Position numbers and translations under genes: made by a program. From UHGV virus genome UHGV-0048026: a DNA stretch of 44,553 bases. One strand, 5' to 3'. This document shows, piece by piece, positions 1 through 44,553 of the stretch (within the stretch, counting starts at the first letter, position 1; each line of letters begins with the position of its first letter). This DNA comes from a virus. A model generated the notes under the pieces. That model worked only from the letters and a program-made list of their open reading frames with translations, ran no database searches and was not told the origin of the DNA.

Positions 1-49
1 AACCGCAGCACGTCCTGCATACGTCGTGTCTGCGGCTTTTCTTTTTCGC

Positions 50-634
50 TTACATTGTGTCTGGTTCTTCCGGCCACTCAATATCAGGTGCAGTTGATGT
101 ATCAACACGGTTCAGCAACACCCGATACTTCTTCCAGGCTTCCAGCAATGAGGTCTCTTCCTCCGTTGCGATTTCCAGATCTACAGCATCCTGAAGTGGC
201 GCAATGTGCTCACTGGCTACCTGCATCAGGCTGTTTTTTGTTTCTTCCGCCTCCCGGATCCGGAACAGTTTTTCTGCTTCTGCATCTTTCACCCAGGCTG
301 TGCCGTTCCACTTCTGAAACTCCCCTTCCGGGGATAACCAGGTAACATTTTCCGGTAACGGACCGAGTTCAGAAATAAATAACGCGTCGCCGGAAGCCAC
401 ATCATAAACCGTTTTACCCCGATGATCTTCAACGAGATGCCACGATGACTCATCACTGTTGAAAACGGCCACAAAGCCAGCAGGAATATCTGGCGGTGCA
501 ATATCGGTACTGTTTGCTGGCAGACCTGTATGAGGCGGAACATATGCATTACCTTCACCAATAAATTCATTAGTTCCGGCCAGCAGATTATAAATTTTTA
601 TGGTCCGTGGTTGTTCACTCATTCTGAATGCCAT
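50..634 (-). CDS. tfa: tail fiber assembly protein Tfa
   Basis: 194-aa ORF; sequence ([24 protein letters not shown]...) matches lambda Tfa as recalled; directly downstream of stf. Confidence 0.85.
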
Positions 635-3600
635 TATGCAAGCCTCACAATATAGTTAAATGCGATGTTTTTGACGGTGTTTTCCGCGTTACCAGCAGCG
701 TTAACGGTGATGGTGTGTCCATGTGAGCCAATCGCAACGGAGTGCGTATGAGCACCAATACCGACAGTATGTGCATGTGCGCCTGCGCTTGCAGCAGTGC
801 CGGACAGCGAGTGGGTATGAGCACCATCTGATGATGTCTTCCCTGCATTACGAGTCTGGCCACTACCGCTTGTTGTGCTCATAATCCCCGCGCTTAGATT
901 TGAAATCGCGGTATAACCATTAGGGAAAATGCTCGTGTTCGTGCCACCAAATGCACCGGAACTCTTGTGTTGGTGCGCACCGGCACTATTTGCAGTCCCG
1001 CTAACACTATGGGTATGCGCCCCAGTGTTATTCGTGGATTTAGTGCCGTAATCAAACGACGATGTGGTTTTCGTACCCAAATCCGTACTGGATGCGCTGG
1101 CGCTGTGGGTGTGCGATTTAATGCCGTCCTGTTCCTGAGACAATACGGCCCGACCACTGGCAGGTTTGCCCTTAATCGTCCAGCCACGCATATCAGGGAT
1201 CACGCCTGACGGATAAGCGGCTGCAAGTTTCGGGTATGCAGATTTGTCAAAAGTCTGCCCCTGCATCAGGACATAACCAGACGGAACGGTATCTGATGGC
1301 CACGGGATTGGTGCACCGACTGGATAAAACTCTGCAGGAGGATGAGCCGAGGTGTAAAGCTGCGCCCACGGCGACCAGTTTGCGTCGGTCGTATCCCGTC
1401 GTGAACGAATAAATGCCGGAGCATGAGCACCGCTTGTACCACTCCAGCCGATGAGTAACTCACCTTCGCCAACGGCTGTCATCCCTTTCAGGTGAATGAT
1501 ATTTCCATACGTTGTTGGATATCCGTTGTTATACACCTCGTATAACTCAAGACCTGCTGCCCCCTGCGTATTGTCTGTCAGCGCGGCTACCCGACCTTTT
1601 GAAGCCAGATTAACTGATGATACTGCTGTTCCACCTGACGGTAGCGCCCCGATCTCTGATGCCGTTGGCTTATTTCTGGAGTTATAGTCCCTTCGCCAGC
1701 CAGGTGAATAATCTGTTCCGTGATTAATATAGGTAAACTGGGCGTTGGTTGTTCCGCCACCGCTGGATGTGGTCGGAGTGGTAATGCGGATCGTCATCGC
1801 TGACTTTATCCCCATTACTTCAATGACAGCTCCGGCGAGATGAATATTACCGCAGCCAGTATCAGTAATGATTTTATTATTGCCATAAGACCAGGAACCC
1901 TTGCACATCCAGTATGGATGGTTAAATGCTCCCTGAGAATCCAGCCACTCGATAAACTGTGCAGTCGTCCAGTTTCCTGTTGTTGTGCTTACTGACCCAC
2001 CGAAGGCACGGCAGGCACCAATATTTTTCGTAAAGGTGTCTTTGCCAGGGATATCCGCACCGTTCTGATCTTTCTGCAGACGTTTCTCAGCATTGTCATT
2101 GGCTGCTTTTACTGCCTTTGGCGTTGCCGCCAGCGTTTCAGACGTGCTGTTGGTCGCGCTGCTTAGCTGGATTATCCCTTTCTGTGCTGTCGTTGCATCC
2201 TGTGCGGTGTATTTCCCGCTAGCCAGGTCATACGCGGCCTTAACGGCTTTTGGTGTTGCCGCCAGTGACTCGGAAGTGCTGTTAGTCGCACTACTGAGCT
2301 GTACTATCCCCTTTTTCGTCGTGCTCGCATCCTCAAGCGCCACGGCGGATGCAATATCCTCTGCCCGTTTTGCCGCTGTCTCAGCGCGCGTTGCTGCAGA
2401 TTCCGCCGTACTTTTGCTCTGAGCTGCTGCCTTCGCACTACCAGCAGCCTCTGTCGCCTTCGTGGATGCCGTCGTGGCGCTGCCCTTCGCTGCTGACGCC
2501 TGTCTGGTCGCCTCATCTTTTGAAGCAGACGCCGATGATGCCGATGACGCCGCCGAACTGGCGGACGATGCCGCTGCCGTTTTTGAGGATTCTGCACGGG
2601 TTTCCGACGCTTTCGCGTTCGTTTCGGATGTCTTCGCTGCGGAAGCTGACCTCGCTGCTGCCGTGGCCTGCTCAGTGGCTTCGCCAGCCTTCGTTGTGGC
2701 TGTTGAAGCGGATGATGCGGCGCTTTCTGCCGATTTTCCGGCGGCGGTGGCACTGGCTGAGGCCTGCCCGGCACTTGTTGACGCGGCACTGGCAGACGAC
2801 GCAGCCGCTGTTTTTGAGCCTGCCGCAGCTGAGGCGCTCTGTCCCGCTGCCGTCTCAGAAGACCTGGCGTTCGTCTCGGACGTTTTTGCCGCCTTCGCGG
2901 AATTTCCTGCCGCCGTTGCCGAGGAAGCTGCGCTACTGGCGCTCAAGGATGCGTTCGTTTCTGATGATTTCGCTGCCTCTTTTGAGGCCGCCGCATCCCG
3001 GGCTGAGGTGGCAGCTTCTGACGCTTTCGTGGTCGCGGTGGATGCAGAAGTGGCGGCTGATTGTTCTGACGCTGCGGCATTCGTTTCTGACGTTTTCGCC
3101 GCACCGGCACTGGTAGCTGCCACGCTTTTTGAGGACTCTGCAGCGGCAGCACTTTTTGAGGCTTCAGTGGCCTTTGTTGATGCCGTTCCTGCGCTGGAAG
3201 ACGCTGACTGAGCCGACGAAGCGGCCTGTCCGGCTGACGTGCTGGCTGCACGTGCTGAATCTGCAGCATCAGTCGCATGGGTTGCCGCCTCACGGGCTGA
3301 TGTGCTGGCATCGCTGGCTGACTTCTTCGCGGCTGCCGTGTTCTGTGCCACCGCGGACGCGTTACGCGCCACCTCTTCCACCATCAGTTCAAAACGGCGC
3401 AGTGCCTCAGGACGGGCATCATCCTCCGTCATGGCACCGAGAAAATCATTCAGCGTACCGGGTCGGGAATCTTCATACACGGTGATGGTCCCGGCATGTG
3501 ACGGCGGGAATCCCTCCACCAACAGAATAACGCTGTACTGCCCGTACTCAACGTCCATGCTGTAACGCCCGGCTTCATCCGGATTTTCTGAGGCCAGCGT

Positions 3601-3708
3601 GTTCACCACCACCGTGGTGCTGTTACGTTTTGCTTTCAGCTGGATTGTGCAGTTCTGTACCGGTTTTCCTGTGCCGTCTTTCAGTACACCTGAAATCTTT
3701 ACTGCCAT
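634..3708 (-). CDS. stf: side tail fiber protein Stf, long form with Ala/Ser/Thr-rich repeat region and His-rich distal tip
   Basis: ORF 634..3714 (1026 aa); lambda Stf-like N-terminus [20 protein letters not shown] (start taken at in-frame ATG 3708); C-terminal AHTHS/AHxH repeats resembling T4 gp37-type tips. Confidence 0.85.
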
Positions 3709-3718
3709 ATTCACCCCA

Positions 3719-3746
3719 CAAAAAAGCCCGCCTGAACCGGCGGGCT
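3719..3746 (-). terminator. putative intrinsic terminator between lom and stf
   Basis: inverted repeat agcccgcc/ggcgggct (3725-3732 / 3739-3746) with 6-nt loop, followed on the minus strand by a U-run (plus-strand A-run 3720-3724). Confidence 0.5.
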
Positions 3747-3772
3747 GTCATAACACTGTGTTACCTGGCTAA

Positions 3773-4372
3773 TCAGAATTTATAACCGACACCCACGATG
3801 AAACCGTCAGTGCGCCAGTCACCACTGCCGGAGCCTTCATAAGCAATATCAATGGCCACGGATTCGGTCGGGTTAAACTGCACGCCAGCCCCCCACGCCA
3901 GAGACGTGTTGCTGTGGCGACCGTCATCACTTCCGGTCAGCACATCGTGCTTTTTCCCCTTGTTGTCAGTTACGCGAAGATAATCCCCGGAGAAAGTCGA
4001 CACACGGCTGTAAGCTACACCCGCCATCGCATACGCGCTGAACCATTCATTCACGCGCACAGACGGCCCCGCCATTACGCTGAACCAGCGGTTACGAACG
4101 GAATCTTCATGCCAGCGGGTATCGCTGTAACGGGTCAGCTGGCGATTCTTGTCTCCTGCATAGCTGAATGACGTCACCAGCCCCAGTGTGTCCGTAAACT
4201 CATAACGGTATTTCACGTTAATCCCGTTCAGATCATCGCTGCCGGGGACGTTCGTCGAGGCATGAAGATACCCCGCGCTCAGCGTGGACTGATGTTCAGA
4301 CGCCCATGCAGGCGCACCGGATACGGCCAGACAAATGGCTGCGGACAAAATTGCTGCACAAACTTTACGCAT
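3773..4372 (-). CDS. lom: Lom outer membrane protein (Ail/Lom family), moron
   Basis: 199-aa ORF with signal peptide (MRKVCAAILSAAICLAVSGAPAWA) and beta-barrel-like C-terminus ending GYKF; lambda position between J and stf. Confidence 0.9.
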   Translation of the reverse strand: MRKVCAAILSAAICLAVSGAPAWASEHQSTLSAGYLHASTNVPGSDDLNGINVKYRYEFTDTLGLVTSFSYAGDKNRQLTRYSDTRWHEDSVRNRWFSVMAGPSVRVNEWFSAYAMAGVAYSRVSTFSGDYLRVTDNKGKKHDVLTGSDDGRHSNTSLAWGAGVQFNPTESVAIDIAYEGSGSGDWRTDGFIVGVGYKF

Positions 4373-4393
4373 AATTACCTCTCGCTTTTCTGC

Positions 4394-4420
4394 AATAAAA
4401 AAGGCGTCATTCCTGACGCC
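4394..4420 (-). terminator. putative intrinsic terminator between J and lom
   Basis: stem ggcgtca/tgacgcc (4403-4409 / 4414-4420) with loop ttcc, followed on the minus strand by UUUUUUAUU (plus 4392-4400). Confidence 0.55.
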
Positions 4421-4442
4421 CTTTATTGGGGTTATAAATATT

Positions 4443-7400
4443 TCAACGAATACTGATGCCGGAAGCGGCTTTTTTGGTCACAATCACCGTACAGTCGGTG
4501 ATATTGCCTGCCCCCTGATTGCCTTTCTGGAAAATCTTAAACTCCAGAGTGACGCTTCCCCTGCCACTCGGCATATCAATAACTGCACTGTAACTACCGG
4601 GAATGGCCCCTTTAGTTTCTCTGGATGCGATTAATACGCCGTTTTTGCGAACTTCAAAACCATAACCCGTGTATCGCGTGCCTCCTGGGTTATTTCCGCT
4701 CCCCGGATCGTCATACGCTATACCGTTAAAAATAATGGGCGGAATAATAATCTGGCGGTCAAAGTTATGATCATCGCTGATGGTGACTGTAACCGTACCG
4801 TTTGGTGTTTCCGTGTTACCCCACGTACCGACTTTTTTCGGGAAGGCTTTTGATACAGCTTTAACGAAATCTCCTCTGACCTGGGTCGCCTCCAGCATGC
4901 CCTTAATCGTACAGTTCTGGTTAATCGTGACATTGTTGAGCGTTCCTGAGTTCGCATTCACACTGCCACTGATATCCGCATTTTTCGCCGTCAGTCTCCC
5001 GTCTGATGTCAGGGAAAATGCCGGAGGATTACCGCCGCTGGTAATGGTGGGGGCCGTCAGGCGTTTCAGGAACACTTCATTCATGAATATCTGATCGCCC
5101 TGACCAACAAACATCGGCTTTGTGTTGCCATTCGCAGGATTAATCATCGCAATCCTGTCTGCTGCCAGCAGCACCTGACTCTGCATGCCGTCAGGGGTGT
5201 TCTCAATACCGGCACCGATACCCGCAATATAAAGGCGTCCGTCCTGCATCTGCTGCAGCTTCACTGCCCACATGCTGTTCAGGTTATTATTTGTATCAAC
5301 CTGAACCTTCTGTATCTGCTGGATCGCTGCACTCTGGTCTTCCAGTTTCTTATTGACGGTCTGTGTTATTTCATTGCTGACATCCGTTATGGACGTCCTG
5401 ATTTCAGTCAGGTCAGGCGCAAGCTGACCGTTATCAATCTGCGTCCACAGCTCCTGAGCCAGATGGGTTTTCCCTATCTCGCCTTTGAAAAAATCCAGAT
5501 AGCCTGATGCATCATCACTCGGCTGACCGACAGCCTCCACGAATACCGATTTGCCAACGGTGTTCACACTGCGAACGTAAAAATAATAATCATGGCCCGG
5601 TTTGATATTGATACTGGCGGCTATCCAGTACAGTGCCGTACCAAGATAACGCGCGCTGGTTTCAACCTGCCTGATATCCGCAATCCGTTTTTCCGAGAAC
5701 CAGAACTCAAACTGTACCGTCGGGTCATAAACCGCAAGATGCGGCGTGGCGGTTATCTGAAAATAGCCCGGTGTCAGCTCAATCCGAGACGGCGCTGCCG
5801 GTGCGGCAATCCGGAACGATACCGATGCCGGATCGCCCTGCTGTCCCCACGCATTTACCGCCCGGACTGTCAGCCTGTAGTTCCCCAACGCCAGTTGTGT
5901 GAAGCGGTATGTGGTTTCCGTCGTCCGGACCGTGCTGACCAGCCGCTCACTGCCGTCATCCGCTGTTACGGTCAGACGGAGCAGGAAGCTCACGCCCTTC
6001 ACCACCTTCGGCGTGTCCCAGCGGGCCAGTACCTGATACTCCCCGCAGTCTGCAGTGACTTCGGCGGTCAGATGCTGCACTGCTGGCGGCGTGACACCAT
6101 TCACCGTGCCGCTCTGGTCACCGTCAAAGTGCGCCCCGTTATCCACGATGGCCTCTTTCTCCGGCACATGCTGCACGGCAGTGATGGCATACGTGCCGTC
6201 GTCGTTCTCACGGATACTCACGCAGCGGAACAGGCGCTGGCGCAGCGTCGGCAGCTTAAGCCCCCACACGCTGTATTCAGCAACACCGTCAGGAACCCGG
6301 CTCACTTTTACCTTCACGCCGTCGGTGACGGACTGGACCTCCACGCTGACCGGATTGCCACTTCCGTCAACCAGGCTTATCAGCGTAGTACCGGAGGATG
6401 GCAGCGTGATTTCACGGTCGAGCGTCAGCGTCCGGGTCTGGCTGTTCACCGCCAGCACGCGCCCGCCGATGCTGATACCGGCATAGTCATCATCGCAGAT
6501 TTCAATGACATCGCCCGGTACATGGCGAAGCCCTTCGGCACCCACGCTGAAGTCCACGGTCTGCGTTTCCAGCAGTTCTGTTTTAATCAGCCACAGCCCG
6601 GCGCGATGTGCCTGCCCCCGGCTGGTACAGCCAAAAGCATCCATCTTCGTGACGTTACGACCATAACGGGCAATGGCCTGCGTATCTTCAACAAGCTCTG
6701 TCGCCGTCTCCCAGCCGTTGTTCGGGTCAATCCAGTTCACCTCAACGGCATTATGGCGGTCCTTCAGGGCGCTGAAGCTGTAGCGGAACGGCGCGCCATT
6801 ATCCGGCATCACCACATTACTGCGGTTATAGGTCCACACCTTATCTGATGGTCGGTCCTGCACGAACGTCAGCGTCTGCCCGTTCCATACCGGCATACAG
6901 CGCATCGCCGAGCAGAAATCACTGAGCACATCCCACGCCTTGCGCTGTGTGGTCAGGTACGCATTACAGGTGATGCGCGGCTCCGTGCCGCCAAAGCCGT
7001 CCGGCACTGACTGGTCGCAGTACTGGCCGATGACATACAGCACCCATTTGTCCACATCCGCCGCACCAAGACGTTTCCCCATGCCGTAGCGTGGATGGGT
7101 CAGCATATCCCACAGACACCAGGCCATGTTATTGCTGTATGCTGGCTTAAACGTTCCGTCCCAGATACCGCTGTATTGCCGCGTCTGCGGGTTATAGTTC
7201 GACGGCACCTGCAGAATACGCCCGCGCAGATGATAATTACGGCTCACCTGCTGGCTGCCGAACTGCTCCGAATCCACCTGTACGCCGACCAGTGCCGTGT
7301 TCGGGTAGCACTGTTTCACATCGATGATTTCGGTGTATGACGACCAGAGCGTTTTGTTCTGCAGCTGGTCTGTGGTGCTGTCCGGCGTCATCCTGCGCAT

Positions 7401-7940
7401 CCGTATACTGAACGGGCGCGGCGGCAGGTTACCCACCACCACCGAGGCCAGATACTGCGAGGTGGTTTTGCCCTTAATGGTGATGTCTTTTTCCGTCACC
7501 CAGCCACCATTACGCTGGATCTGAACCAGCAGGCGGACTTCCGACGGATTCCGGTCCCCCTTTGAGGTGGTTTCCACCAGTGCCTGCACGCCGAAGGTAA
7601 AGCGCAGACGGTCGATGTTTGCAGACGTAATGGTGCGGGTGATCGGCGTGTCATATTTCACTTCCGTACCCAGCGCCGTCTCGGAGCCGGAGGATTCAAA
7701 CCCCTCCGGCGGTGTCTGCTCCTGCTCACCGGCACGGAACACCACCGTGACACCGGAGATGTTGGTATTCCCCTCAGTGTCCAGCACCGGCGTACTGTTC
7801 AGCAGCACGCTTTTTAATCCATCCACCGGACCTTCAACCGGCCCTTCGCTGATGGCATCGATCACACTCAGCAGCTGCGTGGACTTCAGGTTGTCCTTCG
7901 CTTCGCGCGGGGTATGCCCCTTACTGCTGCCTTTACCCAT
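4443..7940 (-). CDS. J: tail tip / host specificity protein J
   Basis: 1165-aa ORF; N-terminal and central regions lambda J-like as recalled ([26 protein letters not shown]...); C-terminal about 200 aa appear different from lambda J (1132 aa). Confidence 0.9.
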
Positions 7941-8000
7941 TCCTCACGCTCCATAAATGACAAAACCGCCCGCAGGCGGTTTCACATAAAACATTTTGCA

Positions 8001-8672
8001 TCAGCGACCAATCACCACAACCTGACCACCGTCCCCTTCGTCTGCCGTGCTGATCTCCTGAGAAACCACGCGTGACCCCACGCGCATTTCCCCGTACAGA
8101 ACAGGCAGAACATTGCCCTGGGCAACCATGTTATCCAGTGAGGAGAAATAGGTGTTCTGCTTACCGTTATCCGTTGTCTGTGTACGGGGAGTTCTGGCTT
8201 TCGGTGCCAGCATCTGCGCCACACCACCGAGCACCATACTGGCACCGAGAGAAAACAGGATGCCGGTCATACCACCGGCCCCAATGGCTGCCCCCCATGC
8301 TGCAAGGGTGGCTCCGGCGGTAAAGAATGATCCGGCAATGGCGGCAGCCCCCAGGACAATCTGGAATACGCCACCTGACTTGGCCCCGGCGACTCTGGGA
8401 ACAATATGAATCACAGCGCCATCAGGCAGAGTCTCATGTAACTGCGCCGTTAACCCGGACGTGCTGACGTCCCGCCCGGCAATCCGTACCTGATACCAGC
8501 CGTCGCTCAGTTTCTGACGAAACGCCGGGAGCTGTGTGGCCAGTGCCCGGATGGCTTCAGCCCCCGTTTTCACACGAAGGTCGATGCGGCGACCAAATCG
8601 TTGTAAATCCCCGTAAAGGCAGATGCGCGCCATGCCCGGTGACGCCAGAGGGAGTGTGTGCGTCGCTGCCAT
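8001..8672 (-). CDS. I: tail assembly protein I
   Basis: 223-aa ORF, lambda gpI-like, overlaps K 3' end by 103 nt as in lambda. Confidence 0.9.
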   Translation of the reverse strand: MAATHTLPLASPGMARICLYGDLQRFGRRIDLRVKTGAEAIRALATQLPAFRQKLSDGWYQVRIAGRDVSTSGLTAQLHETLPDGAVIHIVPRVAGAKSGGVFQIVLGAAAIAGSFFTAGATLAAWGAAIGAGGMTGILFSLGASMVLGGVAQMLAPKARTPRTQTTDNGKQNTYFSSLDNMVAQGNVLPVLYGEMRVGSRVVSQEISTADEGDGGQVVVIGR

Positions 8673-9322
8673 TTGTCGGTGTACCTCTCTCGTTTGCTCA
8701 GTTGTTCAGGAATATGGTGCAGCAGCTCGCCGTCGCCGCAGTAAATTGCGGCGTGATTCGGCACTGATGAACCAAAACAGCACAGCAGCACATCGCCCGG
8801 CTGTGCCGCTGACAACGGCACCTGATACAGCCCTGTGGCCTCCAGATTATCCAGATAGAGATTCTGGCCGTTACGCCACCAGTCATCCTCACGATGAAAG
8901 TCCGGCATCTCAATCCCCGCCAGATGATAAGCATCCCGGAACAGTGTGTAACAGTCCGTCACACCGTGCTCAAAGCGCCGCCCGGTGAGATACGGCACAC
9001 AGCGGAACTTATGAATCGTCCCCCGGCAGACCAGCCACCACGGCAAATCACTCTGCACCTGCAGCCGCCGGTCGGCCTCACTCAGCCAGGGCAGACCACC
9101 GGGGTGGCTGTGGACCAGCGCCACAATCTCACCCTGCATTTCTGCCTGCAGCCAGTCTTCCGGCGACATACGGAAATACGCCTCCGGCTCACCGGAGATA
9201 TTCACGCAGGGAAAATATCTTTCCCCCTCCGGTGTTCTCACCACGAAGCCGCACGACTCTGCTGGCGCACATCGCCGGGCGTGCGCCAGAATCGCTGATT
9301 CTGTCTCTGTCATGGGATTCAC
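8570..9322 (-). CDS. K: tail assembly protein K (MPN/NlpC-P60-like)
   Basis: 250-aa ORF starting 4 nt after L stop; lambda gpK-like sequence (MTETESAILAHARRCAPAESCGFVV...); lambda annotation uses a shorter internal start. Confidence 0.85.
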   Translation of the reverse strand: MNPMTETESAILAHARRCAPAESCGFVVRTPEGERYFPCVNISGEPEAYFRMSPEDWLQAEMQGEIVALVHSHPGGLPWLSEADRRLQVQSDLPWWLVCRGTIHKFRCVPYLTGRRFEHGVTDCYTLFRDAYHLAGIEMPDFHREDDWWRNGQNLYLDNLEATGLYQVPLSAAQPGDVLLCCFGSSVPNHAAIYCGDGELLHHIPEQLSKRERYTDKWQRRTHSLWRHRAWRASAFTGIYNDLVAASTFV

Positions 9323-10017
9323 TGCGAAAGTTTGTTAATGGAAAGGAAGCCGCCAAAGTTGCCGACGTTATTGCGAAACTTACAGCCGCTCAGGCATTTG
9401 CTGCATTTATCCTTCGTGATATCGGACGTTGGCTGGTCATATTCATCCGCGACAGCCGGACCGCTATAACCGCACTCGTCACCGCGATAGGTCCAGGTGC
9501 AGGTGTTGGCCAGCATGATACGTCCCGGAAAAACAGCGCCATCCGTTTCCGTCGGCGTGGACAGTACAAAGGAGGCACTCACCGCGCTCAGTTCGCTGCA
9601 CTGCTCAATGCGCCAGCGGCTGATCACCTCCTGCTCCGGATCGGCGTCACTGTTTCCGTTGACGAAGTTCACCGCATCCAGAAAACGGGCGTAAACCTTA
9701 CGCCGGACCACCGTTCCGCCGACCAGACTCTGTAGATCTTCCGCCATCCCGGTGACCATACCGTACAGGTTAGAAACCATCAGCGTGGGGCGCGTACTGG
9801 TGCCTTTGCCATTCAGTTCAAAACCACTCCCCTGAATGGGATACGGCTGATACTGTCGCCCCTGCCAGGTGACCGGCTCACCTTTTTCGTTCTGCTCATT
9901 ACAGAAAAAATAACGTTCTCCACCGACCTCTGTCAGATCGATTTCCCAGAGCACCACGCTGGCCGACTGCTCCGCACGGGTGCATTCATTCAGTGTTTCC
10001 TGCCGGATATCCTGCAT
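9319..10017 (-). CDS. L: minor tail protein L
   Basis: 232-aa ORF, lambda gpL-like, synteny M-L-K. Confidence 0.9.
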   Translation of the reverse strand: MQDIRQETLNECTRAEQSASVVLWEIDLTEVGGERYFFCNEQNEKGEPVTWQGRQYQPYPIQGSGFELNGKGTSTRPTLMVSNLYGMVTGMAEDLQSLVGGTVVRRKVYARFLDAVNFVNGNSDADPEQEVISRWRIEQCSELSAVSASFVLSTPTETDGAVFPGRIMLANTCTWTYRGDECGYSGPAVADEYDQPTSDITKDKCSKCLSGCKFRNNVGNFGGFLSINKLSQ

Positions 10018-10346
10018 CAGTTCACCACCTGTTCAAACTCTGCGCTGAACTCAACACGCAGCATACTGACCCGCGACGACCATTTTGCGCAGGTCACCTT
10101 TATCTGCCGCCACTCATAAGGCGGCGTCCACAGAAAGGCTTTCCAGCCCCCGTGCTCAGCCAGAAACGACTCCAGCGCCGTGGCCTCCCAACGGGGAACA
10201 GAAAGCGTCACGCTGTACGTTTTCAGGTCGGCATTCAGCCCGGCAGGCGCTCGCTGGGAATAGCCATCACCAAAGCGCACTTTCCTGACGGAAGGGGCCG
10301 AAGCCACATCCATACCGGGTTTCACTTTCCAGCGGAAGGTCTTCAT
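10017..10346 (-). CDS. M: minor tail protein M
   Basis: 109-aa ORF, lambda gpM-like. Confidence 0.9.
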   Translation of the reverse strand: MKTFRWKVKPGMDVASAPSVRKVRFGDGYSQRAPAGLNADLKTYSVTLSVPRWEATALESFLAEHGGWKAFLWTPPYEWRQIKVTCAKWSSRVSMLRVEFSAEFEQVVN

Positions 10347-12904
10347 CGTCCACCTCCGGAGAACAGACCACCATCGCGCATCTGTGCCTGAATTTCATCA
10401 CGGGCACCCTTGCGGGCCATGTCATACACTGCCTTCATCATCTGTGGACCTGGCAGACCATTCGTACCGTCGTTCTGAATCACCACGTGATTGTTCTGAT
10501 TAAAATTAATGCCTTCAGCCCGCCGCATCTGCGCCGGACTTCCGGCACCGCCCACATAACCACCTTCCGCATAGCCCCGCATCAGCCGGTAAAGATTCCC
10601 CACGCCAATCCGGCTGGTTGCCTCCTTCGTGAAGACAAACTCACCACGGTGAACAATCCCCGCTGGCTCATATTTGCCGCCGGTTCCCGTAAATCCTCCG
10701 GTTGCAAAATGGAATTTCGCCGCAGCGGCCTGAATGGCTGTACCGCCTGACGCGGATGCGCCGCCACCAACAGCCCCGCCAATGGCGCTGCCGATACTCC
10801 CGACAATCCCCACCATTGCCTGCTTAAGCAGAATTTCTGTCATCATGGACAGCACGGAACGGGTGAAGCTGCGCCAGTTCTGCTCACTGCCGGTCAGCAT
10901 CGCCGCCATATTCTGTGCAATACCATCAAAGGTCTGCGTGGCTGCACTTTTAACCTGCGACATACTGTCCGTGGCGCTCTCTTCCCACTCACTCCAGCCG
11001 GACTTCAGGCCTGCCATCCAGCTCCCGCGAAGCTGGTCTTCAGCCGCCCAGGTCTTTTTCTGCTCTGACATGACGTTATTCAGCGCCAGCGGATTATCGC
11101 CATACTGTTCCTTCAGGCGCTGTTCCGTGGCTTCCCGTTCTGCCTGCCGGTCAGTCAGCCCCCGGCTTTTCGCATCAATGGCGGCCCGTTTTGCCCGTTG
11201 CTGCTGTGCGAATTTATCCGCCTGCTGCGCCAGCGCGTTCAGGCGCTCCTGATACGTAACCTTGTCGCCAAGTGCAGCCAGCTGGCGTTTGTACTCCAGC
11301 GTCTCATCTTTATGCGCCAGCAGGGATTTCTCCTGTGCAGACAGCTGGCGACGTTGCGCCGCCTCCTCCAGTACCGCGAACTGACTCTCCGCCTTCCACA
11401 AATCCCGGCGCTGCTGGCTGATTTTCTCATTCGCTCCGGCATGCTTCTCCAGCGTCCGGAGTTCTGCCTGAAGCGTCAGCAGGGCAGCATGAGCACTGTC
11501 TTCCTGACGATCGCCCGCAGACACCTTCACGCCGGACTGTTTCGGCTTTTTCAGCGTCGCTTCATAATCCTTTTTCGCCGCCGCCATCAGCGTGTTGTAA
11601 TCCGCCTGCAGGATTTTCCCGTCTTTCAGTGCCTTGTTCAGTTCTTCCTGACGGGCGGTATATTTCTCCAGCGGCGTCTGCAGCCGTTCGTAAGCCTTCT
11701 GCGCCTCTTCGGTATATTTCAGCCGTGACGCTTCGGTATCGCTCTGCTGCTGCGCATTTTTGTCCTGTTGAGTCTGCTGCTCAGCCTTCTTTCGGGCGGC
11801 TTCAAGCGCAAGACGGGCCTTTTCACGATCATCCCAGTAACGCGCCCGCGCTTCATCGTTAACAAAATAATCATCCTTGCGCAGATTCCAGATGTCGTCT
11901 GCTTTCTTAAACGCAGCCTCTGCCTTAATCAGCATCTCCTGCGCGGTATCAGGACGACCAATATCCAGCACCGCATCCCACATGGATTTGAATGCCCGCG
12001 CTGTCCTGTCTGCCCAGGTCTCCAGCGTGCCCATGTTCTCTTTCAGGCGGCGGGTCTGGTCATCAAACCCTTTCGTTGCGGCTTCGTTCGCCGCCTGCAA
12101 TGCCCCGGCTTCATCGCCGGAACGCTGCAACTGAGCAACATACGCAATCTGCTCCGCCGTCACGTTATGGAACTGGCGCGCCATCGCCGTCAGCCCCGAC
12201 GTCGGGTCAGTGGTCAGCTTCCCGAAGGCTTCAGCGACCTTGTCCACCTCCACACCGGATGCAGAAGAGAAACGCGCCACACTCTGGCTGATGGACGCAA
12301 TCTGAGCCTCACCGCTTACCCCCGCCTTAACCAGTGCACTGAGTGACTCACTGGTCTGGTTAAACGTCAGCCCTGCCGCCTGCCCGGCTCTGGACAGGAC
12401 CAGCATACGATCTGCCGTCAGACCCGACTGATTACCGGAAAGGACCAGCGTTTTGTTGAAATCGGACAGGGTTGAGTTACCCTGATACCAGGCATACGCC
12501 AGCGCACCGGTCGCCACCGCCAGCGAGGTGGCCCCGACCATCGGCAGGGTGATCGCACCGGCAAGCCCCCGGAACATGGGGATCATCCCGCCGAAGGAGT
12601 CCTTCACCTGACCACCCTGTTGCAGCAGGATCAGCCACGGGCTTTGCCCGCCTGCAAGCTGCGTGGCCACGTCGGTGAACTGTGCAGGCAGCATACGCAT
12701 GGCGGCTTTATACTGCCCGACGGAAATCCCCGCTTTCTGTGCAGCCAGCGCCTGTCGGCTCAGCGACTGTTCAACGACTGCCGCTGTTTTTTTCGCATCA
12801 GTTTCCGTACCGGAAAAATGACGCCTGACTCTGGCCATCTGCTCGTCAAATCTGGCCGCATCCAGACTTAAATCAACGACCAGATCGCCTACCGGTTCAG
12901 CCAT
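10343..12904 (-). CDS. H: tail tape measure protein H
   Basis: 853-aa ORF (same length as lambda gpH), coiled-coil rich, Gly-rich C-terminus. Confidence 0.9.
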   Translation of the reverse strand: MAEPVGDLVVDLSLDAARFDEQMARVRRHFSGTETDAKKTAAVVEQSLSRQALAAQKAGISVGQYKAAMRMLPAQFTDVATQLAGGQSPWLILLQQGGQVKDSFGGMIPMFRGLAGAITLPMVGATSLAVATGALAYAWYQGNSTLSDFNKTLVLSGNQSGLTADRMLVLSRAGQAAGLTFNQTSESLSALVKAGVSGEAQIASISQSVARFSSASGVEVDKVAEAFGKLTTDPTSGLTAMARQFHNVTAEQIAYVAQLQRSGDEAGALQAANEAATKGFDDQTRRLKENMGTLETWADRTARAFKSMWDAVLDIGRPDTAQEMLIKAEAAFKKADDIWNLRKDDYFVNDEARARYWDDREKARLALEAARKKAEQQTQQDKNAQQQSDTEASRLKYTEEAQKAYERLQTPLEKYTARQEELNKALKDGKILQADYNTLMAAAKKDYEATLKKPKQSGVKVSAGDRQEDSAHAALLTLQAELRTLEKHAGANEKISQQRRDLWKAESQFAVLEEAAQRRQLSAQEKSLLAHKDETLEYKRQLAALGDKVTYQERLNALAQQADKFAQQQRAKRAAIDAKSRGLTDRQAEREATEQRLKEQYGDNPLALNNVMSEQKKTWAAEDQLRGSWMAGLKSGWSEWEESATDSMSQVKSAATQTFDGIAQNMAAMLTGSEQNWRSFTRSVLSMMTEILLKQAMVGIVGSIGSAIGGAVGGGASASGGTAIQAAAAKFHFATGGFTGTGGKYEPAGIVHRGEFVFTKEATSRIGVGNLYRLMRGYAEGGYVGGAGSPAQMRRAEGINFNQNNHVVIQNDGTNGLPGPQMMKAVYDMARKGARDEIQAQMRDGGLFSGGGR

Positions 12905-13331
12905 ACCGGACTCCTCCTGCGATCCCTTCTGATACTGTCATCAGCATTACGTCATCCTCCGTCATGTCCGCCACATCCGGGGAAGCGGGGATAACTTCAT
13001 TCCCGTCCGGGCCAAAGCGGACACCTCCGGCAAGCCCTGCCGCTTTCTGCATCAGCACATCATCTTCAGGCTCTTCGTCAGCCTCGCGCCGGTTAAGCAG
13101 ACTGAAATCCAGCGGATGCATATCCGGATCGCTGAAAAACAGGCTGAGCACGGTGTACGTCAGCCCGGAAAAGTGCATATCCAGCAGAACATCATGAAAA
13201 TAATGGGTACTGTAAAAGCGGTGCCAGTCGGCATACTCCGTGGATGACATCCCGGCAAGCATGGCACGCCAGTCGGGTCGCCCCATCTCACGCGCCAGTT
13301 TCAGGGCAAAACTCAGCTCACCGTCGAACAC
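12897..13331 (-). CDS. T: tail assembly chaperone T frame, expressed as G-T fusion by -1 frameshift
   Basis: ORF in -1 frame relative to G beginning at the slip site; lambda gpT-like. Confidence 0.8.
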   Translation of the reverse strand: MFDGELSFALKLAREMGRPDWRAMLAGMSSTEYADWHRFYSTHYFHDVLLDMHFSGLTYTVLSLFFSDPDMHPLDFSLLNRREADEEPEDDVLMQKAAGLAGGVRFGPDGNEVIPASPDVADMTEDDVMLMTVSEGIAGGVRYG

Positions 13332-13735
13332 TTTCCCGCAGAAACAGGCTCTGCAGGCCCGGCGTCCTCTGTCTGTTCAGGGGTATTATTCACAACAAAC
13401 TCATACATACCGGACAGCCGGTACACCACGTTTTCAGCATGAGAAATTGCCTCCGTGGGCCAGGTGGTAAGCACTTCCTGCTCAATCTGTTTAACGGCTT
13501 CATTCATGGACGGCATCTGCGTCTTCTGCGGATGGTTATGCCACAGGGACATCGCCACCAGAAACGCGCCGGTTCTGATGGCGTCTTCCACAGTAAACTT
13601 CCGGTTGCTGTCTGACTCCGCCTGTTCTGCCTGCCGTTTCATCAGGGCGAGATGCTCAATACGCTGCAGGGCTGACAGTTCAGAAAGCGTGACGGTCACA
13701 CCGTTATGTTCAAATGATTCGGTTTTCAGGAACAT
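13313..13735 (-). CDS. G: tail assembly chaperone G
   Basis: 140-aa ORF ending ...PVSAGKCSTVS, lambda gpG-like. Confidence 0.9.
   Translation of the reverse strand: MFLKTESFEHNGVTVTLSELSALQRIEHLALMKRQAEQAESDSNRKFTVEDAIRTGAFLVAMSLWHNHPQKTQMPSMNEAVKQIEQEVLTTWPTEAISHAENVVYRLSGMYEFVVNNTPEQTEDAGPAEPVSAGKCSTVS
13331..13337 (-). other. programmed -1 ribosomal frameshift heptamer G GGA AAG (G to G-T fusion)
   Basis: minus-strand GGGAAAG (plus ctttccc) spanning codons Gly-Lys near the end of G, exactly where T frame opens. Confidence 0.75.
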
Positions 13736-13750
13736 CGCTGACTCTCCGGA

Positions 13751-14491
13751 TTAACTGGCGGTGACGGTGATTTCTGCAACCGCAGCAAACTCACCATTAC
13801 CGGATACAACCGGAATGTTGACCTTGCCTGCAGCAACACCTTTCACGGTGATGGTCATACCACTGACCGACACGGTGGCTTTTGTTTTATCCGCAGACAC
13901 CGCACGGAAGCTCTTGTCGGTTGCGCCTTCCGGCTGGAATGCCACGGTCAGCGTGGTGCTCTGCCCTTTCACCACCGAAGTGCTGGCAGGCGTCACGGTC
14001 ATGCCGGTTGCCGCTGTTACCGTGCTGCGATCTTCTGCCATCGACGGACGTCCCACATTGGTGACTTTCACCGTGCGGGTGATCACTTCCTTCGCCGTCA
14101 CCGCCTTACCGATACTGCTGACCCAGCCACGGAACACATCGACCGTGCCGTTCGGGAAGCGGATTTTATAGGCACGGGTATCGCCTTCATTAAACCACGC
14201 CAGCAGCGCCTGCTGCCCCTGCTCTCCGGGCATCCACGCCAGCGTGAAGCTGGTATCTCCGGCAGATTTCTGCCCCTGCCCGGTCGCAGTCCAGTCTGCA
14301 TCTTCATCATCGAGATAGCTGTCGTCATAGGACTCAGCGGTCAGTTCGCCGGGCGTCAGGTCTTTAACTTTTGCCAGACGCGACCAGTCAACGTCTGAAA
14401 GCGGATTCGCATAAGGGTCACCGCTCCCCTTATAAACCCACAGGGTGGTCCCGGCACCTTTCACCGGCATTGTAGGATTTGGTACAGGCAT
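13751..14491 (-). CDS. V: major tail protein V
   Basis: lambda gpV-like ([30 protein letters not shown]...), 246 aa from ATG 14491; C-terminal Ig-like domain. Confidence 0.9.
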
Positions 14492-14498
14492 AGCGTCC

Positions 14499-14894
14499 TC
14501 ACATTTCATAGGTAATGACATAAGTCAGATCGGCTGAACTCCACAGGCCCGCATCATCGTCGCGCCGGTAGTCATAGCCGCTGGCCACCATACTGGTGAT
14601 CAAATCTGACAGTGCCGGGATATCGCTCATCACCGGATAAATCCGGGACTCCATCCACGCATCCAGCTCTGAATCCGGCACCTGAGCAGGCAGGAAAACT
14701 TCGATATGCAGCTCCGCCTGCCAGGTATCGCTGTCCAGCTCTTCGCCCGTGTATTCAGCGCCGGTGAGATAAACGGCAACTGCCGGAAAATCCGCCTCAT
14801 CAAAAACAGCGGGGCGACCATCAAAAAACGTCGCCCCGGTGTCATGCTTCTCCAGTGCATCCAGTACGGCTGCACGGAGTTCAGTATGTTTCAT
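14499..14894 (-). CDS. U: tail terminator protein U
   Basis: 131-aa ORF, lambda gpU-like. Confidence 0.9.
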
Positions 14895-15469
14895 CGCTTT
14901 ATTACCATCCTCAGTTGATGCTGCAGCGCATAGCCCAGCTCTTTCGGAAGACGTTCACGCCGTATCCGCTCAATATTTTGTTTAAACGCCGTGGTCAGCG
15001 GCACCGCCATCGGGATTTTCACCACATCAATGGGGTAACGGTTTTTCCCGGCCACACGCTGCATGACATGCCATCGGCCATTTTTCAGTTGCTGAATAAA
15101 CGCGCCGGGAATACGACGGTTACCCACCACAAGCACGCTGCCGCCACCTTTCAGGGATGAACGCTGCCCCTTTTTACGACGCCTGCGGCGCGAAAGGACA
15201 ACCTGCGCATTACCCAGCTTGATTACGGGCAAATCCCCCCGGTTAACTTTGATTCTGGCCTGCGGATTTTTGACCGTGGCCCTTTTCAGCCTGGCCCTTT
15301 CCTTTACCAGTTTCCGGCGTACCTTTGTCTCACGGGCAACCTGTGACGCCGACTGCGATATCGCGGATGAAGCAACGCGGTTAATGGCCATTGCGGCGGC
15401 ACCAGGCACCGCCGTTTTGCTGATACGGCTGAGGTTTTCAATGGCCTGCTCAAGACCTTTTATGGCCAT
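14891..15469 (-). CDS. Z: tail completion protein Z
   Basis: 192-aa ORF, lambda gpZ-like. Confidence 0.9.
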   Translation of the reverse strand: MAIKGLEQAIENLSRISKTAVPGAAAMAINRVASSAISQSASQVARETKVRRKLVKERARLKRATVKNPQARIKVNRGDLPVIKLGNAQVVLSRRRRRKKGQRSSLKGGGSVLVVGNRRIPGAFIQQLKNGRWHVMQRVAGKNRYPIDVVKIPMAVPLTTAFKQNIERIRRERLPKELGYALQHQLRMVIKR

Positions 15470-15480
15470 ACATCCCCCTT

Positions 15481-15834
15481 TCAGCGGCGACGGTTAACGG
15501 CAGGCGGTACGCCCCGCCCAAGCCAGAGATGACAGCTTCCACCATCATCCGGCGAAACCCGGTCTATCCAGAAGTTTTCCTCACCGATGGTCAGCGTGTC
15601 TCCACGCCGCAGCTGCCGCACATCATCAGTCCGGACAAACAGGGACGGGCTGGAGCCTTCAACGCGCACGCCCTGTCCGGCATAGCTGATATTTTCAGGG
15701 TCATCAAAAACACCACGTATCACAGCACCGGACAGCTCACCGGATGTCATGGTGGCTGACGTTCCCATGTACCCGCGTATCGTTTCATCGGCGCGGGCAA
15801 TGGCAGCATCGAACAGGTTATCGGAATCAGCCAC
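15481..15834 (-). CDS. FII: head-tail connector protein FII
   Basis: 117-aa ORF, lambda gpFII-like. Confidence 0.9.
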   Translation of the reverse strand: MADSDNLFDAAIARADETIRGYMGTSATMTSGELSGAVIRGVFDDPENISYAGQGVRVEGSSPSLFVRTDDVRQLRRGDTLTIGEENFWIDRVSPDDGGSCHLWLGRGVPPAVNRRR

Positions 15835-15845
15835 AGCGCCTCCCG

Positions 15846-16241
15846 TTATTGCATTCTGGCCAGGCCATGTTCTGTCATTTCGGCTGCCACACCGGCAGAG
15901 ACACGAAACGCCGTTCCCGGCAGCACAAATGCCACAGGCTCATCCCGCGTGGCGTGAAGTGCATCAGTATGCAGCGTCACCAGTGCCACGACCGTGACCA
16001 GAGCAGCCGTATCAATCACGGTATCCGGCTGCGCTGATACCACCTCATTTTCATGTCCGGTCAGCGCATTTTCCGGGCTGACAGATGTGTCCTGACCGGC
16101 AGCGTCATCCGTGTCATCAAGCTCCTCTTCCAGCTCTGCCACACGGAGCACCAGTTCTTCTTTCGTCCCCGTCAGGCTGACATCACGGTTCAGTTGCTCA
16201 CCCAGCACCTGAAGACGGGCAATCAGTTCATCTTTCGTCAT
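15846..16241 (-). CDS. FI: DNA packaging protein FI
   Basis: lambda gpFI-like from internal ATG (MTKDELIARLQVLGEQLNRDVSLTGTKEEL...), strong SD GGAGGAG upstream of 16241. Confidence 0.85.
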   Translation of the reverse strand: MTKDELIARLQVLGEQLNRDVSLTGTKEELVLRVAELEEELDDTDDAAGQDTSVSPENALTGHENEVVSAQPDTVIDTAALVTVVALVTLHTDALHATRDEPVAFVLPGTAFRVSAGVAAEMTEHGLARMQ

Positions 16242-16282
16242 GGACTCCTCCACAGAGAGAAAATGGCCCCGAAGGGCCATGA

Positions 16283-17308
16283 TTACGCCAGTTGTACGGA
16301 CACGAACGCATCAGGATCAGCCAGCAGCATCAGCGGTGCTGACTGAATCATGGTGAACTCACGCGCCGGATCGCCGGTGGTCACCCAGTTTTTCGGGTAG
16401 CGGGCAGAGGCGTTAATACCTTCGCGCTGTGCGTCCGCATCCTGAATGCAGCCATAGGTGCGCAGACCGCGTGCCTGAGTGTTCCCCAGCACCATCGTGT
16501 TGTCCGGCAGGAAGTTCTTTTTGACGTCGTTTTCCACGTACTGTCCGGAATACACGACGATCGCCGTATCGCCATACATCCCCTTATAGGACACCGCTTC
16601 GCCCAGGTCTTTTACCGCTGTCTCCAGCTCGGAATGAGAGCCGCGACGGGTATCCAGCTTCTCCTTGACGGCTTTGAAGGAACGGAACAGCGCCCAGCCT
16701 TTCGGATCAAACACGATGATATTCACCACGCCGCTGGCGTTCAGCGCATAGGCTTCGATATCGTCGGTCGGGTCATACGTGGACTTGTCACGCTTGCTCC
16801 ACTCCGTACCACCGGACTGTGTGATGTTGTTCGCCGCACTGCGGCCCATATCCACCTCAACCGGATCGAAGGCTTCACCGGTCATGGTGTATTTGCCCTT
16901 AAGCACAGCAGAAACTGCCTGCATCTCTTCGACCTGAGCAATGGCCAGCTCTTCGTCTCGCATGTTCTGCATGATGATGCGACGGCGGCGGTAAGCCGGG
17001 TCCGCCAGATTCTGCGGATCTTCATCCGGCAGGCGACGCAGGGTCATCTGCGGATTCACCTCATGCTTGGGTTTGACATATCCCGGCGTAAATTCAGAGG
17101 TGGAGCCGCCACGGGAACGGATAACCTCACCGGAAACAATCGGCGAAACGTACAGCGCCATGTTTACCAGTCCCGGAATTTGTGAGAGATAGACTTTCTC
17201 CGTGGTGAAGGGATAGCTCTCACGGAAAAAGAGACGCAGAAACAGCGGATCAAACTTAAATTTCTGCTCATTTGCCGCCAGCAGCTGGGCGGTTGTGTAC
17301 ATCGACAT
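16283..17308 (-). CDS. E: major capsid protein E
   Basis: 341 aa from ATG 17308 (MSMYTTAQLLAANEQKFKFDPLFLRLF...), lambda gpE-like. Confidence 0.92.
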   Translation of the reverse strand: MSMYTTAQLLAANEQKFKFDPLFLRLFFRESYPFTTEKVYLSQIPGLVNMALYVSPIVSGEVIRSRGGSTSEFTPGYVKPKHEVNPQMTLRRLPDEDPQNLADPAYRRRRIIMQNMRDEELAIAQVEEMQAVSAVLKGKYTMTGEAFDPVEVDMGRSAANNITQSGGTEWSKRDKSTYDPTDDIEAYALNASGVVNIIVFDPKGWALFRSFKAVKEKLDTRRGSHSELETAVKDLGEAVSYKGMYGDTAIVVYSGQYVENDVKKNFLPDNTMVLGNTQARGLRTYGCIQDADAQREGINASARYPKNWVTTGDPAREFTMIQSAPLMLLADPDAFVSVQLA

Positions 17309-17363
17309 AAAAAAATCCCGTAAAAAAAGCCGCACAGGCGGCCTTTAGTGATGAAGGGTAAGG

Positions 17364-17696
17364 TTAAACGATGCTGATTGCCGTTCCGGCAAACGCGGTC
17401 CGTTTTTTCGTCTCGTCGCTGGCAGCCTCCGGCCAGAGCACATCCTCATAACGGAACGTGCCGGACTTGTAGAACGTCAGCGTGGTGCTGGTCTGGTCAG
17501 CATCAACCGCCAGAATGCCAACGGCAGTACCGTCGGTGGTGCCATCCCACGCAACCAGCTTACGGGTGGAGGTGTCCAGCATCAGCGGGGTCATTGCAGG
17601 CGCTTTCGCACTCAATCCGCCGGGCGCGGTTGCCGTATGTGCCGGGTCACTGTTGCCCAGCGGCTGGTAATGGGTAAAGGTTTCTTTGCTCGTCAT
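17364..17696 (-). CDS. D: head decoration protein D
   Basis: 110 aa ([27 protein letters not shown]...), lambda gpD-like. Confidence 0.9.
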
Positions 17697-17705
17697 AAAC
17701 ATCCC

Positions 17706-18311
17706 TTACACTGGTGTGTTCAGCAAATCGTTAACGGCATCAGATGCCGGGTTACCTGCAGCCAGTGGTGCCGGTGCCCCCTGCATCAGACGATCCAGCG
17801 CAGTGTCACTGCGCGCCTGTGCACTCTGTGGTGCAGCTGCCAGAATGCGGCGGGCCGTTTCCACGGTCATACCGGGGGTTTCGGCCAGCACACGTGCCTG
17901 TTCTTCGCGTCCGTGAGCTTCCTCACAGTTGAGGATCCCCATAATGCGGCTGTTTTCTGCCGCAACCGCAGCGGTGATCTGCGCGTTCACGTCCGGCTGC
18001 GCCGCGCTGGCGTTTTCGCCCTCCGTCGCTTGCACCACGTCAGTAACGTCAGCCTGCGAAGCAGTGGCTGAAACAGTTGTTGATTGAGTCTCTTTGGTCA
18101 TTCGCCCTCCTGAGAGACGGGATTTACGTGCATCCAGTGCATCACGCATAACGGTGATCGCATCGGTGCTGTTGACAAGTTCATCAGCCAGTCCGGCATC
18201 AATGGCCTCCTGACCGCTGTACACTGCAGCCTCGGTATCCAGCACAGCCTGCACGGACAGGCCGGTATATGCCGACACCTTCTGCGCAAACATCCGGCGG
18301 GTTGCATCCAT
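17706..18311 (-). CDS. Nu3: scaffolding protein Nu3 (in-frame internal start within C)
   Basis: internal in-frame ATG at 18311 (MDATRRMFAQKV...) giving 201 aa sharing the C-terminus of C, as in lambda. Confidence 0.7.
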   Translation of the reverse strand: MDATRRMFAQKVSAYTGLSVQAVLDTEAAVYSGQEAIDAGLADELVNSTDAITVMRDALDARKSRLSGGRMTKETQSTTVSATASQADVTDVVQATEGENASAAQPDVNAQITAAVAAENSRIMGILNCEEAHGREEQARVLAETPGMTVETARRILAAAPQSAQARSDTALDRLMQGAPAPLAAGNPASDAVNDLLNTPV

Positions 18312-19005
18312 CCGGGACTGCAGTGTCTCCCGGACATCACCCGGTAGATGGCTGTAGGGGTTGCCATCCACCTTATGGCTGCCGCTGTAAATCAGCGTGA
18401 TTTCCACGCCCTGTTTCTCCAGCGCAGCACCGTAATTACTGTGAGCCATCATGACGCCGATGGAGCCTGTCCGGGCGGTCTGCGTGACCAGACGCCGGGA
18501 GGCGGCGCTGGCAAGCAACTGCCCTGCACTGCAGTTCATGTCATTGGCCAGCGCCCATACCGGCTTTATGTCACGCACACGGGCGATGATGTCAGCGCAG
18601 TCAAATGCCCCTGCCACCATTCCGCCGGGCGTGTCCATATCGAGCAGAATGCCGTCCACCATCGGGTCGCTGGCAGCCTGTTGCAGACGGGCGATAATGC
18701 CGTTGTAACCGGTCATTCCCGAATACGGCTGCAGCGCCCGCGTCCGGCTGACCAGCGTGCCGGACACCGGCAGCACGGCGATGCCGTTCATGACCTGATA
18801 ACTGCGGGCCTGTCGTGGTCCGTCATCATCACCGGATAACGCCAGCGTCGCGGGTGCCTCTCCGGCAACCAGGCTGTCACCGGACACCGCATCCGTCAGG
18901 CGGCTGATCCCAAGCTGGCCTGCAAGCGCACAAAAGAAAACCCGCGCATAGGCGGGTTCAAGCATCAGCGGCTCATTAAAGGCCATGCTGGCAATATGCG
19001 GGAGA

Positions 19006-19025
<20 letters not shown>
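17706..19025 (-). CDS. C: capsid maturation protease / minor capsid protein C
   Basis: 439 aa from GTG at 19025 (VTAELRNLPHIASMAFNEPLMLEPAYARVFF...), overlaps B 3' end by 20 nt as in lambda. Confidence 0.85.
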
Positions 19026-22706
<3,681 letters not shown>

Positions 22707-22732
<26 letters not shown>

Positions 22733-23252
22733 TCAGCAACCCCGGTATCAGTTCATCCAGCGCGGCTGCTTTGTTCATGGCTTTGATGATATCCCGTTTC
22801 AGGAAATCAACATGTCGGTTTTCCAGTTCCGGAAAACGCCGCTGCACCGACAGGGGGATCCCGTCGAGAATACTGGCAATTTCACCTGCGATCCGCGACA
22901 GCACGAAAGTACAGAATGCGGTTTCCACCACTTCAGCGGAGTCTCTGGCATTTTTCAGCTCCTGTGCGTCGGCCTGCGCACGCGTAAGTCGATGGCGTTC
23001 GTACTCAATAGTCCCTGGCTGGAGATCTGTCTCGCTGGCCTGCCGCAGTTCTTCAACTTCCCGGCGCAGCTTTTCGTTCTCAATTTCAGCATCCCTTTCG
23101 GCATACCATCTTATAACGGCGGCAGAGTCATAAAGCACCTCATTACCCTTGCCACCGCCTCGCAGAACGGGCATTCCCTGTTCCTGCCAGTTCTGAATGG
23201 TACGGATACTCGCACCGAAAATGTCAGCCAGCTGCTTTTTGTTGACTTCCAT
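22707..23252 (-). CDS. Nu1: terminase small subunit Nu1
   Basis: 181-aa ORF (MEVNKKQLADIFGASIRTIQNWQEQGMPVLRGGGKGNEV...), lambda Nu1-like. Confidence 0.92.
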
Positions 23253-23460
23253 TGTTCATTCCACGGCCAAAAACAGAGAAAGGAAACGACAGAGGCCCAA
23301 AAGCTCGTTTTCAGCACCTGTCGTTTCCTTTCTTTTCAGAGGGTATTTTAAATAAAAACATCAAGTTACGACGAAGAAGAACGGAAACGCCTTAAACCGG
23401 AAAATTTTCATAAATAGCGAAAACCCGCGCGCCTGCCGCCCCGTGGAAGGCCTCCCCACC
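23253..23460 (-). other. cos region (cosB with terminase/IHF sites plus cosN); cohesive-end equivalent about 23430..23441
   Basis: reverse complement reads GGGCGGCAGGCG-CGCGGGTTTTCGCTATTTATGAAAATTTTCCGGTTTAAGGCGTTTCCGTTCTTCTTCG..., closely matching the first about 190 nt of lambda upstream of Nu1; 12-nt end differs from lambda GGGCGGCGACCT. Confidence 0.8.
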
Positions 23461-23858
23461 GGAAGGACCCACACAAATGAGAGCATTTATCATTAACATT
23501 TACAGATAAGATGACGTACATCATTGAAACGCCATTCAGCCATATACCGGCAGCATTCGTAGTTGCACTCCGTAACTCTGCGACTAAGGTTAAAAACATG
23601 GCCCTCTTTTGCCACCGGCAAATCTTCAATGGATTTCCCCTGCCGGTTTTTTATTTTCGTCGATGCATAACATTGCATTTACATCAATAGCGGCTATTGT
23701 CATTAGTATGTTGCATCAATGCATGGGTGGTATTGGCGGTCTTCGCCGGCCGCTTCTGTGTAGCTGCTCCCTGTGACCGGTTTTTTATTTCTCACATTAC
23801 AGCAACCCCTTAGAGTGAAGGGCTGCTGTAATGCCTGTTACTCAGTAACTACCGCACC

Positions 23859-24138
23859 TTACGGTAATTTCATGAAGGCAAATACCGGACAGTCCGGATG
23901 ACGAGCATCTTCTGTTGCTTCCAGCATTGACTCACCAAACCACTCCGTCGTGGCGCGACCGTCAGCTGCTTTGTAGTGGATCAAGTACTGGTTTTCGCCA
24001 TCCGCATACTGCGCACGGGCTTTAACCTCACCCCATTCATCACTGATGCGCATCTCCACCAGTTGAGACAACTCAAACTTAAACGGAGCAGCATCAGCAC
24101 CAATTACAATCGGTTTGTTTTCTGTTTTTTTCCATCAT
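23859..24138 (-). pseudogene. small hypothetical gene split by a frameshift in an A7 homopolymer run
   Basis: SD AGGAG + ATGATG at 24133-24138 opens a frame that stops after 14 codons; the downstream frame (ORF 23859..24071, TTG-called start) is reached by +1 shift inside AAAAAAA (plus T7 at 24125-24131). Confidence 0.3.
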
Positions 24139-24309
24139 CGTCTCCTGATATCGAAGCCCGTCGCCGCACCGGGCACTGATCAACATTTGAGTATTCGCGG
24201 CGACAGAAAGAATTTATTTTATTGAATAGCCACTAACACAGAATTTCATGCTTTCCGGACGCTGGCGCACCCTTCATTTTTCAGCAAAATATTCCGCTAT
24301 TACAGATGA

Positions 24310-24492
24310 TCAGTTCTGCAGACACTGCCGAACGCCATCGATAAGCTGGCAGACCTGAGAAGCCGTATCGAAAAGCTGGCGCGCCTTATCCAGGCTGACG
24401 CATCCCACCAATAAAAAAGGCACCAGTATCGCTACCAGTGCCCATTTCGCCGCCGTTCGCGGCATTCTGTGTGTCCAGTGTTTTCTGCTCAT
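24310..24492 (-). CDS. small lipoprotein (o-spanin-like position, 60 aa)
   Basis: internal ATG at 24492, 14 nt downstream of endolysin stop; signal peptide with lipobox LLVGC (MSRKHWTHRMPRTAAKWALVAILVPFLLVGC), two Cys in short mature part. Confidence 0.45.
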   Translation of the reverse strand: MSRKHWTHRMPRTAAKWALVAILVPFLLVGCVSLDKARQLFDTASQVCQLIDGVRQCLQN

Positions 24493-24506
24493 AACACACC
24501 TGGTTA

Positions 24507-24893
24507 TCAGCGTTTCAACTGAAAGTGAGGCCCGTCTTTCAGTGTTTTCCAGTCCCCACCCCATTCGATGGCAGTTCCCAGCTCTGCGGCAGCCTGCTTA
24601 AATGCCTGCGCGATTTTCTCGTACAGAGGCCAGTCCCATGACACCTGGCTGCCAATGTAGGCCACAACATCCACCGCATCACCTGTAAGGTGGCGGCTGT
24701 TCATGGTCTGGCTTTTCCCTGCCGCTACCAGCTGTTTCTGGCGATACTTACTGCGCAGACCTTCCGTGATACCAAAATCAACCTCCGTCAGCTCCAGCGC
24801 ACGGCGAACGACAGCAACCAGCTGTGGTTTGACGCCCTCCAGATTTTTTTCACTGCGACGGCTGAATCTGAATTTACCCGGCATCATATTCAC
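24507..24893 (-). CDS. endolysin, peptidase M15 (L-alanyl-D-glutamate peptidase-like)
   Basis: 128-aa ORF with SxHxxGxAxD motif (SRHLTGDAVD) and C-terminal His (GPHFQ); no TM segment. Confidence 0.8.
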   Translation of the reverse strand: MNMMPGKFRFSRRSEKNLEGVKPQLVAVVRRALELTEVDFGITEGLRSKYRQKQLVAAGKSQTMNSRHLTGDAVDVVAYIGSQVSWDWPLYEKIAQAFKQAAAELGTAIEWGGDWKTLKDGPHFQLKR

Positions 24894-25165
24894 CTCAACA
24901 ATGGAAAGATTTTTGTGACGTTCCCGCGTGCGCGTATCACCAGCACGCAGAACAGCAGGTTAAAAAACACTTCCAGCCAGCCCGTTGCTAACGGGCGACC
25001 ACACAGATAGCTGAGGGGCGCAAAGGCATACAGCAGCATCAGCAGCCAGGCCAGCCATGACATCAGCGGTTTGTGTCTGGAGTCACGACGACGATAAAAA
25101 AAGAGCGTCAGCACGATAACCGTGCATAACGCCACATTCAGCAATCCGGGAAGGTTACTTAACAT
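24890..25165 (-). CDS. small multi-TM membrane protein (holin/antiholin candidate)
   Basis: 91 aa from ATG 25165 with strong SD GGAGGAGG; hydrophobic segments; stop overlaps endolysin start (ATGA). Confidence 0.5.
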   Translation of the reverse strand: MLSNLPGLLNVALCTVIVLTLFFYRRRDSRHKPLMSWLAWLLMLLYAFAPLSYLCGRPLATGWLEVFFNLLFCVLVIRARGNVTKIFPLLR

Positions 25166-25547
25166 TGCCGCCTCCTCCACCCCGCAGGCGGGAGAACACA
25201 CCGGACACCAGTGATGCAATATCCTGCTGGTGGATGAACGACAGAATCTTCACCGACACCACCGATACCAGCACCGCACACAGCGCATCTGCCGATGTAC
25301 CGTCATACCCTGTTGTTGATGCAATCCAGGCTGACAGCACGCGCGCCCCCAGCACGCCGACGATAAACGACACCAAAAAATGCGCCACCACGCGCCAGAC
25401 TGAAATCTTCTGCGGCATCGTTGCCACAAATAACGCCCCGGCGAACGCACCAAACACAATCCCGAAATCCGTTCCGGTAAACAGCCCGAATACCGTCGCC
25501 CCGCCGAGCGCCGCAGCCGTGCCGGAACCGGATAAGGGTTCAGACAT
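25155..25547 (-). CDS. putative holin (Gly-rich multi-TM membrane protein)
   Basis: 130 aa from ATG 25547 (MSEPLSGSGTAAALGGATVFGLFTG...) with SD AGGAG; 3-4 predicted hydrophobic helices; upstream of endolysin. Confidence 0.5.
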   Translation of the reverse strand: MSEPLSGSGTAAALGGATVFGLFTGTDFGIVFGAFAGALFVATMPQKISVWRVVAHFLVSFIVGVLGARVLSAWIASTTGYDGTSADALCAVLVSVVSVKILSFIHQQDIASLVSGVFSRLRGGGGGNVK

Positions 25548-25635
25548 ACTTTTTTCTCCTGTAAATAAAAAAGGGCCACCAGCGGCCCGTAAAAACACCC
25601 CGTCAAAGGCACCCGCAGATGCCTTTTGTGTGGTG

Positions 25636-25788
25636 TTATTCAGATTTACGCAGTAAAGGCCGGAGCACGACCAGCGCCATCGCCACCAGCACACCATCTG
25701 CCAGCACCGACATCAGCCGTCCGGTGAAATCCACCGCCACTACCAGAAACAGCAGGATGGCAGCCAGCACAAGGCGCGCACTTTTCAC
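25636..25788 (-). CDS. small hydrophobic protein (50 aa, GTG start), lysis-cassette membrane component candidate
   Basis: GTG at 25788 overlaps stop of upstream gene (GTGA), SD GGAG 7 nt upstream; VKSARLVLAAILLFLVVAVDFTGRLMSVLADGVLVAMALVVLRPLLRKSE; below the 60-aa cutoff of the ORF track. Confidence 0.35.
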   Translation of the reverse strand: MKSARLVLAAILLFLVVAVDFTGRLMSVLADGVLVAMALVVLRPLLRKSE

Positions 25789-26210
25789 AGGTACTGCTCC
25801 AGCGGTAGCTGAAGCGCCTGCGCAATTTTCTTGAGCTGTGTTTCTTCATCCGGACCAATGCCATCCTGGTCAGCGATATCCAGACACAGGCACAGCACAT
25901 TAACTGCGTCATCAGTACCTGCCACGTCAGCCAGCTGACGAAGGGCTTCAGCATTGGCAGAGCGCGGCGACGCTTCATAACGGGCGCGGATATTTGCACT
26001 CATTTGTGCAATCTCACCGGAGAACGGCGCAAAGGCAGGAAGTGCTGCAATGGTTTTCTCCAGTACCGCGACTTCTTTCGCGTCACAGGTGTCGTCAGCA
26101 TATGCAATGGAATACGCGCCCCAGACGGTCGCCTCCACTGCGTCGCGGTTCTCCATCTTCTTCACTTCGGTAATGGCCTTGCGGGTTTTCTTTTTGAAAA
26201 TACCAAACAT
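25785..26210 (-). CDS. hypothetical protein, possibly TerB-like
   Basis: 141-aa ORF, SD AAGGA upstream; acidic helical protein; family assignment from recollection only. Confidence 0.45.
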   Translation of the reverse strand: MFGIFKKKTRKAITEVKKMENRDAVEATVWGAYSIAYADDTCDAKEVAVLEKTIAALPAFAPFSGEIAQMSANIRARYEASPRSANAEALRQLADVAGTDDAVNVLCLCLDIADQDGIGPDEETQLKKIAQALQLPLEQYL

Positions 26211-26582
26211 CGTGACTTTTCCTTTTAGTGGGTGAGCCTGCGCCCGGGGGTGACCAGCCCACAGAGAAAGTCACACTGACCATCCCGTAAGCTCACCCCT
26301 GAAAGGCTCTGTGGTTTTTGATGTGCGCCGGGCGTGGCGCAAAGAAATGAAATAAGACTTACCTGAAATTAAGGTTAATCTGAGGATTTAAACCATTTTT
26401 AAAGCTTAGTAATATCAACTCGTCTCCTGAAGGAGACAGATACTTATGATTCTTCATGGACTTTGTCCCGCGGCGTTAATCCGACGGCCGCGCTTTTTTT
26501 GCGCCATATTCATCGCTAACTTACATGGCATTGCCACACGGGCATTATCAGTGTCCGTGTTTCTTTTTTTAGGGTTCAGAAT

Positions 26583-26607
26583 AAAAAAAACCGCCCGGTG
26601 GAGGCGG
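26583..26607 (-). terminator. putative intrinsic terminator downstream of tRNA genes
   Basis: minus-strand CCGCC-TCCACCG-GGCGG hairpin followed by U8 (plus A8 at 26583-26590). Confidence 0.5.
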
Positions 26608-26888
26608 TAAAGGATGTATTTCCAGGTTTTGCTTAGTATATGATTAATCTCAATGTCATTTTTAGCGATGTTTACAACATCGGGATGACACATCACCGAC
26701 CCTGTCAGGAAATACAAAATCTCCACCGACAATGCGCCATTCCGATGTTATAAAAAATCAGCACTGATACCGTAATAAATAACATTCATTACAGGACGGG
26801 ATGTAGTAAGGAGTCAGGGTAAAACAAAAACATCCCACACATATAATGTGTCAGTGCCTAACACAACCTAGCATCTATTGTCCTCGGC

Positions 26889-26963
<75 letters not shown>

Positions 26964-26966
26964 ATA

Positions 26967-27042
26967 TGGTGCCGACTACCGGAATCGAACTGGCGACCCG
27001 GTGATTACAAGTCAGTTGCTTTGTCTGCTAAGTTAAATCGGC
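26967..27042 (-). tRNA. tRNA-like sequence, anticodon loop CUUGUAA (UGU, Thr-type) with mismatched stems; possibly pseudo-tRNA
   Basis: 76 nt, 3 nt from tRNA-Gly; good acceptor stem (GCCGATT/AGTCGGC), GTTCGATTC T-loop and CCA, but only 3 of 5 anticodon-stem pairs and mismatches in D and T stems. Confidence 0.4.
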
Positions 27043-27223
27043 AACGGTTCCTCGGAAAAAATAAAACGACCGATATATGCATTATTTCCCTGTCATCTCC
27101 TCGGAACTGACTATTGATATTAATGAGGGCAAACACTATTTCAATAAACATAGTGTCAATATTAGTAAATATATGTATAAATTTCTATCACTCGTGATTG
27201 ATTACAAATAATCACACACATAT

Positions 27224-28270
27224 TTAACTATTTTCTTTTATTTCGCTTACAGTCTGGTTAAATCTCTCTTCTTCCTGCTCCACACCTATTGCATGCCGTC
27301 CCAGCGATAATGCTGCTTTTATTGTTGATCCCGACCCCATAAAAAAATCAGCAACCAAATCTCCCGGATGGCTGCTGGCGGTAATTATCTGACGCAACAT
27401 ATCCGCCGGTTTCTCACAGGGATGTTTGCCGGGGTAATACTGCACAGGCTTGTGCGTCCAGACATCCGTATACGGAACAGCTGCCGATACGGAAAAATAA
27501 CGCCGCAGGGATTTGTACTCTTCCAGCAGGCTGGCATATTGCCGGTTCAGTTCACTGTATGTGCTGACCAGCTGGTGGTGCGGCTTTTCCAGTTCACCGC
27601 GTTGATGTTTTTCTGCTGCAACACGCGCAAACAACGCCTGTAATTTCAGATAATCGCCTTCGTTCGGCAACTGCCACTGACTGATACCAAACCAGTGCGA
27701 AGCCATGTTTTTCTTTCCGGTGACTTCCGCTATCTGTTTTGACGTTATACCCAGTGATTCACGCGCATCACGAAAGTAAGAAATCAGCGGAGCCATCACG
27801 TGCTGCTTAAGCTCGCGCCCCTTTGCCGCATAGCCGTCATTTTTTGGCTGATATGGCCCCTGATAATGTTCAGCAAACAGAATGCGTTCTGTTGCCGGAA
27901 AATACGCCCGCAGGCTTTCCTTGTTGCACCCGTTCCAGCGCCCGGACGGCTTCGCCCAGATAATATGGTTCAGCACATTAAAGCGCTCACGCATCATGAT
28001 TTCGATATCAGATGCCAGGCGATGACCACAGAACAGGTAGAGACTTCCGGCAGGTTTCAGTACCCGCCAGAATTGCGCCAGACACTGATCCAGCCATTTC
28101 AGGTAATCATCGTCGCCCTTCCACTGGTTATCCCAGCCCTCGGGCTTCACTTTAAAGTATGGCGGGTCTGTGACTATCAGATCGACAGAGTTTTCCGGTA
28201 AGGTCTGGATAAATTCCAGGCAATCAGCGTTGATTAACTCACAACTGGATATTTTTACAGTATTAGCCAT
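27224..28270 (-). CDS. orphan DNA methyltransferase (N6-adenine or N4-cytosine, beta-class motif order)
   Basis: 348-aa ORF; motif IV DPPY near N-terminus (LIVTDPPYF), motif I FxGxG near C-terminus (FFMGSGST); no adjacent restriction endonuclease. Confidence 0.85.
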   Translation of the reverse strand: MANTVKISSCELINADCLEFIQTLPENSVDLIVTDPPYFKVKPEGWDNQWKGDDDYLKWLDQCLAQFWRVLKPAGSLYLFCGHRLASDIEIMMRERFNVLNHIIWAKPSGRWNGCNKESLRAYFPATERILFAEHYQGPYQPKNDGYAAKGRELKQHVMAPLISYFRDARESLGITSKQIAEVTGKKNMASHWFGISQWQLPNEGDYLKLQALFARVAAEKHQRGELEKPHHQLVSTYSELNRQYASLLEEYKSLRRYFSVSAAVPYTDVWTHKPVQYYPGKHPCEKPADMLRQIITASSHPGDLVADFFMGSGSTIKAALSLGRHAIGVEQEEERFNQTVSEIKENS

Positions 28271-28410
28271 AGATCAATAAGCACTTCTCTGATAGGCTCA
28301 TACCGCTTTTGCGCAAAGCAGATGGGCCTGAGGTTTGCTTGTGACCCCAACGCATGAGCAGATGGCTGGCAGGTGCCGCTAACACCCACCAGCCGCCCAT
28401 TACCACAAAT

Positions 28411-28434
28411 TAAAAAGCCTTCACTGCGGAAGGC
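28411..28434 (-). terminator. putative intrinsic terminator overlapping the stop of the 65-aa gene
   Basis: minus-strand GCCTTC-CGCAGT-GAAGGC hairpin followed by UUUUUAAUUU. Confidence 0.5.
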
Positions 28435-28618
28435 GTCTGTAACAACCGAACTGATAATCTGCCAGACCCGCCATAACAAGCTGAGTCAGTATTAACTGGC
28501 AGCGTTCGCGTGAAAGGTAAGTATTCTGCGCAATTTCCCCGACGGTCGCTGGTTCGGTGACACTTAATTCATTAAATACCACTCTGGCGGTTTCGGTCAT
28601 ATCCTGCTGTTTTAGCAT
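28421..28618 (-). CDS. small hypothetical protein (65 aa), possible winged-helix regulator
   Basis: ORF with SD AAGGA; own terminator; divergent from porin gene before IS5 insertion; fold assignment is a guess. Confidence 0.45.
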   Translation of the reverse strand: MLKQQDMTETARVVFNELSVTEPATVGEIAQNTYLSRERCQLILTQLVMAGLADYQFGCYRRLPQ

Positions 28619-28875
28619 GTCTTTTTCCTTTTCTGGTTAACGTGACATACCAATAACTCTTGTCTAAAAAGCCAGCAAGCTGAAAGACCGGTATTCGCAA
28701 CCACCAGCGCATTTAACGTCCTGTACCGCTTTTCGGGCACAAAAAAAACCGCTCATCGGCGGGTTTAAGCTGTGTGACGTAGTAATCACTCTTAACATCA
28801 TATTTAAATTTTTACGTACGTAAACCTGTACGTATAACTTTATATTATAAAAATGCAACAACTATAATATTTTAG

Positions 28876-30070
<1,195 letters not shown>

Positions 30071-30220
30071 TTAGATATTTTAGATATTTTAGATATTTTA
30101 GATATTTTAGATATTTTAGATATTTTAGATATTTTAGATATTTTAGATATTTTAGATGTTTTAGATGTTTTAGATGTTTTAGATGTTTTAGATGTTTTAG
30201 ATATTTTAGATATTTTAGAT
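30071..30220. repeat. 9-bp tandem repeat array, about 16.5 copies (TTAGATATT x9, TTAGATGTT x5, TTAGATATT x2, partial)
   Basis: perfect head-to-tail 9-mers read directly from sequence; first unit supplies the IS5 target duplication; array ends about 180 bp upstream of porin ATG. Confidence 0.95.
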
Positions 30221-30399
30221 AAATACTGCATTGAAAATTATCACCAATATTTAACACCACACATAAATGTGATATTGATCACACTATAAACCCTTAAATA
30301 AACCCCATATCTTGAAATAACAGTACCGATTAGATGTATATTTAAGTTGCAGCGACATCATTTTTTAATAATAGTTCCCAAAAGGACTAAGGATTCATA

Positions 30400-31482
30400 A
30401 TGAAAAAATTAACAGTGGCAATCTCTGCTGTAGCAGCATCAGTATTGATAGCTATGTCCGCTCAGGCAGCTGAGATTTATAACAAAGACAGCAATAAATT
30501 AGATCTGTACGGAAAAGTTAATGCCGGGCACTACTTCTCCTCTAACGATAAACACGATGGTGACAAAACTTATGCTCGTCTGGGATTCAAAGGTGAAACC
30601 CAAATCAACGATAAACTGACTGGTTTCGGTCAGTGGGAATATGAATTCAAAGGCAACCATGCTGAATCTCAAGGTTCCTCCGCAGACAAAACCCGTCTTG
30701 CGTTTGCTGGTCTGAAATTCGGCGACTACGGCTCCATCGATTATGGTCGTAACTACGGTGTAGCATACGATATCGGTGCATGGACTAACGTTCTGCCAGA
30801 ATTCGGTGGCGATACCTGGACTCAAACAGATGTATTCATGACTGATCGCACCACAGGTGTTGCAACTTATCGTAACAACGACTTATTTGGTCTGGTTGAT
30901 GGTCTGAACTTTGCTGCTCAGTATCAGGGTAAAAATGACCGCACTGACGTAACTCAAGCTAATGGTGATGGTTTCGGTTTCTCCACTACTTATGAGTATG
31001 AAGGATTCGGCGTAGGTGCAACCTATGCTAAATCTGACCGCACTAATAATCAGGTTATCTACGGTAACAACAGCCTGAATGCATCTGGTCAAAATGCTGA
31101 AGTATGGGCAGCTGGTCTGAAATATGATGCGAGCAACATCTATCTGGCTACTACCTATTCTGAAACCCAAAACATGACTGTTTTTGGTAAAAACCATATT
31201 GCCAACAAAGCACAAAACTTCGAAGTAGTTGCACAATATCAGTTCGACTTCGGTCTGCGTCCGTCCGTTGCTTACCTGCAATCTAAAGGTAAAGACCTTG
31301 GCGTTTTTGGTGACCAAGATTTAGTCAAATATGTTGATGTAGGTGCAACCTATTATTTCAACAAAAATATGTCAACTTTTGTTGATTACAAAATCAACCT
31401 ACTTGACAAAAATGATTTCACCAGAAATCTTGATATAAACGCCGACGATATTGTTGCTGTCGGTATGGTTTACCAGTTCTAA
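30400..31482 (+). CDS. outer membrane porin, Lc/NmpC (OmpC/OmpF family)-like, intact
   Basis: 360-aa ORF with signal peptide [39 protein letters not shown] mature N-terminus and C-terminal ...VYQF; SD AAGGA 7 nt upstream. Confidence 0.92.
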
Positions 31483-31620
31483 TTTTTTTATTAACAAGAT
31501 ATGTTGTGAGGAGATATTTATCTTCCACAACATGTAGGTGATGCCCTCACATCACTGCATTCAGAAAGACATTTTTGTCTTTTCTTTTTAACCTTCTGTT
31601 ATTTATTACCCTAAACTCTT

Positions 31621-31644
31621 GGGGCGTTTTTGCGCCCCTTTTTT
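31621..31644 (+). terminator. intrinsic terminator downstream of porin gene
   Basis: GGGGCG-TTTTTG-CGCCCC hairpin followed by T6. Confidence 0.6.
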
Positions 31645-31669
31645 ATTCAATTTTGCCAGCAAACGTTAG

Positions 31670-32053
31670 TCAATAACACCTAACAACTTCGCGATCCATC
31701 TCGAGACGAACATCCAATGCCATCAACATTCCTTCGACTATTCCTTCAGCCTTCTGAAGTTTTTTTCCTATATATCCATCAGAACAATGATGCTTACAGG
31801 CCAGTGCCATGAACGTCATACCAACCACATAATAATCTATCAGCAAATCATGCAAATCACTGTTGTTCTTTTTCAGACGAGCCATGCAACCACAGATAAC
31901 CATTGCGTCATCATCACAACATTGCGGGCGTGACTTAACCTTTGACGGAATCAGTCCTTTGAATCCCGCAGCAATCGGTGACCAGGTAACATCCTCGTGG
32001 TTATTTGCCACCCATGCCCCCCAACGCTCAAGAACCATCTGGATATCACGCAT
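31670..32053 (-). CDS. late-gene antiterminator Q-like protein (small, DLP12 QuuD-type)
   Basis: 127-aa ORF, Cys/His-rich ([16 protein letters not shown]...ACKHHCSDG), located last in early-right operon immediately before a TTGACT -35-like element; family call from recollection. Confidence 0.7.
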
Positions 32054-32310
32054 CAGCGCAGTACCTCCTGCACCAGCTTTTCAAACTTCCCAACCTTGGT
32101 TTCCAGCTCTGCCACACAGTCCACCAGCTCATCCACTGCTTTTTGTGCGCGATGTTTTGCTTGCATCAGTTCCCTGAGCGCTGGCACCATATCCCGACGA
32201 ATGGCATCTTTTGTTACACCTGTTTTTTCCAGTTGTTCCGCCTGTCGCAACATTTCCTGTGCCTGTTTACGTAATTGTTCAGGGGTAAAAGTCATTGTCT
32301 GGTTGTTCAA
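32053..32310 (-). CDS. hypothetical coiled-coil protein (85 aa)
   Basis: ORF translationally coupled to helicase (ATGA) and Q; helical, K/E/Q-rich. Confidence 0.5.
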
Positions 32311-33698
32311 AAGAAACGCTCCATCTTACTGCTGTCAGTTCGTTTGTTGCTGTATCTGCGCGGCTGAGGCTGCTGCATTGGGGTGGAAAGAATCTGTGCG
32401 CTTTCCTGATCCACAGGCAGAAAATGTCCGTTATAAAAACGCCGATAAATCGTCCCCAGAGAACCGTTACGTTGTTTCGTGATATTGATTTCTGCGATGC
32501 CCCTGGCCTGCGTATCCGGGTTGTACACTTCATCCCTGTAAAGCATCAGAATGATGTCTGCATCCGCCTCTATTTCTCCGGAATTTTTCAGGTCTGAGTT
32601 CATGGGGCGTTTATTGGGTCTGGACTCCACACCGCGGGAGAGCTGGCTCAGCGCAATCAACGGAAAACCACCGGATTTTGCCAGGCCTTTAAGCCCCTTT
32701 GAGATTTCACCCACGGCAAGGTCATGACGCCCCGTGGTTCGGGTTTTTATCAGTCCGAGATAATCAACCACCACCAGCGCCGTTTCCGGATGTTTAATCA
32801 GGTGGTGTTTCGTTGTTGCGCATATCTCGTCAATGGTCAGGTTCGCCTGGTCCACCATCCAGATATTGCGCCCGGTCATCCGCCCCACTCCTTGTGAGAA
32901 ACGTGCCCAGTCTTCGTCTTCAAAGTGAGTGACAGATTTCAGGCGTGATACCGGCATTCCTCCAGCCGCAGATACCATGCGTTCACCAATCTGGATGTTC
33001 GCCATTTCCATTGTGAACAGAAGAACACCATGCCCCTGCTCAGTCACCTTGTCGATGATATCCAGCGCCAGTTCGGTTTTGCCCATCGAAGGACGTGCAG
33101 CAATAAATACCAGGTCGCCAGGCTCCATGCCGCCCGTTTTTGCGTCCAGTTCATCAATACCGGTCATCAACGTTCTGGATTTTTCCAGTCCCTGATTCCG
33201 GCATTCAACACGCTCAACCACTTCCGGAAGCACATCATCAATATGTACCGGCTGAATAACGCCCTTTTCCGTCGACAATGAGGCCATCATGTTCTGCGCA
33301 TCCTTCAGGGCATCTTCAGCTGCTTCACAGGTATGCGCATCACGTAATTTCTGCAGCGCCTCATTCAGTGTTTTTTCTGCATCGCGCAATGCGGCATTGC
33401 GTCGCAACGCTGCAACATAGTGCTCCAGTGAAGACTTCACCCAAGTTTTACGCCCAGTATCAGTAATCACCGGAGCAAGTTCCGGCATCTCATTGCACAG
33501 CAGCACAGGATCAATCACACCTGAAACACGAGCCTGTCTGCAGATGCCTGTGTAGATATCCCTATACGCTCGTACAGAAAAAACGTCCGCAGGTAGTGTG
33601 GCCAGAATATCCATCACTTCAGGATCTGCCCCACGCAGAAAGAACGCGCCAATGACAGCGCCTTCCAGGTCATCGTTACGCCAGACTGGGGTTGTCAT
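32307..33698 (-). CDS. replicative DNA helicase, DnaB-like
   Basis: about 463 aa from ATG 33698 (overlaps upstream stop, ATGA); Walker A GxxxGKT-type motif (ARPSMGKTELALD), RecA-like core, C-terminal helicase motifs. Confidence 0.88.
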   Translation of the reverse strand: MTTPVWRNDDLEGAVIGAFFLRGADPEVMDILATLPADVFSVRAYRDIYTGICRQARVSGVIDPVLLCNEMPELAPVITDTGRKTWVKSSLEHYVAALRRNAALRDAEKTLNEALQKLRDAHTCEAAEDALKDAQNMMASLSTEKGVIQPVHIDDVLPEVVERVECRNQGLEKSRTLMTGIDELDAKTGGMEPGDLVFIAARPSMGKTELALDIIDKVTEQGHGVLLFTMEMANIQIGERMVSAAGGMPVSRLKSVTHFEDEDWARFSQGVGRMTGRNIWMVDQANLTIDEICATTKHHLIKHPETALVVVDYLGLIKTRTTGRHDLAVGEISKGLKGLAKSGGFPLIALSQLSRGVESRPNKRPMNSDLKNSGEIEADADIILMLYRDEVYNPDTQARGIAEINITKQRNGSLGTIYRRFYNGHFLPVDQESAQILSTPMQQPQPRRYSNKRTDSSKMERFF

Positions 33699-34582
33699 GC
33701 AGCCACACCTCTGATACGAGAACGGTAGCTGGGCCAGTTGAACGACAACCAGTTGCGCCCCCCGTCTGTGATCCTGTCGGCAATGCGGGGGCTGATGAAC
33801 ACCCACAACTCTTCCGGTGAAAGGTTGCTGATCAGAATGGTGGGCAGGATACTTTCGTACCGGGCATTGATAATTTCCTGCAAAATAGCCATTTCAGCCG
33901 CGCTGCCAAACTGAACACCAACTTCGTCGATGATCAGCAAATCCATTGACGCATAATGCTCAATAACTTCATCCGCTGTTTTTTCGCTGTCATTCCGCCA
34001 GCAGTTTTTCACAGCACGGGTAAGGCGCATCACGTCGGTGATCTCCACACTGGCCAGATAGTTACGGATGATGTGTTTTGCCATTGATACCGCCAGATGA
34101 TTTTTCCCGGTTCCGCAACTACCAGTCATAACAAGACTGGTACCGTTCTCCAGCATATCTGGCCAGTTCTCCGCATAGCGGCGACAGGCCGCAAGATTTC
34201 TGGCTGCGTCAGGATTAACCTCCAGATAATTATCAAACTCGCAGTCCCGAAAACGCAGGGCAATTCCGGCGTTATCAGTCAGCTCTTCCGCCTTGAGGGA
34301 CGACAGCTCCATGGTCAAATCGTTGGCCTCAGCGATCAAGCAGTCAGGGCAGCATGAAATTTTTTCTCTGTCCTCGCCATTACGATCGCTCCACACCAGT
34401 ATATGCGTACTGTATTTACCGTGTTTTTCGCAATATCCGCGGCCTTCACGCATCAGGCAGGAACGATAAGGCCATGGCTTTTCGCCCTTCTGAGCAAATG
34501 CAATCTCTGCCCGTAACTCATCCATTCGCGCCTGTAGTCTTTTTTGTTGTTCACGCAGGTTAAACGTCATCATCGCTGTCAC
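33695..34582 (-). CDS. DnaC-like helicase loader (AAA+ ATPase)
   Basis: 295-aa ORF; Walker A GSCGTGKNHLA, Walker B LLIIDEVG; upstream of helicase. Confidence 0.85.
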   Translation of the reverse strand: MTAMMTFNLREQQKRLQARMDELRAEIAFAQKGEKPWPYRSCLMREGRGYCEKHGKYSTHILVWSDRNGEDREKISCCPDCLIAEANDLTMELSSLKAEELTDNAGIALRFRDCEFDNYLEVNPDAARNLAACRRYAENWPDMLENGTSLVMTGSCGTGKNHLAVSMAKHIIRNYLASVEITDVMRLTRAVKNCWRNDSEKTADEVIEHYASMDLLIIDEVGVQFGSAAEMAILQEIINARYESILPTILISNLSPEELWVFISPRIADRITDGGRNWLSFNWPSYRSRIRGVAA

Positions 34583-34583
34583 C

Positions 34584-35408
34584 TCAGAATGTCAGTTTGT
34601 CACTGGATTTACCGAATTTGTCAGACATGGCTCCCAGGCCAGCCAGGACATCGACCTGTCGCTGTCGCCCACCTCCGGGAGCGGCTGGCTGTTGCCAGAA
34701 TTCTTCGAAGTGACGATCGGGTCCAAAGAACGTCGCGGCCTGCTTCACGAACTGTGTGCCGGTATTTCCTGTAGCACGTACCCAGGCGGCATAACGTCTC
34801 ACACCATCAAGCATGGTCTCCGGTTTTATTCCCTCCCTGATACGGGCTTTCCAGGCTTTGAAGGCTGCTGACTTGGAATTGCCACCAGCACGTTTGGGAT
34901 ATTCCTGCCAGGCCTGTTCAAATTCCGGTGAATATTCCTGTCGGGCAGAGCGCGCTGGTGCAGACGCGTCAGCGGGTGCGCCAATTGTTGGTTCATTGAC
35001 TGGTTCTTTGACTGGTTCAAAAGAGTGACTGGTTCTGGGTGAATCTCCTGCACTACCCCCTGGTGCAACTCCTGCACCACCTGGTGAATTTGCTGCACTA
35101 GGTAGTGAATTATTTGCACTACCCCCTGGTGAATCTTTTGCACCATCAAGACGAAGAAGATAAATATTGCTCGAGTTCCCTTTTTCACCTTTCCGGGAAA
35201 CTTTTTTTACCAGTCCGGATTCACAAAGAGCCGTAATATGATTCATCACAGAACGTTTGCTAATCTCGCACTGATCAGCAATATGCTGATAGCTGGGCCA
35301 GCACTCGCCCTGATCGCTGGCATTATCAGCCAGCTTAATCAGAACCAGTTTTCGCAACGGATTTCCCACGCGAATTTTCATCGCTTTCACCATCAGCTCC
35401 ATGCTCAT
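34584..35408 (-). CDS. replication initiator (O-like, N-terminal HTH, Gly/Ser/Pro-rich linker)
   Basis: 274-aa ORF; N-terminal HTH-like segment; linker encoded by iteron-containing DNA; position upstream of loader and helicase. Confidence 0.75.
   Translation of the reverse strand: MSMELMVKAMKIRVGNPLRKLVLIKLADNASDQGECWPSYQHIADQCEISKRSVMNHITALCESGLVKKVSRKGEKGNSSNIYLLRLDGAKDSPGGSANNSLPSAANSPGGAGVAPGGSAGDSPRTSHSFEPVKEPVNEPTIGAPADASAPARSARQEYSPEFEQAWQEYPKRAGGNSKSAAFKAWKARIREGIKPETMLDGVRRYAAWVRATGNTGTQFVKQAATFFGPDRHFEEFWQQPAAPGGGRQRQVDVLAGLGAMSDKFGKSSDKLTF
34997..35135. repeat. putative replication origin iterons inside initiator gene
   Basis: three copies of TGACTGGTTC (34997, 35009, 35026) and four copies of TGCAC(T/C)-N-GGTG 17-19-mers (35049, 35072, 35096, 35115), followed by a moderately AT-rich stretch; lambda-type ori-in-O arrangement. 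Confidence 0.5.
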
Positions 35409-35629
35409 AACACACCTCCCAGGCGTTTAAACATTTTTCCGGACTGAAACGCCATCAACGGATAGCTAATGGTGTAGTTACGCCCCAGTAATTCACACAC
35501 GACTTTCTGGCTTTCGGTGCTGACCAGGCAAACCCGCAGAACGTGACCGTTGCTGGTGGCGAACCACTGCCCCACACGGGGGCAACGGTTGTATCGGTGA
35601 TACAGGGAATTAACGATGCGGCGAATCAT
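35405..35629 (-). CDS. hypothetical protein (74 aa)
   Basis: ORF overlapping neighbours by 4 nt on both sides (operon coupling). Confidence 0.5.
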   Translation of the reverse strand: MIRRIVNSLYHRYNRCPRVGQWFATSNGHVLRVCLVSTESQKVVCELLGRNYTISYPLMAFQSGKMFKRLGGVL

Positions 35630-35859
35630 GGATGTACCTCCTGCACATCAGCCATGAGCATTTTACTGGCTGTTTCCAGCGCCTGGTCGGCGCTAATTTG
35701 CATGACAGCCAGTGAATGAGGAACGAAAGTCCCGGCATATTCTGTTTCACTGGTGGCGTGCTTATGCGCCCTGTCTGCAATAACAGAGATGTCAATAAGC
35801 GCATCCATCAGAGTTTTAATTACCGTAACAGTGGTATCTGAATAATGGTTATTACACAT
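35626..35859 (-). CDS. hypothetical protein (77 aa)
   Basis: ORF coupled to flanking genes by short overlaps. Confidence 0.5.
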   Translation of the reverse strand: MCNNHYSDTTVTVIKTLMDALIDISVIADRAHKHATSETEYAGTFVPHSLAVMQISADQALETASKMLMADVQEVHP

Positions 35860-36517
35860 GACGCGCCTCCCGTTGATTACAGCGGAAAGCAGTGTGAGTC
35901 AGGCTGGTTTCGGCCTCATGAAATGCTTCAATACAGCTCTCGTAGTACCGCATTGTGCGCAGACTTAACCCAAGCTGAAGCATCATCAGACCATCAAGGG
36001 TGATGTAATAACCACGCAGGGAATCGCCATACACGTGGTAAGTACCCGGAATGAAATTACGGGAGAAGAATTCACGTGAGCAGTTCAGATACTCGATTTT
36101 GTCGACGATGTTCTGGTGCATGCGCTTAAAGTGGCAGGCAACATGCAGGGAGAAAATAACAGCTTTGCCGTTGACGACTTCGATTTTCAGGTATGGGGAA
36201 GTTGGGACTGTAGCCATGATGGCAGCCTCCGTATGCAATGGATAACTTCCACCACCGGAGGTTCCAATCTCACTGGTGGTGAACTGGACAGGGTTGGAAC
36301 TACCGGCGCATACGGAAACCGGCGAGCCTTTCGGCTCCCCTGCCCAGCCCACCATAATTCTGGCGTGCGTGAGCGCGGACGATAAAAAAGACGCTGGCGC
36401 GTCATATATCGCCGTATGCAATTCCGGGGTTCCAATCCCGACACCCGCTTTATAAGGTGCCAGAACAGTGTAACGTCCCGAAATTGCAGAATCAATATTT
36501 AGGCTTGAAACATTCAT
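35852..36517 (-). CDS. hypothetical protein (221 aa)
   Basis: long ORF with no recognised motif; weak SD. Confidence 0.55.
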   Translation of the reverse strand: MNVSSLNIDSAISGRYTVLAPYKAGVGIGTPELHTAIYDAPASFLSSALTHARIMVGWAGEPKGSPVSVCAGSSNPVQFTTSEIGTSGGGSYPLHTEAAIMATVPTSPYLKIEVVNGKAVIFSLHVACHFKRMHQNIVDKIEYLNCSREFFSRNFIPGTYHVYGDSLRGYYITLDGLMMLQLGLSLRTMRYYESCIEAFHEAETSLTHTAFRCNQREARHV

Positions 36518-36605
36518 ATGCTTACTGGTATTTTTACTAACGCAAATGTTCTTGGATGTTACTGGCTTACTTCTTTTGTGAAGTTGCCTTTACTAACGTT
36601 GAGCG

Positions 36606-36631
36606 AGCCGGGTCACTACCCGGCTTTTTTT
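36606..36631 (+). terminator. intrinsic terminator on the strand opposite to surrounding genes (candidate small RNA 3' end)
   Basis: AGCCGGGT-CACT-ACCCGGCT hairpin followed by T7 on the plus strand; no plus-strand CDS ends here. Confidence 0.45.
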
Positions 36632-37344
36632 CACCGCTGCCAACCAATAACCTGAAATAACCCCATTTTCGGGTGATACCAGCGAGTCCCTCGCGGTTCT
36701 GCTTCCTCCATAACCCGATAAAAAGCAGCCATAAACGGTTCCACAGCAACAATTGCGCGACGTGACAACAATCCGTCCGGCGTCATGAACTCATGGGTGT
36801 CTGTAGGAATTTGATAGGCATTCACCAGATTGCGGCATTTATCATCTGACAAACCGGTTTTTGCTTTCAGTTGGCGATATCCGGCATAGCCCTCACGAAT
36901 GGTACCCCTTTTGATTTGCTCAACTGTTTCGGCAACATGGCTGACTTTTTCTTCCACCTGAGTGATCCGTTTCTGCTGACGAACGGCTTCAAGAGCCATC
37001 GCAGCAACCATTTCAATTTCGCTCATTGGCTTACGGATCTGTTCTTCCAGTTCACGCCAGCGATCTACCAGGCGAGCAGTGAATTCAGGGCAGAGCTGTG
37101 CGACGACAATGATGCTGTCGCGCTTACCTTGTTCTCCTTCAAACAGGTAATGCTCATATTGAACTTTAAAACCTAAGTTATTGATTTTCTCGGAAACAGC
37201 CATTGGCGGTTTCCGGATGATGTTTTTAGCAACCAGGCGTTCGATACTACGTTTAACATCTGAGTGCTGACTACCCACCAGCTCTGCGATCTCAACGCTG
37301 GTCATGGATGCTTTGTCGTTAAAAATTGCGGTGTTCACTGCCAT
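36631..37344 (-). CDS. Rha-family phage regulatory protein
   Basis: N-terminal MTSVEIAELVGSQHSDVKRSIERL resembles the Rha (Phage_pRha) motif; start ambiguous (ATG 37344 with adjacent SD, or GTG 37338 with 6-nt spacing). Confidence 0.7.
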   Translation of the reverse strand: MAVNTAIFNDKASMTSVEIAELVGSQHSDVKRSIERLVAKNIIRKPPMAVSEKINNLGFKVQYEHYLFEGEQGKRDSIIVVAQLCPEFTARLVDRWRELEEQIRKPMSEIEMVAAMALEAVRQQKRITQVEEKVSHVAETVEQIKRGTIREGYAGYRQLKAKTGLSDDKCRNLVNAYQIPTDTHEFMTPDGLLSRRAIVAVEPFMAAFYRVMEEAEPRGTRWYHPKMGLFQVIGWQR

Positions 37345-37457
37345 CTCCTTACGGATAAATTCTTTTAAGATTCCGCACATTCGTACTTATTGGTGCCGAA
37401 CCTTCCTTCAGTTATCCTTTTGATCCCTATAAACAAAAGAACCAAAGGAGGTTCGAC

Positions 37458-37751
37458 ATGAAAGTTCAGGCCGTTGGTTTATTCTGGTTTCGCGATGCGA
37501 TTCAGTATCATGAGCTCAAAAATATTTTTACTGATGCTGATGTGCTCTCCGACAGTTACACCGAGTGGAAACACGACGCTGAAAAATTGATTAAGCGTGT
37601 CGAAAGAAGCGGGCAACGAGTTATTAAAGTTGAAGCGGATACAGCCGAGTTCATCACCTGGTGTACAAGCGAAGGCATTGGAATCAATGCCGAAGGTAGA
37701 ATGCAGTTCGCATCCTTTAAGGCTTACCAACAACTTCTCAGCGAACGCTAA
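37458..37751 (+). CDS. hypothetical protein (97 aa) on the strand opposite to the early-right operon
   Basis: strong SD AAAGGAGG 7 nt upstream of ATG; overlaps a 110-aa minus-strand ORF (37479..37811) so strand assignment is uncertain. Confidence 0.45.
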   Translation: MKVQAVGLFWFRDAIQYHELKNIFTDADVLSDSYTEWKHDAEKLIKRVERSGQRVIKVEADTAEFITWCTSEGIGINAEGRMQFASFKAYQQLLSER

Positions 37752-37821
37752 TGTGATTGGGGCAATCGAAATGGTTGCCCCATCGTATTTAATAGTTATT
37801 TTTTCGCTCATATCACCACCA

Positions 37822-38031
37822 TCACTTCTCCTCCCCCGTGTGCGCTAAGCTTGGGTGTGTATATGGAATGTTCGGATCCAGATGGCAGAGAATGGCAACA
37901 TCCTCCGGAACGCCCCGCGTTTTCCACTTTCCAACTCCCTGACTACCACGAGGCTTTCCTTTCTTTGGAAACCTACGGCCAATAGCGGCATTGGTTTTAA
38001 ATTGAGTTTTTAATATTTCATAAAGGGTCAT
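37822..38031 (-). CDS. Cro-position small basic protein (69 aa)
   Basis: divergent from CI-like repressor across a 111-bp region; SD GAGG 7 nt upstream; no clear HTH recognised. Confidence 0.45.
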   Translation of the reverse strand: MTLYEILKTQFKTNAAIGRRFPKKGKPRGSQGVGKWKTRGVPEDVAILCHLDPNIPYTHPSLAHTGEEK

Positions 38032-38142
38032 TCTTTAGCCTCACACCGGATACTCTGTTATCCAAGAATGTTAAACGCGAGAATCCAAAGTATCAAGAAA
38101 TTCTGTTACTTTAGTATCAACAGCCATGAAAGGAGAAGAAAA
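38032..38142. promoter_or_regulatory. divergent promoter/operator region (OR-like)
   Basis: palindrome GGATAC-N4-TTATCC (38048-38063), imperfect palindrome AGTATCAAG-N5-CTGTTACT (38089-38110) and second GTATCA (38114-38119). Confidence 0.4.
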
Positions 38143-38799
38143 ATGAAGTCTTTAGGTGAACGCCTCATCAACGCACGACAAAAAGCTGGGTTAACGCAAG
38201 ATGCGTTGGCTAAAAAAGCAGGGGTCACCAGAGTTGCAATCAGTAAAGCCGAGCAAGGCCTTACAAAAAGTTTCAACGGTGACACCCTTTTTAAAGTCGC
38301 AGCTGCACTGCAGTGTTCACCGCAGTGGCTTCAGAACGGAGATGAAAAAGATAAGCATTGGGAAAATAATGTTAAGAGCTGCCCACAGAGAGACACAGCA
38401 CACTCTTACCCTGTAATTAACTGGGTTCAGGCAGGATTATTCGCAACTGCTGGTGATGACTACAACATGTATGATCAGGATAACTGGAGGCATTCTGTAA
38501 AATACGCTGGTGAGAGGGGGTTCTGGCTGGAAGTGCACGGAGACTCAATGACTTCGCCCGTAGGAATAACATTTCCTGAAGGAATGTCGATCCTTGTCAA
38601 CCCAGATAAAGAAGTTTTTTCAGGGTGTTACGTCATCGCCAGAAAAAAATCCACCAATGAAGCAACATTCAAAAAATATATTTCTGAAATGGGAAAGGCG
38701 TTTCTAAAGCCCCTTAATCCACAATATCCAATCATAGAAATGGACAATGATTGCGAAATAGTAGGTGTTGTAGTTGATGCCAGGTGGGATATTTTCTGA
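38143..38799 (+). CDS. CI-like repressor (N-terminal HTH_XRE, C-terminal S24 LexA-type peptidase)
   Basis: 218 aa from ATG 38143 (SD AGGAG); HTH (LTQDALAKKAGVTRVAISKAEQG), catalytic Ser in GDSM and Lys in FKKY. Confidence 0.88.
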   Translation: MKSLGERLINARQKAGLTQDALAKKAGVTRVAISKAEQGLTKSFNGDTLFKVAAALQCSPQWLQNGDEKDKHWENNVKSCPQRDTAHSYPVINWVQAGLFATAGDDYNMYDQDNWRHSVKYAGERGFWLEVHGDSMTSPVGITFPEGMSILVNPDKEVFSGCYVIARKKSTNEATFKKYISEMGKAFLKPLNPQYPIIEMDNDCEIVGVVVDARWDIF

Positions 38800-38826
38800 C
38801 CAGACTCAAAACACAAAAAGAAACCA

Positions 38827-38898
38827 AAGTATCAGAAATCACTTGCCACACCTTGATACCTTAGTTACCATAAAACAAAGTTCGTAACTGAGGTATCA
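38827..38898. promoter_or_regulatory. OL-like operator/promoter region
   Basis: inverted repeat AAGTATCA-N18-TGATACCT (38827-38861) and AGGTATCA (38891-38898) directly upstream of the first early-left gene. Confidence 0.4.
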
Positions 38899-38902
38899 TC
38901 TC

Positions 38903-39406
38903 ATGATCAATAAAGCTACAACTCTTGACTGTCTTGAAGAACTGAAAAACCTCGGCAGTCTCATTACACTAATAGCCAAAGCAACGCCAGATGCTACGCT
39001 CTCTGGCGATATCGAGTCATGCGCAGGACTGGCATGGGATATGACAAATAGCATATCCAGAAAGCTATCGTCAGCAATGCTTTTACAGAACAAAAATTCT
39101 GCAATCAACAACCGTCTTCGCACCCAACGCGAAGCCTGCGGTTTAACAACCGCCGAACTCGCCAGGCTGCTCGATCTCGATGAAGAAATTATCATCCAGT
39201 GGGAGAGCGGAGAGTATGAACCAACCATCAGTATGCTTATCCCACTGGCAAATGTTCTTGGCTGTGATCCGATGCGGCTGTTAACTGGCGAGGTTACTCC
39301 TCCGGAGCAACCAAAAAGTGAGGAGCAGCAACACCATGACGCATCTCAACAAGTTTGCTCCTTATCTCGCGAAGCTCTTCTACGGAAGAACCAATACCAA
39401 TGGTGA
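38903..39406 (+). CDS. HTH_XRE domain protein (167 aa) in the position of lambda N
   Basis: central HTH (ACGLTTAELARLLDLDEEIIIQWESGEYEPTISMLIPLANVLGCDPMRLL); first gene after the OL-like repeats. Confidence 0.6.
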   Translation: MINKATTLDCLEELKNLGSLITLIAKATPDATLSGDIESCAGLAWDMTNSISRKLSSAMLLQNKNSAINNRLRTQREACGLTTAELARLLDLDEEIIIQWESGEYEPTISMLIPLANVLGCDPMRLLTGEVTPPEQPKSEEQQHHDASQQVCSLSREALLRKNQYQW

Positions 39407-39534
39407 CATAATCGCCGCTTCGCCCCTCAAGGTACATGCGAACATTTTTATCAATCATTGCGGAAACAGTCTCAATATGAAAACACTTCTGAGACTCGCT
39501 ATATAGCAGAACATATAAGTCAGCTGAGGAAGCC

Positions 39535-39900
39535 ATGAAAAAGTTCGAAAACATAACTGTTCTCCATGTTGATGACTTTGATTATACAAACCCGGAACTT
39601 CTCCCGGAGGTTGTAAAGGCAATAGATGTTGCCGATATAGTGATTAGAGGAAAGAGAATTGTCAAAAACAGGCTCGCATGCACTTCAGGAGCAATGACAG
39701 AAACAACCTCACAACAAGATGATTATGAAGGCATTTGTCTGGAGCCGGACTCATTTGCGGTAAATGTTTATCATTTATTGCATGCAACACAGGTATTACA
39801 TATGTCCAGTAATCACGAAACAAAAACACTTGGCAGCGAAATTCTGAATTTTGCATGTGAATATGCAAAATCTGCTGCCGAAAAAGAATTAGCGCAATAA
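39535..39900 (+). CDS. hypothetical protein (121 aa)
   Basis: ORF with SD GAGGAA. Confidence 0.55.
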   Translation: MKKFENITVLHVDDFDYTNPELLPEVVKAIDVADIVIRGKRIVKNRLACTSGAMTETTSQQDDYEGICLEPDSFAVNVYHLLHATQVLHMSSNHETKTLGSEILNFACEYAKSAAEKELAQ

Positions 39901-40096
39901 CAATAAATATTCCCTGAATGTTTATTACGGTTTTATCGCCGGGGATTGTTGCAACCTTTATTCGCAGGAGATTATGTTATGACCTTCCTGAAACATAAGG
40001 CATCGTATAAAACTGCCTGCCTCATTGCACAACATGAAGATTCTTATCTTCATATAGCCAACCTGTATTTGCGCAAAGCATATGGGAGATAAATAA

Positions 40097-40285
40097 ATGA
40101 AAGGAAAACAACAGAACATAACACATAAAAAAGTAAGAGTGTTGCTAACCATTGAAAATGGTGAAGTAATTTACTCAAAACATCTGTTGGATAATGAATT
40201 CGTTGGCTGCATGGATACATTTCTGTGGATGGCAAAAAGAGCGGGTTACACGATTATTCCACCGGCAAAGGAGCAAACATTATGA
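40097..40285 (+). CDS. hypothetical small protein (62 aa)
   Basis: stop overlaps next start (ATGA). Confidence 0.45.
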   Translation: MKGKQQNITHKKVRVLLTIENGEVIYSKHLLDNEFVGCMDTFLWMAKRAGYTIIPPAKEQTL

Positions 40286-40863
40286 ATCATTCAGAGTTCC
40301 GACCAGAAGTTACGCCACATGGCATAAAAATTGGCAATACAACCATTGATTATGTTGAGGCCGTACAGCGGCTTAATGATGGTGAATACGATTATCCAAA
40401 TTCTCACGGTTTAAGAATTATGCAATGTATTGCTGAAGCCGATGATGCCGGATTACTGGGACGATTTTCAGTCGATATGAAGATTGCTCAATGGCGATGG
40501 CTGTATGTGACGACGTTTATAAATGAAGAAGAAGGCAAGAACGGCACCATTGATATCCCTAACGATAACGGAACTACAGATCGCGCTGTTATTTATAAGG
40601 GGAAGCATGGTTGCATGAGTATATACCCAGGACCACTTCGCATTGCCCTGCAAAACCATGTCGAATGGGGATTTATTGAAAAATATGGCGAAGCTGAAGG
40701 CATGGGGCGAGTTCTGTTTCTCTATCAAAATATGCTCATCGCAGATCCTGATAATGGTTTCATTGTTTCTGCTATGGGGCGCGAAGGGCTTGAACTCCTT
40801 CTGGATGAAATGATTAACGACCTGAATACTCATGGTATGCCAGAAGCGCCAGTGACACATTAA
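40282..40863 (+). CDS. hypothetical protein (193 aa)
   Basis: ATG 40282 with SD AAGGAG; translationally coupled to the upstream 62-aa ORF. Confidence 0.6.
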   Translation: MNHSEFRPEVTPHGIKIGNTTIDYVEAVQRLNDGEYDYPNSHGLRIMQCIAEADDAGLLGRFSVDMKIAQWRWLYVTTFINEEEGKNGTIDIPNDNGTTDRAVIYKGKHGCMSIYPGPLRIALQNHVEWGFIEKYGEAEGMGRVLFLYQNMLIADPDNGFIVSAMGREGLELLLDEMINDLNTHGMPEAPVTH

Positions 40864-41040
40864 ATATTAAGAAGAAAATAATTCTTCCAGTTTTTTACTA
40901 ACCGTTTGTATGAAAAGCAACCGTGAATTAAACAGAGTAAAACTGATTTTAATCCTTGCCACAGTACTGACACTAACTGAAATCATTATTCTCTTTATTG
41001 TGCTGTCAGTCGGTTAAAAATATCGGGATACCACAGACCA

Positions 41041-41229
41041 ATGAGACTGTATTTCACAATAGTAATTTTACTGGCAATTATCGCATGTATTTACGGATTA
41101 CTTGTTCCGTTCCTTATATCCATGAAGGATACGATAGCAGTTATTTCTGGCTTTGCACTGGCGTTTCTGACCCCGCCCTGCATTTATGCCATTTACAAGG
41201 GTCTTTCTTTCACTAAGGATAAAAGATGA
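41041..41229 (+). CDS. small two-TM membrane protein (62 aa)
   Basis: hydrophobic ORF (MRLYFTIVILLAIIACIYGLLVPFLISMKDTIAVISGFALAFL...), stop overlaps start of SPFH gene. Confidence 0.5.
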   Translation: MRLYFTIVILLAIIACIYGLLVPFLISMKDTIAVISGFALAFLTPPCIYAIYKGLSFTKDKR

Positions 41230-42053
41230 AAAAAATTATTTTTGCTTTAGCCATTGTTCTGCCGACTATTGGCCTTGTCGGTTGCGATCGCGTTGAACCA
41301 GGTAATGTTGGCATCAAGGTAAATAAACTGGGCGACGACAAAGGCGTCGGTGAGGTGGTCGGTGTTGGTCGCTACTGGACTGGCTGGAATACTGAAGTTT
41401 ACATCTTCCCCACCTTCAAGCAAATGAAGACCTACGATGAACCGTTCAGTTTCCAGATGAGTGACGGTACAACCATCGGCTATCACATTGGCGTGGCCTA
41501 CAAAGTTGATCCATCCAAAGTTACCACGGTGTTTCAGACCTACCGCAAAGGCGTGGATGACATTACCGACACTGACCTGCGCCAGAAGATCGCCGACGCA
41601 CTCAACCGACTGGCCAGCAAAATGACCACTGACAAATTTATCGACGGCGGCAAGTCTGAGCTGCTGGATGCAGCCCTTAAAGACATTCAGGCAGAAATGA
41701 CGCCCATCGGTATTCAGGTAATGAGTCTCTCATATGTGGGTAAGCCGGAGTACCCGCCAACCGTTATCGACAGCATTAATGCCAAAGTCACGGCAAACCA
41801 GAAGACCCTGCAACGCGAACAGGAAGTAAAACAGCGCGAAGCGGAAGCCAACATGTTGCGCGCGGAAGCTGCCGGACAGGCTGACGCCATTCGCACAAAA
41901 GCCCAGGCCGAAGCCGATGCTATTCGTTTACGCGGTGAAGCTCTGCGCCAGAACCCTGGTGTTATGGAACTGGAAGCCATTAATAAATGGAACGGCACAC
42001 TGCCGCAATACATGACCAGCGGTGCCAGTACACCATTTATCCAGGTTAAATAA
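41226..42053 (+). CDS. SPFH/band-7 (prohibitin-like) family lipoprotein
   Basis: 275 aa; lipoprotein signal with lipobox LVGC; C-terminal A/E/R/Q-rich coiled coil typical of SPFH proteins. Confidence 0.75.
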   Translation: MKKIIFALAIVLPTIGLVGCDRVEPGNVGIKVNKLGDDKGVGEVVGVGRYWTGWNTEVYIFPTFKQMKTYDEPFSFQMSDGTTIGYHIGVAYKVDPSKVTTVFQTYRKGVDDITDTDLRQKIADALNRLASKMTTDKFIDGGKSELLDAALKDIQAEMTPIGIQVMSLSYVGKPEYPPTVIDSINAKVTANQKTLQREQEVKQREAEANMLRAEAAGQADAIRTKAQAEADAIRLRGEALRQNPGVMELEAINKWNGTLPQYMTSGASTPFIQVK

Positions 42054-42093
42054 CTTATACGCCCGGCAGACCGCCGGGCTAAGGGAAAAGCAG

Positions 42094-42465
42094 ATGAACA
42101 CCCATAATGCCCAACCGCAAATAATGAACTATGACCCGAATCTGACGTCATGCGGACGTATGGCAAAACAAACCGTTCGATTAACTTTCGGGTTATGGGA
42201 ATACCGCGAAACATTCGAAGTTACTGTCGGCGGCAATCTGACCGGACTGGATGTTATCAGTTGCGCTATTGAAAGCCTGTACGCAACACTGCCTTATGAA
42301 GAAGTCGAGGATGAGCGCACAGGGGGAACAGATATCATGGCCACCATTAATATTGGCGAACTGATATGTCAGGATGAAGACCTGTCCGGAGAACTCTGGC
42401 TTGCCGGGATGCTTATCTCAGCAGAAATTATCAGTATTGAACCCGCTACAAACATACGGCTCTGA
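42094..42465 (+). CDS. hypothetical protein (123 aa)
   Basis: ATG 42094 with SD AAGGGA-like upstream. Confidence 0.5.
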   Translation: MNTHNAQPQIMNYDPNLTSCGRMAKQTVRLTFGLWEYRETFEVTVGGNLTGLDVISCAIESLYATLPYEEVEDERTGGTDIMATINIGELICQDEDLSGELWLAGMLISAEIISIEPATNIRL

Positions 42466-42496
42466 AGTTCTCACTATTCAGAGAGCAGGAGAAAAA

Positions 42497-42739
42497 ATGT
42501 TCGCTTTGATTAATCAGGGACAACTGTATACCGACAGTGCCGGTTACCCGGTAAAAATTATTCGCTGCATAAATAACACTGTGTTGTACAGAAGAATGGA
42601 TGGGCGAACACAGTCGGTAAAAATAAACGATTTTAATGAACTGTTTGAACGGCTCGATCACCAGAAATACCGACAAATTCTGGCAGAAACAGAACAGGAA
42701 ACTCATCTGAAAAAATTACGGGTCATGAAAAGGAAATAA
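42497..42739 (+). CDS. hypothetical protein (80 aa)
   Basis: ATG 42497 with SD AGGAG. Confidence 0.5.
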   Translation: MFALINQGQLYTDSAGYPVKIIRCINNTVLYRRMDGRTQSVKINDFNELFERLDHQKYRQILAETEQETHLKKLRVMKRK

Positions 42740-42742
42740 AGA

Positions 42743-42889
42743 ATGAATAAAGCGTTTGAGCTATGGGTACGCCAGCGTTACGGCAATCGCTATGACCTGA
42801 CGCGAGATGTTGACGGTTTCTACAGCCGTGAAATTGTGAAACGAATGTTTGAAGTGTGGTGCCACTGCCGTGGGCTGAGTGTTGTGTGA
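42743..42889 (+). CDS. small hypothetical protein (48 aa) upstream of xis
   Basis: ATG 42743 with SD AAGGAAA; not in ORF track (below cutoff); MNKAFELWVRQRYGNRYDLTRDVDGFYSREIVKRMFEVWCHCRGLSVV. Confidence 0.35.
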   Translation: MNKAFELWVRQRYGNRYDLTRDVDGFYSREIVKRMFEVWCHCRGLSVV

Positions 42890-42897
42890 GGTAATGC

Positions 42898-43134
42898 ATG
42901 GGCAATGTGATTCAACTGGCTCCCAATGAATGGGTTTGTGAAAGCGTTCTTATCGCAATTACCGGGCTCAAACCAGGCACAATTCTCCGGGCCCGGAAAG
43001 AATGCTGGATGGTAGGAAGAGAGTATATTCACGTATCACCAGACGGTAATCCAAAGCCATCCAGCGAATGTATGTATAACAGAAAAGCAATAGATGCCTG
43101 GGTCGCTTCAATGAAAAACAAACAACCTGGGTGA
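42898..43134 (+). CDS. xis: excisionase-like DNA-binding protein
   Basis: 78-aa ORF directly upstream of integrase; segment VGREYIH resembles lambda Xis DGREYLFH motif. Confidence 0.6.
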   Translation: MGNVIQLAPNEWVCESVLIAITGLKPGTILRARKECWMVGREYIHVSPDGNPKPSSECMYNRKAIDAWVASMKNKQPG

Positions 43135-43189
43135 TTTAATGCCATGAAGTATGTAAGCTCGTATCGCTCTTGGGCGTCTGGAGGTATCA

Positions 43190-44503
43190 ATGGATAAAGT
43201 CAAATATCCAACAGGCGTCGAAAACCACGGTGGCACATTACGCATCTGGTTTAATTTTAAAGGTAAACGTGTCAGGGAAAATCTTGGTGTCCCTGACACT
43301 GCCAAGAACAGGAAGATCGCCGGAGAGCTGCGGACATCTGTATGTTTTGCTATTCGTACAGGAAACTTTGATTACGCTGCGCAGTTCCCTGACTCTCCTA
43401 ACCTCAAGGCTTTTGGGGTAAATAAAAAAGAAATTACGGTGAAGGAACTTGAAGAAAAGTGGCTGGATCTGAAACGAATGGAAATCTCTGCAAATGCATT
43501 CAATCGCTATGAATCCGTTGCAAGAACGATGGTTCCGAAAATTGGAGGCAGCAGACTGGTGTCATCGGTAACTAAAGAGGAATTGCTGTATATCAGGAAA
43601 GATTTGCTGACCGGGTATCAGAATTCAACGAAAAACAAAGCAGCAGCAAAAGGACGGAGCGTCGTTACTGTAAATTATTACATGACGACAATCGCTGGAA
43701 TGTTTCAGTTTGCTGCAGATCACGGTTACTTAGAAGCAAATCCCTTCCAGGGAATTAAGCCTCTTAAAAGAGCCAGGGCAGAGCCAGATCCGCTAACTCG
43801 TGACGAATTTATTCGCCTGATAGATGCTTGCCGACATCAGCAGACGAAAAACCTGTGGTCATTGGCTGTGTACACAGGAATGCGTCACGGTGAACTGGTC
43901 TCCCTGGCCTGGGAAGATATCGATCTGAAAGCAGGAACTATTACTATCAGGCGCAATTATACGAAACTCGGTGAGTTCACTCTACCTAAAACTGAAGCAA
44001 GTACAAACAGGGTTGTGCATCTTATCCAGCCTGCTATCAGTGTCCTGAAAAATCAGGCTGAAATGACAAGACTGGGTAAGCAGCACCACATCAAGGTTCA
44101 ACTACGTGAATATGGGCGTTCAGTGAATCATGAATGTACTTTCGTATTTAACCCCCAGGTGGTTAGAAAAAGCAAACAGGTCGGTTTTATCTACAAGGTA
44201 GATTCCATTGGCGACTCATGGGAAACAGCCATTAAGCGTGCGGGCATCAGGCACCGGAAAGCATACCAGTCACGACACACTTATGCGTGCTGGTCATTAT
44301 CTGCCGGAGCAAACCCAAGCTTCATTGCCAGCCAGATGGGCCATGCAAGTGCCCAGATGGTGTTCAATGTATACGGAGCATGGATGACTGACAGTAATGC
44401 AGAACAGATCGCAATGCTGAATCAGAAGCTGGCAGATTATGTCCCAATGATGTCCCATGGTCACCAAAGTGACACAAGAGACTTATTAAAATCAGTGGGT
44501 TAG
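43190..44503 (+). CDS. int: tyrosine site-specific integrase
   Basis: 437-aa ORF; C-terminal catalytic boxes (MRHGEL..., SRHTYACW, GHASAQMVFNVYGAW with Tyr). Confidence 0.9.
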   Translation: MDKVKYPTGVENHGGTLRIWFNFKGKRVRENLGVPDTAKNRKIAGELRTSVCFAIRTGNFDYAAQFPDSPNLKAFGVNKKEITVKELEEKWLDLKRMEISANAFNRYESVARTMVPKIGGSRLVSSVTKEELLYIRKDLLTGYQNSTKNKAAAKGRSVVTVNYYMTTIAGMFQFAADHGYLEANPFQGIKPLKRARAEPDPLTRDEFIRLIDACRHQQTKNLWSLAVYTGMRHGELVSLAWEDIDLKAGTITIRRNYTKLGEFTLPKTEASTNRVVHLIQPAISVLKNQAEMTRLGKQHHIKVQLREYGRSVNHECTFVFNPQVVRKSKQVGFIYKVDSIGDSWETAIKRAGIRHRKAYQSRHTYACWSLSAGANPSFIASQMGHASAQMVFNVYGAWMTDSNAEQIAMLNQKLADYVPMMSHGHQSDTRDLLKSVG

Positions 44504-44553
44504 CCTTCAATACCCGTCATGTTAACTGCGTGGAGGGCAACACCACGCTTTAC

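Follow-up and report, generated by a model that had tools for sequence, protein, structure and literature searches.

A phiP27-type lysis cassette with a conserved lipoprotein and no recognisable inner spanin in a lambdoid prophage of Escherichia coli SE11

Introduction

Of all the steps in phage lysis, disruption of the outer membrane is understood least. In two-component spanins, such as lambda Rz/Rz1 or mEp390 gp51 with its unannotated 75-aa lipoprotein, an inner spanin (i-spanin) is paired with a lipoprotein (o-spanin) that is encoded last in the cassette and carries a periplasmic Cys. The unimolecular spanin T1 gp11 is the product of a single gene in the spanin position, with a lipoprotein signal and a C-terminal TM domain. 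Colicin lysis or bacteriocin release lipoproteins (Lysis_col), small Gly/Ser-rich proteins of about 30 mature residues, permeabilise the envelope by a phospholipase A route, and their signal peptides are functionally important in themselves. Disruptin (phiKT gp28) lacks a signal sequence and enters the periplasm by way of the holes made by the holin. It was described as a cationic antimicrobial peptide, a short amphipathic helix proposed to act on the outer membrane where no two-component spanin is encoded (bioRxiv 10.1101/515445). In a survey of spanins, no spanin could be identified in about 13% of the phage genomes, 31 genomes in which a lipoprotein lacks a linked i-spanin were left unresolved, and unconventional topologies were considered able to serve as i-spanins (Kongari et al., 2018; PMC6139136).

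The same survey lists the Stx2e phage phiP27 as having a separated two-component spanin with a lipoprotein as the o-spanin. Among Stx phages, the Rz family was found in 277 of 279, and a two-member stx2e cluster carries a metallopeptidase endolysin (PMC8136144); the two phages without Rz are probably the two members of that cluster. A literature search on phiP27 spanins and orphan o-spanins found no experimental work on the phiP27-type cassette, which brings the problem of outer-membrane disruption into E. coli, and likewise no experimental paper on the families Phage_holin_8 or Phage_holin_3_7.

Results

Gene content of the locus

The window, that is the whole 44,553-nt stretch of DNA analysed (UHGV-0048026), corresponds at 100% identity to a lambdoid prophage of E. 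coli SE11. All six minus-strand open reading frames reported in a first-pass annotation of this DNA were found where it had placed them, and RefSeq annotates the same six CDSs (Table 1); family matches in Pfam and PHROG, far over threshold for five of the six, show that these are real genes and not chance ORFs. The first-pass annotation had read them as one atypical lysis cassette. The gene inventory stands, but the region comprises two late-operon units, a cargo pair and a phiP27-type lysis cassette, and the latter is unusual only when set against lambda. This cassette is of an already known type that is common in E. coli prophages, the block of M15 endolysin and lipoprotein genes being present in 269 (~5%) of the 5426 complete genomes of the species, with two copies in SE11.

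Table 1. Features of the late region of the SE11 prophage (positions in the window).
Feature	Coordinates	Strand	Evidence
TerB-domain protein, 141 aa, P1 TciA homologue	25785..26210	-	Pfam TerB, phrog_632
DUF3927 / TciB-like two-TM peptide, 50 aa, GTG start	25636..25788	-	Pfam DUF3927, phrog_1470
Terminator-like hairpin + T-run, 25 nt upstream of first holin gene	25563..25588	-	pattern scan
Phage_holin_8 membrane protein, 130 aa (hol8)	25155..25547	-	PF16931, phrog_198
Phage_holin_3_7 membrane protein, 91 aa (hol37)	24890..25165	-	PF05449, phrog_217
M15 L-alanyl-D-glutamate endopeptidase endolysin (bond specificity inferred from homologues), signal-less	24507..24893	-	Peptidase_M15_4, phrog_465
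Prolipoprotein, 60 aa, in spanin slot	24310..24492	-	phrog_7528, lipobox LLVGC
11-bp hairpin, GCGA loop, then U6, within lipoprotein signal-peptide codons	24408..24443	-	pattern scan
Terminator-like hairpin + T-run, upstream of TerB gene, downstream of tRNA-Gly	26590..26608	-	pattern scan

The closest described relative, phiP27 (NC_003356; L28-L29-L30 and an unannotated lipoprotein), shares ~92% nucleotide identity over the holins, endolysin and lipoprotein, with the same gene order at the same place after DNA methylase and tRNA genes. It differs in carrying stx2e in place of the TerB/DUF3927 pair, an insert of 470 bp, antisense gene included, that separates endolysin from lipoprotein, and the head and tail module of a myovirus-type phage. 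In the phiP27 record L32 is annotated in the wrong frame. In the SE11 prophage an IS5 and a porin gene sit between Q and the late genes, and one pseudogene is present as well; given the IS5 and the porin gene, it may not be inducible.

An optional tciA/tciB-like gene pair

The first gene encodes the acidic protein (22 D+E against 16 K+R) that had been proposed to be TerB-like. The Pfam TerB match scores 28.1 bits (cutoff 24.4) and spans only 47 residues, phrog_632 ('tellurite resistance') matches the full length (E 2.7e-63), and the gene shares ~80% nucleotide identity with P1 tciA. The 50-aa peptide, which the first-pass annotation had correctly described as hydrophobic and GTG-initiated, has two hydrophobic segments, matches Pfam DUF3927 (E 2.4e-14) and phrog_1470 ('TciB-like', E 2.5e-24), and starts within a 4-nt overlap with the TerB stop (GTGA). 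Wherever the flank is complete the two genes are both present or both absent; in the apparent exceptions the TerB match is shortened to 91 residues. The pair occurs in only part of otherwise identical cassettes, as an optional occupant of a late-operon cargo slot, and is homologous to P1 TciA/TciB. These two genes are a P1 tciA/tciB-like cargo (moron) pair and not lysis genes. The identification of TerB was thus right and its assignment to the lysis cassette was not, and since the pair is optional cargo, replaced by stx2e in phiP27, the cassette has two membrane proteins rather than the three that had been counted. A pattern scan found no promoter specific to the pair, and a PADLOC scan gave no matches.

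A terminator-like hairpin separates the cargo pair from the lysis genes. Its folding is no better than that of shuffled sequences (z +0.34). In relatives without TerB its translated sequence is conserved ahead of hol8, and a terminator is annotated at the corresponding position in HK639. As proposed here, the pair would form a unit of its own, bracketed by terminator-like hairpins, in the slot that holds a toxin gene in other phages, and would have no role in lysis.

Two holin-family proteins and an M15 endolysin

Both remaining membrane proteins, the Gly-rich 130-aa and the multi-TM 91-aa product, proved to be as described before and belong to Pfam holin families. By hydropathy, the 130-aa protein has 3-4 hydrophobic segments and a basic C-tail; it matches Phage_holin_8 (E 8.4e-23; 81.2 bits against a cutoff of 26.4) and phrog_198 ('holin', E 4.5e-42) and is 50% identical to mEp390 gp48. 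The 91-aa protein, with three TM segments, a basic loop and a basic C-tail by hydropathy, matches Phage_holin_3_7 (E 1e-21; 77.2 bits against 25.4) and phrog_217 ('holin', E 2.8e-38), and has relatives in 72 phage records. The genes overlap by 11 nt, and the Gly-run codons of hol8 serve as the Shine-Dalgarno sequence of hol37, whose start is preceded by GGAGGAGG. Profile scores above cutoff, TM segments, a charged C-terminus and a position by the endolysin gene are holin features of both proteins; the profile searches return two holin-family proteins and not a single classical holin. The hydropathy pattern of the 91-aa protein suggests an N-out/C-in topology like that of lambda S105. Together the two proteins would take the place of the single lambda-S-type holin of sister cassettes, the 91-aa protein, with its S105-like layout of three TM segments, probably as the hole-former and the 130-aa protein as its partner or antiholin.

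The endolysin comprises 128 aa when read from GTG 24893, or 125 aa from the RefSeq start at ATG 24884; ATG 24887 is also possible. Its identification as an M15 peptidase was borne out by profiles (Peptidase_M15_4, E 1.6e-12, 48.2 bits against a cutoff of 25; phrog_465 'endolysin', E 3.2e-75) and by the sequence NSRHLTGDAVD, which fits the zinc-binding motif SxHxxGxAxD. The PDB matches were ChiX (5opz, E 1.5e-43), which belongs to the ChiWXYZ secretion system of Serratia marcescens, and the T5 endolysin (2mxz, E 2.8e-23). The likeness is limited to the peptidase, and ChiX functions in chitinase secretion, not in phage release. The protein is predicted to be a cytoplasmic L-Ala-D-Glu endopeptidase, with the bond specificity taken from these homologues, and would be released through the holes to degrade the cell wall. 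It has no hydrophobic segment, hence no signal or SAR segment, which makes a pinholin system in this cassette unlikely.

A conserved prolipoprotein with a hairpin in its signal-peptide codons

The last gene encodes, as had been noted, a 60-aa lipoprotein (lipobox LLVGC); its n-region is basic and its h-region 14 residues long. The signal peptide (24403-24492) is its sole hydrophobic segment, and the mature part of 30 aa (24313-24402), CVSLDKARQLFDTASQVCQLIDGVRQCLQN, contains none. The lipobox cleavage site LLVG|C is followed by V-S, and members of the family have V, A, T, S, G or E at +2 but in no case D. Three Cys residues (C31, C48 and C57) are invariant, C48 lying on a heptad 'a' position of the mature helix. 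The mature part is amphipathic (muH 0.36; best 18-mer 0.55), with a net charge of 0 here and of -4 to +3 across relatives. AlphaFold2 models the prolipoprotein as one long helix (pLDDT 70), too featureless for a fold search. The match to phrog_7528 (E 9.5e-37) leads to a PHROG family without annotated function, and no Pfam family, Lysis_col included, matched at E <= 0.1. An NCBIfam scan gave no informative match. A profile search of 1.84 billion representatives with the lipoprotein returned only 21 matches, with no distant relative hinting at a partner among them.

The gene is under purifying selection, with a pN/pS of 0.18 in its own frame against about 1 and 2.3 in the other two frames (51 alleles). 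Several frameshifted or fused variants are present in databases; the frameshifted variants P0122, P0126 and P0134 lie in the same cassette types and are thus uninformative on exclusivity with Rz. Conservation is stronger in the signal peptide than in the mature part, and the signal-peptide codons contain an unexpected hairpin (dG -23.3 kcal/mol, z -3.25) that resembles an intrinsic terminator and is frozen at synonymous sites: third-codon-position entropy is 0.30 in the hairpin region against 0.76 in the mature part. Its nucleotides are unchanged in homologues with diverged mature domains, and distant members of the family keep or re-design a hairpin. An Rfam scan of 23200-27300 gave tRNA matches only, neither this hairpin nor the one upstream of hol8 being matched.

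Distribution of the lipoprotein gene and equivalence of its slot

Here the lipoprotein gene starts 14 nt past the endolysin stop. In all 160 homologous loci it is the last lysis gene, on the same strand and usually within 14 nt of the endolysin stop, and this direct junction is the commonest state, seen also in divergent Lelliottia-like, Salmonella and Citrobacter prophages. The gene follows hol8+hol37+M15, hol8+hol37+GH108, S-type holin+GH108, S-type holin+M15 and, in a fifth combination, an S-type holin with a 175-aa endolysin of a third type. Most of the loci are closely related Enterobacteriaceae prophages, so that the linkage partly reflects shared ancestry.

The lipoprotein occupies the slot of Rz/Rz1-type pairs in the sister cassettes of mEp390, HK639 and PhiR12_2. 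The first two carry homologous hol8 (50% identity) and hol37 (41.6% and 38.5%) genes, followed after the endolysin by an overlapped pair that encodes a 91-aa i-spanin with an N-terminal TM and charged periplasmic domain and a 75-aa o-spanin with the lipobox LIASC. The gene 3' of the mEp390 pair is 66% identical to the gene 3' of the lipoprotein in one locus (L092). PhiR12_2 has the order R, sTM60, 43-aa ORF, Rz, and many E. coli loci have the order endolysin, sTM60, sTM44, lipoprotein. Phage GER2 has S/R/Rz, and its copy of the lipoprotein gene contains three in-frame stops and adjoins the terminase, away from the lysis cassette; the decay of this copy hints at redundancy of the lipoprotein with Rz. 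The argument for mutual exclusion of lipoprotein and Rz rests on this one decayed copy.

Some phages have unrelated genes between endolysin and lipoprotein (KilA-N in pPE4, the antisense gene in phiP27), and homology between relatives begins exactly at the lipoprotein start codon. Both observations also fit an independently mobile cargo gene.

Search for an inner spanin

The absence of a recognisable Rz-type i-spanin, noted in the first pass, holds for the window and extends beyond it. The window has no spanin annotation and phiP27 no i-spanin annotation, and none of the ORFs in the 44.5 kb of the window encodes an N-terminal TM followed by a charged periplasmic domain. A TM-plus-charge scan that recovers 4 of 5 positive controls gave no credible i-spanin for the window, the complete phiP27 genome or the 160 loci (from -3.5 to +2 kb). 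Nested and out-of-frame ORFs in the holin and endolysin genes encode Arg/Cys/Trp-rich products with no TM or lipobox.

No i-spanin/o-spanin pair was thus found, and the sole published i-spanin call for a cassette of this type, that for phiP27, does not stand up. The i-spanin proposed there (Kongari et al., 2018) is a 64-aa TTG ORF that matches no family, lies antisense to a phrog_36812 gene and is missing from SE11 and from 80 of 83 loci; it looks spurious, and the spanin assignment of phiP27 is corrected accordingly. Two further kinds of candidate were rejected as partners, 57-60-aa proteins with a C-terminal TM (phrog_4493/1115) and a 44-aa protein (phrog_4906). Both are absent in divergent members and also stand before a complete Rz in PhiR12_2.

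Discussion

The position of the lipoprotein gene and its co-occurrence with lysis genes suggest that its product may disrupt the outer membrane without a phage-encoded i-spanin, a reading for which we judge the balance to be even. The 30-residue mature form would, by the +2 rule, end up in the inner leaflet of the outer membrane, would fold as an amphipathic, heptad-patterned helix, probably linked into an oligomer by disulfides through the two further invariant Cys, and would destabilise the outer membrane once the wall is gone, with no phage-encoded inner-membrane subunit. The lipobox, the lack of Asp at +2 and the gene distal to the endolysin are features of Rz/Rz1-type o-spanins, and a periplasmic Cys is common to both. 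Two-component spanins differ in having an i-spanin, and the mature part here is short, helical and proline-free; hhalign detected no similarity of it to mature Rz1 or to the mEp390 o-spanin, and with lambda Rz1 only the signal peptide aligned. A 30-residue helix of ~4.5 nm cannot bridge the periplasm, so that a spanin-like fusion mechanism is not obviously available, and the protein, without the C-terminal TM domain of the unimolecular spanin T1 gp11, is far too short to span the periplasm. With disruptin it shares the short amphipathic helix, but it has a signal sequence, three Cys and no net positive charge; since it is not cationic, a disruptin-like mechanism is not supported. Colicin lysis proteins are similar in size, and the unusual conservation of the signal peptide here parallels the functional importance of theirs, but they are Gly/Ser-rich and have no extra Cys. 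A bolder reading, in our view somewhat less likely than not, would make the lipoprotein a further class of phage outer-membrane disruptor, a one-piece, lipid-anchored, triple-Cys amphipathic helix with an outer-membrane anchor only and no need of an inner-membrane subunit, to be added to two-component spanins, unimolecular spanins and disruptin.

A lipoprotein in a late operon could also be cargo unrelated to lysis, like Bor, Cor or T5 Llp, which act in serum resistance, receptor masking or exclusion; the lambda bor lipoprotein gene has a similar map position. The phiP27-type cassette would then be truly spanin-less, and the outer membrane would fail passively or through another factor. Variable upstream neighbours with homology from the start codon on, the decayed GER2 copy by the terminase, the terminator-like hairpin within the 5' part of the gene and a family of no annotated function fit this reading, yet the gene lies on the late-gene strand, mostly starting 14 nt past the endolysin stop or overlapping it, which leaves no space for a promoter, and a pattern scan gave no promoter-like site. 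It stays with the lysis genes through exchanges of head and terminase modules, the small-terminase (Nu1) match being 100%, ~52%, ~37% or absent, and it stays while holin and endolysin types change. Receptor-masking lipoproteins go with tail genes, which is not so here, and an intact copy beside an Rz/Rz1-type pair was found in 0 of 160 loci. We regard both the cargo role and the spanin-less cassette it implies as unlikely. That the lipoprotein is instead the functionless remnant of a defective prophage that has lost its i-spanin seems very improbable: the IS5 and pseudogene of SE11, the frameshifted or fused database variants and the ~470 bp missing relative to phiP27 would be compatible with decay, but those 470 bp hold no credible i-spanin, phiP27 itself, a sequenced phage, has none anywhere in its genome, the direct endolysin-lipoprotein junction prevails in divergent lineages, and selection on the gene is purifying.

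The lipoprotein might, as a further alternative, be an ordinary o-spanin whose inner partner has escaped recognition, be it the phiP27 64-aa ORF, a 57-60-aa TM protein, a holin-like protein, the uncleaved precursor or a host protein. The published listing of phiP27 is in its favour, and in ~40% of E. coli loci a gene for a 57-60-aa membrane protein lies 1-4 nt upstream of the lipoprotein gene; the spanin genes of LambdaSo, at first overlooked by annotation, turned out to be nested between those for holin and endolysin; and the stronger conservation of the signal peptide and the unconventional i-spanin topologies envisaged by Kongari et al. (2018; PMC6139136) count for this reading as well. Each candidate meets an objection, however. 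The phiP27 ORF fails on the grounds given above, the small TM proteins, with next to no residues in the periplasm, are lacking in divergent members and also stand upstream of complete Rz genes in PhiR12_2, the hol8/hol37 products occur in mEp390 and HK639 together with a complete i/o-spanin pair and are replaceable by a lambda-S-type holin, and no nested ORF of the cassette encodes a TM or a lipobox. A hidden partner, in any of these forms, is in our estimate distinctly improbable.

If the lipoprotein does act alone on the outer membrane, its conserved signal peptide or the hairpin in the corresponding codons could be part of the timing of disruption. The block of endolysin and lipoprotein genes is found in phages of the Stx2e (phiP27) and Stx2k (phiSTEC1575) types, and the holin pair is shared by SerU-LTIIb, an LT-II toxin prophage. 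Since Stx2e-type prophages depend on this cassette for the release of toxin, its mechanism has some medical relevance.

Source and gene content of the lysis region

The window is 100% identical to positions 2122844-2167396 of the E. coli SE11 chromosome (NC_011415.1) and contains a lambdoid prophage, with the late genes on the minus strand, an integrase gene at 43190-44503 and tail-fibre genes at 50-3708. The six ORFs outlined in the first-pass annotation proved correct in length, start codon and overlap, and the same six are annotated by RefSeq, the sole difference being the endolysin start (ATG at 24884 vs GTG at 24893). Profile searches for TerB, M15 peptidase and holin families, which that annotation had suggested, returned matches to TerB, Peptidase_M15_4, Phage_holin_8 (hol8) and Phage_holin_3_7 (hol37); NCBIfam and PADLOC scans added nothing. 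The M15 endolysin lacks a hydrophobic segment, which excludes a SAR enzyme and means that a pinholin alone would be insufficient for its release.

Genes and terminator-like hairpins of the SE11 lysis region
Feature	Position	Strand	Evidence or description
TerB-domain protein, 141 aa	25785-26210	-	phrog_632 E 2.7e-63; Pfam TerB 28.1 bits over 47 residues; ~80% nt identity to P1 tciA
DUF3927 / TciB-like peptide, 50 aa	25636-25788	-	Pfam E 2.4e-14; phrog_1470 E 2.5e-24
Phage_holin_8 (hol8), 130 aa	25155-25547	-	E 8.4e-23
Phage_holin_3_7 (hol37), 91 aa	24890-25165	-	E 1e-21
Peptidase_M15_4 endolysin, 125-128 aa	24507-24884/24893	-	ChiX 5opz E 1.5e-43; T5 L-Ala-D-Glu peptidase 2mxz E 2.8e-23
Lipoprotein, 60 aa	24310-24492	-	phrog_7528, a family without assigned function
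Hairpin upstream of TerB	26608-26590	-	pattern scan
Hairpin between DUF3927 and hol8	25588-25573	-	pattern scan
Hairpin in lipoprotein signal-peptide codons	24408-24443	-	pattern scan; 11 bp, GCGA loop, then U6

The interval from the Q antiterminator gene to the late genes contains an OmpC-type porin gene and an IS5-family element, ISKpn26 (29022-31482); their presence there could influence late transcription and whether the SE11 prophage can be induced. An Rfam tRNA match (43.7 bits, E 3.4e-7) at 26970-27042 (-), adjoining the annotated tRNA-Gly and called by neither ARAGORN nor RefSeq, may be a decayed tRNA gene. At 23859-24190 (-), a single-base difference in an A-run close to the 5' end interrupts the homologue of L33 of the Stx2e phage phiP27 (115 aa, phrog_1935), of which a 64-70-aa ORF is left.

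Cassette type, cargo pair and holin genes

The region had been described as an atypical lysis cassette of six genes, a description that stood as observation and only in part as interpretation. The cassette type is already known and common: genes L28-L29-L30 of phiP27, together with the lipoprotein gene that follows them, are ~92% identical to the SE11 cassette, and the M15 endolysin-lipoprotein block is present in 269 of 5426 complete E. coli genomes. The atypical element that was upheld is the lipoprotein without an inner-membrane partner. Of the six genes, the holin-holin-endolysin-lipoprotein block forms the cassette and the TerB/DUF3927 pair is cargo outside it: within the first set of 83 related loci the block is found both with and without this pair, and in phiP27 stx2e occupies the corresponding slot. 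The hairpin between DUF3927 and hol8 is not thermodynamically exceptional in its folding; its sequence is retained upstream of hol8 in relatives lacking the pair, and a terminator is annotated in the equivalent place of HK639.

A second SE11 prophage (NC_011415.1, 1766145-1768054; locus L180) carries the same TerB-DUF3927-holin-holin-M15-lipoprotein block, with identical hol37, endolysin and lipoprotein proteins and a different hol8 allele and small terminase. The deposited "Actinobacillus phage vB_Apl-pPE4" (PP818812.1; locus L003) is 93% identical over 2 kb to this E. coli prophage DNA, and its host attribution looks doubtful.

Homologues of hol8 and hol37 also occur in mEp390, HK639 and phages of Klebsiella, Salmonella and Yersinia. 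Since a single lambda-S-type holin (Phage_holin_3_1) takes their place in several lineages, the comparison suggests that hol8 and hol37 together act as the holin, whether or not an antiholin is among them. Any division of roles within the pair is conjectural; the 91-aa hol37 resembles S105 in its three-TM layout, basic loop and basic tail. A literature search found no experimental paper on Phage_holin_8 or Phage_holin_3_7. The C-terminal Gly-run of hol8 (RLRGGGGGN; 25165-25190, minus strand) is encoded by GGTGGAGGAGGCGGC, which doubles as a strong Shine-Dalgarno sequence for the overlapping hol37 gene, and this second role may be part of the reason why the Gly tail persists.

The terminal lipoprotein gene

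The lipoprotein frame has a pN/pS of 0.18, against about 1.0 and 2.3 in the two other frames, and is thus a real gene; on the same ground, L32 of phiP27 (20630-20785; locus L002 3187-3342), which runs across it, is annotated in the wrong reading frame. The family is small and narrow, with only 21 matches to its profile among 1.84 billion representatives, all enterobacterial or metagenomic and several frameshifted. The mature peptide follows the pattern C-x16-C-x8-C, with three invariant cysteines and no proline, and AlphaFold2 predicts a single helix (pLDDT 70); the peptide is amphipathic and heptad-patterned (a = L34, F41, C48, R55; d = A37, A44, I51, L58). Sorting to the outer membrane is predicted from the +2 residue, which is never Asp in the family. 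The mature part showed no similarity to the mEp390 o-spanin or to lambda Rz1.

The hairpin within the signal-peptide codons (24443-24418, minus strand; dG -23.3 kcal/mol, z = -3.25) contains two G-U pairs, so that proper folding is limited to the sense strand. Its synonymous sites hardly vary (third-position entropy 0.30, compared with 0.76 for the mature part), and this near-invariance extends to homologues with mature domains that have only some 50% of residues in common. Distant members also have a hairpin at this position, one of them with a different stem sequence. The hairpin may account for the stronger conservation of the signal peptide relative to the mature peptide, and could be either a late-operon terminator passed only by Q-modified polymerase or an mRNA-stability element.

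Search for an i-spanin

The earlier impression that no i-spanin is recognisable was substantiated, scans of the window, of the complete phiP27 genome and of -3.5 to +2 kb around the lipoprotein gene in 160 loci each yielding nothing credible. The scan considered ORFs of 75-220 aa (lower limit 60 aa in whole-genome runs) in which a single N-terminal TM segment precedes a charged remainder; it recovered four of five controls (mEp390, HK639, PhiR12_2 and GER2) and missed the DUF2570 protein of P88, an i-spanin-position control.

phiP27 has been listed as a "separated" two-component spanin (Kongari et al. 2018; PMC6139136 supplement), with a 64-aa i-spanin at 20348-20542, without coiled coil, and a 51-aa o-spanin at 20706-20861, whose 30-aa mature part is 83% helical (PMC6139136). 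The SE11 lipoprotein is orthologous to this o-spanin. The "i-spanin" (locus L002 3430-3624) was rejected: it has a TTG start, belongs to no family, is antisense to a 90-aa ORF matching phrog_36812 at E 5e-20, and lies within a 470-bp insert that is absent from SE11 and present in only 3 of 83 loci, pPE4 having a KilA-N gene there. The published i-spanin assignment is thereby corrected. The same study recorded a lipoprotein without a linked i-spanin in 31 genomes, cases that its authors left unresolved (Kongari et al. 2018; PMC6139136). In Stx phages, the Rz family was reported in 277 of 279, and a two-member stx2e cluster has a metallopeptidase endolysin (Pinto et al. 2021; PMC8136144); we infer that these two phages are the two without Rz.

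Position of the lipoprotein gene and natural replacements

The lipoprotein gene invariably closes the run of same-strand lysis genes, most frequently 14 nt past the endolysin stop or overlapping it. It stands last behind five combinations (hol8+hol37+M15; hol8+hol37+GH108; S-type holin+GH108; S-type holin+M15; S-type holin+175-aa third-type endolysin), and its position holds while terminase and head modules vary. mEp390 and HK639, with hol8 homologues of 50% identity and hol37 homologues of 41.6% and 38.5%, respectively, carry a canonical overlapped i-spanin/o-spanin pair after the endolysin, in the slot equivalent to that of the SE11 lipoprotein; the next gene in mEp390 codes for 65 aa and has 66% identity to the gene after the lipoprotein in locus L092. 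Position thus argues for the lipoprotein as the putative outer-membrane component of the cassette.

The gene order is endolysin, sTM60, sTM44, lipoprotein in many E. coli loci and R, sTM60, 43-aa ORF, Rz in PhiR12_2. This swap, with similar proteins before Rz, takes the small TM proteins off the list of candidate partners for the lipoprotein. In GER2, a phage with a standard S/R/Rz cassette, the lipoprotein gene has decayed to an unannotated pseudogene interrupted by three in-frame stops, just upstream of the terminase (locus L008 about 4100-4300; MG710528 about 46790-47000); this is a single case. The 57-60-aa membrane proteins with a C-terminal TM segment (phrog_4493/1115; L048 4826-4999, L062 4662-4996, L175 2501-2829), sometimes accompanied by a 43-44-aa TM peptide (phrog_4906 in lipoprotein cassettes), lie between the endolysin and the outer-membrane gene(s), are common to lipoprotein-type and Rz-type cassettes, and recall the 65-aa Lcc6 required for LambdaSo lysis.

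Possible route of outer-membrane disruption

A lipoprotein in the spanin slot without an inner-membrane partner is a real feature of this cassette and is amenable to direct testing in E. coli. In the sequence of events that we propose, the holin pair would open the inner membrane, the M15 endopeptidase would then degrade the wall, and the outer-membrane-anchored helix, probably a disulfide-linked oligomer, would break the outer membrane without a phage i-spanin. We consider this scheme as a whole about evenly balanced between right and wrong. Architecture, selection and slot equivalence are demonstrated; where the peptide is located, whether it oligomerises and what it does are deduced. The peptide lacks the length needed to bridge the periplasm and is not cationic, both of which count against the scheme; so does its separation from the endolysin by unrelated genes in some phages, as for a mobile cargo gene. 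This separation favours the reading, which we regard as rather unlikely and which runs against the constant terminal position, that the lipoprotein is unrelated cargo and the cassette truly spanin-less.

A partner that escaped recognition, be it a phage protein, a host protein or the lipoprotein's own precursor, appears improbable; the LambdaSo study is an example in which spanins concealed as nested genes, and additional small membrane proteins, can be relevant. That the lipoprotein is a decayed remnant is hardly credible for a frame under such selection.

Follow-up and report, generated by a model that had tools for sequence, protein, structure and literature searches.

M.EcoGII is a standard reagent in chromatin and RNA footprinting. 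It was described, together with M.EcoGI, from prophages of Escherichia coli O104:H4 C227-11 (Murray et al. 2018, PMC5778455). M.EcoGII methylates DNA and RNA without a discernible motif, is silent in its own lysogen and harmful once expressed, and its expression in vivo leads to extensive DNA methylation (PMC5778455). The reconstructed ancestor Anc291 also methylates adenines in DNA and RNA without a motif (PMC11551740). In the published work on M.EcoGII the ORF was cloned alone, and a late-operon position, a winged-helix gene and a leader go unmentioned (PMC5778455). Our literature search on the biology of M.EcoGII returned only its prophage location and lack of expression, and no report of phage-DNA protection by enzymes of this type.

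Several described systems place a modification gene under comparable control. Phage Mu Mom makes N6-carbamoylmethyl-adenine, and mom transcription is under the control of C, Dam and OxyR. The com gene overlaps mom, and Com is a small zinc finger that opens an inhibitory mRNA structure so that mom is translated. In ermC attenuation four RNA segments form mutually exclusive pairings (1:2/3:4 versus 2:3), and in C-protein restriction-modification systems a small helix-turn-helix-type gene lies upstream of the methyltransferase gene. RNA polymerase modified by the antiterminator Q transcribes through terminators. In the StxS region of lambdoid Stx phages, a constitutive late promoter, pR', is followed by an early terminator, tR' (PMC7547250).

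The DNA analysed here (the window) is a stretch of 44,553 nucleotides, virus genome UHGV-0048026, and is 100% identical to E. coli SE11, in which the prophage is integrated in yecE. The prophage is of the phiP27-like lambdoid type, and a replication gene in it is annotated as a pseudogene, so that it may not be inducible. It carries a methyltransferase of the M.EcoGII type that is probably the second gene of a Q-dependent late operon, silent in the lysogen and methylating phage DNA late, with an anti-restriction role. The features of the locus are listed in Table 1.

Table 1. Features of the methyltransferase locus, in window positions
Feature	Position	Strand	Basis
M.EcoGII-family beta-class N6-adenine methyltransferase CDS	27224..28270	-	ORF, 348 aa, RefSeq WP_000024309.1, PF01555
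Methyltransferase start region UGCUUAUUGAUCUAUG, can pair with GGUCACAAGCA (28336-28346)	28268..28283	-	Minimum-free-energy (MFE) fold
Conserved structured leader, H0 to methyltransferase ATG, ~135 nt	28271..28408	-	Conservation, covariation
P3, irregular hairpin (GGCCCAUCUGCUUUG...AAAGCGGUAUGAGCC), conserved C.A mismatch	28295..28328	-	Covariation, both data sets
P2, hairpin (UCUGCU...AGCAAA)	28334..28362	-	Covariation
P1, long hairpin (GGCUGGUGGGUG...CACCUGCCAGCC)	28364..28394	-	Covariation
Hairpin H0 (28417-28434), then T5AAT3; terminator-like in this clade	28405..28434	-	Terminator scan, conservation
65-aa stand-alone winged-helix protein, pI 5.1	28421..28618	-	ORF, AF2 model, phrog_331
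Conserved box CAAGAGTTATTGGTATGTCAC in 5' region of small gene	28642..28662	-	Conserved Escherichia to Xenorhabdus
tR'-like intrinsic terminator (CCGCCGAUGAGCGG + U8), degenerate in this prophage	28741..28762	-	Hairpin conserved in position
pR'-like late promoter TTTACG-16-TATGAT, palindrome ACGTACGT between hexamers	28797..28824	-	Promoter scan
Antiterminator Q gene	31670..32053	-	RefSeq annotation; phrog_79, E=1.6e-52

A prophage-borne orphan methyltransferase of the M.EcoGII family

As a gene call the methyltransferase is ordinary. The ORF, the motif order and the Pfam profile all agree with an earlier note on this DNA, which had read the product as a permuted amino-methyltransferase; the enzyme is of the beta class. 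[quoted passage not shown] The profile comparison that the note had proposed as a check matched the DNA amino-methyltransferase profile PF01555 (N6_N4_Mtase) over residues 29-340 with E=3.9e-45 and 155 bits, above the curated cut-off of 26.7. Solved relatives align as two blocks either side of an insert. In NCBI the relatives are named 'site-specific DNA-methyltransferase', a generic label.

Target specificity had been given as unknown, and the comparison with characterized enzymes speaks against this. Identity to M.EcoGII is ~85% (84.8% over 347 aligned residues) and to Anc291 88%, both experimentally non-specific; the identities are lower bounds because both reference sequences are machine-read from supplements and contain errors. 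By region, identity to M.EcoGII is 96.3% in the N-terminal catalytic part and 83.3% in the TRD. The two proteins (348 versus 349 aa) share DPPY, FxGxG and the central TRD, and both are prophage-borne orphans; they differ in the C-terminal quarter, whose 89 residues are only 72% identical. The likeness suggests that this orthologue, too, would place N6-methyl groups on adenines in essentially any context. Loci with a methyltransferase ~94% identical to M.EcoGII, which stood in for the M.EcoGII locus of the C227-11 genome, bear the same small gene and leader as the window.

Among the 63 annotated features of the prophage and its flanking genes there is no nuclease and no second methyltransferase. 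The neighbours of the methyltransferase gene are tRNA, TerB, IS5 and ompC, and not the adjacent cognate endonuclease of a type II restriction-modification system. The earlier remark that no cognate endonuclease lies nearby thus extends to the annotation of the whole prophage. In phiP27 and Stx2a_WGPS2 the gene order is Q, cargo, small gene, methyltransferase, tRNA, stx or cargo, and lysis. A linkage of the methyltransferase to tRNA genes was considered and rejected, as tRNA genes lie 3' of it in the window but, in a scan of 60 related loci, at one only.

The gene pair lies behind a putative late promoter and early terminator

From Escherichia to Xenorhabdus the small gene and the methyltransferase keep their place in the late operon, and in all genera a conserved promoter-like unit precedes them. 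In four related loci (L020, L039, L063 and L074) the palindrome, the -10, GTTAAGAGTG and the terminator come directly after Q, and in these four and L079 ~210-250 bp separate Q from the small gene downstream. In the window Q is parted from the promoter by inserted cargo, namely an ompC-like gene, 9-bp repeats and an IS5 that lies 51 bp upstream of the late promoter. It is from this architecture that we infer pR' and tR'. At the tR' position a strong hairpin followed by U6-8 occurs in all genera (dG -11 to -15.6), and the window copy has a dG of -5.7. With the weakened tR' and the nearby IS5, silencing in SE11 could be leaky.

The promoter scan of the coding strand found no sigma-70-like promoter from 28271 to 28796, and no terminator-like site lies between the methyltransferase stop codon and the tRNAs; the promoter and terminator of its own that would make the gene a moron are both absent. 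The earlier note had offered an anti-restriction or epigenetic moron. Anti-restriction stands as the most plausible role, while the moron part does not fit a gene that lacks its own promoter and is fixed after pR'/tR' in what would be a Q-dependent late operon. Dependence of the methyltransferase on Q is suggested by this position, as is the silence of the prophage-borne gene in the lysogen by its place behind tR' and H0.

The arrangement resembles the Q/pR'/tR' region of Stx phages in its late promoter and early terminator and in the placement of genes between Q and the stx or lysis genes. It differs in the Q allele, in the second hairpin and leader that follow here, and in the pR'-tR' transcript, predicted at ~50 nt as against 258 nt in the Sakai Stx phages. 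Homology to StxS was rejected on the difference in the Sakai pR'-tR' unit. The methyltransferase goes unmentioned in the comparative paper on Stx pR' regions.

A small winged-helix gene and a hairpin over its stop codon

The 65-aa ORF is a real gene, to judge by its homologues. These are 63-67 aa long and hold the same position in ~57 of 80 genome loci, with identity falling to 38-50% in Xenorhabdus and Photorhabdus, and the gene is found at 102 of 119 viral loci. It is absent from eight genome loci, L077 among them, in which leader and methyltransferase are fully conserved, and leader and methyltransferase are conserved without it in 14 viral contigs. The protein matches phrog_331, a family of unknown function. 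The AF2 model (pLDDT 90.8) has three helices and a beta-hairpin wing, and a fold search gave generic winged-helix matches only, including RNA-binding SelB domains and methyltransferase dimerisation domains. Matches in Pfam were weak and sub-threshold (TrmB at 18 bits, MarR_2), with none to HTH_3, the Xre-type helix-turn-helix (HTH) expected of a controller (C) protein, and neither NCBIfam nor PADLOC held a match. The family keeps only two conserved cysteines and lacks zinc-finger cysteines of the Mu Com kind. Among all representative proteins searched, its 85 clusters are all small, and no fusions or informative distant relatives were found. The predicted product is acidic and consists of a lone winged helix, and its family is narrow.

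Hairpin H0 consists of GCCTTCcgcagtGAAGGC (28434-28417) followed by TTTTTAATTT, and the TGA stop codon of the small gene (28423-28421) spans its loop-stem junction. With a 6-bp stem (4 GC), a 6-nt loop and a U-tract, the window copy has the make-up of an intrinsic terminator; terminator-like sites are not enriched in the region (4 versus 2.3 +/- 1.7 in shuffles). Of 107 distinct relatives, 98 keep H0 and show compensating changes in its arms (median dG -9.1 kcal/mol), and a U-run of at least 4 follows it in only 45 of the 107 variants. The conserved feature is the hairpin holding the stop codon, not the U-tract. The terminator that had been ascribed to the small gene is present in the window as a hairpin with T5, but it does not hold for the family. 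The argument drawn from it, that the small gene is not simply co-transcribed with the methyltransferase, fails: with Q-modified polymerase reading through terminators, a switched-on late operon would yield both genes on one transcript.

A conserved structured leader precedes the methyltransferase

The ~135 nt between H0 and the methyltransferase ATG are conserved in sequence across genera, also where the small gene is missing. A covariance model of this leader has a single match in the window (28265-28408, 122.8 bits), and its covariation exceeds that of 500 of 500 shuffles in each of two data sets, the second being an independent viral set. When viral contigs were found by the leader motif alone, the methyltransferase came next in 118 of 118 testable cases, 52-54 nt downstream. 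A permissive search of Rfam 15 (E<=10) over 28240-28860, which takes in the leader and the pR' region, gave nothing but two chance-level matches (E ~8.5), and a search over 26000-32500 at E<=1 gave nothing but tRNAs and chance-level matches outside the leader. The leader appears to be an undescribed element of three hairpins with alternative pairings that include the start region. RNAalifold alone recovered a partial structure only, and the G-rich sequence made an unbiased helix scan noisy.

Hairpin P1 has both sides changed in 8 of 12 pairs, is paired in 94.8% of cells and is kept in the short leaders of Xenorhabdus and Photorhabdus; it can be extended by pairing AUGGGC (28395-28400) with GCUCAU (28354-28359). 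The central pair of P2 is never unpaired (CG27/AU10/UA8/UG4, and CG18/UA18/AU14/UG1 in viral contigs), and P2 forms a perfect 9-bp helix in L077 and L184. Compensatory changes in P3 are found in Ewingella, Hafnia and Yersinia variants. The start region of the methyltransferase, which lacks a canonical Shine-Dalgarno sequence, is paired in the MFE fold of the window sequence. This pairing holds in 91% of cells, with G.U to A-U and AU to GC changes, and is lost in L184; it shows little covariation because its bases are nearly invariant. P2 excludes both the P1 extension and the start-region pairing.

This layout is like that of ermC in having four segments with mutually exclusive pairings. The P2 helix faces competition from AUGGGC:GCUCAU and GGUCACAAGC:GCUUAnUGAUC, and it is an adenine N6-methyltransferase gene whose start region lies in the last segment. 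The likeness is confined to logic; the leader has no conserved leader peptide. A peptide from the AUG in the invariant AAUGGGCGG (consensus MGGWWVL-stop) was rejected: the ORF is conserved neither in sequence nor in length (7 to >50 codons), and some Xenorhabdus leaders have no such AUG.

In P2 and P3 nearly every mismatch is C.A and would read as G.U on the opposite strand. For the antisense strand P2 is 98.9% and P3a 93.7% canonical, against 75.3% and 78.3% for the sense strand, with the like result in 107 sequences. Fold energies do not differ between sense (-54.1 kcal/mol) and antisense (-53.1 kcal/mol). Synonymous variability is halved in the first 15 methyltransferase codons. H0 and the leader may together form an undescribed riboregulator, dedicated to M.EcoGII-type methyltransferases and gating the methylase to late phage DNA by a route on either strand, a reading that we hold at slightly below an even chance. 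By one route they would work on the mRNA as a translational switch of the attenuator kind, which translation upstream or the winged-helix protein might set; by the other they would be the target or template of a cis-antisense RNA. The pairing of the start region suggests that the leader acts as a translational gate.

Proposed mode of control

In the proposed mode of control the late operon would run from pR' and tR' through the 65-aa gene, H0, the 135-nt leader, the methyltransferase and the tRNAs to cargo and the genes for lysis and the virion. In the lysogen, transcription that starts at pR' would end at tR' and, in this clade, also at H0. In any read-through mRNA, the stable fold of the leader would pair the region just 5' of the AUG, itself without a Shine-Dalgarno sequence. 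With its transcripts stopped and its start region paired, the toxic enzyme would stay off. Upon induction Q would render RNA polymerase terminator-resistant and the enzyme would be made late; replicating phage DNA would then be broadly methylated ahead of packaging, and progeny would be shielded in the next host from many adenine-sensitive restriction systems. Most likely, the methyltransferase is a late gene under Q whose product hypermethylates the DNA of the progeny and so shields it broadly from restriction, a role suggested by the position of the gene and the family of its product.

Such control would parallel Mu com-mom, where a toxic, broad adenine-modifying enzyme is likewise made only late, a small gene (~62-65 aa in the two systems) lies just upstream, mRNA structure covers the start of the modification gene and the role is anti-restriction, as it would be here. 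Mom is unrelated in sequence to the methyltransferase. Com differs from the small protein here, an acidic winged helix that is encoded 150 nt away and that many loci can do without, and transcription here appears to be Q-antiterminated. C-protein restriction-modification systems share the small gene of helix-turn-helix type upstream of the methyltransferase gene. They differ in that here there is no nuclease, the fold is a winged helix rather than an Xre-type HTH, no C-box was identified, and a terminator-like hairpin and a 135-nt structured leader part the two genes.

The M.EcoGII family is a fixed late-operon gene in many enterobacterial lambdoid phages, Stx phages included, and this placement offers a concrete explanation of the silence and toxicity of the enzyme. 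The locus further adds the conserved small partner protein and the strictly linked structured RNA leader, absent from Rfam. If it does act as a switch, the leader would offer a compact natural means to hold a lethal enzyme off and release it on cue, and a handle on whether hypermethylated Stx-phage DNA evades restriction and spreads more widely.

Alternative explanations

The leader hairpins might belong to a cis-antisense small RNA made from the plus strand over the 5' region of the methyltransferase gene, silencing it by pairing with the leader and start site. There is precedent in type I toxin-antitoxin loci and in some restriction-modification systems, whose antisense RNAs act in this manner. 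The more canonical P2 and P3a of the antisense strand, the almost exclusive C.A/A.C nature of the conserved mismatches and the reduced synonymous variability at the start of the methyltransferase, as expected of an overlapping element, all speak for such an RNA, and the equal stability of the two folds is compatible with it. However, there is no plus-strand promoter-like site in or near the methyltransferase 5' end and no plus-strand terminator in the leader, and the best conserved promoter candidate, picked by eye, is weak. The P1 extension, the start-region pairing and H0 hold G.U pairs possible on the sense strand only, and C.A can arise by simple transition from the G-C pairs of L077 and L184. 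We consider an antisense RNA unlikely. It is doubtful that the 65-aa protein is a dedicated regulator of the methyltransferase, be it Com-like, a controller protein or an antitoxin-like inhibitor. Its gene lies immediately upstream at a fixed distance in most loci and across genera, the family is narrow and always stand-alone, the winged-helix model is confident with matches that include RNA-binding and methyltransferase dimerisation domains, and the two genes are separated by a structured leader in which the start site is sequestered. Against this, leader and methyltransferase are fully conserved at loci without the small gene, the protein is acidic (pI 5.1) and has neither the zinc-finger cysteines of Com nor the Xre-type helix-turn-helix of C proteins, and no fusion to a methyltransferase occurs among all representative proteins.

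Readings that assign the enzyme another function fare less well. RNA, as transcripts of phage or host or as the phage tRNAs encoded nearby, is an improbable physiological substrate: M.EcoGII (PMC5778455) and the reconstructed ancestors (PMC11551740) methylate RNA in vitro and tRNA genes lie 3' of the methyltransferase in the window, but the same holds at just one of the 60 scanned loci, and M.EcoGII expression in vivo leaves DNA extensively methylated (PMC5778455). That the gene encodes a sequence-specific orphan methyltransferase that is on in the lysogen, with an epigenetic or lysogenic-conversion function, is highly improbable. The orphan state of the gene, the possibility of some expression in SE11 through the weakened tR' and nearby IS5, and the NCBI label of the relatives, though generic, would suit it; the 85-88% identity, TRD included, to enzymes shown to be non-specific, the silence of orthologues in lysogens and their toxicity once expressed (PMC5778455), and the two terminators and folded leader upstream of a gene with no promoter of its own do not. 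Descent from a restriction-modification system that lost its nuclease is barely credible. It could draw on phiP27, where L22, a GIY-YIG nuclease gene on the same strand, precedes L23 and L24, the same pair as here. The L22 slot upstream of pR' is, however, a variable cargo site, filled by two opposite-strand ORFs in WGPS2 and by ompC and IS5 here and empty in L020, L039, L063 and L074, and a non-specific methyltransferase needs no cognate nuclease.

We keep to late, Q-dependent methylation of phage DNA as the preferred reading of the locus. Phage 1720a-02, which had been named as the carrier of an enzyme very similar to M.EcoGII (PMC5778455), matches the locus (H35).

An M.EcoGII-type methyltransferase in a phiP27-like prophage

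The window is 100% identical to the E. coli SE11 chromosome (NC_011415.1) and carries a lambdoid, phiP27-like prophage with insertion site yecE, whose genes lie nearly throughout on the minus strand. The methyltransferase and the small gene are both present as the earlier note described them, with DPPY (residue 35) preceding FFMGSGST (residue 309), and profile comparison places the 348-aa protein in the DNA-methyltransferase family PF01555 (N6_N4_Mtase, E=3.9e-45). As the note had stated, no cognate endonuclease is nearby: the prophage annotation holds neither a nuclease nor a second methyltransferase. Annotation marks RefSeq ECSE_RS10800 (~34660-35410, minus strand), the helix-turn-helix gene of the replication region, as a partial pseudogene, and the prophage may therefore be defective for induction.

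The methyltransferase METHYLTRANSFERASE is a member of the M.EcoGII family, a known and well-characterised kind. It is at least 85% identical to M.EcoGII over 347 aligned residues (N-terminal catalytic part 96%, TRD 83%, C-terminal part 72%) and at least 88% identical to the reconstructed ancestor Anc291; the overall values are lower bounds because the text of the SUPREM supplement, in which the M.EcoGII reference sequence is printed, was machine-read. M.EcoGII methylates adenine whatever the context in DNA, ssDNA and RNA, is unexpressed in its own lysogen and is harmful once expressed (PMC5778455). Anc291 and other reconstructed ancestors methylate both DNA and RNA, and no motif could be discerned when products of Anc291 and SUPREM (Anc284) were read by nanopore direct-RNA sequencing (PMC11551740). 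Target specificity had been listed as unknown; given 85-88% identity to two motif-free enzymes, the methyltransferase very probably has none. The matches to the locus include phage 1720a-02 (H35), to which Murray et al. ascribe a very similar enzyme (PMC5778455).

Coordinates of features in the window
Feature	Position	Strand	Remarks
TerB-family (141 aa) and DUF3927 genes	25636-26210	-	site of stx genes in related phages
Second tRNA-like gene	26970-27042	-	adjoins tRNA-Gly(UCC); Rfam 43.7 bits
Promoter-like site TTGAAA-16-TAATAT	27117-27144	-	AT-rich spacer, methyltransferase stop to tRNA genes
Methyltransferase	27224-28270	-	ORF, 348 aa
Leader helices P3, P2, P1	28295-28328, 28334-28362, 28364-28394	-	
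Hairpin H0, GCCTTCcgcagtGAAGGC	28434-28417	-	followed by TTTTTAATTT
Small gene	28421-28618	-	ORF, 65 aa
Conserved box CAAGAGTTATTGGTATGTCAC	28642-28662	-	about 25 nt upstream of small gene's ATG
tR'-like terminator	about 28762-28741	-	CCGC...GCGG stem, dG -5.7 kcal/mol
Promoter-like site (pR'-like)	28824-28797	-	promoter scan
IS5, complete, 1195 bp	28876-30070		4-bp TTAG duplication on both flanks
Tandem array, 9-bp unit TTAGATATT x16.8	30071-30221		98% match
ompC-like porin gene	30400-31482	+	Q-pR' interval, a slot for variable cargo
Q (antiterminator)	31670-32053	-	2.85 kb from pR'-like site

A conserved, covarying leader precedes the methyltransferase

The new element at this locus is a strictly linked, covarying, unannotated leader together with a conserved stop-codon hairpin. 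The M.EcoGII papers and the Stx pR' comparison that were consulted describe neither of them, and an Rfam search of the leader gave no match. The leader (135 nt, hairpin to ATG) is conserved at the nucleotide level, whether the small gene is present or absent, across Escherichia, Salmonella, Citrobacter, Klebsiella, Enterobacter, Mixta, Rosenbergiella, Yersinia, Hafnia, Ewingella and Lonsdalea. Three hairpins, P1, P2 and P3, have support. Changes on both sides are found at 8 of 12 pairs of P1, with 94.8% of cells paired, and the central pair of P2 occurs as CG27/AU10/UA8/UG4 with zero unpaired. P2 is a perfect 9-bp helix in two loci (L077, from Yersinia, and L184), and P3 shows compensatory changes in a divergent clade. 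All five whole-structure measures were above every one of 500 column shuffles; in slid controls, the paired share fell to about 35%.

A covariance model built on 50 aligned leaders found a single site in the window and aligned 101 viral-contig sites (51 distinct, none used in building). Four of the five measures were again above every one of 500 shuffles, whereas 15 of the 500 reached the fifth, the count of further pair types; the P2 central pair was CG18/UA18/AU14/UG1. Among the 119 viral contigs, retrieved by leader motif alone, an M.EcoGII-type gene begins 52-54 nt past the motif in 118; the remaining contig stops too early downstream to judge. The short leaders of Xenorhabdus and Photorhabdus retain the hairpin and a long P1, without P2 and P3.

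The methyltransferase start has no canonical Shine-Dalgarno sequence; invariant UGAUCUAUG lies just before it, and an in-frame UGA is found 3 nt upstream of the AUG. Several leader segments have mutually exclusive pairings. AUGGGC (28395-28400) with GCUCAU (28354-28359) lengthens P1, and GGUCACAAGCA (28336-28346) can pair with the start region (28272-28283) through mostly invariant bases, a pairing lost in L184; the P2 helix overlaps segments of both. In the window, the MFE structure is the one that sequesters the start. When the alternatives were enforced on the 50 aligned leaders, this fold was the stabler in 40, by a mean of 3.8 kcal/mol; in the Yersinia leader the P2 fold wins. This logic would be like that of an attenuator, with 1:2 plus 3:4 pairings set against 2:3. 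Further alternatives are GUGAGC with GCUUAC and UGGGC with GCCCA, the latter backed by one double change in the Mixta mediterraneensis locus (L010; A2 columns 58, 132), G to A in otherwise invariant AAUGGGCGG and C to U in GGCCCA. This single compensatory event fits a long-range helix that would close a three-way junction around P1/P2.

A serious caveat is that a cis-antisense RNA could carry this structure in place of the mRNA. Nearly every conserved mismatch in P2 and P3 is C.A, and canonical pairing is higher on the opposite strand than on the mRNA strand for both P2 (99% vs 75%) and P3a (94% vs 78%). However, no convincing plus-strand promoter or terminator was found, and sense-only G.U pairs occur in the hairpin, in the extended part of P1 and in the pairing with the start region. 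Folding energies do not discriminate between the strands, and we consider an antisense carrier unlikely. Methyltransferase codons 2-15 (28226-28267, minus strand) have a synonymous codon entropy of 0.60 against a gene average of 1.30 (49 orthologues), which suggests an overlapping constraint, e.g. translation initiation, RNA pairing or an antisense promoter.

A conserved hairpin at the stop codon of the small gene

The terminator-like hairpin reported to overlap the small gene's stop codon is present and holds its TGA. A stable hairpin of this type occurs in 98/107 distinct relatives (median dG -9.1 kcal/mol), 9-16 nt upstream of the invariant AAUGGGCGG, and compensating changes in its arms track shifts in the small gene's C-terminal codons. 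Only 45/107 relatives have a U-run of four or more after it. In Xenorhabdus and Photorhabdus the stop codon likewise lies in the hairpin loop with no U-tract after, and three loci that lost the small gene (L077, L082, L071) keep the hairpin as a good terminator. The terminator of the note is real in the window's clade, but the conserved feature is the hairpin itself, and with Q antitermination in force the two genes would stay coupled across it.

The gene pair belongs to the late operon

Gene order in phiP27 and Stx2a_WGPS2 runs from Q through variable cargo, the small gene, the methyltransferase, the tRNAs and stx to lysis. The small gene lies at constant distance upstream of the methyltransferase in ~57 of 80 loci (one genome per species, retrieved with a methyltransferase profile), among them loci of Xenorhabdus and Photorhabdus, where the homologues are 38-50% identical. 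Five cargo-free loci (L020, L039, L063, L074, L079) have ~210-250 bp between the Q end and the small gene. In all genera this interval contains, in order, a short palindrome, a -10-like hexamer, GTTAAGAGTG and a strong hairpin with U6-8; we infer from this layout a late promoter, pR', that includes an element bound by Q, and its terminator, tR'. The promoter scan found no promoter-like site on the coding strand from pR' to the methyltransferase. Because of this arrangement and the conserved gene order, the pair are late-operon members and not the moron previously proposed, and location behind the putative pR'/tR' explains methyltransferase regulation in outline.

The tR'-like terminator is degenerate in the window relative to phiP27, WGPS2 and other genera (-11 to -15.6 kcal/mol), and in SE11 more transcripts may run on into the small gene. 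The ompC-like gene, the 9-bp array and IS5 are inserted between Q and pR'. IS5 abuts the array and went in 51 bp upstream of the pR'-like promoter's -35 hexamer; the insertion might alter the activity of this promoter. The array lies between IS5 and the ompC-like gene and translates as YFRYFR/ISKISK pseudo-ORFs. The slot of the ompC-like gene is taken in phiP27 by a GIY-YIG nuclease (L002:7562-8791), and in Stx2a_WGPS2 by two opposite-strand ORFs. The TerB-family and DUF3927 genes are presumably late-operon cargo. The tRNA-like gene, missed by ARAGORN, carries a tRNA-Thr annotation in other strains and may have degenerated in the window. Transcription of the tRNAs could start independently from the promoter-like site in the spacer, a situation reported for Stx phages.

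The 65-aa small protein

The small protein is acidic (pI 5.1), belongs to phrog_331 and is confidently modeled by AlphaFold as a winged helix (pLDDT 90.8) with generic fold matches (O-methyltransferase dimerisation domains, IclR, MarR, SelB). Its family is narrow, with just 85 representative clusters in a set of 1.84 billion proteins, all small and stand-alone save two weak partial matches to long proteins, and none is fused to a methyltransferase. Since the leader and methyltransferase are unchanged in loci without the small gene, the protein cannot act as an obligatory activator, and for Com-like, C-like or inhibitor functions, though possible, no support was found. The box upstream of the small gene (consensus CAGAGTTATCTGTATGTCAC) is kept as far as Xenorhabdus; candidate roles are operator, weak promoter and RNA element.

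Follow-up and report, generated by a model that had tools for sequence, protein, structure and literature searches.

What is a tandem array of 9-bp units doing upstream of a porin gene in a prophage? Could it be a device that tunes a surface protein, a row of protein-binding sites or a coding repeat, or is it DNA that simply slips? The stretch of DNA analysed here (44,553 nucleotides, hereafter the window) is identical in sequence to part of the finished Escherichia coli SE11 chromosome (NC_011415.1/AP009240), and is a lambdoid prophage of that strain. TRF reports a single array at 30071-30221 with a period of 9, 16.8 copies, 98% matches, no indels and a score of 267, by far the strongest TRF repeat of the 44.5-kb window. 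Read directly, the array (30071..30221) consists of nine copies of TTAGATATT, five of TTAGATGTT and two more of TTAGATATT, followed by a partial TTAGATA, which makes 16 complete units and 7 bp of another. Its GC content is about 14-20%. Exact matches to TTAGATRTT number 16, all head-to-tail at 30071-30214, where 0.36 +/- 0.58 are expected from 100 shuffles. Both readings agree with the initial annotation on the 16 copies and on their blocks of nine A-type, five G-type and two A-type units, and correct it on the end of the array, which is at 30221 and not at 30220.

Which genes flank the array? On its right is an intact porin gene (30400..31482, plus strand; 360 aa) that matches Pfam Porin_1 and carries the PGAP name 'porin OmpC'. 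Over the ~95 bp before this gene, conservation with the sequence upstream of PA-2 lc is high; this stretch contains the predicted core promoter and leader (30305..30399, plus strand), with the conserved segments ATCTTGAAATA ... GATTAGATGTATATTTA ... ATTTTTTAATAATAGTTC. Between array and core promoter is a predicted CRP-type site (30265..30286, centre 30275.5) with two perfect half-sites, TGTGA (30268-30272) and TCACA (30279-30283), separated by N6. It is aligned with the CRP site annotated upstream of PA-2 lc (J02580.1); the left half is weaker in ETEC1749 and PA-2 (CGAGA and AGAGA), and TCACA is invariant. Beyond the porin follows the gene for an antiterminator Q of the Q21 family (31670..32053, minus strand; PF06530; PDB 6jnx/6p18, E 1e-8). 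We thus find an OmpC-family porin gene between Q and the late genes, in opposite orientation and with a CRP-type site upstream, which is the arrangement of Lc/NmpC-type morons. The likeness to PA-2 lc and DLP12 nmpC extends to the protein (87% identity with PA-2 Lc), the conserved core promoter, the CRP site at the same position and the setting of the gene, which lies between Q and the late genes and runs against the direction of late transcription. What sets SE11 apart is the array itself, as PA-2-type upstream regions are without it. One core-promoter segment, GATTAGATGTATATTTA (30330-30346), contains TTAGATGT, the first 8 bases of the G-variant unit; in AT-rich DNA this match may be due to chance.

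To the left we find a promoter-like TTTACG-16-TATGAT (28797..28824, minus strand), a candidate PR'-like late promoter, and a predicted intrinsic terminator made of a hairpin and U8 (28741..28766, minus strand) that would lie ~25-50 nt past the presumed start. A 14-bp palindrome, TTTACGTACGTAAA, overlaps the putative -35. The same slot holds GGAATTCC in phiP27 and GCGTACGC in Stx2a_1447, a different palindrome in each phage. The terminator is conserved in SE11, phiP27, Stx2a_1447, SfV and PA-2, with fold z-scores that are not significant, and in SfV the same terminator is annotated directly downstream of Q. The leader is common to the aligned phages except SfV; those that share it have, or were assumed to have, a Q21-family Q. 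Between Q and this module the cargo changes from phage to phage: SE11 and PA-2 have a porin, phiP27 has a GIY-YIG nuclease, and Stx2a_1447 carries two hypothetical genes. The leftward unit opens with a 65-aa gene (28421..28618, minus strand) that shows a weak TrmB/wHTH-like match; a DNA methyltransferase gene comes next, and after it a tRNA gene. It is from the fit to the published late cassette of Q, PR', pause element, terminator and late genes (bioRxiv 10.1101/651190) that we infer a late promoter here. The module at 28741-28824 is probably a Q-dependent late promoter/terminator, and the porin probably a moron inserted between Q and PR'. If the leftward module is indeed a late promoter, the array would fill the spacer between two divergent promoters. 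Further left, an Rfam tRNA match of 43.7 bits (26970-27042, minus strand) adjoins tRNA-Gly; it receives no ARAGORN call and is unannotated in SE11. Alignment to the UMNF18 tRNA-Thr shows several substitutions, located in the D-arm and in the anticodon-stem/variable region, and the match looks like a decaying tRNA-Thr gene.

Is the number of units fixed? The upstream allele occurs in 2 of 5,426 complete E. coli genomes, SE11 and UMNF18. We read copy number in 12 assemblies, namely these two and ten more found via contigs that encode an identical porin or an identical Q; contigs collapsed as 'similar places' (5 and 12) were left out. UMNF18 (L002; L005 is an identical prophage) has two full units and no IS5. 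Three full units each are present in L046 and L052, five in L028, which ends with TTAGAC, and six in L045, the first of which is TTAGATGTT. L050 (GCA_049820365.1) also has six, and here all units and the terminal partial one are of the type TTAGGTATT, not TTAGATATT. Eight full units each are found in L024 and L051, nine in L048, and eleven in L026 and in L027, the latter with one TTAGATACT unit and a terminal TTAGAC. SE11, with its three blocks and an IS5, has sixteen. Copy number therefore varies between isolates in whole 9-bp steps (2, 3, 5, 6, 8, 9, 11 and 16), as predicted by slipped-strand or unequal-exchange dynamics. The initial annotation had proposed such variation and had named an invariant repeat number across isolates as evidence to the contrary; on that point the survey shows the number to vary.

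How fast are units exchanged? Three SNPs just right of the array define four flank haplotypes, with lengths of 8/9/11/16, 5/11, 3/6/8 and 2/3 units. Several lengths inside each haplotype imply at least seven independent length changes. The flanks have hardly moved. Six assemblies with an identical porin were compared over the adjacent 1.8 kb and show 0-1 substitutions, and the 1820 bp right of the array (porin and part of Q) are free of mismatches among SE11, L024, L026, L029 and L031. Between L024 and L027, which have 8 and 11 units respectively, 6.5 kb contain 5 substitutions. Whole 9-bp units are gained and lost far faster than the flanks acquire substitutions, and the units are homogenised by turnover. 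Since copy number differs within haplotypes while the flanks are near-identical, the array behaves as a hypermutable VNTR with unit turnover, and judged by these alignments it is a bona fide one. The block structure, which had been taken to suggest past expansions, does reflect local expansion: G units occur only in SE11, where five are adjacent, and once in L045. This G block and the homogenised array of L050 are the products expected from repeated local expansion and contraction. The complete replacement by TTAGGTATT in L050 implies contraction and re-expansion, or conversion. Most of these copy numbers come from short-read drafts, which are biased against long arrays; three short-read contigs with an identical porin (L029, L030 and L031) stop inside the array, so that drafts probably contain too few of the long alleles. 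In every array-bearing allele the porin is intact and the CRP-type site perfect.

We consider it fairly probable that the array is a VNTR born of slippage, either near-neutral or weakly modulatory, which lies in an AT-rich spacer between divergent promoters and doubles as a target for IS5. Slipped-strand mispairing or unequal exchange would have enlarged a proto-repeat of 2-3 copies. This would have happened in a lineage-specific form of the very AT-rich spacer that separates two divergent transcription units of the prophage, with the putative Q-dependent late promoter/terminator on the left and, on the right, the promoter of a lysogenic-conversion porin of the Lc/NmpC type with its CRP-type site. 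The array would have no dedicated function, and its consequences would be physical by-products. Longer arrays would mean more H-NS-type AT-rich DNA that melts under supercoiling, and this could weakly modulate either promoter; the array would also present multiple YTAR copies in the type of context that IS5 is reported to prefer.

Near-neutrality is suggested by the rarity of the allele, its dispensability and the lack of unit conservation. Among 80 IMG/VR phage porin loci, one carries the array, and this one is the UMNF18 prophage. Upstream of most of the other loci the sequence is PA-2-like and contains a stable 11-mer in 1.9 copies, CAACAAATAAC, and in more distant porin prophages (ETEC1749, WAT, L047 and L053) the slot of the array is taken by diverged, non-repeated sequence. 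Relatives with a non-repeated slot, together with the rarity of the allele in complete genomes and phage loci, indicate that the array is dispensable. Scans for the junction pattern in viral, metagenome and species-representative genome collections returned only a prophage identical to that of UMNF18, the other matches being unrelated. Against near-neutrality, selection for length variability could keep units perfect and arrays as long as 16 copies.

How did the IS5 come to lie at the edge of the array? The element is complete (28876..30070, minus strand; 1195 bp), encodes a transposase at 29022-30002 on the minus strand, and is bounded by 16-bp inverted repeats, GGAAGGTGCGAATAAG ... CTTGTTCGCACCTTCC. 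A TTAG target duplication surrounds it. The right copy (30071..30074) forms the first 4 bases of array unit 1, and the left copy (28872-28875) the last 4 bases of a left array remnant, ATATTTTAG (28867..28875), that IS5 has cut off from the main array. IS5-free alleles have a single TTAG at the insertion point, where ATAATATT or CAACAACTATAATATT runs directly into TTAGATATT. As the 9 bases left of IS5 (28867-28875) are in repeat register, IS5 interrupts the first unit. The initial annotation was right to place the IS5 at the left edge of the array, but this is not mere abutment, the first unit being split; its identification of the TTAG in each unit as an IS5 YTAR target is confirmed by the duplication on both sides of the element. 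Of the 17 TTAG tetramers that the array offers, the first received the insertion in SE11. SE11 has the longest array and is also the sole isolate with IS5 among the assemblies with this locus. In K-12, IS5 interrupts the 3' end of nmpC; in SE11, it lies instead upstream of the porin.

IS5 is reported to favour Py-T-A-Pu within destabilised AT-rich DNA (PMC5493358). We estimated duplex stability by nearest-neighbour free energy, which is a proxy and not a full SIDD model. By this measure no other duplex in the window is as unstable as the array, with its 100-bp mean of -0.97 versus -1.44 +/- 0.095 kcal/mol per step, a difference of 5 SD. The array slot is the window minimum at 50, 100 and 150 bp, even in the two-unit allele. 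Both features of an IS5 target are thus found in SE11, the YTAR duplication around a complete element and an easily destabilised AT-rich context, the latter by the nearest-neighbour proxy and not by SIST. Other structural readings of the array found no backing. The single-strand DNA MFE is ~0 on both strands, which speaks against a hairpin or cruciform, and no Rfam family matches the array. Phased A-tract curvature was set aside by reasoning: the T4 tracts recur every 9 bp and not every 10.5, so that each unit turns the bend by ~51 degrees and the bends cancel over 7 units.

Could the insertion activate a neighbouring promoter? IS5 insertions at glpFK, bgl, flhDC and fucAO (PMC5493358, PMC2753651) share with SE11 the TTAG duplication, the least stable duplex and a position upstream of a CRP-associated promoter. 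In activating insertions the 3' bend/IHF end is proximal to the promoter and the ins5A promoter distal (PMC2753651). The SE11 element, unlike these, is reversed relative to the porin and ~330 bp from its ATG: the 5' end of ins5A (IRL; start 30002) faces array and porin, and the 3' end faces left. We therefore discarded a glpFK-type activation of the porin, the orientation being opposite to the activating one with IRL porin-proximal. The end with activating potential faces the leftward promoter; the 3' bend/IHF end, the part that activates glpFK, flhDC and fucAO, lies ~86 bp upstream of the presumed late-promoter start. Is the array, then, an AT-rich, supercoil-absorbing upstream modulator of the late (lysis) promoter, which IS5 replaces or overrides in SE11? 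The original left edge of the array is 47 bp beyond the putative -35, and the element is oriented towards this promoter as in activating insertions (PMC2753651). Yet the late promoter itself is a prediction, the late modules of PA-2, phiP27, Stx2a_1447 and SfV do without an array, and late transcription is mainly governed by Q antitermination at the downstream terminator (bioRxiv 10.1101/651190). We consider a role in late transcription quite improbable.

Does repeat number instead set the level of the porin? The array had been thought to alter promoter spacing. It is not situated between the hexamers, however: it ends 44 bp upstream of the CRP-type site, ~90 bp from the conserved core promoter and 179 bp from the ATG, and, lying wholly upstream of both CRP site and core promoter, it cannot change the -35/-10 spacing. 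A contingency or tuning locus might work in other ways, with which a position upstream of the CRP-type site is compatible. The tract could shift an upstream element, in spacing or phase, with respect to the CRP-dependent promoter, or change how strongly H-NS silences it; alternatively, a promoter further upstream could read through the array and make it part of a long leader. The first mode has a precedent in the TAAA tract of Neisseria meningitidis nadA, which likewise precedes the core promoter of a gene for a surface protein. There, length changes alter the spacing of distal elements and not that of -35 and -10, operators and IHF sites flank the tract, and effects on expression have been demonstrated (PMC2791445). 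In SE11, by contrast, the unit is 9 bp long, no flanking operators were identified around the array, and IS5 cuts off the left flank, putting 1.2 kb between the array and everything leftward. Each unit adds 9 bp and thereby shifts the helical phase between the divergent promoters by about -51 degrees; the observed array lengths of 25, 34, 52, 61, 79, 88, 106 and 151 bp show no preferred helical phase.

For the second mode, the precedent is Haemophilus influenzae hmw1A/hmw2A, where multi-copy (>10) repeats of 7-9 bp, as in SE11, precede an outer-surface protein gene and offer a graded potential. The 7-bp hmw repeats control expression from the transcribed leader between promoter and start codon (PMC2424069, PMC8262952, PMC12721329), whereas the SE11 array, at most a candidate leader, lies upstream of a CRP-type site. 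The best sigma-70-like match of the region, TTTATA-18-TATAAT at 28839-28868 on the plus strand (10/12), has its predicted start at the IS5 insertion point, which is the left edge of the array, and IS5-free alleles would transcribe the array from it towards the porin. However, promoter-like sites are no more frequent in the region than in shuffled sequence (5 versus 6.8 +/- 2.6), and this site is not conserved in the array-less allele and has an altered -10 (CATAAT) in L050. In favour of tuning is the real and recurrent length variation of an easily melted, AT-rich array directly upstream of an intact, CRP-linked surface-protein gene with a perfect CRP-type site; against it stands a rare allele, with nearly all related porin prophages working without an array. 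On balance we regard a tuning locus as possible though unlikely. The particular version in which high-frequency repeat change makes this an E. coli contingency locus, tuning the CRP-controlled porin via H-NS occupancy, supercoil absorption or phasing, appears to us distinctly unlikely.

Might a specific DNA-binding protein, of phage or host, recognise the units in the manner of iterons? Many identical direct repeats would suit such a function, as the initial annotation had suggested, and the unit may partly resemble AT-rich nucleoid-protein motifs. The data point the other way. The unit drifts (A, G or C at position 7, and a GGT variant) and is replaced wholesale in L050 by TTAGGTATT; the 9-bp period sets successive sites on different faces of the helix; a 13-mer search with 2 mismatches found no copy outside the array in the 44.5-kb window; and copy number is unconstrained between 2 and 16, with almost all relatives, including nearly all related porin prophages, lacking the array. 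Unit drift and wholesale replacement, the period, the lack of a second copy and the near-absence in relatives together make an array of specific sites highly improbable in our estimation. We also considered OmpR, as the complement of the G-units, AAACATCT, would match an ompC OmpR half-site. This reading was discounted: the G-units are derived and essentially confined to SE11, and the orientation is opposite to that in ompC. NmpC/Lc was historically found in ompR-defective backgrounds, which we likewise count against an OmpR site.

Is the repeat translated? PGAP annotates a 77-aa 'hypothetical protein' across the array (WP_000457920.1, ...LDILDILDI...; 30056..30289, plus strand). This ORF starts within the IS5 inverted repeat and runs through the array. 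No Pfam family matches it, a collection of 15 billion proteins does not contain it, and L026, the one IS5-free allele examined, lacks a plus-strand counterpart; the annotation is spurious. On the minus strand, an MQYL(SKI)n ORF has an ATG with GGTGA 9 nt upstream, and its length tracks copy number. It is broken by a nonsense change at codon 2 in L050 (CAG to TAG). That either the (LDI)n frame or the (SKI)n frame is a real gene seems to us scarcely credible.

The locus most closely resembles the intergenic minisatellites used in VNTR/MLVA typing. It shares with them perfect head-to-tail short units, whole-unit length polymorphism among near-identical strains, internal variant blocks, homogenisation, and short-read assemblies that break at the array. 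It differs in that the SE11-type locus sits in a rare prophage allele, present in a small fraction of E. coli. The locus is thus a further bacterial VNTR and a further IS5 target, and literature searches on the 9-mer and on nmpC tandem repeats did not find the allele, nor did one on Lc porin regulation bring up anything within the literature covered. It provides a highly polymorphic marker within one prophage lineage and a natural example of IS5 in a multi-copy YTAR target within the most meltable DNA of its prophage. It is also an array that breaks short-read assemblies and has given rise to a spurious annotated protein. Repeat-based tuning is typical of Neisseria and Haemophilus, and hardly known in E. 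coli. If repeat number were to modulate the porin or the late promoter, this would be a rare E. coli case of repeat-mediated surface-protein tuning. The porin is a lysogenic-conversion gene affecting permeability and phage susceptibility, and if repeat number tuned it, lysogens would vary heritably and reversibly in outer-membrane permeability and phage-receptor display.

Scans for the repeat pattern recovered these 9-mers in viruses and bacteria that are unrelated, where they form short arrays; many lie in long open frames, and no array is homologous to the E. coli locus. Arrays of 4-11 units of TTAGATATT or TTAGATGTT occur in Helicobacter cetorum (L136), Colwellia polaris (L141), Paenibacillus wenxiniae (L140) and Yersinia pekkanenii (L143). 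None of the four is homologous to the E. coli locus, and several are without a long open frame; that of Y. pekkanenii ends ~12 bp before an ATG. Among PA-2-type porin loci, one phage genome (L059, IMGVR_UViG_3300029745_000299) carries an exact 15-bp duplication, two copies of GCAGTGACATCATTT, in the otherwise conserved leader/core-promoter region of its porin gene.

Follow-up and report, generated by a model that had tools for sequence, protein, structure and literature searches.

A probable P4/P1-type RNA immunity switch ahead of the replication module of a lambdoid prophage

In the viral genome UHGV-0048026, three small, tightly overlapped ORFs lie between a Rha gene and the replication initiator, which raises the question of what is encoded at this early position. 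The original prediction described them as three genes of unknown function. In the present work, the whole 44,553-nt stretch of DNA (hereafter the window) was analysed, and the locus was compared with related phage loci and with known RNA immunity systems. The four genes concerned are as follows.

36517..35852, minus strand: 221-aa ORF, called; 'ash family protein' in RefSeq
35859..35626, minus strand: 77-aa ORF (p77), called; 'hypothetical protein' in RefSeq
35629..35405, minus strand: 74-aa ORF (p74), called; 'hypothetical protein' in RefSeq
34584..35408, minus strand: replication initiator (HTH_36 / DnaD-like, O-like) by Pfam and PHROG, with an ATGA overlap with p74

The reading frames and their surroundings

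The three ORFs were confirmed at the predicted positions, with successive overlaps of 8, 4 and 4 nt along the chain from the 221-aa ORF through p77 and p74 to the initiator, and the RefSeq entry for E. coli SE11 (NC_011415.1) annotates the identical three CDS. The locus belongs to a phiP27-like lambdoid prophage of this strain. For each downstream start, a GGAGG-type Shine-Dalgarno (SD) sequence could be read inside the 3′ end of the preceding gene, while the initiator itself opens a further coupled chain (initiator-DnaC-DnaB-hyp-Q), in which neighbouring genes overlap or lie a few nt apart at most. The earlier reading, in which the ORFs form one block coupled in translation within the early-right operon and flanked by the Rha gene and the replication initiator, is supported.

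Like lambda cII/oop, the locus separates the immunity region from the replication initiator. The cII-like placement put forward earlier holds in relatives as well, where the block directly follows a CII (CP76-type) gene (L016 and L005). However, a CII-like activator, which the original prediction had named as the case against itself, has no counterpart here, as none of the three ORFs matches a CII family in Pfam, PHROG or NCBIfam. Another difference from lambda is that control in the window would be exerted by a sense-strand, cis-encoded and trans-acting RNA instead of an oop-type antisense transcript. Taken as a whole, the region is read here, with a probability of about 80%, as a P4/P1-type RNA immunity switch placed ahead of the replication module of a lambdoid prophage and followed by two small accessory proteins.

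The RNA cassette and its specificity types

A complete P4/P1-type RNA immunity cassette was found within the 5′ 300 nt of the 221-aa ORF. Its elements, together with the downstream coding sequence (the cargo), are listed below.

36467..36495, minus strand: predicted constitutive promoter P_isrK; -35 TTGATT (36495..36490), 17-nt spacer, -10 TACACT (36472..36467), +1 at about 36460
36384..36460, minus strand: IsrK / P4 seqA-like sRNA, Rfam RF01394, full length, with its own terminator
36435..36429, minus strand: putative decoy site b1, UUGGAAC, in the IsrK hairpin-2 loop
36420..36412, minus strand: putative decoy site a1, UGCAUACGG, within IsrK
36272..36359, minus strand: C4 / P4 CI-type antisense RNA, Rfam RF01695, with a 17-bp outer stem and two hairpins
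36321..36307, minus strand: antisense element a′, in the C4 hairpin-2 loop
36300..36294, minus strand: antisense element b′, at the C4 3′ junction
36223..36267, minus strand: mRNA target region, made up of b2 (36267..36261, UUGGAAC) and a2
36237..36223, minus strand: target site a2, UGCAUACGGAGGCUG, containing the SD GGAGG (36230..36226) of ATG 36217
35852..36217, minus strand: cargo CDS, 121 aa, encoding a putative single Rha-family domain (Phage_pRha)

Both RNAs score above the Rfam gathering thresholds (isrK, 63.1 bits versus 50 over the full length; C4, 84.3 bits versus 45 over model positions 1–87 of 87), and a terminator scan placed the intrinsic terminator of IsrK at 36403..36390 plus the following U-run. 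At the protein level, the 221-aa ORF matches Pfam Phage_ASH (PF10554) over residues 16–108 (E = 8.5e-17; 62 bits versus a cut-off of 26) and Phage_pRha (E = 2e-6). These matches contradict the earlier statement that no motif could be recognised. The segment covered by Phage_ASH is the RNA cassette itself, in the window as in P4.

The elements a′ and b′ of C4 are complementary to the a1/b1 copies inside IsrK and to the b2/a2 copies just downstream of C4. The a′:a2 duplex comprises 15 bp, including G-U pairs, and lies over the GGAGG SD, while b′:b2 comprises 7 bp. Within the window only a2 and a1 match, with no further C4 target, and a2 is the sole exact one. Judged by its sequence, the switch is of a known kind, namely a P4/P1-type C4 with an IsrK decoy, which would cover the ribosome-binding site of a short Rha-like gene just ahead of the replication genes.

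This assignment as an RNA structure is supported by covariation in 41 distinct variant cassettes taken from IMG/VR loci. The outer stem and both hairpins of C4 are 100% paired in all of them, with changes on both sides in three of the five pairs of hairpin 1 and in one pair of the outer stem. The intermolecular helices behave in the same way: both-side changes occur in 5 of 12 pairs of a′:a2 and 4 of 7 pairs of b′:b2 (98–100% paired, compared with ~40% in slid controls), as well as in 5 of 9 pairs of a1:a′ and 4 of 7 pairs of b1:b′ (97.6–100% paired), so that every intermolecular helix has four or five such pairs. The three copies of each site co-vary and fall into four a-types and four b-types, which assort to give 15 site combinations.

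The -35 and -10 hexamers of P_isrK are invariant in the same 41 cassettes, and the spacer and the -10/+1 interval vary. The conserved block common to the loci starts exactly at this -35 hexamer and continues to about five codons past ATG 36217, after which one cargo is exchanged for another from locus to locus. P4 and Gifsy-1 have the same promoter geometry with respect to position 1 of the isrK model; P_isrK of Gifsy-1 reads TTGACA-17-CTATAT. P_isrK is predicted to be the analogue of P4 PLE.

The cargo gene and the proposed control circuit

Translation of the cargo is expected from ATG 36217, which has a strong SD 8 nt upstream, and other gene callers likewise give products of 120–121 aa (P0173-P0175). 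Its variable columns are concentrated at the third codon position (23/21/59, p = 1.6e-6), with a ratio of synonymous to nonsynonymous changes of 61:33 in 19 sequences. The cargo aligns over residues 11–109 with positions 4–107 of the 108 of TIGR02681 (E = 3.4e-10), scoring 40.0 bits against a curated cut-off of 45.95, and it reaches 28.7 bits against the 29.9 required for Pfam Phage_pRha. In tblastn searches it was 30–41% identical to the N-termini of Rha/Ant proteins, and homologous cargos carry the annotation of antirepressors. On this sequence evidence, the cargo would amount to the N-terminal domain of Rha alone, with scores that fall short of the curated cut-offs of the family. By analogy, it would be the C4-controlled first cistron, in the position of P4 kil. 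Two candidate relatives of the protein were rejected: BLASTP gave no alignment with P4 Kil, and there is no sequence similarity to Gifsy-1 AnrP.

A close parallel to this arrangement is P4, which shares the order of the elements (start of a long ORF, internal promoter, seqA matched by Rfam isrK, CI matched by Rfam C4, target, and short in-frame ORF). P4 and the window have the same SD-ATG junction, GGAGGCTGCCATCATGGCTAC, at the start of kil within eta and of the cargo, respectively; in each, the following gene begins 8 nt before the stop is complete, and the cassette lies upstream of one or more replication genes. Furthermore, the historic 'cI protein' ORF of P4 matches Phage_ASH and overlaps the Rfam matches to C4 (CI RNA) and isrK (seqA). 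The long ORF of the window is an analogue of P4 eta. However, P4 is a satellite, whereas the window represents a lambdoid prophage with a LexA-type CI repressor; P4 carries Kil in place of a 121-aa Rha domain; and eta is coupled to its upstream gene, while the long ORF in the window is uncoupled.

The immI region of P1/P7 (c4-icd-ant) resembles the locus in several points: C4 RNA is co-transcribed with its target, each of two antisense elements finds one complement upstream (a1, b1) and another downstream (a2, b2), pairing at the downstream site falls on the RBS of the first ORF, and a few loop bases set the specificity. A P1-like locus (L064) has the same layout, with a2 over the SD of the first ORF, and the same b-type as the window. 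In contrast to P1/P7, the window has neither a separate icd-like ORF nor a recognisable Ant, and instead contains the Rha-like cargo, p77, p74 and the replication genes; in P1-like loci, moreover, no long ORF spans C4.

Gifsy-1 of Salmonella (isrK-orf45-anrP-isrJ) has the same order of elements: IsrK has a promoter of its own and ends in a leaky terminator, STnc1160 follows as a C4-type RNA, and a2 covers the anrP SD. In that prophage, IsrK activates anrP translation in trans and the processed RNA STnc1160 is found downstream of isrK (PMC4825925). The same study attributed the regulation to the RBS of 'orf45' and alternative mRNA folds, not to C4 pairing at the anrP SD (PMC4825925). The two loci also differ. 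The Gifsy-1 cassette follows Q, whereas that of the window precedes the replication genes. The orf45 frame stands apart and terminates on the ATG of anrP, while the corresponding frame in the window continues into the cargo. AnrP and the cargo are unrelated, and the window lacks isrJ.

From P1 c4-icd-ant, P4 seqA-CI-seqC/eta-kil and Gifsy-1 isrK-anrP, which served as models, we infer the following mechanism, in which the activity of the promoter, the processing of C4, polarity by Rho and the role of IsrK as a decoy are each read across by analogy. In the lysogen, the internal promoter would make IsrK and, by terminator read-through, also C4, which would pair with b2/a2 and block translation of the cargo. 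Because p77, p74, the initiator, DnaC, DnaB and Q are coupled by overlaps of 1–8 nt, the untranslated RNA would be exposed to Rho, and for this reason transcripts from the internal promoter would express neither replication nor late functions. Polarity on the replication genes may be partial, since each downstream gene has its own strong SD. Through its decoy sites, IsrK could titrate C4, and expression of the cargo would then be turned on. Once the prophage is induced, ribosomes may travel along the long in-frame ORF on transcripts that come from upstream (pR), as in P4 eta, and override the block. Such an override is doubtful here, because ATG 36517 has no recognisable SD and is separated from rha by a gap of 113 nt. 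With sixteen possible a × b specificities, each cassette would be blind to non-cognate ones.

The same 221-aa frame might be taken for a genuine two-domain protein, with an Ash N-terminal and a Rha-like C-terminal half, that acts as a transcriptional regulator or antirepressor and in whose gene the RNA motifs are merely embedded. ATG 36517 and ATG 36217 share one frame without an intervening stop, and the long ORF starts upstream of the internal promoter and spans both RNAs in frame with the cargo. This frame is open in 41 of 41 variants, a result of weak significance (rough P ~0.02; the frame stays open in 1.7% of shuffles), and in the majority of the 120 loci scanned; besides Phage_ASH, PHROG 'transcriptional regulator' families match it, the RefSeq annotation agrees, and the equivalent long ORF of P4, Eta, is reported to be translated from an upstream promoter (PMC10111431). 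However, the Ash part shows no excess of variation at the third codon position (37/36/27, p = 0.40), and its synonymous to nonsynonymous ratio of 17:39 differs from that of the adjacent cargo in the same 19 sequences (Fisher p = 4.8e-5); the Phage_ASH segment is without protein-coding constraint. Its amino-acid changes are radical (HT/IK/LE/LS and VC/LI/LS/DN) and track the RNA base-pairing. In addition, a promoter lies inside the ORF, and its start lacks an SD. The frame is broken in ~20 of the 120 loci, including the P1-like ones, and in Gifsy-1 the ORF over C4 runs in another frame than anrP. The type member of Phage_ASH is the P4 'cI' ORF, whose known product is an RNA. We consider a two-domain protein very unlikely. 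The annotation can be corrected: the widespread name 'ash family protein' (PF10554), here and in P4, would be a conceptual translation of the IsrK/seqA plus C4/CI cassette, and the real product of the 221-aa annotation would be the 121-aa Rha-domain protein from the internal ATG. The description as three genes of unknown function does not fit the first ORF, which consists mainly of an RNA regulatory cassette of known type, fused in frame to this protein. In relatives L016 and L005, the long ORF overlaps the upstream CII-type gene by ATGA, unlike in the window.

Even with an RNA switch in place, its reach could be narrower than the mechanism above supposes. The cassette might control only the cargo, as in the antirepressor switches P1 c4-ant and Gifsy-1 isrK-anrP; the cargo protein would then inactivate a repressor and so lead to induction, while replication and Q would be expressed from pR, ungated by C4. 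Stx phages and Gifsy-1 do have the same cassette before ant/anrP, far from the replication module, and both the antirepressor annotation of homologous cargos and the strong SD of every downstream gene would fit. On the other hand, the cargo here is a truncated single domain, and the cassette immediately precedes a coupled chain of genes that runs without gaps to the initiator and Q. It was present in all 74 p74/replication loci with enough upstream DNA, and P4 shuts off its replication gene with the same cassette (PMC10111431, citing Forti 1999). Control of the cargo alone is possible but less likely than not. The original prediction had instead looked to host takeover, toxin-antitoxin or anti-defence as the function of the three ORFs, which would fit their small size, tight overlap and early position. 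Immediately after C4/CI, P4 carries kil and P1 carries icd as the first ORF, and P1 icd is toxic. P4 Kil is likewise described as toxic (PMC10111431). This precedent is positional only, as the cargo is unrelated to Kil, and no signal for the idea emerged: PADLOC gave no matches at E ≤ 1 for the three ORFs, and no toxin or antitoxin domain was found in them in Pfam, NCBIfam or PHROGs. While p77 resembles a mobile accessory gene in its occurrence in a minority of loci and in satellite-like islands, p74 is fixed beside the replication genes and not variable. A takeover or toxin-antitoxin cassette is judged unlikely.

p77, p74 and the wider reading

The part of the original prediction that stands is that p77 and p74 are genuine uncharacterised small proteins, with homologues and a codon-position signal, whereas the 221-aa ORF is only half coding. 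Both are restricted to enterobacterial prophages, and PADLOC and NCBIfam gave nothing useful for either. For p77, variation by codon position was 15/11/27 (p = 0.02), without internal stops. It corresponds to phrog_5146, a PHROG family of unknown function, and its 185 homologues are enterobacterial and, where named, all called 'hypothetical protein' or 'prophage protein'. A two-helix hairpin (helices 5–37 and 42–75) was predicted with an AF2 pLDDT of 79, for which a fold search returned no significant match. The gene is present in only a minority of related loci, as a sporadic insert between cargo and p74, and a 74%-identical homologue occurs in int-alpA-...-DUF4222-primase islands. One such p77-bearing, satellite-like island (L207) has neither C4 nor isrK. 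A relationship with P4 epsilon was rejected despite the shared position and the 8-nt overlap.

For p74, variation by codon position was 14/15/37 (p = 0.0005), without internal stops; the protein has conserved homologues and a predicted fold consisting of an N-terminal helix and a five-stranded SH3/Tudor/KOW-like barrel, with H11, C16, C34 and C45 invariant. Its gene constantly adjoins the replication genes, separating them from the variable cargo, and wherever the sampled relatives had enough upstream DNA it was found with the cassette on one side and the replication genes on the other. Most likely, p74 acts with the replication module, and being so strictly linked to both the switch and the replication genes, it is a well-defined target. 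Assignment to DUF4222 (PF13973) was rejected, given a Pfam E-value of 0.13 (12.3 bits versus a cut-off of 27) and an hhalign probability of 1.4% against the window's own DUF4222 protein. A profile search of 1.8 billion proteins yielded 21 clusters, and the four checked against Pfam contained no DUF4222. Among the matches of that search, two large proteins (P0203 and P0212) are repetitive surface proteins and look spurious.

On the main reading of the locus, a P4/P1-type antisense switch stands directly before the replication and Q genes of a lambdoid prophage. Because of this placement, an RNA layer in the control of lysis-lysogeny and replication is suggested for phages related to Stx-converting phages. 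More speculatively, and with considerable doubt, all parts can be joined into an RNA immunity layer that licenses replication and Q, with an a × b code, an Ash override and p74 as a factor. In phiP27-like prophages, the P4-type switch may thus be a second, RNA-based immunity layer beyond antirepressor control. A code of at least 4 × 4 loop specificities would make co-resident prophages heteroimmune, the 'Ash' ORF would stay open solely for pR-derived ribosomes to override the switch, and p74 would be a new replication-control or RNA-polymerase/helicase-binding factor delivered by it. The three-way covariation of four a-types and four b-types also offers ready-made orthogonal RNA-RNA specificities. 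Related cassettes were found in 386 of 50,697 phage records.

Gene order around the three ORFs

The window is 100% identical to the E. coli SE11 chromosome (NC_011415.1, 2122844-2167396) and represents a phiP27-like lambdoid prophage. After pR-cro come a convergent plus-strand gene, rha, the three ORFs and the initiator, followed by DnaC-like, DnaB, a small ORF and Q. The original observation that the three ORFs overlap each other and the initiator was borne out by the ORF coordinates and the RefSeq CDS, with overlaps of 8, 4 and 4 nt:

36517..35852, minus strand, 221-aa ORF (RefSeq 'ash family protein')
35859..35626, minus strand, 77-aa ORF, p77 (RefSeq 'hypothetical protein')
35629..35405, minus strand, 74-aa ORF, p74 (RefSeq 'hypothetical protein')
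35408..34584, minus strand, replication initiator, HTH_36/DnaD-like, directly after p74

In RefSeq the initiator is marked as a pseudogene 'missing C-terminus' (34662-35408), yet the ORF is open for 274 aa to 34584. Since the initiators of two relatives (L016 and L005) have another C-terminal tail and another gene downstream, this C-terminus may reflect a mosaic junction and not decay. A 97-aa plus-strand gene (37458-37751) between cro and rha has a strong Shine-Dalgarno (SD) sequence, AAGGAGG, and a plus-strand terminator of its own (37758-37782); it converges with cro and is antisense to any transcript reading through from pR. A 110-aa minus-strand ORF (37479-37811) overlaps this gene. Neither cro-rha ORF gave a family match.

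An RNA cassette inside the 221-aa ORF

Pfam matched the 221-aa ORF to Phage_ASH (aa 16-108, E=8.5e-17) and to a Rha-like domain (aa 123-203, E=2e-6). The Ash half holds two Rfam RNA families on the ORF's own strand, both above their gathering scores:

36460..36384, minus strand, isrK (63.1 bits, gathering 50)
36359..36272, minus strand, C4 antisense RNA (84.3 bits, gathering 45, full model)

A weak match to Rfam c4-a1b1 overlaps isrK. The loop of C4 hairpin 2 (a', CGGUUUCCGUAUGCG) could pair over 15 bp with UGCAUACGGAGGCUG (a2, 36237..36223), which contains a GGAGG SD 8 nt upstream of the internal ATG 36217, while a shorter copy of the a-site (a1) lies within IsrK. The junction element b' (GUUCCAA) complements UUGGAAC at two places, one in the IsrK hairpin-2 loop (b1), the other just past C4 (b2). 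A promoter with the same geometry as the Gifsy-1 isrK promoter and P4 PLE is predicted 5' of IsrK position 1 (TTGATT-17 nt-TACACT), and the terminator scan placed a terminator-like hairpin with a U-run at the IsrK 3' end.

On the plus strand, a canonical intrinsic terminator (GAGCCGGGTCACTACCCGGC + T7, 36605-36633) lies just past the rha stop, and a promoter-like TTGAAA-18-(TG)TATTTT at 36505-36534 stands back-to-back with the isrK promoter. Both elements are kept in 21 distinct homologues, but the ~95-nt stretch that separates them is variable, with indels. This plus-strand rha/long-ORF intergenic region (36505-36633) matched no Rfam family; it may encode a small RNA, divergent or antisense, or serve as a guard terminator.

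Scanning IMG/VR with a pattern for the C4 core yielded 120 loci. The block common to the window and most of these loci spans 36496 to 36203, beginning at the -35 hexamer and ending about five codons downstream of ATG 36217, and beyond 36203 the downstream gene varies from locus to locus. In 41 distinct cassettes, each exactly 294 nt with no indels, both promoter hexamers are invariant and the spacer is variable, and all three copies of the a and b sites co-vary. Four a-types (a' = CCGUAUGCG, CCUUGAGCG, CCUUGAUCG and CCGAUAACG, each with matching a1/a2) and four b-types (GUUCCAA, GUGCAAA, CUGCGA and ACGCCAA, each with matching b1/b2) occur in 15 combinations. Both sides changed in 5/12 pairs of a':a2 (98% paired), 4/7 of b':b2 (100%), 5/9 of a1:a' (100%), 4/7 of b1:b' (97.6%) and 3/5 of C4 hairpin 1, and the control with slid partners gave ~40% pairing. 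Two relatives, L098 (10219-10512 and 10875-11168) and L019, carry two tandem cassette-plus-cargo units; in L098 the two copies have one a-type in common and different b-types, which is what a need for orthogonal neighbouring switches would predict.

Coding constraint was compared on the two sides of ATG 36217 in the same 19 sequences. Before it, variable columns are spread evenly over codon positions (37/36/27, p=0.40), with a synonymous to non-synonymous ratio of 17:39 among single-nucleotide codon changes; after it, the corresponding values are 23/21/59 (p=1.6e-6) and 61:33 (Ash part versus cargo part, Fisher p=4.8e-5). TIGR02681 (phage_pRha) spans residues 11-109 of the 121-aa cargo, and gene callers in other assemblies report proteins of 120-121 aa. 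Together, the coding contrast, this coverage and these calls argue that the real protein starts at 36217 and that the 'Ash' codons are a translated RNA cassette. Pfam PF10554 (Phage_ASH; window 36194-36472, P4 8330-8521) matches the conceptual translation of the IsrK/seqA plus C4/CI cassette, both here and in the P4 'cI protein' ORF. Because the PF10554 segment is without coding constraint, an 'ash family protein' label probably denotes an RNA immunity cassette, and this misannotation deserves correction.

Related systems and a proposed mechanism

At its core the region carries an RNA immunity system of known type, placed in a new context. The historic 'cI gene product' ORF of P4 (NC_001609) matches Phage_ASH (E=4e-16) and overlaps the Rfam C4 match at 8507..8420, which is the CI RNA, while the isrK match at 8692..8615 is seqA. 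The P4 long ORF starts at the stop of the alpA-like ORF88, crosses both RNAs and has 'QEAAIMATT...' at its end. From GGAGG onward, the junction CAGGAGGCTGCCATCATGGCTAC of this ORF equals the window ACGGAGGCTGCCATCATGGCTAC, and the next gene, epsilon, overlaps it by 8 nt, as p77 does here. According to the summary of Forti et al. 1999 in PMC10111431, eta contains a constitutive promoter whose transcript is terminated through interactions involving CI and seqA. Read-through allows translation of Kil, which is a truncated Eta. Full-length Eta is made only when transcription starts at the upstream late promoter, with its translation coupled to the alpA homologue, and translating it keeps the transcript from terminating. 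The paper also counts Phage_ASH as one of the 'Bro network' Pfam families and reports that the Rfam C4 and isrK models pick up CI and seqA relatives in PICIs (PMC10111431). By analogy, these likenesses suggest that the 221-aa ORF is an eta analogue, with the 121-aa ORF in the kil position. The cargo has no similarity to P4 Kil. The long ORF is coupled upstream in P4, L016 and L005, in the latter two by an ATGA overlap with the CII (CP76) gene, whereas that of the window starts 113 nt past rha without an SD.

In Gifsy-1 (isrK at 34316..34240, C4 at 34214..34131), a2 covers the anrP SD as it covers the cargo SD in the window, but 'orf45' uses a different frame, ending on the anrP ATG. IsrK activates anrP translation in trans, and STnc1160 is a processed RNA downstream of isrK (PMC4825925). 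AnrP is unrelated to the cargo. The published model explains anrP silencing via orf45 and alternative folds (PMC4825925). Since a complement of the C4 loop (AUCACCGG, within 34076-34130) lies immediately next to the anrP SD (GGAGGG) or overlaps it, pairing of C4/STnc1160 with this ribosome-binding site could contribute to silencing. A P1-like locus is laid out likewise: a2 covers the SD of its first ORF, but there is no long ORF. In VT2-Sakai the cassette lies upstream of ant in the nin region. Related cassettes occur in 386/50,697 phage records, the majority from Stx phages; a single record, that of APSE-3, has an explicit C4 RNA annotation.

We propose that IsrK would be transcribed from the internal promoter and C4 via read-through, and that C4 would mask the cargo SD. 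From the cargo start to Q, neighbouring genes overlap or sit a few nt apart; because all downstream genes are coupled, Rho would be expected to terminate the untranslated RNA, so that the internal promoter would not express the initiator, DnaC, DnaB or Q. IsrK would serve both as a decoy and as an activator. Transcription from pR may overcome the block, perhaps through translation of the long ORF, and specificity would come from the a/b types.

Other explanations were weighed against this RNA immunity reading. The long frame is open in 41/41 variants, weakly above expectation (P about 0.02; 1.7% of shuffles open), but set against the coding contrast at ATG 36217, a genuine Ash-Rha protein is very improbable. 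An antirepressor switch acting on the cargo only has the Gifsy-1 parallel in its favour, whereas the coupling of cargo through to Q speaks against it; we regard it as possible but doubtful. That the three ORFs form a toxin or anti-defence trio, as originally suggested, is improbable: p77 does behave like an accessory gene, being found in a minority of related loci only, but p74 is retained upon exchange of the cargo or initiator. The original interpretation holds only in part, since the first ORF is mainly the RNA system.

The small proteins and other features of the window

Both p77 and p74 show a third-position excess and no internal stops, so they are real genes. p77 belongs to phrog_5146 (category unknown function), and its 185 homologues are enterobacterial and called 'hypothetical protein' or 'prophage protein' wherever named. 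Its AF2 model is a two-helix hairpin (pLDDT 79), for which the fold search found no match. The preceding genes share a '...EV(R/H)P*' junction, conserved at their ends and bearing the next SD, which suggests that p77 was inserted at a coupling joint. A 74%-identical homologue occurs in int-alpA-367aa-p77-75aa-DUF4222-primase islands, in which C4 is absent.

p74 belongs to phrog_1153 (category unknown function) and has invariant H11, C16, C34 and C45; its family counts just 21 clusters in a set of 1.8 billion representative proteins. Its AF2 model (pLDDT 79) combines a helix with a five-stranded SH3/Tudor/KOW-like barrel, and the structural matches are generic only. It is the constant gene between variable cargo and replication genes: where the DNA reaches far enough upstream, 74/74 p74 loci have the cassette there, and their cargos measure 359-954 nt.

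Elsewhere in the window, a second tRNA-like Rfam match (26970-27042, minus strand, 43.7 bits) adjoins tRNA-Gly, is absent from the ARAGORN calls and RefSeq, and is perhaps a degenerate tRNA. Between Q and the late/lysis genes, 29022-31482 holds an IS5-family element (ISKpn26) together with a full-length porin gene that is annotated as ompC, and Rfam IS009 (227 bits) matches 93-291 on the minus strand, within a tail-fibre assembly gene.

What the first reader, a model, noticed from the sequence alone, without database searches (positions are those of the whole stretch)
38903..42889. Early-left accessory cluster lacks recognisable N, exo/bet/gam or cIII and consists of uncharacterised genes
Between the OL-like repeats and xis there are nine plus-strand ORFs: an HTH_XRE protein with a 60-aa N-terminal extension in the N position, a 121-aa protein, a coupled 62/193-aa pair, the SPFH pair, and three small ORFs (123, 80, 48 aa). 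I recognise none as lambda recombination or regulatory genes. In lambdoid prophages this pL-proximal region is a hotspot for anti-defence, exclusion and host-modulation genes.
Basis: inference. Interest (0 to 1): 0.5.

Follow-up and report, generated by a model that had tools for sequence, protein, structure and literature searches.

The report
Prophage early-left accessory operon, P27 type
This is the leftward early operon of an E. coli SE11 prophage, a near copy of genes L10-L03 of the published Shiga-toxin phage phiP27: a patchwork of real but mostly function-unknown accessory genes that replaces lambda's N, recombination and cIII genes, which is ordinary for prophages.

Summary
Nine plus-strand ORFs lie at the stated coordinates. 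Pfam, PHROGs, NCBIfam and PADLOC assign none of them to N, Exo/Bet/Gam or cIII.

The cluster is not new. The window is E. coli SE11, and the region is 97% identical to phiP27 genes L10-L03, annotated "unknown" since 2002. Parts of it occur in 910 of 5,426 complete E. coli genomes.

What I added:
- A tenth, minus-strand gene (39294-39554, 86 aa) was missed. It is under purifying selection.
- The cluster is a mosaic of cassettes that assort independently.
- The first gene is a P22-C2-like HTH protein. Its variable N-terminal domain tracks the cI immunity type one-to-one in 72 loci, whereas its HTH is shared across immunity types.
- ORF2 carries a free-standing homologue of that N-terminal domain family.
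- The SPFH lipoprotein and its coupled two-helix membrane partner form a module also found in virulent phages such as N4.
- ORF8 belongs to DUF4222, the family of the prophage regulator RgdR.
- ORF4 gives a confident model with no structural neighbour.

No nut-like site was found, and no canonical plus-strand terminator lies between pL and int.

Exclusion, anti-defence or host-modulation roles remain untested. Interest is modest.

The parts
38819..38898 (+). OL/pL region. It holds three copies of the operator core RGTATCA (38827-38834 +, 38854-38861 -, 38891-38898 +), including an inverted pair TGATACCTTAGTTAC / GTAACTGAGGTATCA. It also holds a promoter-like site, TTGCCA (38843) - 17 nt - TACCAT (38871).
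   Evidence: repeats D2, I2, I5, I9 shared with the cro-cI gap; promoter-like site; motif enrichment.
38903..39406 (+). ORF1, 167 aa, made of three parts. The N-terminal helical domain (aa 1-65) is variable. The HTH_XRE domain (aa 68-132) is P22-C2-like. The last 37 aa form a poorly conserved tail that runs antisense through the minus-strand gene.
   Evidence: phrog_4739 full length; phrog_4836; P22 C2, E 1e-5; N-terminal type is 1:1 with cI type; pN/pS 0.12 for N-terminus plus HTH; 0.61 for the tail.
39294..39554 (-). Missed gene, 86 aa, convergent with ORF1. Its 5' end overlaps the start of ORF2 by 20 nt. GGAG lies 7 nt before the ATG at 39554, and a perfect TATAAT lies at 39586-39581 on the minus strand.
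   Evidence: phrog_6104, positions 1-80/80, E 9.6e-50. (intact in PhiR49_2 and ASU11). (pS 0.58, pN 0.17; the only open frame of six).. (33%-identical genes annotated on Klebsiella plasmids). (eight other antisense ORFs hit no PHROG).
39535..39900 (+). ORF2, 121 aa. It has a small alpha/beta N-terminal domain, a disordered linker and a C-terminal two-helix hairpin ('domain X'). Domain X is homologous to the N-terminal domain of ORF1-family regulators.
   Evidence: phrog_5451 full length; E 5e-11, 49% over 47 aa; AF2 model; pN/pS 0.16 for X.
40097..40285 (+). ORF3, 62 aa, phrog_340. It is translationally coupled to ORF4 by an ATGA overlap.
   Evidence: pN/pS 0.16.
40282..40863 (+). ORF4, 193 aa, phrog_1515. 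The alpha/beta model is confident but has no structural neighbour.
40871..40896 (+). Weak hairpin (6 bp, -4.3 kcal/mol) followed by a T6 run, just after the ORF4 stop. It may be a leaky terminator in front of the SPFH cassette.
40910..41017 (+). Candidate 35-aa single-helix membrane peptide, MKSNRELNRVKLILILATVLTLTEIIILFIVLSVG.
   Evidence: intact in 15 of 16 sequence variants of this gap. No family match.
41041..41229 (+). ORF5, 62 aa, a two-helix membrane protein (phrog_1130). It is coupled to ORF6 and is the conserved partner of phage SPFH lipoproteins.
   Evidence: 18 synonymous and 0 non-synonymous changes; homologues upstream of the SPFH gene in P88, N4-type VEc25, Ostro and Seu621.
41226..42053 (+). 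ORF6, 275 aa, an SPFH/Band-7 lipoprotein. The lipobox is LVGC with Cys20 and Asp at +2. A C-terminal Ala/Glu/Arg-rich segment looks helical by eye.
   Evidence: 107.8 bits against a cut-off of 23.6; phrog_200; HflK/C only sub-threshold; 665 phage records; pN/pS 0.03.
42054..42083 (+). Strong G+C-rich hairpin just after ORF6 (-17.1 kcal/mol, z -3.15). No U-run follows it.
42094..42465 (+). ORF7, 123 aa, DUF5406.
   Evidence: 79.8 bits; phrog_3409; no PDB relative; pN/pS 0.15.
42497..42739 (+). ORF8, 80 aa, DUF4222 (the RgdR family). It has QGQ where RgdR has RGD.
   Evidence: (59.6 bits).
42743..42889 (+). ORF9, 48 aa, phrog_3871. It sits beside xis in most relatives.
   Evidence: pN/pS 0.22.

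Best explanation
The region is the cI-controlled leftward early (pL) operon of a phiP27-type early/integration module. In E. coli SE11 that module is joined to lambda-like head and tail genes.

Shown:
- Operators of the same type as those in the cro-cI gap flank a promoter-like site directly in front of ORF1.
- From there to int, all nine ORFs, xis and int lie on one strand.
- There is no nut-like element and no canonical intrinsic terminator on that strand.

Inferred: one transcript can reach xis-int without an N-type antiterminator.

The operon is a mosaic of independently exchangeable cassettes.

1. Regulatory head.
- ORF1 is a P22-C2-like HTH DNA-binding protein. Its variable N-terminal helical domain always travels with its own cI/cro/operator set. 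I infer that this domain is an oligomerisation or partner-contact domain.
- A small convergent minus-strand gene follows. I infer that it can be expressed when pL is repressed.
- ORF2 ends in a free-standing copy of the regulator-type hairpin. I infer that it modulates ORF1-type regulators by mixed oligomer formation.

2. The coupled ORF3/ORF4 pair, whose function is unknown.

3. A moron-like membrane cassette: possibly a 35-aa peptide, then a two-helix membrane protein, then an SPFH lipoprotein. I infer that it builds an SPFH ring on the periplasmic face of the envelope around its small partner and alters envelope behaviour during infection.

4. DUF5406, a DUF4222 (RgdR-family) small protein and a 48-aa protein next to xis.

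The phage carries no homologous-recombination genes of its own.
For: - Identity with SE11 and phiP27.
- Operators and promoter.
- No plus-strand terminator-like site between 38800 and 43250.
- No boxA enrichment. Rfam matched only C4, isrK and a weak c4-a1b1 target, all at 36272-36473 and outside the cluster.
- About 25 nt separate the predicted -10 from the ORF1 ATG, which leaves no room for a nut site.
- Coding status of the genes.
- Mosaic assortment in 80 or more loci.
- ORF1 N-terminal type is 1:1 with cI type, across four immunity groups and 72 loci.
- The HTH is closest to P22 C2 among solved structures.
- ORF2 hairpin homology (E 5e-11 and 1.5e-8) and AF2 hairpin.
- Minus-strand gene.
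- SPFH plus two-helix pair conserved in P88, N4-type VEc25, Ostro and Seu621, all with lipoboxes.
- Hairpins flanking the SPFH cassette.
- No N, Red, cIII or defence family hits.
Against: - There are no expression data, so the promoter, the single-transcript model and lysogen expression of the minus-strand gene all rest on sequence patterns. Promoter-like matches in the region are no more frequent than in shuffles.
- The terminator scan is crude. Two hairpins (after ORF4 and after ORF6) could terminate or pause transcription.
- The 1:1 link between ORF1 N-terminus and cI could reflect physical adjacency and lack of homology for recombination, not function. The loci are not phylogenetically independent.
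- The window's own ORF1 N-terminal type (A) is linked to ORF2's hairpin only transitively and not in a pooled profile comparison.
- ORF2's hairpin type does not co-vary with regulator type. That weakens a cognate-pair model.
- Functions of ORF3, ORF4, ORF7 and ORF9 remain unassigned.
- Lipoprotein sorting is inferred from the +2 Asp rule only. Relatives carry Tyr, Ser or Glu at +2.
Confidence: 0.6

Rival explanations
1. The cluster is mainly cargo that protects or reprograms the lysogen. It would hold superinfection exclusion or anti-phage defence genes (the SPFH membrane cassette, the minus-strand gene, ORF3/4), anti-defence genes and host-modulation genes (the DUF4222 protein). These would be expressed from their own promoters in the prophage state.
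For: - The cassettes are present or absent independently of the phage backbone.
- The SPFH cassette moves between P27-type, P2/186-type and P1-type phages and is flanked by hairpins.
- In N4-type phage VEc25 the pair sits next to a gene annotated as superinfection exclusion.
- The minus-strand gene is oriented so that it can be expressed while pL is repressed.
- RgdR, a DUF4222 member, reprograms host type III secretion and motility.
- A prophage SPFH HflK/C-like protein of Pasteurella is reported as a virulence factor.
Against: - No PADLOC match for any ORF except generic HTH hits.
- The SPFH pair is common in strictly virulent phages, which have no lysogen to protect.
- ORF8 lacks the RGD motif and is only distantly related to RgdR (pairwise E 0.11). 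SE11 is a commensal.
- No paper in the searched library links SPFH proteins to phage exclusion.
- ORF1 and ORF2 look regulatory.
Confidence: 0.25
2. Hidden functional analogues. The cluster supplies lambda-like early functions with unrelated proteins. ORF1 would act as a cII-like activator or second repressor that sets the lysis-lysogeny choice. The periplasm-facing SPFH lipoprotein would act like HflK/HflC on FtsH, and so replace cIII as a modulator of regulator stability.
For: - PHROGs labels the related family phrog_4836 'CII-like regulator', and one phage record annotates the homologue as 'putative CII repressor'.
- No lambda-type cII is annotated to the right of cro.
- ORF6 gives weak hits to the HflC and HflK models (E 9e-6 and 6e-5).
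- A lipoprotein SPFH domain would face the periplasm as HflK/C do (established HflKC-FtsH topology; my inference for ORF6).
Against: - The HflC/HflK scores are 24.7 and 22.7 bits against cut-offs of 134 and 159.
- The SPFH cassette is absent from many relatives that keep the same cI, ORF1 and ORF2, so it is not core to the lysogeny decision.
- The same pair is found in virulent phages.
- The 'CII-like' labels are annotation by HTH similarity. Lambda CII is not an HTH_3 protein with this architecture.
- No target promoter was identified.
Confidence: 0.1
3. Decaying remnant. The ORFs are leftovers of a cryptic prophage and are no longer functional genes.
For: - The prophage carries an IS5-family insertion and one pseudogene elsewhere.
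- The ORF1 tail, the N-terminal half of ORF2 and ORF8 show no clear purifying selection among close relatives.
Against: - pN/pS is 0.00-0.22 for most ORFs.
- Only one variant (an ORF1-tail variant) carries an in-frame stop, across 11-73 loci per gene.
- The same genes occur in inducible phages: phiP27, ASU11 (obtained by mitomycin C induction) and PhiR49_2.
- RBS motifs and translational coupling are intact.
Confidence: 0.05

Closest known systems
Phage phiP27 (Stx2e phage; AJ298298 / NC_003356) genes L10-L03
   Same: The same genes in the same order between the cI-like L11 and xis/int. Nucleotide identity is 97% over 96% of the region. Both integrate next to the same type of integrase.
   Different: - phiP27 has a different ~560-bp insert with L09 in place of the 86-aa minus-strand gene, of which it keeps only the first 30 codons. 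Its L10 is 138 aa, not 167.
- phiP27 is a myovirus carrying stx2e. The SE11 prophage has lambda-like head and tail genes, and an ompC paralogue plus an IS5 element where stx sits.
- All eight genes were annotated 'unknown', apart from a 'putative serine protease' label on L05.
Lambda pL operon (N, ral, sieB, cIII, kil, gam, bet, exo, xis, int)
   Same: Same position and orientation: downstream of cI and OL, ending in xis-int. It has a tripartite-looking operator shared with OR, and a non-essential, mosaic character (lambda map from established knowledge).
   Different: - No N, nut, cIII, Kil, Gam, Bet or Exo family member.
- The first gene is a C2-like HTH protein, not an arginine-rich antiterminator.
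- No canonical terminators to overcome.
RgdR (ECs1581, prophage CP-933C/Sp7 of E. coli O157:H7), the studied member of DUF4222
   Same: ORF8 and RgdR both pass the DUF4222 gathering threshold (59.6 and 82 bits against 27). Both are small basic prophage proteins.
   Different: - Pairwise similarity is marginal (33% over 27 aa, E 0.11).
- ORF8 has QGQ where RgdR has the functionally important RGD.
- ORF8 is 80 aa, RgdR 99 aa.
- The genomic context differs: RgdR lies in a P4-like element next to a primase.
Bacterial SPFH operons (HflK/HflC-FtsH; QmcA-YbbJ and YqiK-YqiJ SPFH-NfeD pairs)
   Same: A Band-7/SPFH domain protein is encoded together with, and translationally coupled to, a small membrane partner.
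   Different: - ORF6 is anchored by a lipobox, not a transmembrane helix.
- The partner has two helices and no NfeD/OB domain (no Pfam hit).
- HflK/HflC model scores are far below cut-off.
- The pair is a phage lineage found in 665 phage records.
P22 C2 / 434-type repressor DNA-binding domains (HTH_3, XRE family); DicA
   Same: ORF1 aa 68-132 aligns with the P22 C2 N-terminal domain (E 1e-5) and with DicA positions 2-83.
   Different: - The domain order is reversed. The HTH is C-terminal, and the putative oligomerisation domain is an N-terminal helical hairpin.
- There is no S24 peptidase domain.
- The DicA subfamily score is 43 bits against a cut-off of 101.

Membership tests
Lambda N-type antitermination (N protein plus nutL) | A small arginine-rich N-family protein encoded first after pL | tested here: not met
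   ORF1 matches HTH_3 and phrog_4739. No N family hit appears in Pfam, PHROGs or NCBIfam.
Lambda N-type antitermination (N protein plus nutL) | A boxA/boxB nut site in the pL leader | tested here: not met
   boxA-like YGCTCTTWA with up to 1 mismatch: 27 matches against 27.2 expected, none between pL and ORF1. The leader is only about 25 nt. Rfam found nothing in the cluster. boxB was not modelled separately.
Red recombination module (Exo, Bet, Gam) | Proteins matching the Exo (YqaJ), Bet/RecT/Erf or Gam families | tested here: not met
   No such hit for any of the nine ORFs, the minus-strand gene or the 35-aa ORF. None is annotated in the whole prophage.
cIII (FtsH inhibitor) | A roughly 54-aa cIII-family protein | tested here: not met
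   No cIII family hit for any small ORF. A functional analogue cannot be excluded by sequence.
HTH_XRE / Cro-C1 type regulators (PF01381) | HTH_3 domain above the gathering score | tested here: met
   ORF1 scores 42.3 bits against 23, at aa 72-123. P22 C2 is the best PDB relative.
SPFH / Band 7 (PF01145) | SPFH domain above the gathering score | tested here: met
   ORF6 scores 107.8 bits against 23.6, at aa 22-208, covering the full profile.
HflK / HflC (FtsH modulators) | Score above the NCBIfam equivalog cut-off | tested here: not met
   24.7 bits against 134.4 (HflC) and 22.7 bits against 159.4 (HflK).
SPFH-NfeD operon | Partner protein with an NfeD (OB-fold) domain | tested here: not met
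   ORF5 is 62 aa with two hydrophobic helices and no Pfam hit.
Bacterial lipoprotein | Signal peptide ending in a lipobox L-x-[GA]-C | tested here: met
   MKKIIFALAIVLPTIGLVGC-D, read directly from the sequence. Lipoboxes are also present in the P88, VEc25, Ostro and Seu621 homologues. Lipid modification itself is not testable here.
DUF4222 / RgdR family | DUF4222 domain above the gathering score | tested here: met
   ORF8 scores 59.6 bits against 27. RgdR scores 82 bits.
DUF4222 / RgdR family | RgdR orthology: the RGD motif and close similarity to ECs1581 | tested here: not met
   QGQ replaces RGD, and pairwise BLASTP gives E 0.11.
DUF5406 | Domain above the gathering score | tested here: met
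   ORF7 scores 79.8 bits against 25.
Known anti-phage defence systems (PADLOC-DB 2.0) | A match to any defence-system protein model | tested here: not met
   Only generic HTH matches for ORF1 (RmrA, CapH and similar). There is nothing for the other ORFs, and a marginal Cas11a hit (E 0.04) for the minus-strand gene.
Moron (autonomous accessory cassette in a phage operon) | Presence/absence polymorphism independent of the flanking genes | tested here: met
   ORF5 and ORF6 are present in roughly 40% of the related loci that extend far enough, irrespective of immunity type or ORF3/4 allele. They are also found in P88 and P1-type phages.
Moron (autonomous accessory cassette in a phage operon) | Own promoter and terminator | tested here: inconclusive
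   There is a weak hairpin plus T6 upstream and a strong GC hairpin without a U-run downstream. Promoter-like matches occur at chance frequency.

The most novel reading that the evidence does not exclude
P27-type early regions would run their lysis-lysogeny circuit without N, cII or cIII. They would use a previously undescribed layer instead. In that layer, a C2-like HTH protein has a variable N-terminal hairpin that is specific for its own immunity module, contacting its cognate cI or Cro or conferring immunity-specific oligomerisation. A free-standing hairpin protein (ORF2) titrates it. A convergent antisense gene provides transcriptional interference with pL in the lysogen.
Probability: 0.12. 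Interest if true: 0.6.

Novelty: new member of a known kind. Interest (0 to 1): 0.3.

Why it matters
This early-left module is common. Parts of it occur in 910 of 5,426 complete E. coli genomes, including Stx2a-, Stx2d- and Stx2e-converting phages.

If ORF1 and ORF2 prove to be an immunity-linked control layer, that would bear on how P27-type Stx prophages are induced.

The SPFH lipoprotein with its two-helix partner is one of the more widespread unexplained phage membrane modules. The SPFH gene matches 665 phage records, from haloarchaeal viruses to N4, and the partner was confirmed in four diverse phages. This temperate E. coli copy is a genetically tractable place to study it.

For genome annotation, the practical gains are an unannotated 86-aa gene and a corrected ORF2 start.

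None of this changes the main verdict. A block of unknown accessory genes in this position is normal for prophages.

Tried and rejected
- **PDB sequence searches.** No relative for the ORF4 profile, ORF7 or ORF6, and only chance-level hits for ORF8.
- **PADLOC and NCBIfam.** Nothing informative for any ORF or for the minus-strand gene.
- **nut and RNA elements.** The boxA pattern occurs at chance frequency. Rfam hits lie only outside the cluster.
- **ORF1 operator.** No inverted repeat was found in 39250-40110.
- **ORF1 against ORF2.** Direct BLASTP is not significant. A pooled profile comparison of all N-terminal types against ORF2's hairpin was weak (hhalign probability 53% or lower). Homology became clear only type by type.
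- **Cognate-pair idea.** I rejected the idea that ORF2's hairpin type co-varies with the regulator's type. Types A, B and E all sit next to the same ORF2 allele, and L090 combines a 167-aa regulator of the window's length next to a cI of the same length (its N-terminal type was not determined) with an E-like ORF2 hairpin.
- **Literature.** The phiP27 (PMC127862) and P1 (PMC523184) genome papers are not held. No paper mentions DUF5406. No paper found links SPFH proteins to phage exclusion.
- **Other antisense ORFs.** Eight of them in the cluster hit no PHROG, and I treat them as spurious.

Full report
**1. What the window is**

Window 38800-42900 is 100% identical to E. coli SE11 (NC_011415.1, 2161643-2165743). 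It is 97% identical, over 96% of its length, to Stx2e phage phiP27 at positions 1633-6094.

In phiP27 these genes are L10 to L03. All are annotated "unknown" except L05, which is called "putative serine protease" or lipoprotein.

The SE11 prophage sits next to yecE (DUF72), yecN and cmoA. It is a hybrid. Its heads and tails are lambda-like: gpJ, tape measure, portal, S49 protease, decoration protein and major capsid. Its early, replication, Q and int-xis regions are P27-like. An ompC paralogue and an IS5-family element sit where phiP27 carries stx2e.

Parts of the cluster occur in 910 of 5,426 complete E. coli genomes, and 71 genomes carry at least 80% of it.

**2. Checking the observation**

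RefSeq also calls nine genes here, although it shortens ORF2 to 68 aa.

The OL-like repeats are real. The cro-cI gap and the cI-ORF1 gap share AGAAWCCAAAGTATCA. They also share the 15-16-nt element TTGATACYWWAGTWAC, which forms an inverted pair at 38854-38868 and 38884-38898. The core DRGTATCA occurs 14 times in the window against 4.7 expected, with 0 of 100 shuffles reaching 14. Five of those copies lie in the two operator regions.

A promoter-like site, TTGCCA-17-TACCAT at 38843-38871, sits among the OL repeats.

Family assignments:

| ORF | Assignment |
|---|---|
| ORF1 | HTH_3 |
| ORF6 | SPFH/Band 7 |
| ORF7 | DUF5406 |
| ORF8 | DUF4222 |
| ORF2, 3, 4, 5, 9 | only function-unknown PHROGs (ORF5: "membrane protein") |

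None matches N, Exo, Bet, Gam or cIII. No recombination gene is annotated anywhere in the prophage.

The ORFs are real genes. Across 11-73 related loci per gene, pN/pS is as follows:

| Gene | pN/pS |
|---|---|
| ORF1 (N-terminus + HTH) | 0.12 |
| ORF2 hairpin | 0.16 |
| ORF3 | 0.16 |
| ORF4 | 0.20 |
| ORF5 | 0.00 (18 synonymous, 0 non-synonymous) |
| ORF6 | 0.03 |
| ORF7 | 0.15 |
| ORF9 | 0.22 |
| cI (reference) | 0.08 |
| xis (reference) | 0.03 |

The N-terminal half of ORF2 and ORF8 had too few substitutions to be informative.

**3.

*A tenth gene on the minus strand.* A minus-strand ORF at 39294-39554 (86 aa) fills the ORF1-ORF2 gap and overlaps the last 37 codons of ORF1.
- It matches phrog_6104 over the whole 80-position profile (E 9.6e-50).
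- It is intact in PhiR49_2 (97.5% aa identity).
- It is also intact in ASU11 (78% aa identity). There the regulator gene ends earlier, so the ORF occupies what would otherwise be a 221-bp gap.
- Window against ASU11 gives pS 0.58 and pN 0.17 (ratio 0.29). This is the only one of the six frames that is open in both sequences.
- GGAG lies 7 nt upstream of the ATG at 39554, and a perfect TATAAT lies at 39586-39581.
- Relatives at 33% identity are annotated as genes on Klebsiella plasmids.
- As a control, eight other antisense ORFs in the cluster hit no PHROG.
- phiP27 itself keeps only the first 30 codons and has a different insert, L09.

*A possible eleventh gene.* A 35-aa ORF at 40910-41017 encodes a charged N-terminus followed by one hydrophobic helix. 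It is intact in 15 of 16 sequence variants of that gap. I rate it as a candidate only.

**4. Mosaic anatomy**

I fetched 80 IMG/VR loci with ORF1 and scored each window protein in each locus. The units that travel together are:
- (a) cro, cI and the ORF1 N-terminal domain;
- (b) the ORF1 tail with the minus-strand gene;
- (c) ORF2;
- (d) ORF3/ORF4, which come in two alleles about 50% and 66% identical; ORF4 is sometimes absent;
- (e) ORF5+ORF6, which are present or absent together;
- (f) ORF7;
- (g) ORF8 and ORF9 next to xis.

These units recombine freely with one another.

**5. The gene in the "N position"**

Among solved structures, ORF1's HTH (aa 68-132) is closest to the P22 C2 repressor DNA-binding domain (E 1e-5). 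It is DicA-like but below that family's cut-off.

Database relatives keep this HTH at 81-97% identity but carry at least ten unrelated-looking N-terminal segments of 50-60 aa. Many are about 230 aa long with a second HTH.

In 72 loci the N-terminal type and the upstream cI type correspond one-to-one across four immunity groups. Sub-types related to type 1 sit next to related cI proteins. The recombination joint therefore lies inside ORF1, and the N-terminal domain behaves as part of the immunity module. This could be functional, through contact with cI or Cro or through immunity-specific oligomerisation. It could equally be plain linkage. I cannot separate the two, and the loci are not independent samples.

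**6. ORF2**

The 121-aa form is supported by several lines:
- a full-length match to phrog_5451;
- homologues of 117-123 aa down to 46% identity;
- a GAGGAA ribosome-binding site.

AlphaFold2 gives a small alpha/beta N-terminal domain (pLDDT about 72), a disordered linker, and a two-helix hairpin at aa 71-120 (pLDDT about 89).

That hairpin is homologous to regulator N-terminal domains. It gives E 5e-11 (49% over 47 aa) against type 1. An ORF2 variant (P0088) gives E 1.5e-8 against type 3. In the Stx2_14040 prophage the regulator is hairpin + HTH + HTH, and the next gene is a stand-alone hairpin.

The window's own type A links to this set only transitively: A to P0251 at E 1e-8, then P0251 to type 3 at E 1e-4. 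A pooled profile comparison was weak. The hairpin type of ORF2 does not co-vary with the regulator type.

My inference, not shown, is that the hairpin is an oligomerisation module. ORF2 could then form mixed oligomers with ORF1-family regulators.

**7. Transcription logic**

The following were shown:
- No nut-like element: boxA occurs at chance frequency, there is no Rfam hit in the cluster, and the leader is only about 25 nt.
- No canonical plus-strand terminator-like site between 38800 and 43250.
- All genes down to int lie on one strand.

Two hairpins bracket the SPFH cassette. The first is weak (-4.3 kcal/mol) with a T6 run, after ORF4. The second is strong (-17.1 kcal/mol, z -3.15) but has no U-run, after ORF6.

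I infer that pL transcripts can reach xis-int without an N-type factor. The only antiterminator gene annotated in the prophage is a Q-family one at 31670-32053.

**8. The SPFH cassette**

ORF6 has a lipobox (LVGC, with Asp at +2) and a full SPFH domain. tblastn finds relatives in 665 phage records. These include strictly virulent groups such as N4-like Schitoviridae and a Vequintavirinae myovirus, together with Staphylococcus phages of about 140 kb, Pseudomonas phages of about 45 kb and haloarchaeal viruses.

In four other phages, a 66-84-aa two-helix protein lies upstream of the SPFH gene, overlapping it in three and one gene removed in Seu621. These are P88 (P2/186-type), VEc25 (N4 species), Pseudomonas phage Ostro and Klebsiella phage Seu621. 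All four partners share the motif G.L.P.L.S..D.I.V..GF with ORF5, and all four SPFH proteins have lipoboxes.

This is therefore an old two-component phage membrane module, not a prophage-specific conversion gene. Similarity to HflK/HflC is far below cut-off, and the partner is not NfeD. I found no experimental function in the literature searched. A Pasteurella prophage SPFH protein has been reported as a virulence factor.

**9. The remaining genes**

- ORF4 belongs to a small family: 131 clusters at 50% identity among 1.84 billion proteins, nearly all 190-220 aa. The model is confident (pLDDT 88.5) but has no structural neighbour in PDB or BFVD.
- ORF8 is a DUF4222 protein. RgdR (ECs1581) is confirmed here as DUF4222 (82 bits). 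It activates LEE1 and type III secretion and represses motility. ORF8 is only distantly related to it (E 0.11) and has QGQ instead of RGD.
- ORF3, ORF7 and ORF9 have no assignable function.

**10. Verdict**

The "hotspot" interpretation is plausible for part of the cluster but is unsupported by any defence-family match, and it does not fit the first two genes. The cluster is a near copy of a region published in 2002, and its kind is familiar: a mosaic accessory early-left operon.

The points worth a follow-up are:
- the immunity-linked variable domain on a conserved HTH, together with its free-standing paralogue;
- the unannotated antisense gene;
- the widespread SPFH plus two-helix phage module.

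Noticed in passing
window 36272-36473, minus strand: Rfam finds a C4 antisense RNA (84.3 bits, E 5e-16) and an isrK Hfq-binding RNA (63.1 bits), plus a weak c4-a1b1 target. This looks like a P1/P7 immI-type (c4-icd-ant-like) antirepressor control module in the early-right region. Both RNAs fall inside the 5' part of the CDS that RefSeq calls 'ash family protein' (35852-36517), so that CDS start may be over-extended.
   Followed up: no
window 39294-39693: Synonymous diversity across related loci is about ten-fold lower here (pS about 0.012) than in the flanking genes (pS 0.10-0.18). This stretch holds the minus-strand gene and the first half of ORF2. The cause could be a recent sweep of the segment or overlapping constraints from divergent, overlapping gene starts and a promoter.
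   Followed up: partly
window 29022-31482: An IS5-family (ISKpn26-like) transposase and a full-length ompC porin paralogue sit between the Q-family antiterminator and the DNA methyltransferase. In phiP27 this is the late-promoter cargo position occupied by stx2e.
   Followed up: no
window 37458-37782: A 97-aa plus-strand ORF (phrog_4753, function unknown) lies between cro and the Rha/Ant-like gene and points against the early-right operon. The only plus-strand terminator-like hairpin found in the scanned stretch 37700-43250 follows it at 37758-37782.
   Followed up: no
window 43182-43189: The operator core AGGTATCA recurs immediately upstream of the int start codon (GGAGGTATCAATG). The sequence resembles the ORF1 ribosome-binding region (GAGGTATCATCTCATG). 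This may be coincidence or a cI-related site in front of int.
   Followed up: no
window 39694-39900 versus 39535-39900: RefSeq annotates ORF2 as 68 aa and does not annotate the 86-aa minus-strand gene or the 35-aa ORF. PHROGs and homologues of 117-123 aa support the 121-aa form.
   Followed up: yes
window 25785-26210 and 26889-26963: A TerB-family (tellurite-resistance-like) protein gene and a tRNA-Gly gene lie in the late region, upstream of the lysis genes.
   Followed up: no
L093 (N4-type phage VEc25) 907-2331: In this N4-species phage, the two-helix-protein and SPFH pair lies directly downstream of a gene annotated as 'superinfection exclusion protein'.
   Followed up: no

Follow-up and report, generated by a model that had tools for sequence, protein, structure and literature searches.

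What a phage gains from an SPFH/band-7 lipoprotein that is made together with a small membrane protein is the question raised by this locus. It lies in a window of 44,553 nucleotides, a phiP27-like prophage with 100% identity to Escherichia coli SE11, and consists of two plus-strand ORFs, at 41041..41229 (62 aa) and 41226..42053 (275 aa), both of which were present as described in the original prediction. The SPFH gene had been assigned to the early-left region, and we found it and its partner in the leftward region of the prophage, between a cI-like repressor gene and xis/int, where every gene from the repressor to int is on one strand. It had also been claimed that the SPFH gene is translationally coupled to the two-TM ORF. 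The two ORFs do overlap by ATGA at 41226-41229 (the stop codon TGA of the small ORF being 41227-41229), and a Shine-Dalgarno AAGGA, read from the sequence at 41215..41219 on the plus strand, lies within the 3′ end of the small gene, 6 nt 5′ of the SPFH ATG; translational coupling of the pair is indicated by these two features together. In the literature we found neither a characterised function nor experimental results for this family, only annotation-level remarks, which agrees with the earlier statement that no function was known for such a pair. The idea that phage SPFH genes act through HflKC and CII has already been voiced for other phages (PMC10269572, PMC4936722).

The protein encoded by 41226..42053 (plus strand) is an SPFH/Band_7 lipoprotein of the prohibitin/HflKC-like kind and a homologue of N4 gp20. 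A Pfam profile search matched Band_7 (PF01145) over residues 22-208 (E = 8.2e-31; 107.8 bits against a cut-off of 23.6), and the protein also matched PHROG 200 (E = 3.2e-114). Structure prediction agreed with the profile search, confirming the SPFH/band-7 architecture that had been read from the sequence: the AF2 model (pLDDT 76) contains an alpha/beta SPFH domain, with strands within residues 20-175, followed by a single helix of approximately 65 residues (178-242; 41757..41951, plus strand) which is rich in A/E/R/Q and represents the C-terminal coiled coil originally proposed. In alignments this helix matches the HflK/C and prohibitin coiled coils and, judging from the model, would correspond to the coiled-coil wall of SPFH cages. 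The best full-length Foldseek matches were HflC/HflK, prohibitin and erlin (E ~1e-13), with the cytoplasm-facing stomatin, flotillin and QmcA ranking behind them; Foldseek probability was 1.00 to HflK/C, prohibitin, erlin, stomatin and flotillin. When the family profile was used instead, prohibitin 1/2 came first (E = 1e-10 over nearly the full length), followed by HflC, QmcA and HflK. The family alignment further revealed a conserved C-terminal motif, K-W-N-G-T-L-P, at residues 254-260 (41985..42005, plus strand), in which W255 and G257 never vary among relatives that are 31-64% identical, and P260 is retained in at least 90% of them. Residues 245-275 have pLDDT <50 and the motif is disordered in the AF2 monomer, a prediction compatible with a cap which becomes ordered on assembly. 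The RefSeq label of this gene is already “SPFH domain-containing protein”. The label “putative serine protease”, used in phiP27 and Stx2 phages, is a legacy misnomer, as Pfam identified no protease domain.

The N-terminus of the SPFH protein, MKKIIFALAIVLPTIGLVGC/DRV, is a canonical, cleavable lipoprotein signal (41226..41285, plus strand) with the lipobox LVGC/D, Cys20 being at 41283-41285. The basic n-region, hydrophobic h-region and lipobox (criterion: [LVI][ASTVI][GAS]C) are all present, in the order MKK-IIFALAIVLPTIG-LVGC. Among relatives which are only 31-64% identical, at least 90% retain the lipobox Cys, and the lipoprotein signal with lipobox LVGC that had been predicted is therefore well founded. 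A strict regular expression recovered this Cys in 93 of 150 family representatives; members without the Cys carry a hydrophobic N-terminal anchor in place of the lipobox. Asp (Asp21) occupies +2 in the window protein and in 18 of 23 enterobacterial relatives, with Glu in 3 and Tyr-Asp in N4 and SonariX. Asp at +2 is an inner-membrane retention signal in Enterobacteriaceae, and from this residue we infer that the SPFH lipoprotein is retained in the inner membrane. Such retention is not certain for all members, since Glu or Tyr occupies +2 in some enteric relatives (Klebsiella, rV5-like, N4).

The +2 residue also bears on a reading in which the protein is a surface or vesicle lipoprotein, acquired by lysogenic conversion and acting on the animal host. 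The window gene also occurs in the Stx2-converting phages of STEC, and a possible precedent is PM0222, a prophage HflK/C-like protein of Pasteurella multocida which is reported to be released in vesicles, to signal through TLR1/2 and to be a virulence factor (PMC9872710). However, with Asp at +2 the protein would be expected to stay in the inner membrane, and animal virulence would leave the occurrence of the family in virulent and environmental phages (Caulobacter, roseobacter and crAss-like phages) unexplained, making this reading very improbable.

The partner gene (41041..41229, plus strand) encodes a small inner-membrane hairpin protein which is homologous to N4 gp19. Within its 62 aa we found two hydrophobic segments (1-29 and 32-48), as expected from the two-TM description, with a short loop between them and a basic C-terminus, and an N-in/C-in topology is predicted. 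The protein matched PHROG 1130 (E = 2.5e-23), whose category is ‘moron, auxiliary metabolic gene and host takeover’; its RefSeq entry is a hypothetical protein (WP_001242070.1). It should be noted that the small gene is often missing from annotations. Alignment identified a loop motif, PFLISMKDT, at residues 23-31 (41107..41133, plus strand) between TM1 and TM2, which is predicted to face the periplasm. Its family consensus is LPxLISAxDT, and it is common to phages of Proteobacteria through to crAss-like phages. In an alignment of 14 sequences, taken from Proteobacteria and Bacteroidota phages, conservation of P23 and S27 reaches at least 90%, and the motif recurs in proteins in which hairpin and SPFH domain are fused. 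The arrangement had been compared to NfeD/SPFH pairs; this comparison had to be given up for the partner, since Pfam gave no match for the window protein, N4 gp19 or the crAss-like homologue, and 62 aa with two TM segments leave no room for an OB-fold domain. We also rejected the idea that the small protein replaces a missing TM anchor: the SPFH protein of DSS3_MAL1 has a TM-like anchor and no lipobox, and still has the partner.

The architecture of the small protein resembles that of class II holins, which are approximately 60-80 aa in length with two TM segments and a basic, charged cytoplasmic tail. This suggests a role in membrane stability or lysis timing, in which an SPFH cage and a holin-like hairpin would protect the energised membrane, or the cage would restrain the small membrane protein, and so keep the cell productive for longer. 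N4 is noted for lysing very late and releasing very large bursts, bacterial SPFH proteins cooperate with membrane-stress systems (for example, YdjI with PspA in B. subtilis), and crAss-like phages have a glucosaminidase two genes away from the pair, all of which would suit such a role. Against it, the pair is found in early regions and away from lysis genes at the N4, P88, RCS47 and rV5-like loci and in the window prophage, with no lysis genes nearby in the window, N4, P88 or RCS47, and searches of Pfam and PHROG did not match the small protein to any named holin or antiholin family. We consider this explanation distinctly unlikely.

Of 5426 complete E. coli genomes, 536 contain these genes, as do 414 phage records, a recurrence which shows that they are not a chance arrangement. 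The two-gene unit is present in P2-like and P1-like temperate phages, and its virulent carriers include N4 (gp19-gp20) and N4-like, rV5-like, FelixO1-like, jumbo, phiCbK and crAss-like phages. On sequence comparison, the pair is an old and widespread phage module which is not peculiar to lambdoid prophages. It should also be noted that the close-alignment locus search returned near-identical loci only. A small ORF with at least two TM segments, ending between -40 and +60 nt of the SPFH start, was scored at 13 of the 20 loci compared from diverse phages (at 15 when judged by eye), as against only 4 of 104 control ORFs. In the reciprocal search, starting from the small protein, a Band_7 gene was directly downstream in 11/11 complete places. 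The pairing is additionally supported by gene fusions: among 150 family representatives, at least 16 are extended N-terminally by 55 aa or more ahead of the SPFH domain, and at least 12 of these contain the two-TM hairpin motif followed by the signal peptide, lipobox and SPFH domain, with the topology expected from the model favoured below.

The two components differ greatly in their conservation. The mature SPFH protein shows 96-97% identity between phiP27-like, P2-like and P1-like phages, against only 22-26% for the small partner, so that any contact between hairpin and SPFH protein must rest on the short loop motif alone. Compared to homologues from virulent phages, the mature SPFH protein is 62-76% identical, and the family extends to phages of Bacteroidota. 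Such strong conservation points to a conserved host target.

It had been proposed that the pair tunes lysis-lysogeny through CII, by analogy with HflK/HflC. As a phage copy of HflK/HflC, the pair would alter the turnover of CII, CIII or Xis by FtsH and so determine how often lysogeny is established or how efficiently the temperate phage is induced. HflK/C are among the closest bacterial fold relatives of the window protein and surround FtsH on the side of the membrane where the window protein is proposed to lie, and the gene's place in the leftward operon, between repressor and xis/int, corresponds to that at which lambda carries the FtsH inhibitor cIII. However, the sequence identity of the SPFH protein to HflK/C is approximately 17%, and orthology was rejected by the NCBIfam equivalog models, with scores of 24.7 against a cut-off of 134.4 for TIGR01932 (hflC) and 22.7 against 159.4 for TIGR01933 (hflK). 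Nor is the partner a second SPFH protein. Related prophages at the same attachment site either lack the pair or carry a frameshifted remnant of it. Strictly virulent phages, which make no lysogeny decision, have conserved this pair as well, and CII tuning therefore cannot be its general role. This part of the original prediction is thus weakened and we regard CII tuning as quite improbable; that the pair modulates FtsH more broadly is possible. The HflKC/CII-lysogeny explanation, which is repeated in genome papers, does not fit a module found in virulent phages, and it joins the “putative serine protease” label and the unannotated small gene among the annotations to be corrected.

Among temperate phages the occurrence of the pair is sporadic and cassette-like, and in some prophages it has decayed. 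Such distribution and decay would be expected of an accessory conflict gene no less than of one for host takeover. A conflict gene might act by altering the periplasmic face of the inner membrane, blocking the DNA of other phages or pore-forming colicins, as a system of superinfection exclusion or membrane-level defence; analogues are T4 Imm/Sp, P22 SieA, HK97 gp15 and the TP-J34 lipoprotein Ltp. Several observations favour exclusion: the module behaves as a mobile cassette among unrelated temperate phages, with 86-91% nucleotide identity between temperate-phage types confined to the mature SPFH part; P1-like phages carry it in a variable slot between upl and ban (the RCS47 locus), where P1 itself carries tciABC; N4 gp18, directly upstream of the pair, belongs to Pfam GP17, the family of the P22 superinfection-exclusion gene 17; and the PHROG category of the small protein includes morons. 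Early exclusion genes also occur in virulent phages, such as T4. On the other side, exclusion proteins usually evolve quickly and act on a narrow range of phages, whereas the mature SPFH protein is very conserved from three E. coli phage types to virulent phages and reaches phages of Bacteroidota. A search of PADLOC-DB 2.0 with the pair and three neighbours gave no match at E <= 0.01, so that no known anti-phage defence system was recognised, and our literature search found no link of SPFH proteins to phage defence.

Expression in the lysogen, which exclusion would call for, had no evident dedicated promoter: the promoter scan of the locus gave no signal above chance or shuffled expectation. 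At the 3′ end we confirmed the 7-bp-stem hairpin that had been noticed at 42061..42079 (plus strand), a GC stem-loop with a 5-nt loop (GCCCGGC-agacc-GCCGGGC) directly after the stop codon; the 60 nt 3′ of the SPFH stop fold with -20.1 kcal/mol (z = -3.5 vs shuffles). The terminator scan did not call this hairpin, which has no T-run and is followed by TAAGGGAAAA, and we rejected it as a canonical intrinsic terminator because the U-tract is absent. Beyond it lie the ribosome-binding site and ATG (42094) of a DUF5406 gene. Most other phages have a hairpin at the equivalent position after the SPFH gene, and this is a canonical terminator with a T-run in N4, MY01, Pokken, Panisse and fENko-Kae01. 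A self-contained moron with its own promoter and terminator was rejected for the window, as neither scan exceeded shuffled expectation and the hairpin lacks a T-run; this reading is also opposed by Klebsiella and Enterobacter prophages, in which the small gene directly adjoins the ORF before it. The prophage slot at yecE gave no guidance through guilt by location, given that the alternative content is a 93-aa ORF without a family match or a frameshifted remnant. Superinfection exclusion or membrane-level defence appears to us an unlikely explanation.

The reading which we tentatively favour, with slightly less than even confidence, is that the N4 gp19-gp20-type module builds a cage of the prohibitin/HflKC-like kind, which lies on the periplasmic side of the inner membrane and is used in lytic growth. 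The SPFH protein would be exported, lipid-modified at Cys20 and, through Asp at +2, kept in the inner membrane, which together would place the SPFH domain on the periplasmic face. There it would probably form a ring or cage and so enclose part of the inner membrane, by analogy with its nearest relatives in structure, prohibitin, HflK/C and erlin, none of which faces the cytoplasm. The co-translated 62-aa hairpin is expected to span the inner membrane with both ends in the cytoplasm, presenting the LPxLISAxDT loop to the periplasm, where it could touch the SPFH protein. The module would be expressed within the early leftward operon and would act on the host inner membrane during lytic development rather than as a lysogeny-specific switch. 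Its likeliest target may be an FtsH-type membrane protease or quality-control machinery, by analogy with every exoplasmic-facing SPFH complex of known partner, or else the integrity of the membrane itself. A bolder form of this reading, possible in our view if doubtful, is that the pair is a hitherto undescribed two-component viral membrane system, made up of a lipid-anchored prohibitin-like cage with its own hairpin subunit and shared from enterobacterial to crAss-like phages, which captures or walls off an essential host machine, FtsH being the prime candidate.

SPFH proteins (prohibitin, stomatin, flotillin, HflK/C and erlin) are universal membrane scaffolds, whose cage structures have been solved only recently and whose mechanisms are under debate. 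The phage version is compact, consisting of a lipid anchor and a fixed partner of 60-80 aa, and it is carried by hundreds of phage genomes, ~10% of complete E. coli genomes and Stx2-converting phages. What is new here is the presence of the pair beyond lambdoid prophages, in P2-like, P1-like and virulent phages, together with a conserved loop motif. As two short, self-contained genes in the tractable N4, P1-like and P2-like phages, the module is experimentally accessible, and with it the questions of what an exoplasmic SPFH cage contains, whether phages manipulate FtsH in this way and whether other phages are excluded. If the capture of a host machine proved true, this would be the first SPFH system of a virus for which the host target is defined, and would represent a general phage strategy for controlling membrane proteolysis.

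We also compared the pair to known systems. T4 Imm/Sp and TP-J34 Ltp, which act in superinfection exclusion, are small membrane proteins or lipoproteins that are made early or from a prophage and sit at the outer face of the cytoplasmic membrane; any likeness to the window pair would be one of location only, with no relationship in sequence or fold. SPFH-NfeD operons (QmcA-YbbJ, YqiK-YqiJ and archaeal stomatin-STOPP) likewise combine an SPFH gene with a co-transcribed gene for a small membrane protein, and the two genes are fused in some lineages, as in the phage family. However, NfeD has a C-terminal OB-fold domain, with or without a ClpP-like protease domain, and these are absent from the phage partner, and QmcA faces the cytoplasm whereas the phage protein is exported. 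The HflK/HflC-FtsH complex of E. coli, which is among the best structural matches, shares the SPFH fold and long coiled coil, and its SPFH domain is on the periplasmic side of the inner membrane, as proposed for the window protein. It is anchored by an N-terminal TM helix rather than by lipid, and it is a heteromer of two paralogues, whereas the window has a single SPFH gene and a partner without an SPFH domain. Mitochondrial prohibitin 1/2 is the closest solved relative by both sequence profile and Foldseek. Its SPFH domain faces away from the cytoplasm/matrix, as does that of the window protein in the proposed model, and prohibitin partners with an FtsH-type AAA protease. It differs in being eukaryotic, in its TM-helix anchor and hetero-oligomeric assembly, and in having no small hairpin partner. 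The nearest counterpart is in phage N4, which differs in being virulent, in that its pair follows the RNAPII genes, and in having Tyr-Asp after the lipobox Cys of gp20 in place of Asp. N4 gp20 is a direct homologue of the window SPFH lipoprotein (62% identity), gp19 has the same loop motif as the small two-TM protein, and the two N4 genes show the same overlap as the window pair, with a hairpin after the SPFH gene in both.

Both genes of the pair were confirmed on the plus strand of the window, with the small membrane-protein gene at 41041..41229 (62 aa) and the SPFH lipoprotein gene at 41226..42053 (275 aa). The original prediction had also described the two as translationally coupled, and this was supported: the reading frames overlap as ATGA and an AAGGA Shine-Dalgarno motif lies 6 nt 5' of the SPFH ATG, which makes coupling plausible. 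The predicted hairpin was found at 42061..42079 (plus strand) as a perfect 7-bp GC stem, followed by TAAGGGAAAA and then by the start of the next gene, and the 60 nt 3' of the SPFH stop fold at -20.1 kcal/mol (z = -3.5). This hairpin was not called in a terminator scan of the window. A stem-loop directly 3' of the SPFH stop recurs in most loci, and those of N4, MY01, Pokken, Panisse and fENko-Kae01 qualify as canonical terminators, which suggests that the pair is often the last in its transcription unit. It should also be noted that the 177-bp AT-rich spacer 5' of the small gene holds a 35-aa single-TM ORF (MKSNRELNRVKLILILATVLTLTEIIILFIVLSVG; 40910..41017, plus strand), which has no obvious Shine-Dalgarno motif and may be spurious.

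The call of an SPFH/band-7 protein was correct, as Pfam Band_7 covers residues 22-208 (E = 8.2e-31; 107.8 bits, cut-off 23.6), and the protein also matched PHROG 200, 'lipoprotein' (E = 3e-114). Its N-terminus, MKK-IIFALAIVLPTIG-LVGC-DRV, reads as a textbook lipoprotein signal, as had been proposed, and the lipobox Cys is kept in at least 90% of relatives of only 31-64% identity. A C-terminal KWxGxLP motif is also conserved (W255 and G257 invariant, P260 at least 90%). The residue directly after the lipobox Cys is Asp in 18/23 enterobacterial relatives and Glu or Tyr-Asp in the others; Asp at this position is the classical inner-membrane retention signal in Enterobacteriaceae. The Cys is lost in some P1-plasmid variants, and a roseophage member, which still has the small partner, carries a plain hydrophobic anchor; in both cases the inner membrane would still retain the protein. 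In the SPFH-family proteins P0110 and P0113, a common variant borne on ~110-kb P1-like plasmids of E. coli (up to 175 contigs), Tyr replaces the lipobox Cys (IIGYDRVEPG), so that lipidation would be impossible and the protein is probably anchored by its uncleaved signal sequence. The homologue ENKO_388 of the Klebsiella jumbo phage fENko-Kae01 (L093 1498-2337) is recorded as 'identified with LC-MS/MS analysis', which may reflect its presence in virion preparations or membrane co-purification. An AlphaFold2 model (23 homologues, mean pLDDT 76) contained an alpha/beta domain, a single ~65-residue helix (178-242) and a low-confidence C-terminus. Foldseek against the PDB gave full-length matches, all at probability 1.00, led by HflC/HflK, prohibitin 1/2 and erlin 1/2, in that order (E ~1e-13), with stomatin, flotillin, QmcA and major vault protein behind them. 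By sequence profile, prohibitins came closest among solved relatives (E = 1e-10 over nearly the full length), ahead of HflC, QmcA and HflK.

The window is a phiP27-like prophage. Its 1.3-kb pair region matches the chromosome of E. coli SE11 at 100% identity, phage phiP27 at 97.4% and a set of Stx2-converting phages at 93%. Of 5426 complete E. coli genomes, 536 gave matches, 196 places being plasmid-borne. The SE11 prophage adjoins yecE and yecN and carries on one strand the Q antiterminator, replication genes and rha, and on the other a LexA-family (cI-like) repressor, an HTH protein, three small ORFs, the small gene, the SPFH gene, DUF5406, DUF4222, xis and int. The integrase gene (window 43190..44503) runs at its 3' end ~19 nt into the start of the host DUF72 gene yecE (SE11 locus L101 11291-13356), which points to an attachment site at the 5' end of yecE. 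The mechanically called DUF4222 ORF (42374..42739) shares 92 nt with the DUF5406 gene (42094..42465); in RefSeq its start lies further in, at the equivalent of 42497 (42497..42739), and the overlap disappears. RefSeq labels the SPFH gene 'SPFH domain-containing protein' and the small ORF hypothetical. The SPFH gene is named 'putative serine protease' in the records of phiP27 (gene L05) and the Stx2 phages, and we rejected this name because no protease domain is present. The small gene is unannotated in the reference records of phiP27 (L001), RCS47 (L003 4731-4967) and Pokken (L009 1278-1490).

The small protein consists of two hydrophobic segments separated by a five-residue loop, and a basic tail; it matched PHROG 1130, 'membrane protein', and no Pfam family. 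We defined a partner as an ORF of ≤130 aa with ≥2 TM segments, ending -40 to +60 nt from the SPFH start. Such a partner was found in 13 of 20 diverse loci, and by inspection in 2 more (QDWS595 and phiCbK), compared with 4/104 other ORFs of ≥150 aa in the same loci. Skarpretter and HRTV-17, the two loci that clearly deviate, gave weak and partial matches, and their SPFH protein is TM-anchored and belongs to another subfamily. Fourteen aligned small proteins have in common an LPxLISAxDT motif between the two helices (P23 and S27 at least 90% conserved), and a profile from this alignment retrieved 100 protein clusters, none of which has a name or a Pfam domain. For the 6 clusters looked up, from crAss-like contigs and Enterobacter/Klebsiella prophages, the next downstream gene encoded a Band_7 protein in 11/11 complete places, with a 4-11 nt overlap or 14 nt apart. 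Furthermore, at least 16 of the 150 best SPFH-family representatives have an N-terminal extension of ≥55 aa, which in at least 12 comprises the two-TM hairpin with its motif (here P-x-[LM]-[IV]-S), followed by a third hydrophobic segment (the signal peptide), the retained lipobox Cys and the SPFH domain. In-frame fusions include P0125, P0129, P0132, P0137, P0143-P0145, P0149, P0164, P0167, P0168, P0175, P0176, P0200 and P0003, the last in an E. coli P1-like contig. Given the internal lipobox, signal peptidase II might split the fusions into their two parts. Synteny, the reciprocal search and the fusions combine into strong evidence for joint action of the two proteins, and support a topology in which the hairpin ends would be cytoplasmic and the SPFH domain exported.

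Nucleotide homology to P88 (P2-like) and to RCS47 and other P1-like phages was limited to the part encoding mature SPFH. Both P88 and RCS47 have a small two-TM ORF that runs into the start of the SPFH gene (P88 gp11, 67 aa, ATGA overlap; RCS47, 78 aa, unannotated, 20-nt overlap). Identity to the window was 96-97% for mature SPFH but 40-42% for the signal peptide and 22-26% for the small protein, indicating that the SPFH core is exchanged among phages and the small partner retained by lineage, and the pair appears to be a mobile module common to unrelated temperate phages. The RCS47 pair sits between upl and ban, which we take to be the place of tciABC in P1. In related prophages at the yecE site the pair is absent or a frameshifted remnant, which suggests that it is dispensable for the prophage. 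Sister prophages without the pair in E. coli 95_0274 and AST85 (L114 3142-3423 and L115 3177-3686) carry alternatives in this slot, one a 93-aa ORF with no family match and the other a 59-aa ORF followed by a frameshifted pseudogene. Related prophages of Klebsiella, Enterobacter and E. coli encode a ParE-like toxin a few genes 5' of the pair or its remnant (L112 1376-1597, L115 2503-2721).

By tblastn, the SPFH protein was found in 414 of 50,697 phage records, with the small protein beside it in N4-like and rV5-like phages. Identities to the window protein were 62% for N4 gp20, 70-81% for N4-like Klebsiella and Erwinia phages, 65-74% for jumbo phages, 46-49% for rV5-like phages, ~37-45% for Pseudomonas, Burkholderia, Stenotrophomonas and Erwinia (FelixO1-like) phages, ~30% for crAss-like and Lak phages and 26% for phiCbK. 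In N4 the pair comes right behind the RNAPII genes, and gp19 (68 aa, two TM) shares 8 nt with gp20; the overlap in MY01 is ATGA, and Ro1 has one extra small gene between the two. In crAss-like contigs (L102, L104-L109, L113) the setting differs from that in enterobacterial phages, the pair having NAD-salvage genes (NAMPT and a ribose-phosphate pyrophosphokinase homologue) on one side and a glucosaminidase and helicase on the other. Directly 5' of gp19-gp20, N4 gp18 (L004 3407-3721) belongs to the P22 gene 17 family (Pfam PF17420, 'Superinfection exclusion gene product 17', E = 1.5e-56; also PHROG 1510), which places a conflict-related gene beside the module. Superinfection exclusion by the pair is thus a serious rival, to which the cassette-like mobility of the module and its variable-slot location in P1-like phages also lend weight; however, a conserved host target would better explain why mature SPFH is so unusually well conserved and extends to Bacteroidota phages.

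The original prediction knew of no characterised function for such a pair, and our literature search agreed, as SPFH phage genes were mentioned in annotation-level remarks only and nothing was found on N4 gp19 or gp20. SPFH ORFs have been listed in T4-like phages (PMC1524935), a Pasteurella prophage HflK/C-like protein was reported as a TLR1/2-dependent virulence factor (PMC9872710), and an HflKC/CII idea was raised for Burkholderia phage CSP3 (PMC10269572) and Pseudomonas satellite AH14b (PMC4936722). A lysogeny-specific role through CII, proposed originally, misfits the distribution of the module, which includes virulent phages; this presence, with the early-operon position, argues that the module must have a general role in lytic development, and a specific role in CII stability would be no more than a side effect, confined to temperate phages. 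The pair might also stabilise the membrane or time lysis, a possible reading given the holin-like architecture of the small protein, but the latter is not encoded with lysis genes. Most likely, the hairpin protein in the inner membrane would join a prohibitin-like SPFH protein held on the periplasmic side by its lipid anchor, and the two would assemble into a ring or cage around a membrane patch. The gene was already annotated as SPFH; what is new is that its partner is a conserved, dedicated subunit, sometimes fused to it, and that the pair, the counterpart of N4 gp19-gp20, is an ancient module of temperate as well as virulent phages whose function is directly testable.

We also compared the pair with known systems. 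None of the PADLOC defence models matched it. In NfeD-SPFH pairs the partner carries an NfeD domain, whereas the phage small partner has none, and the suggested NfeD-type pairing was therefore rejected. An identity as HflK or HflC also failed, the SPFH protein scoring far below the equivalog cut-offs. HflK/C, prohibitin and erlin are its top structural relatives, and all of these face away from the cytoplasm and work with membrane proteolysis or quality-control machines, two of them with FtsH-type proteases; by this analogy, FtsH or membrane-protein turnover would be the most principled guess for the target.
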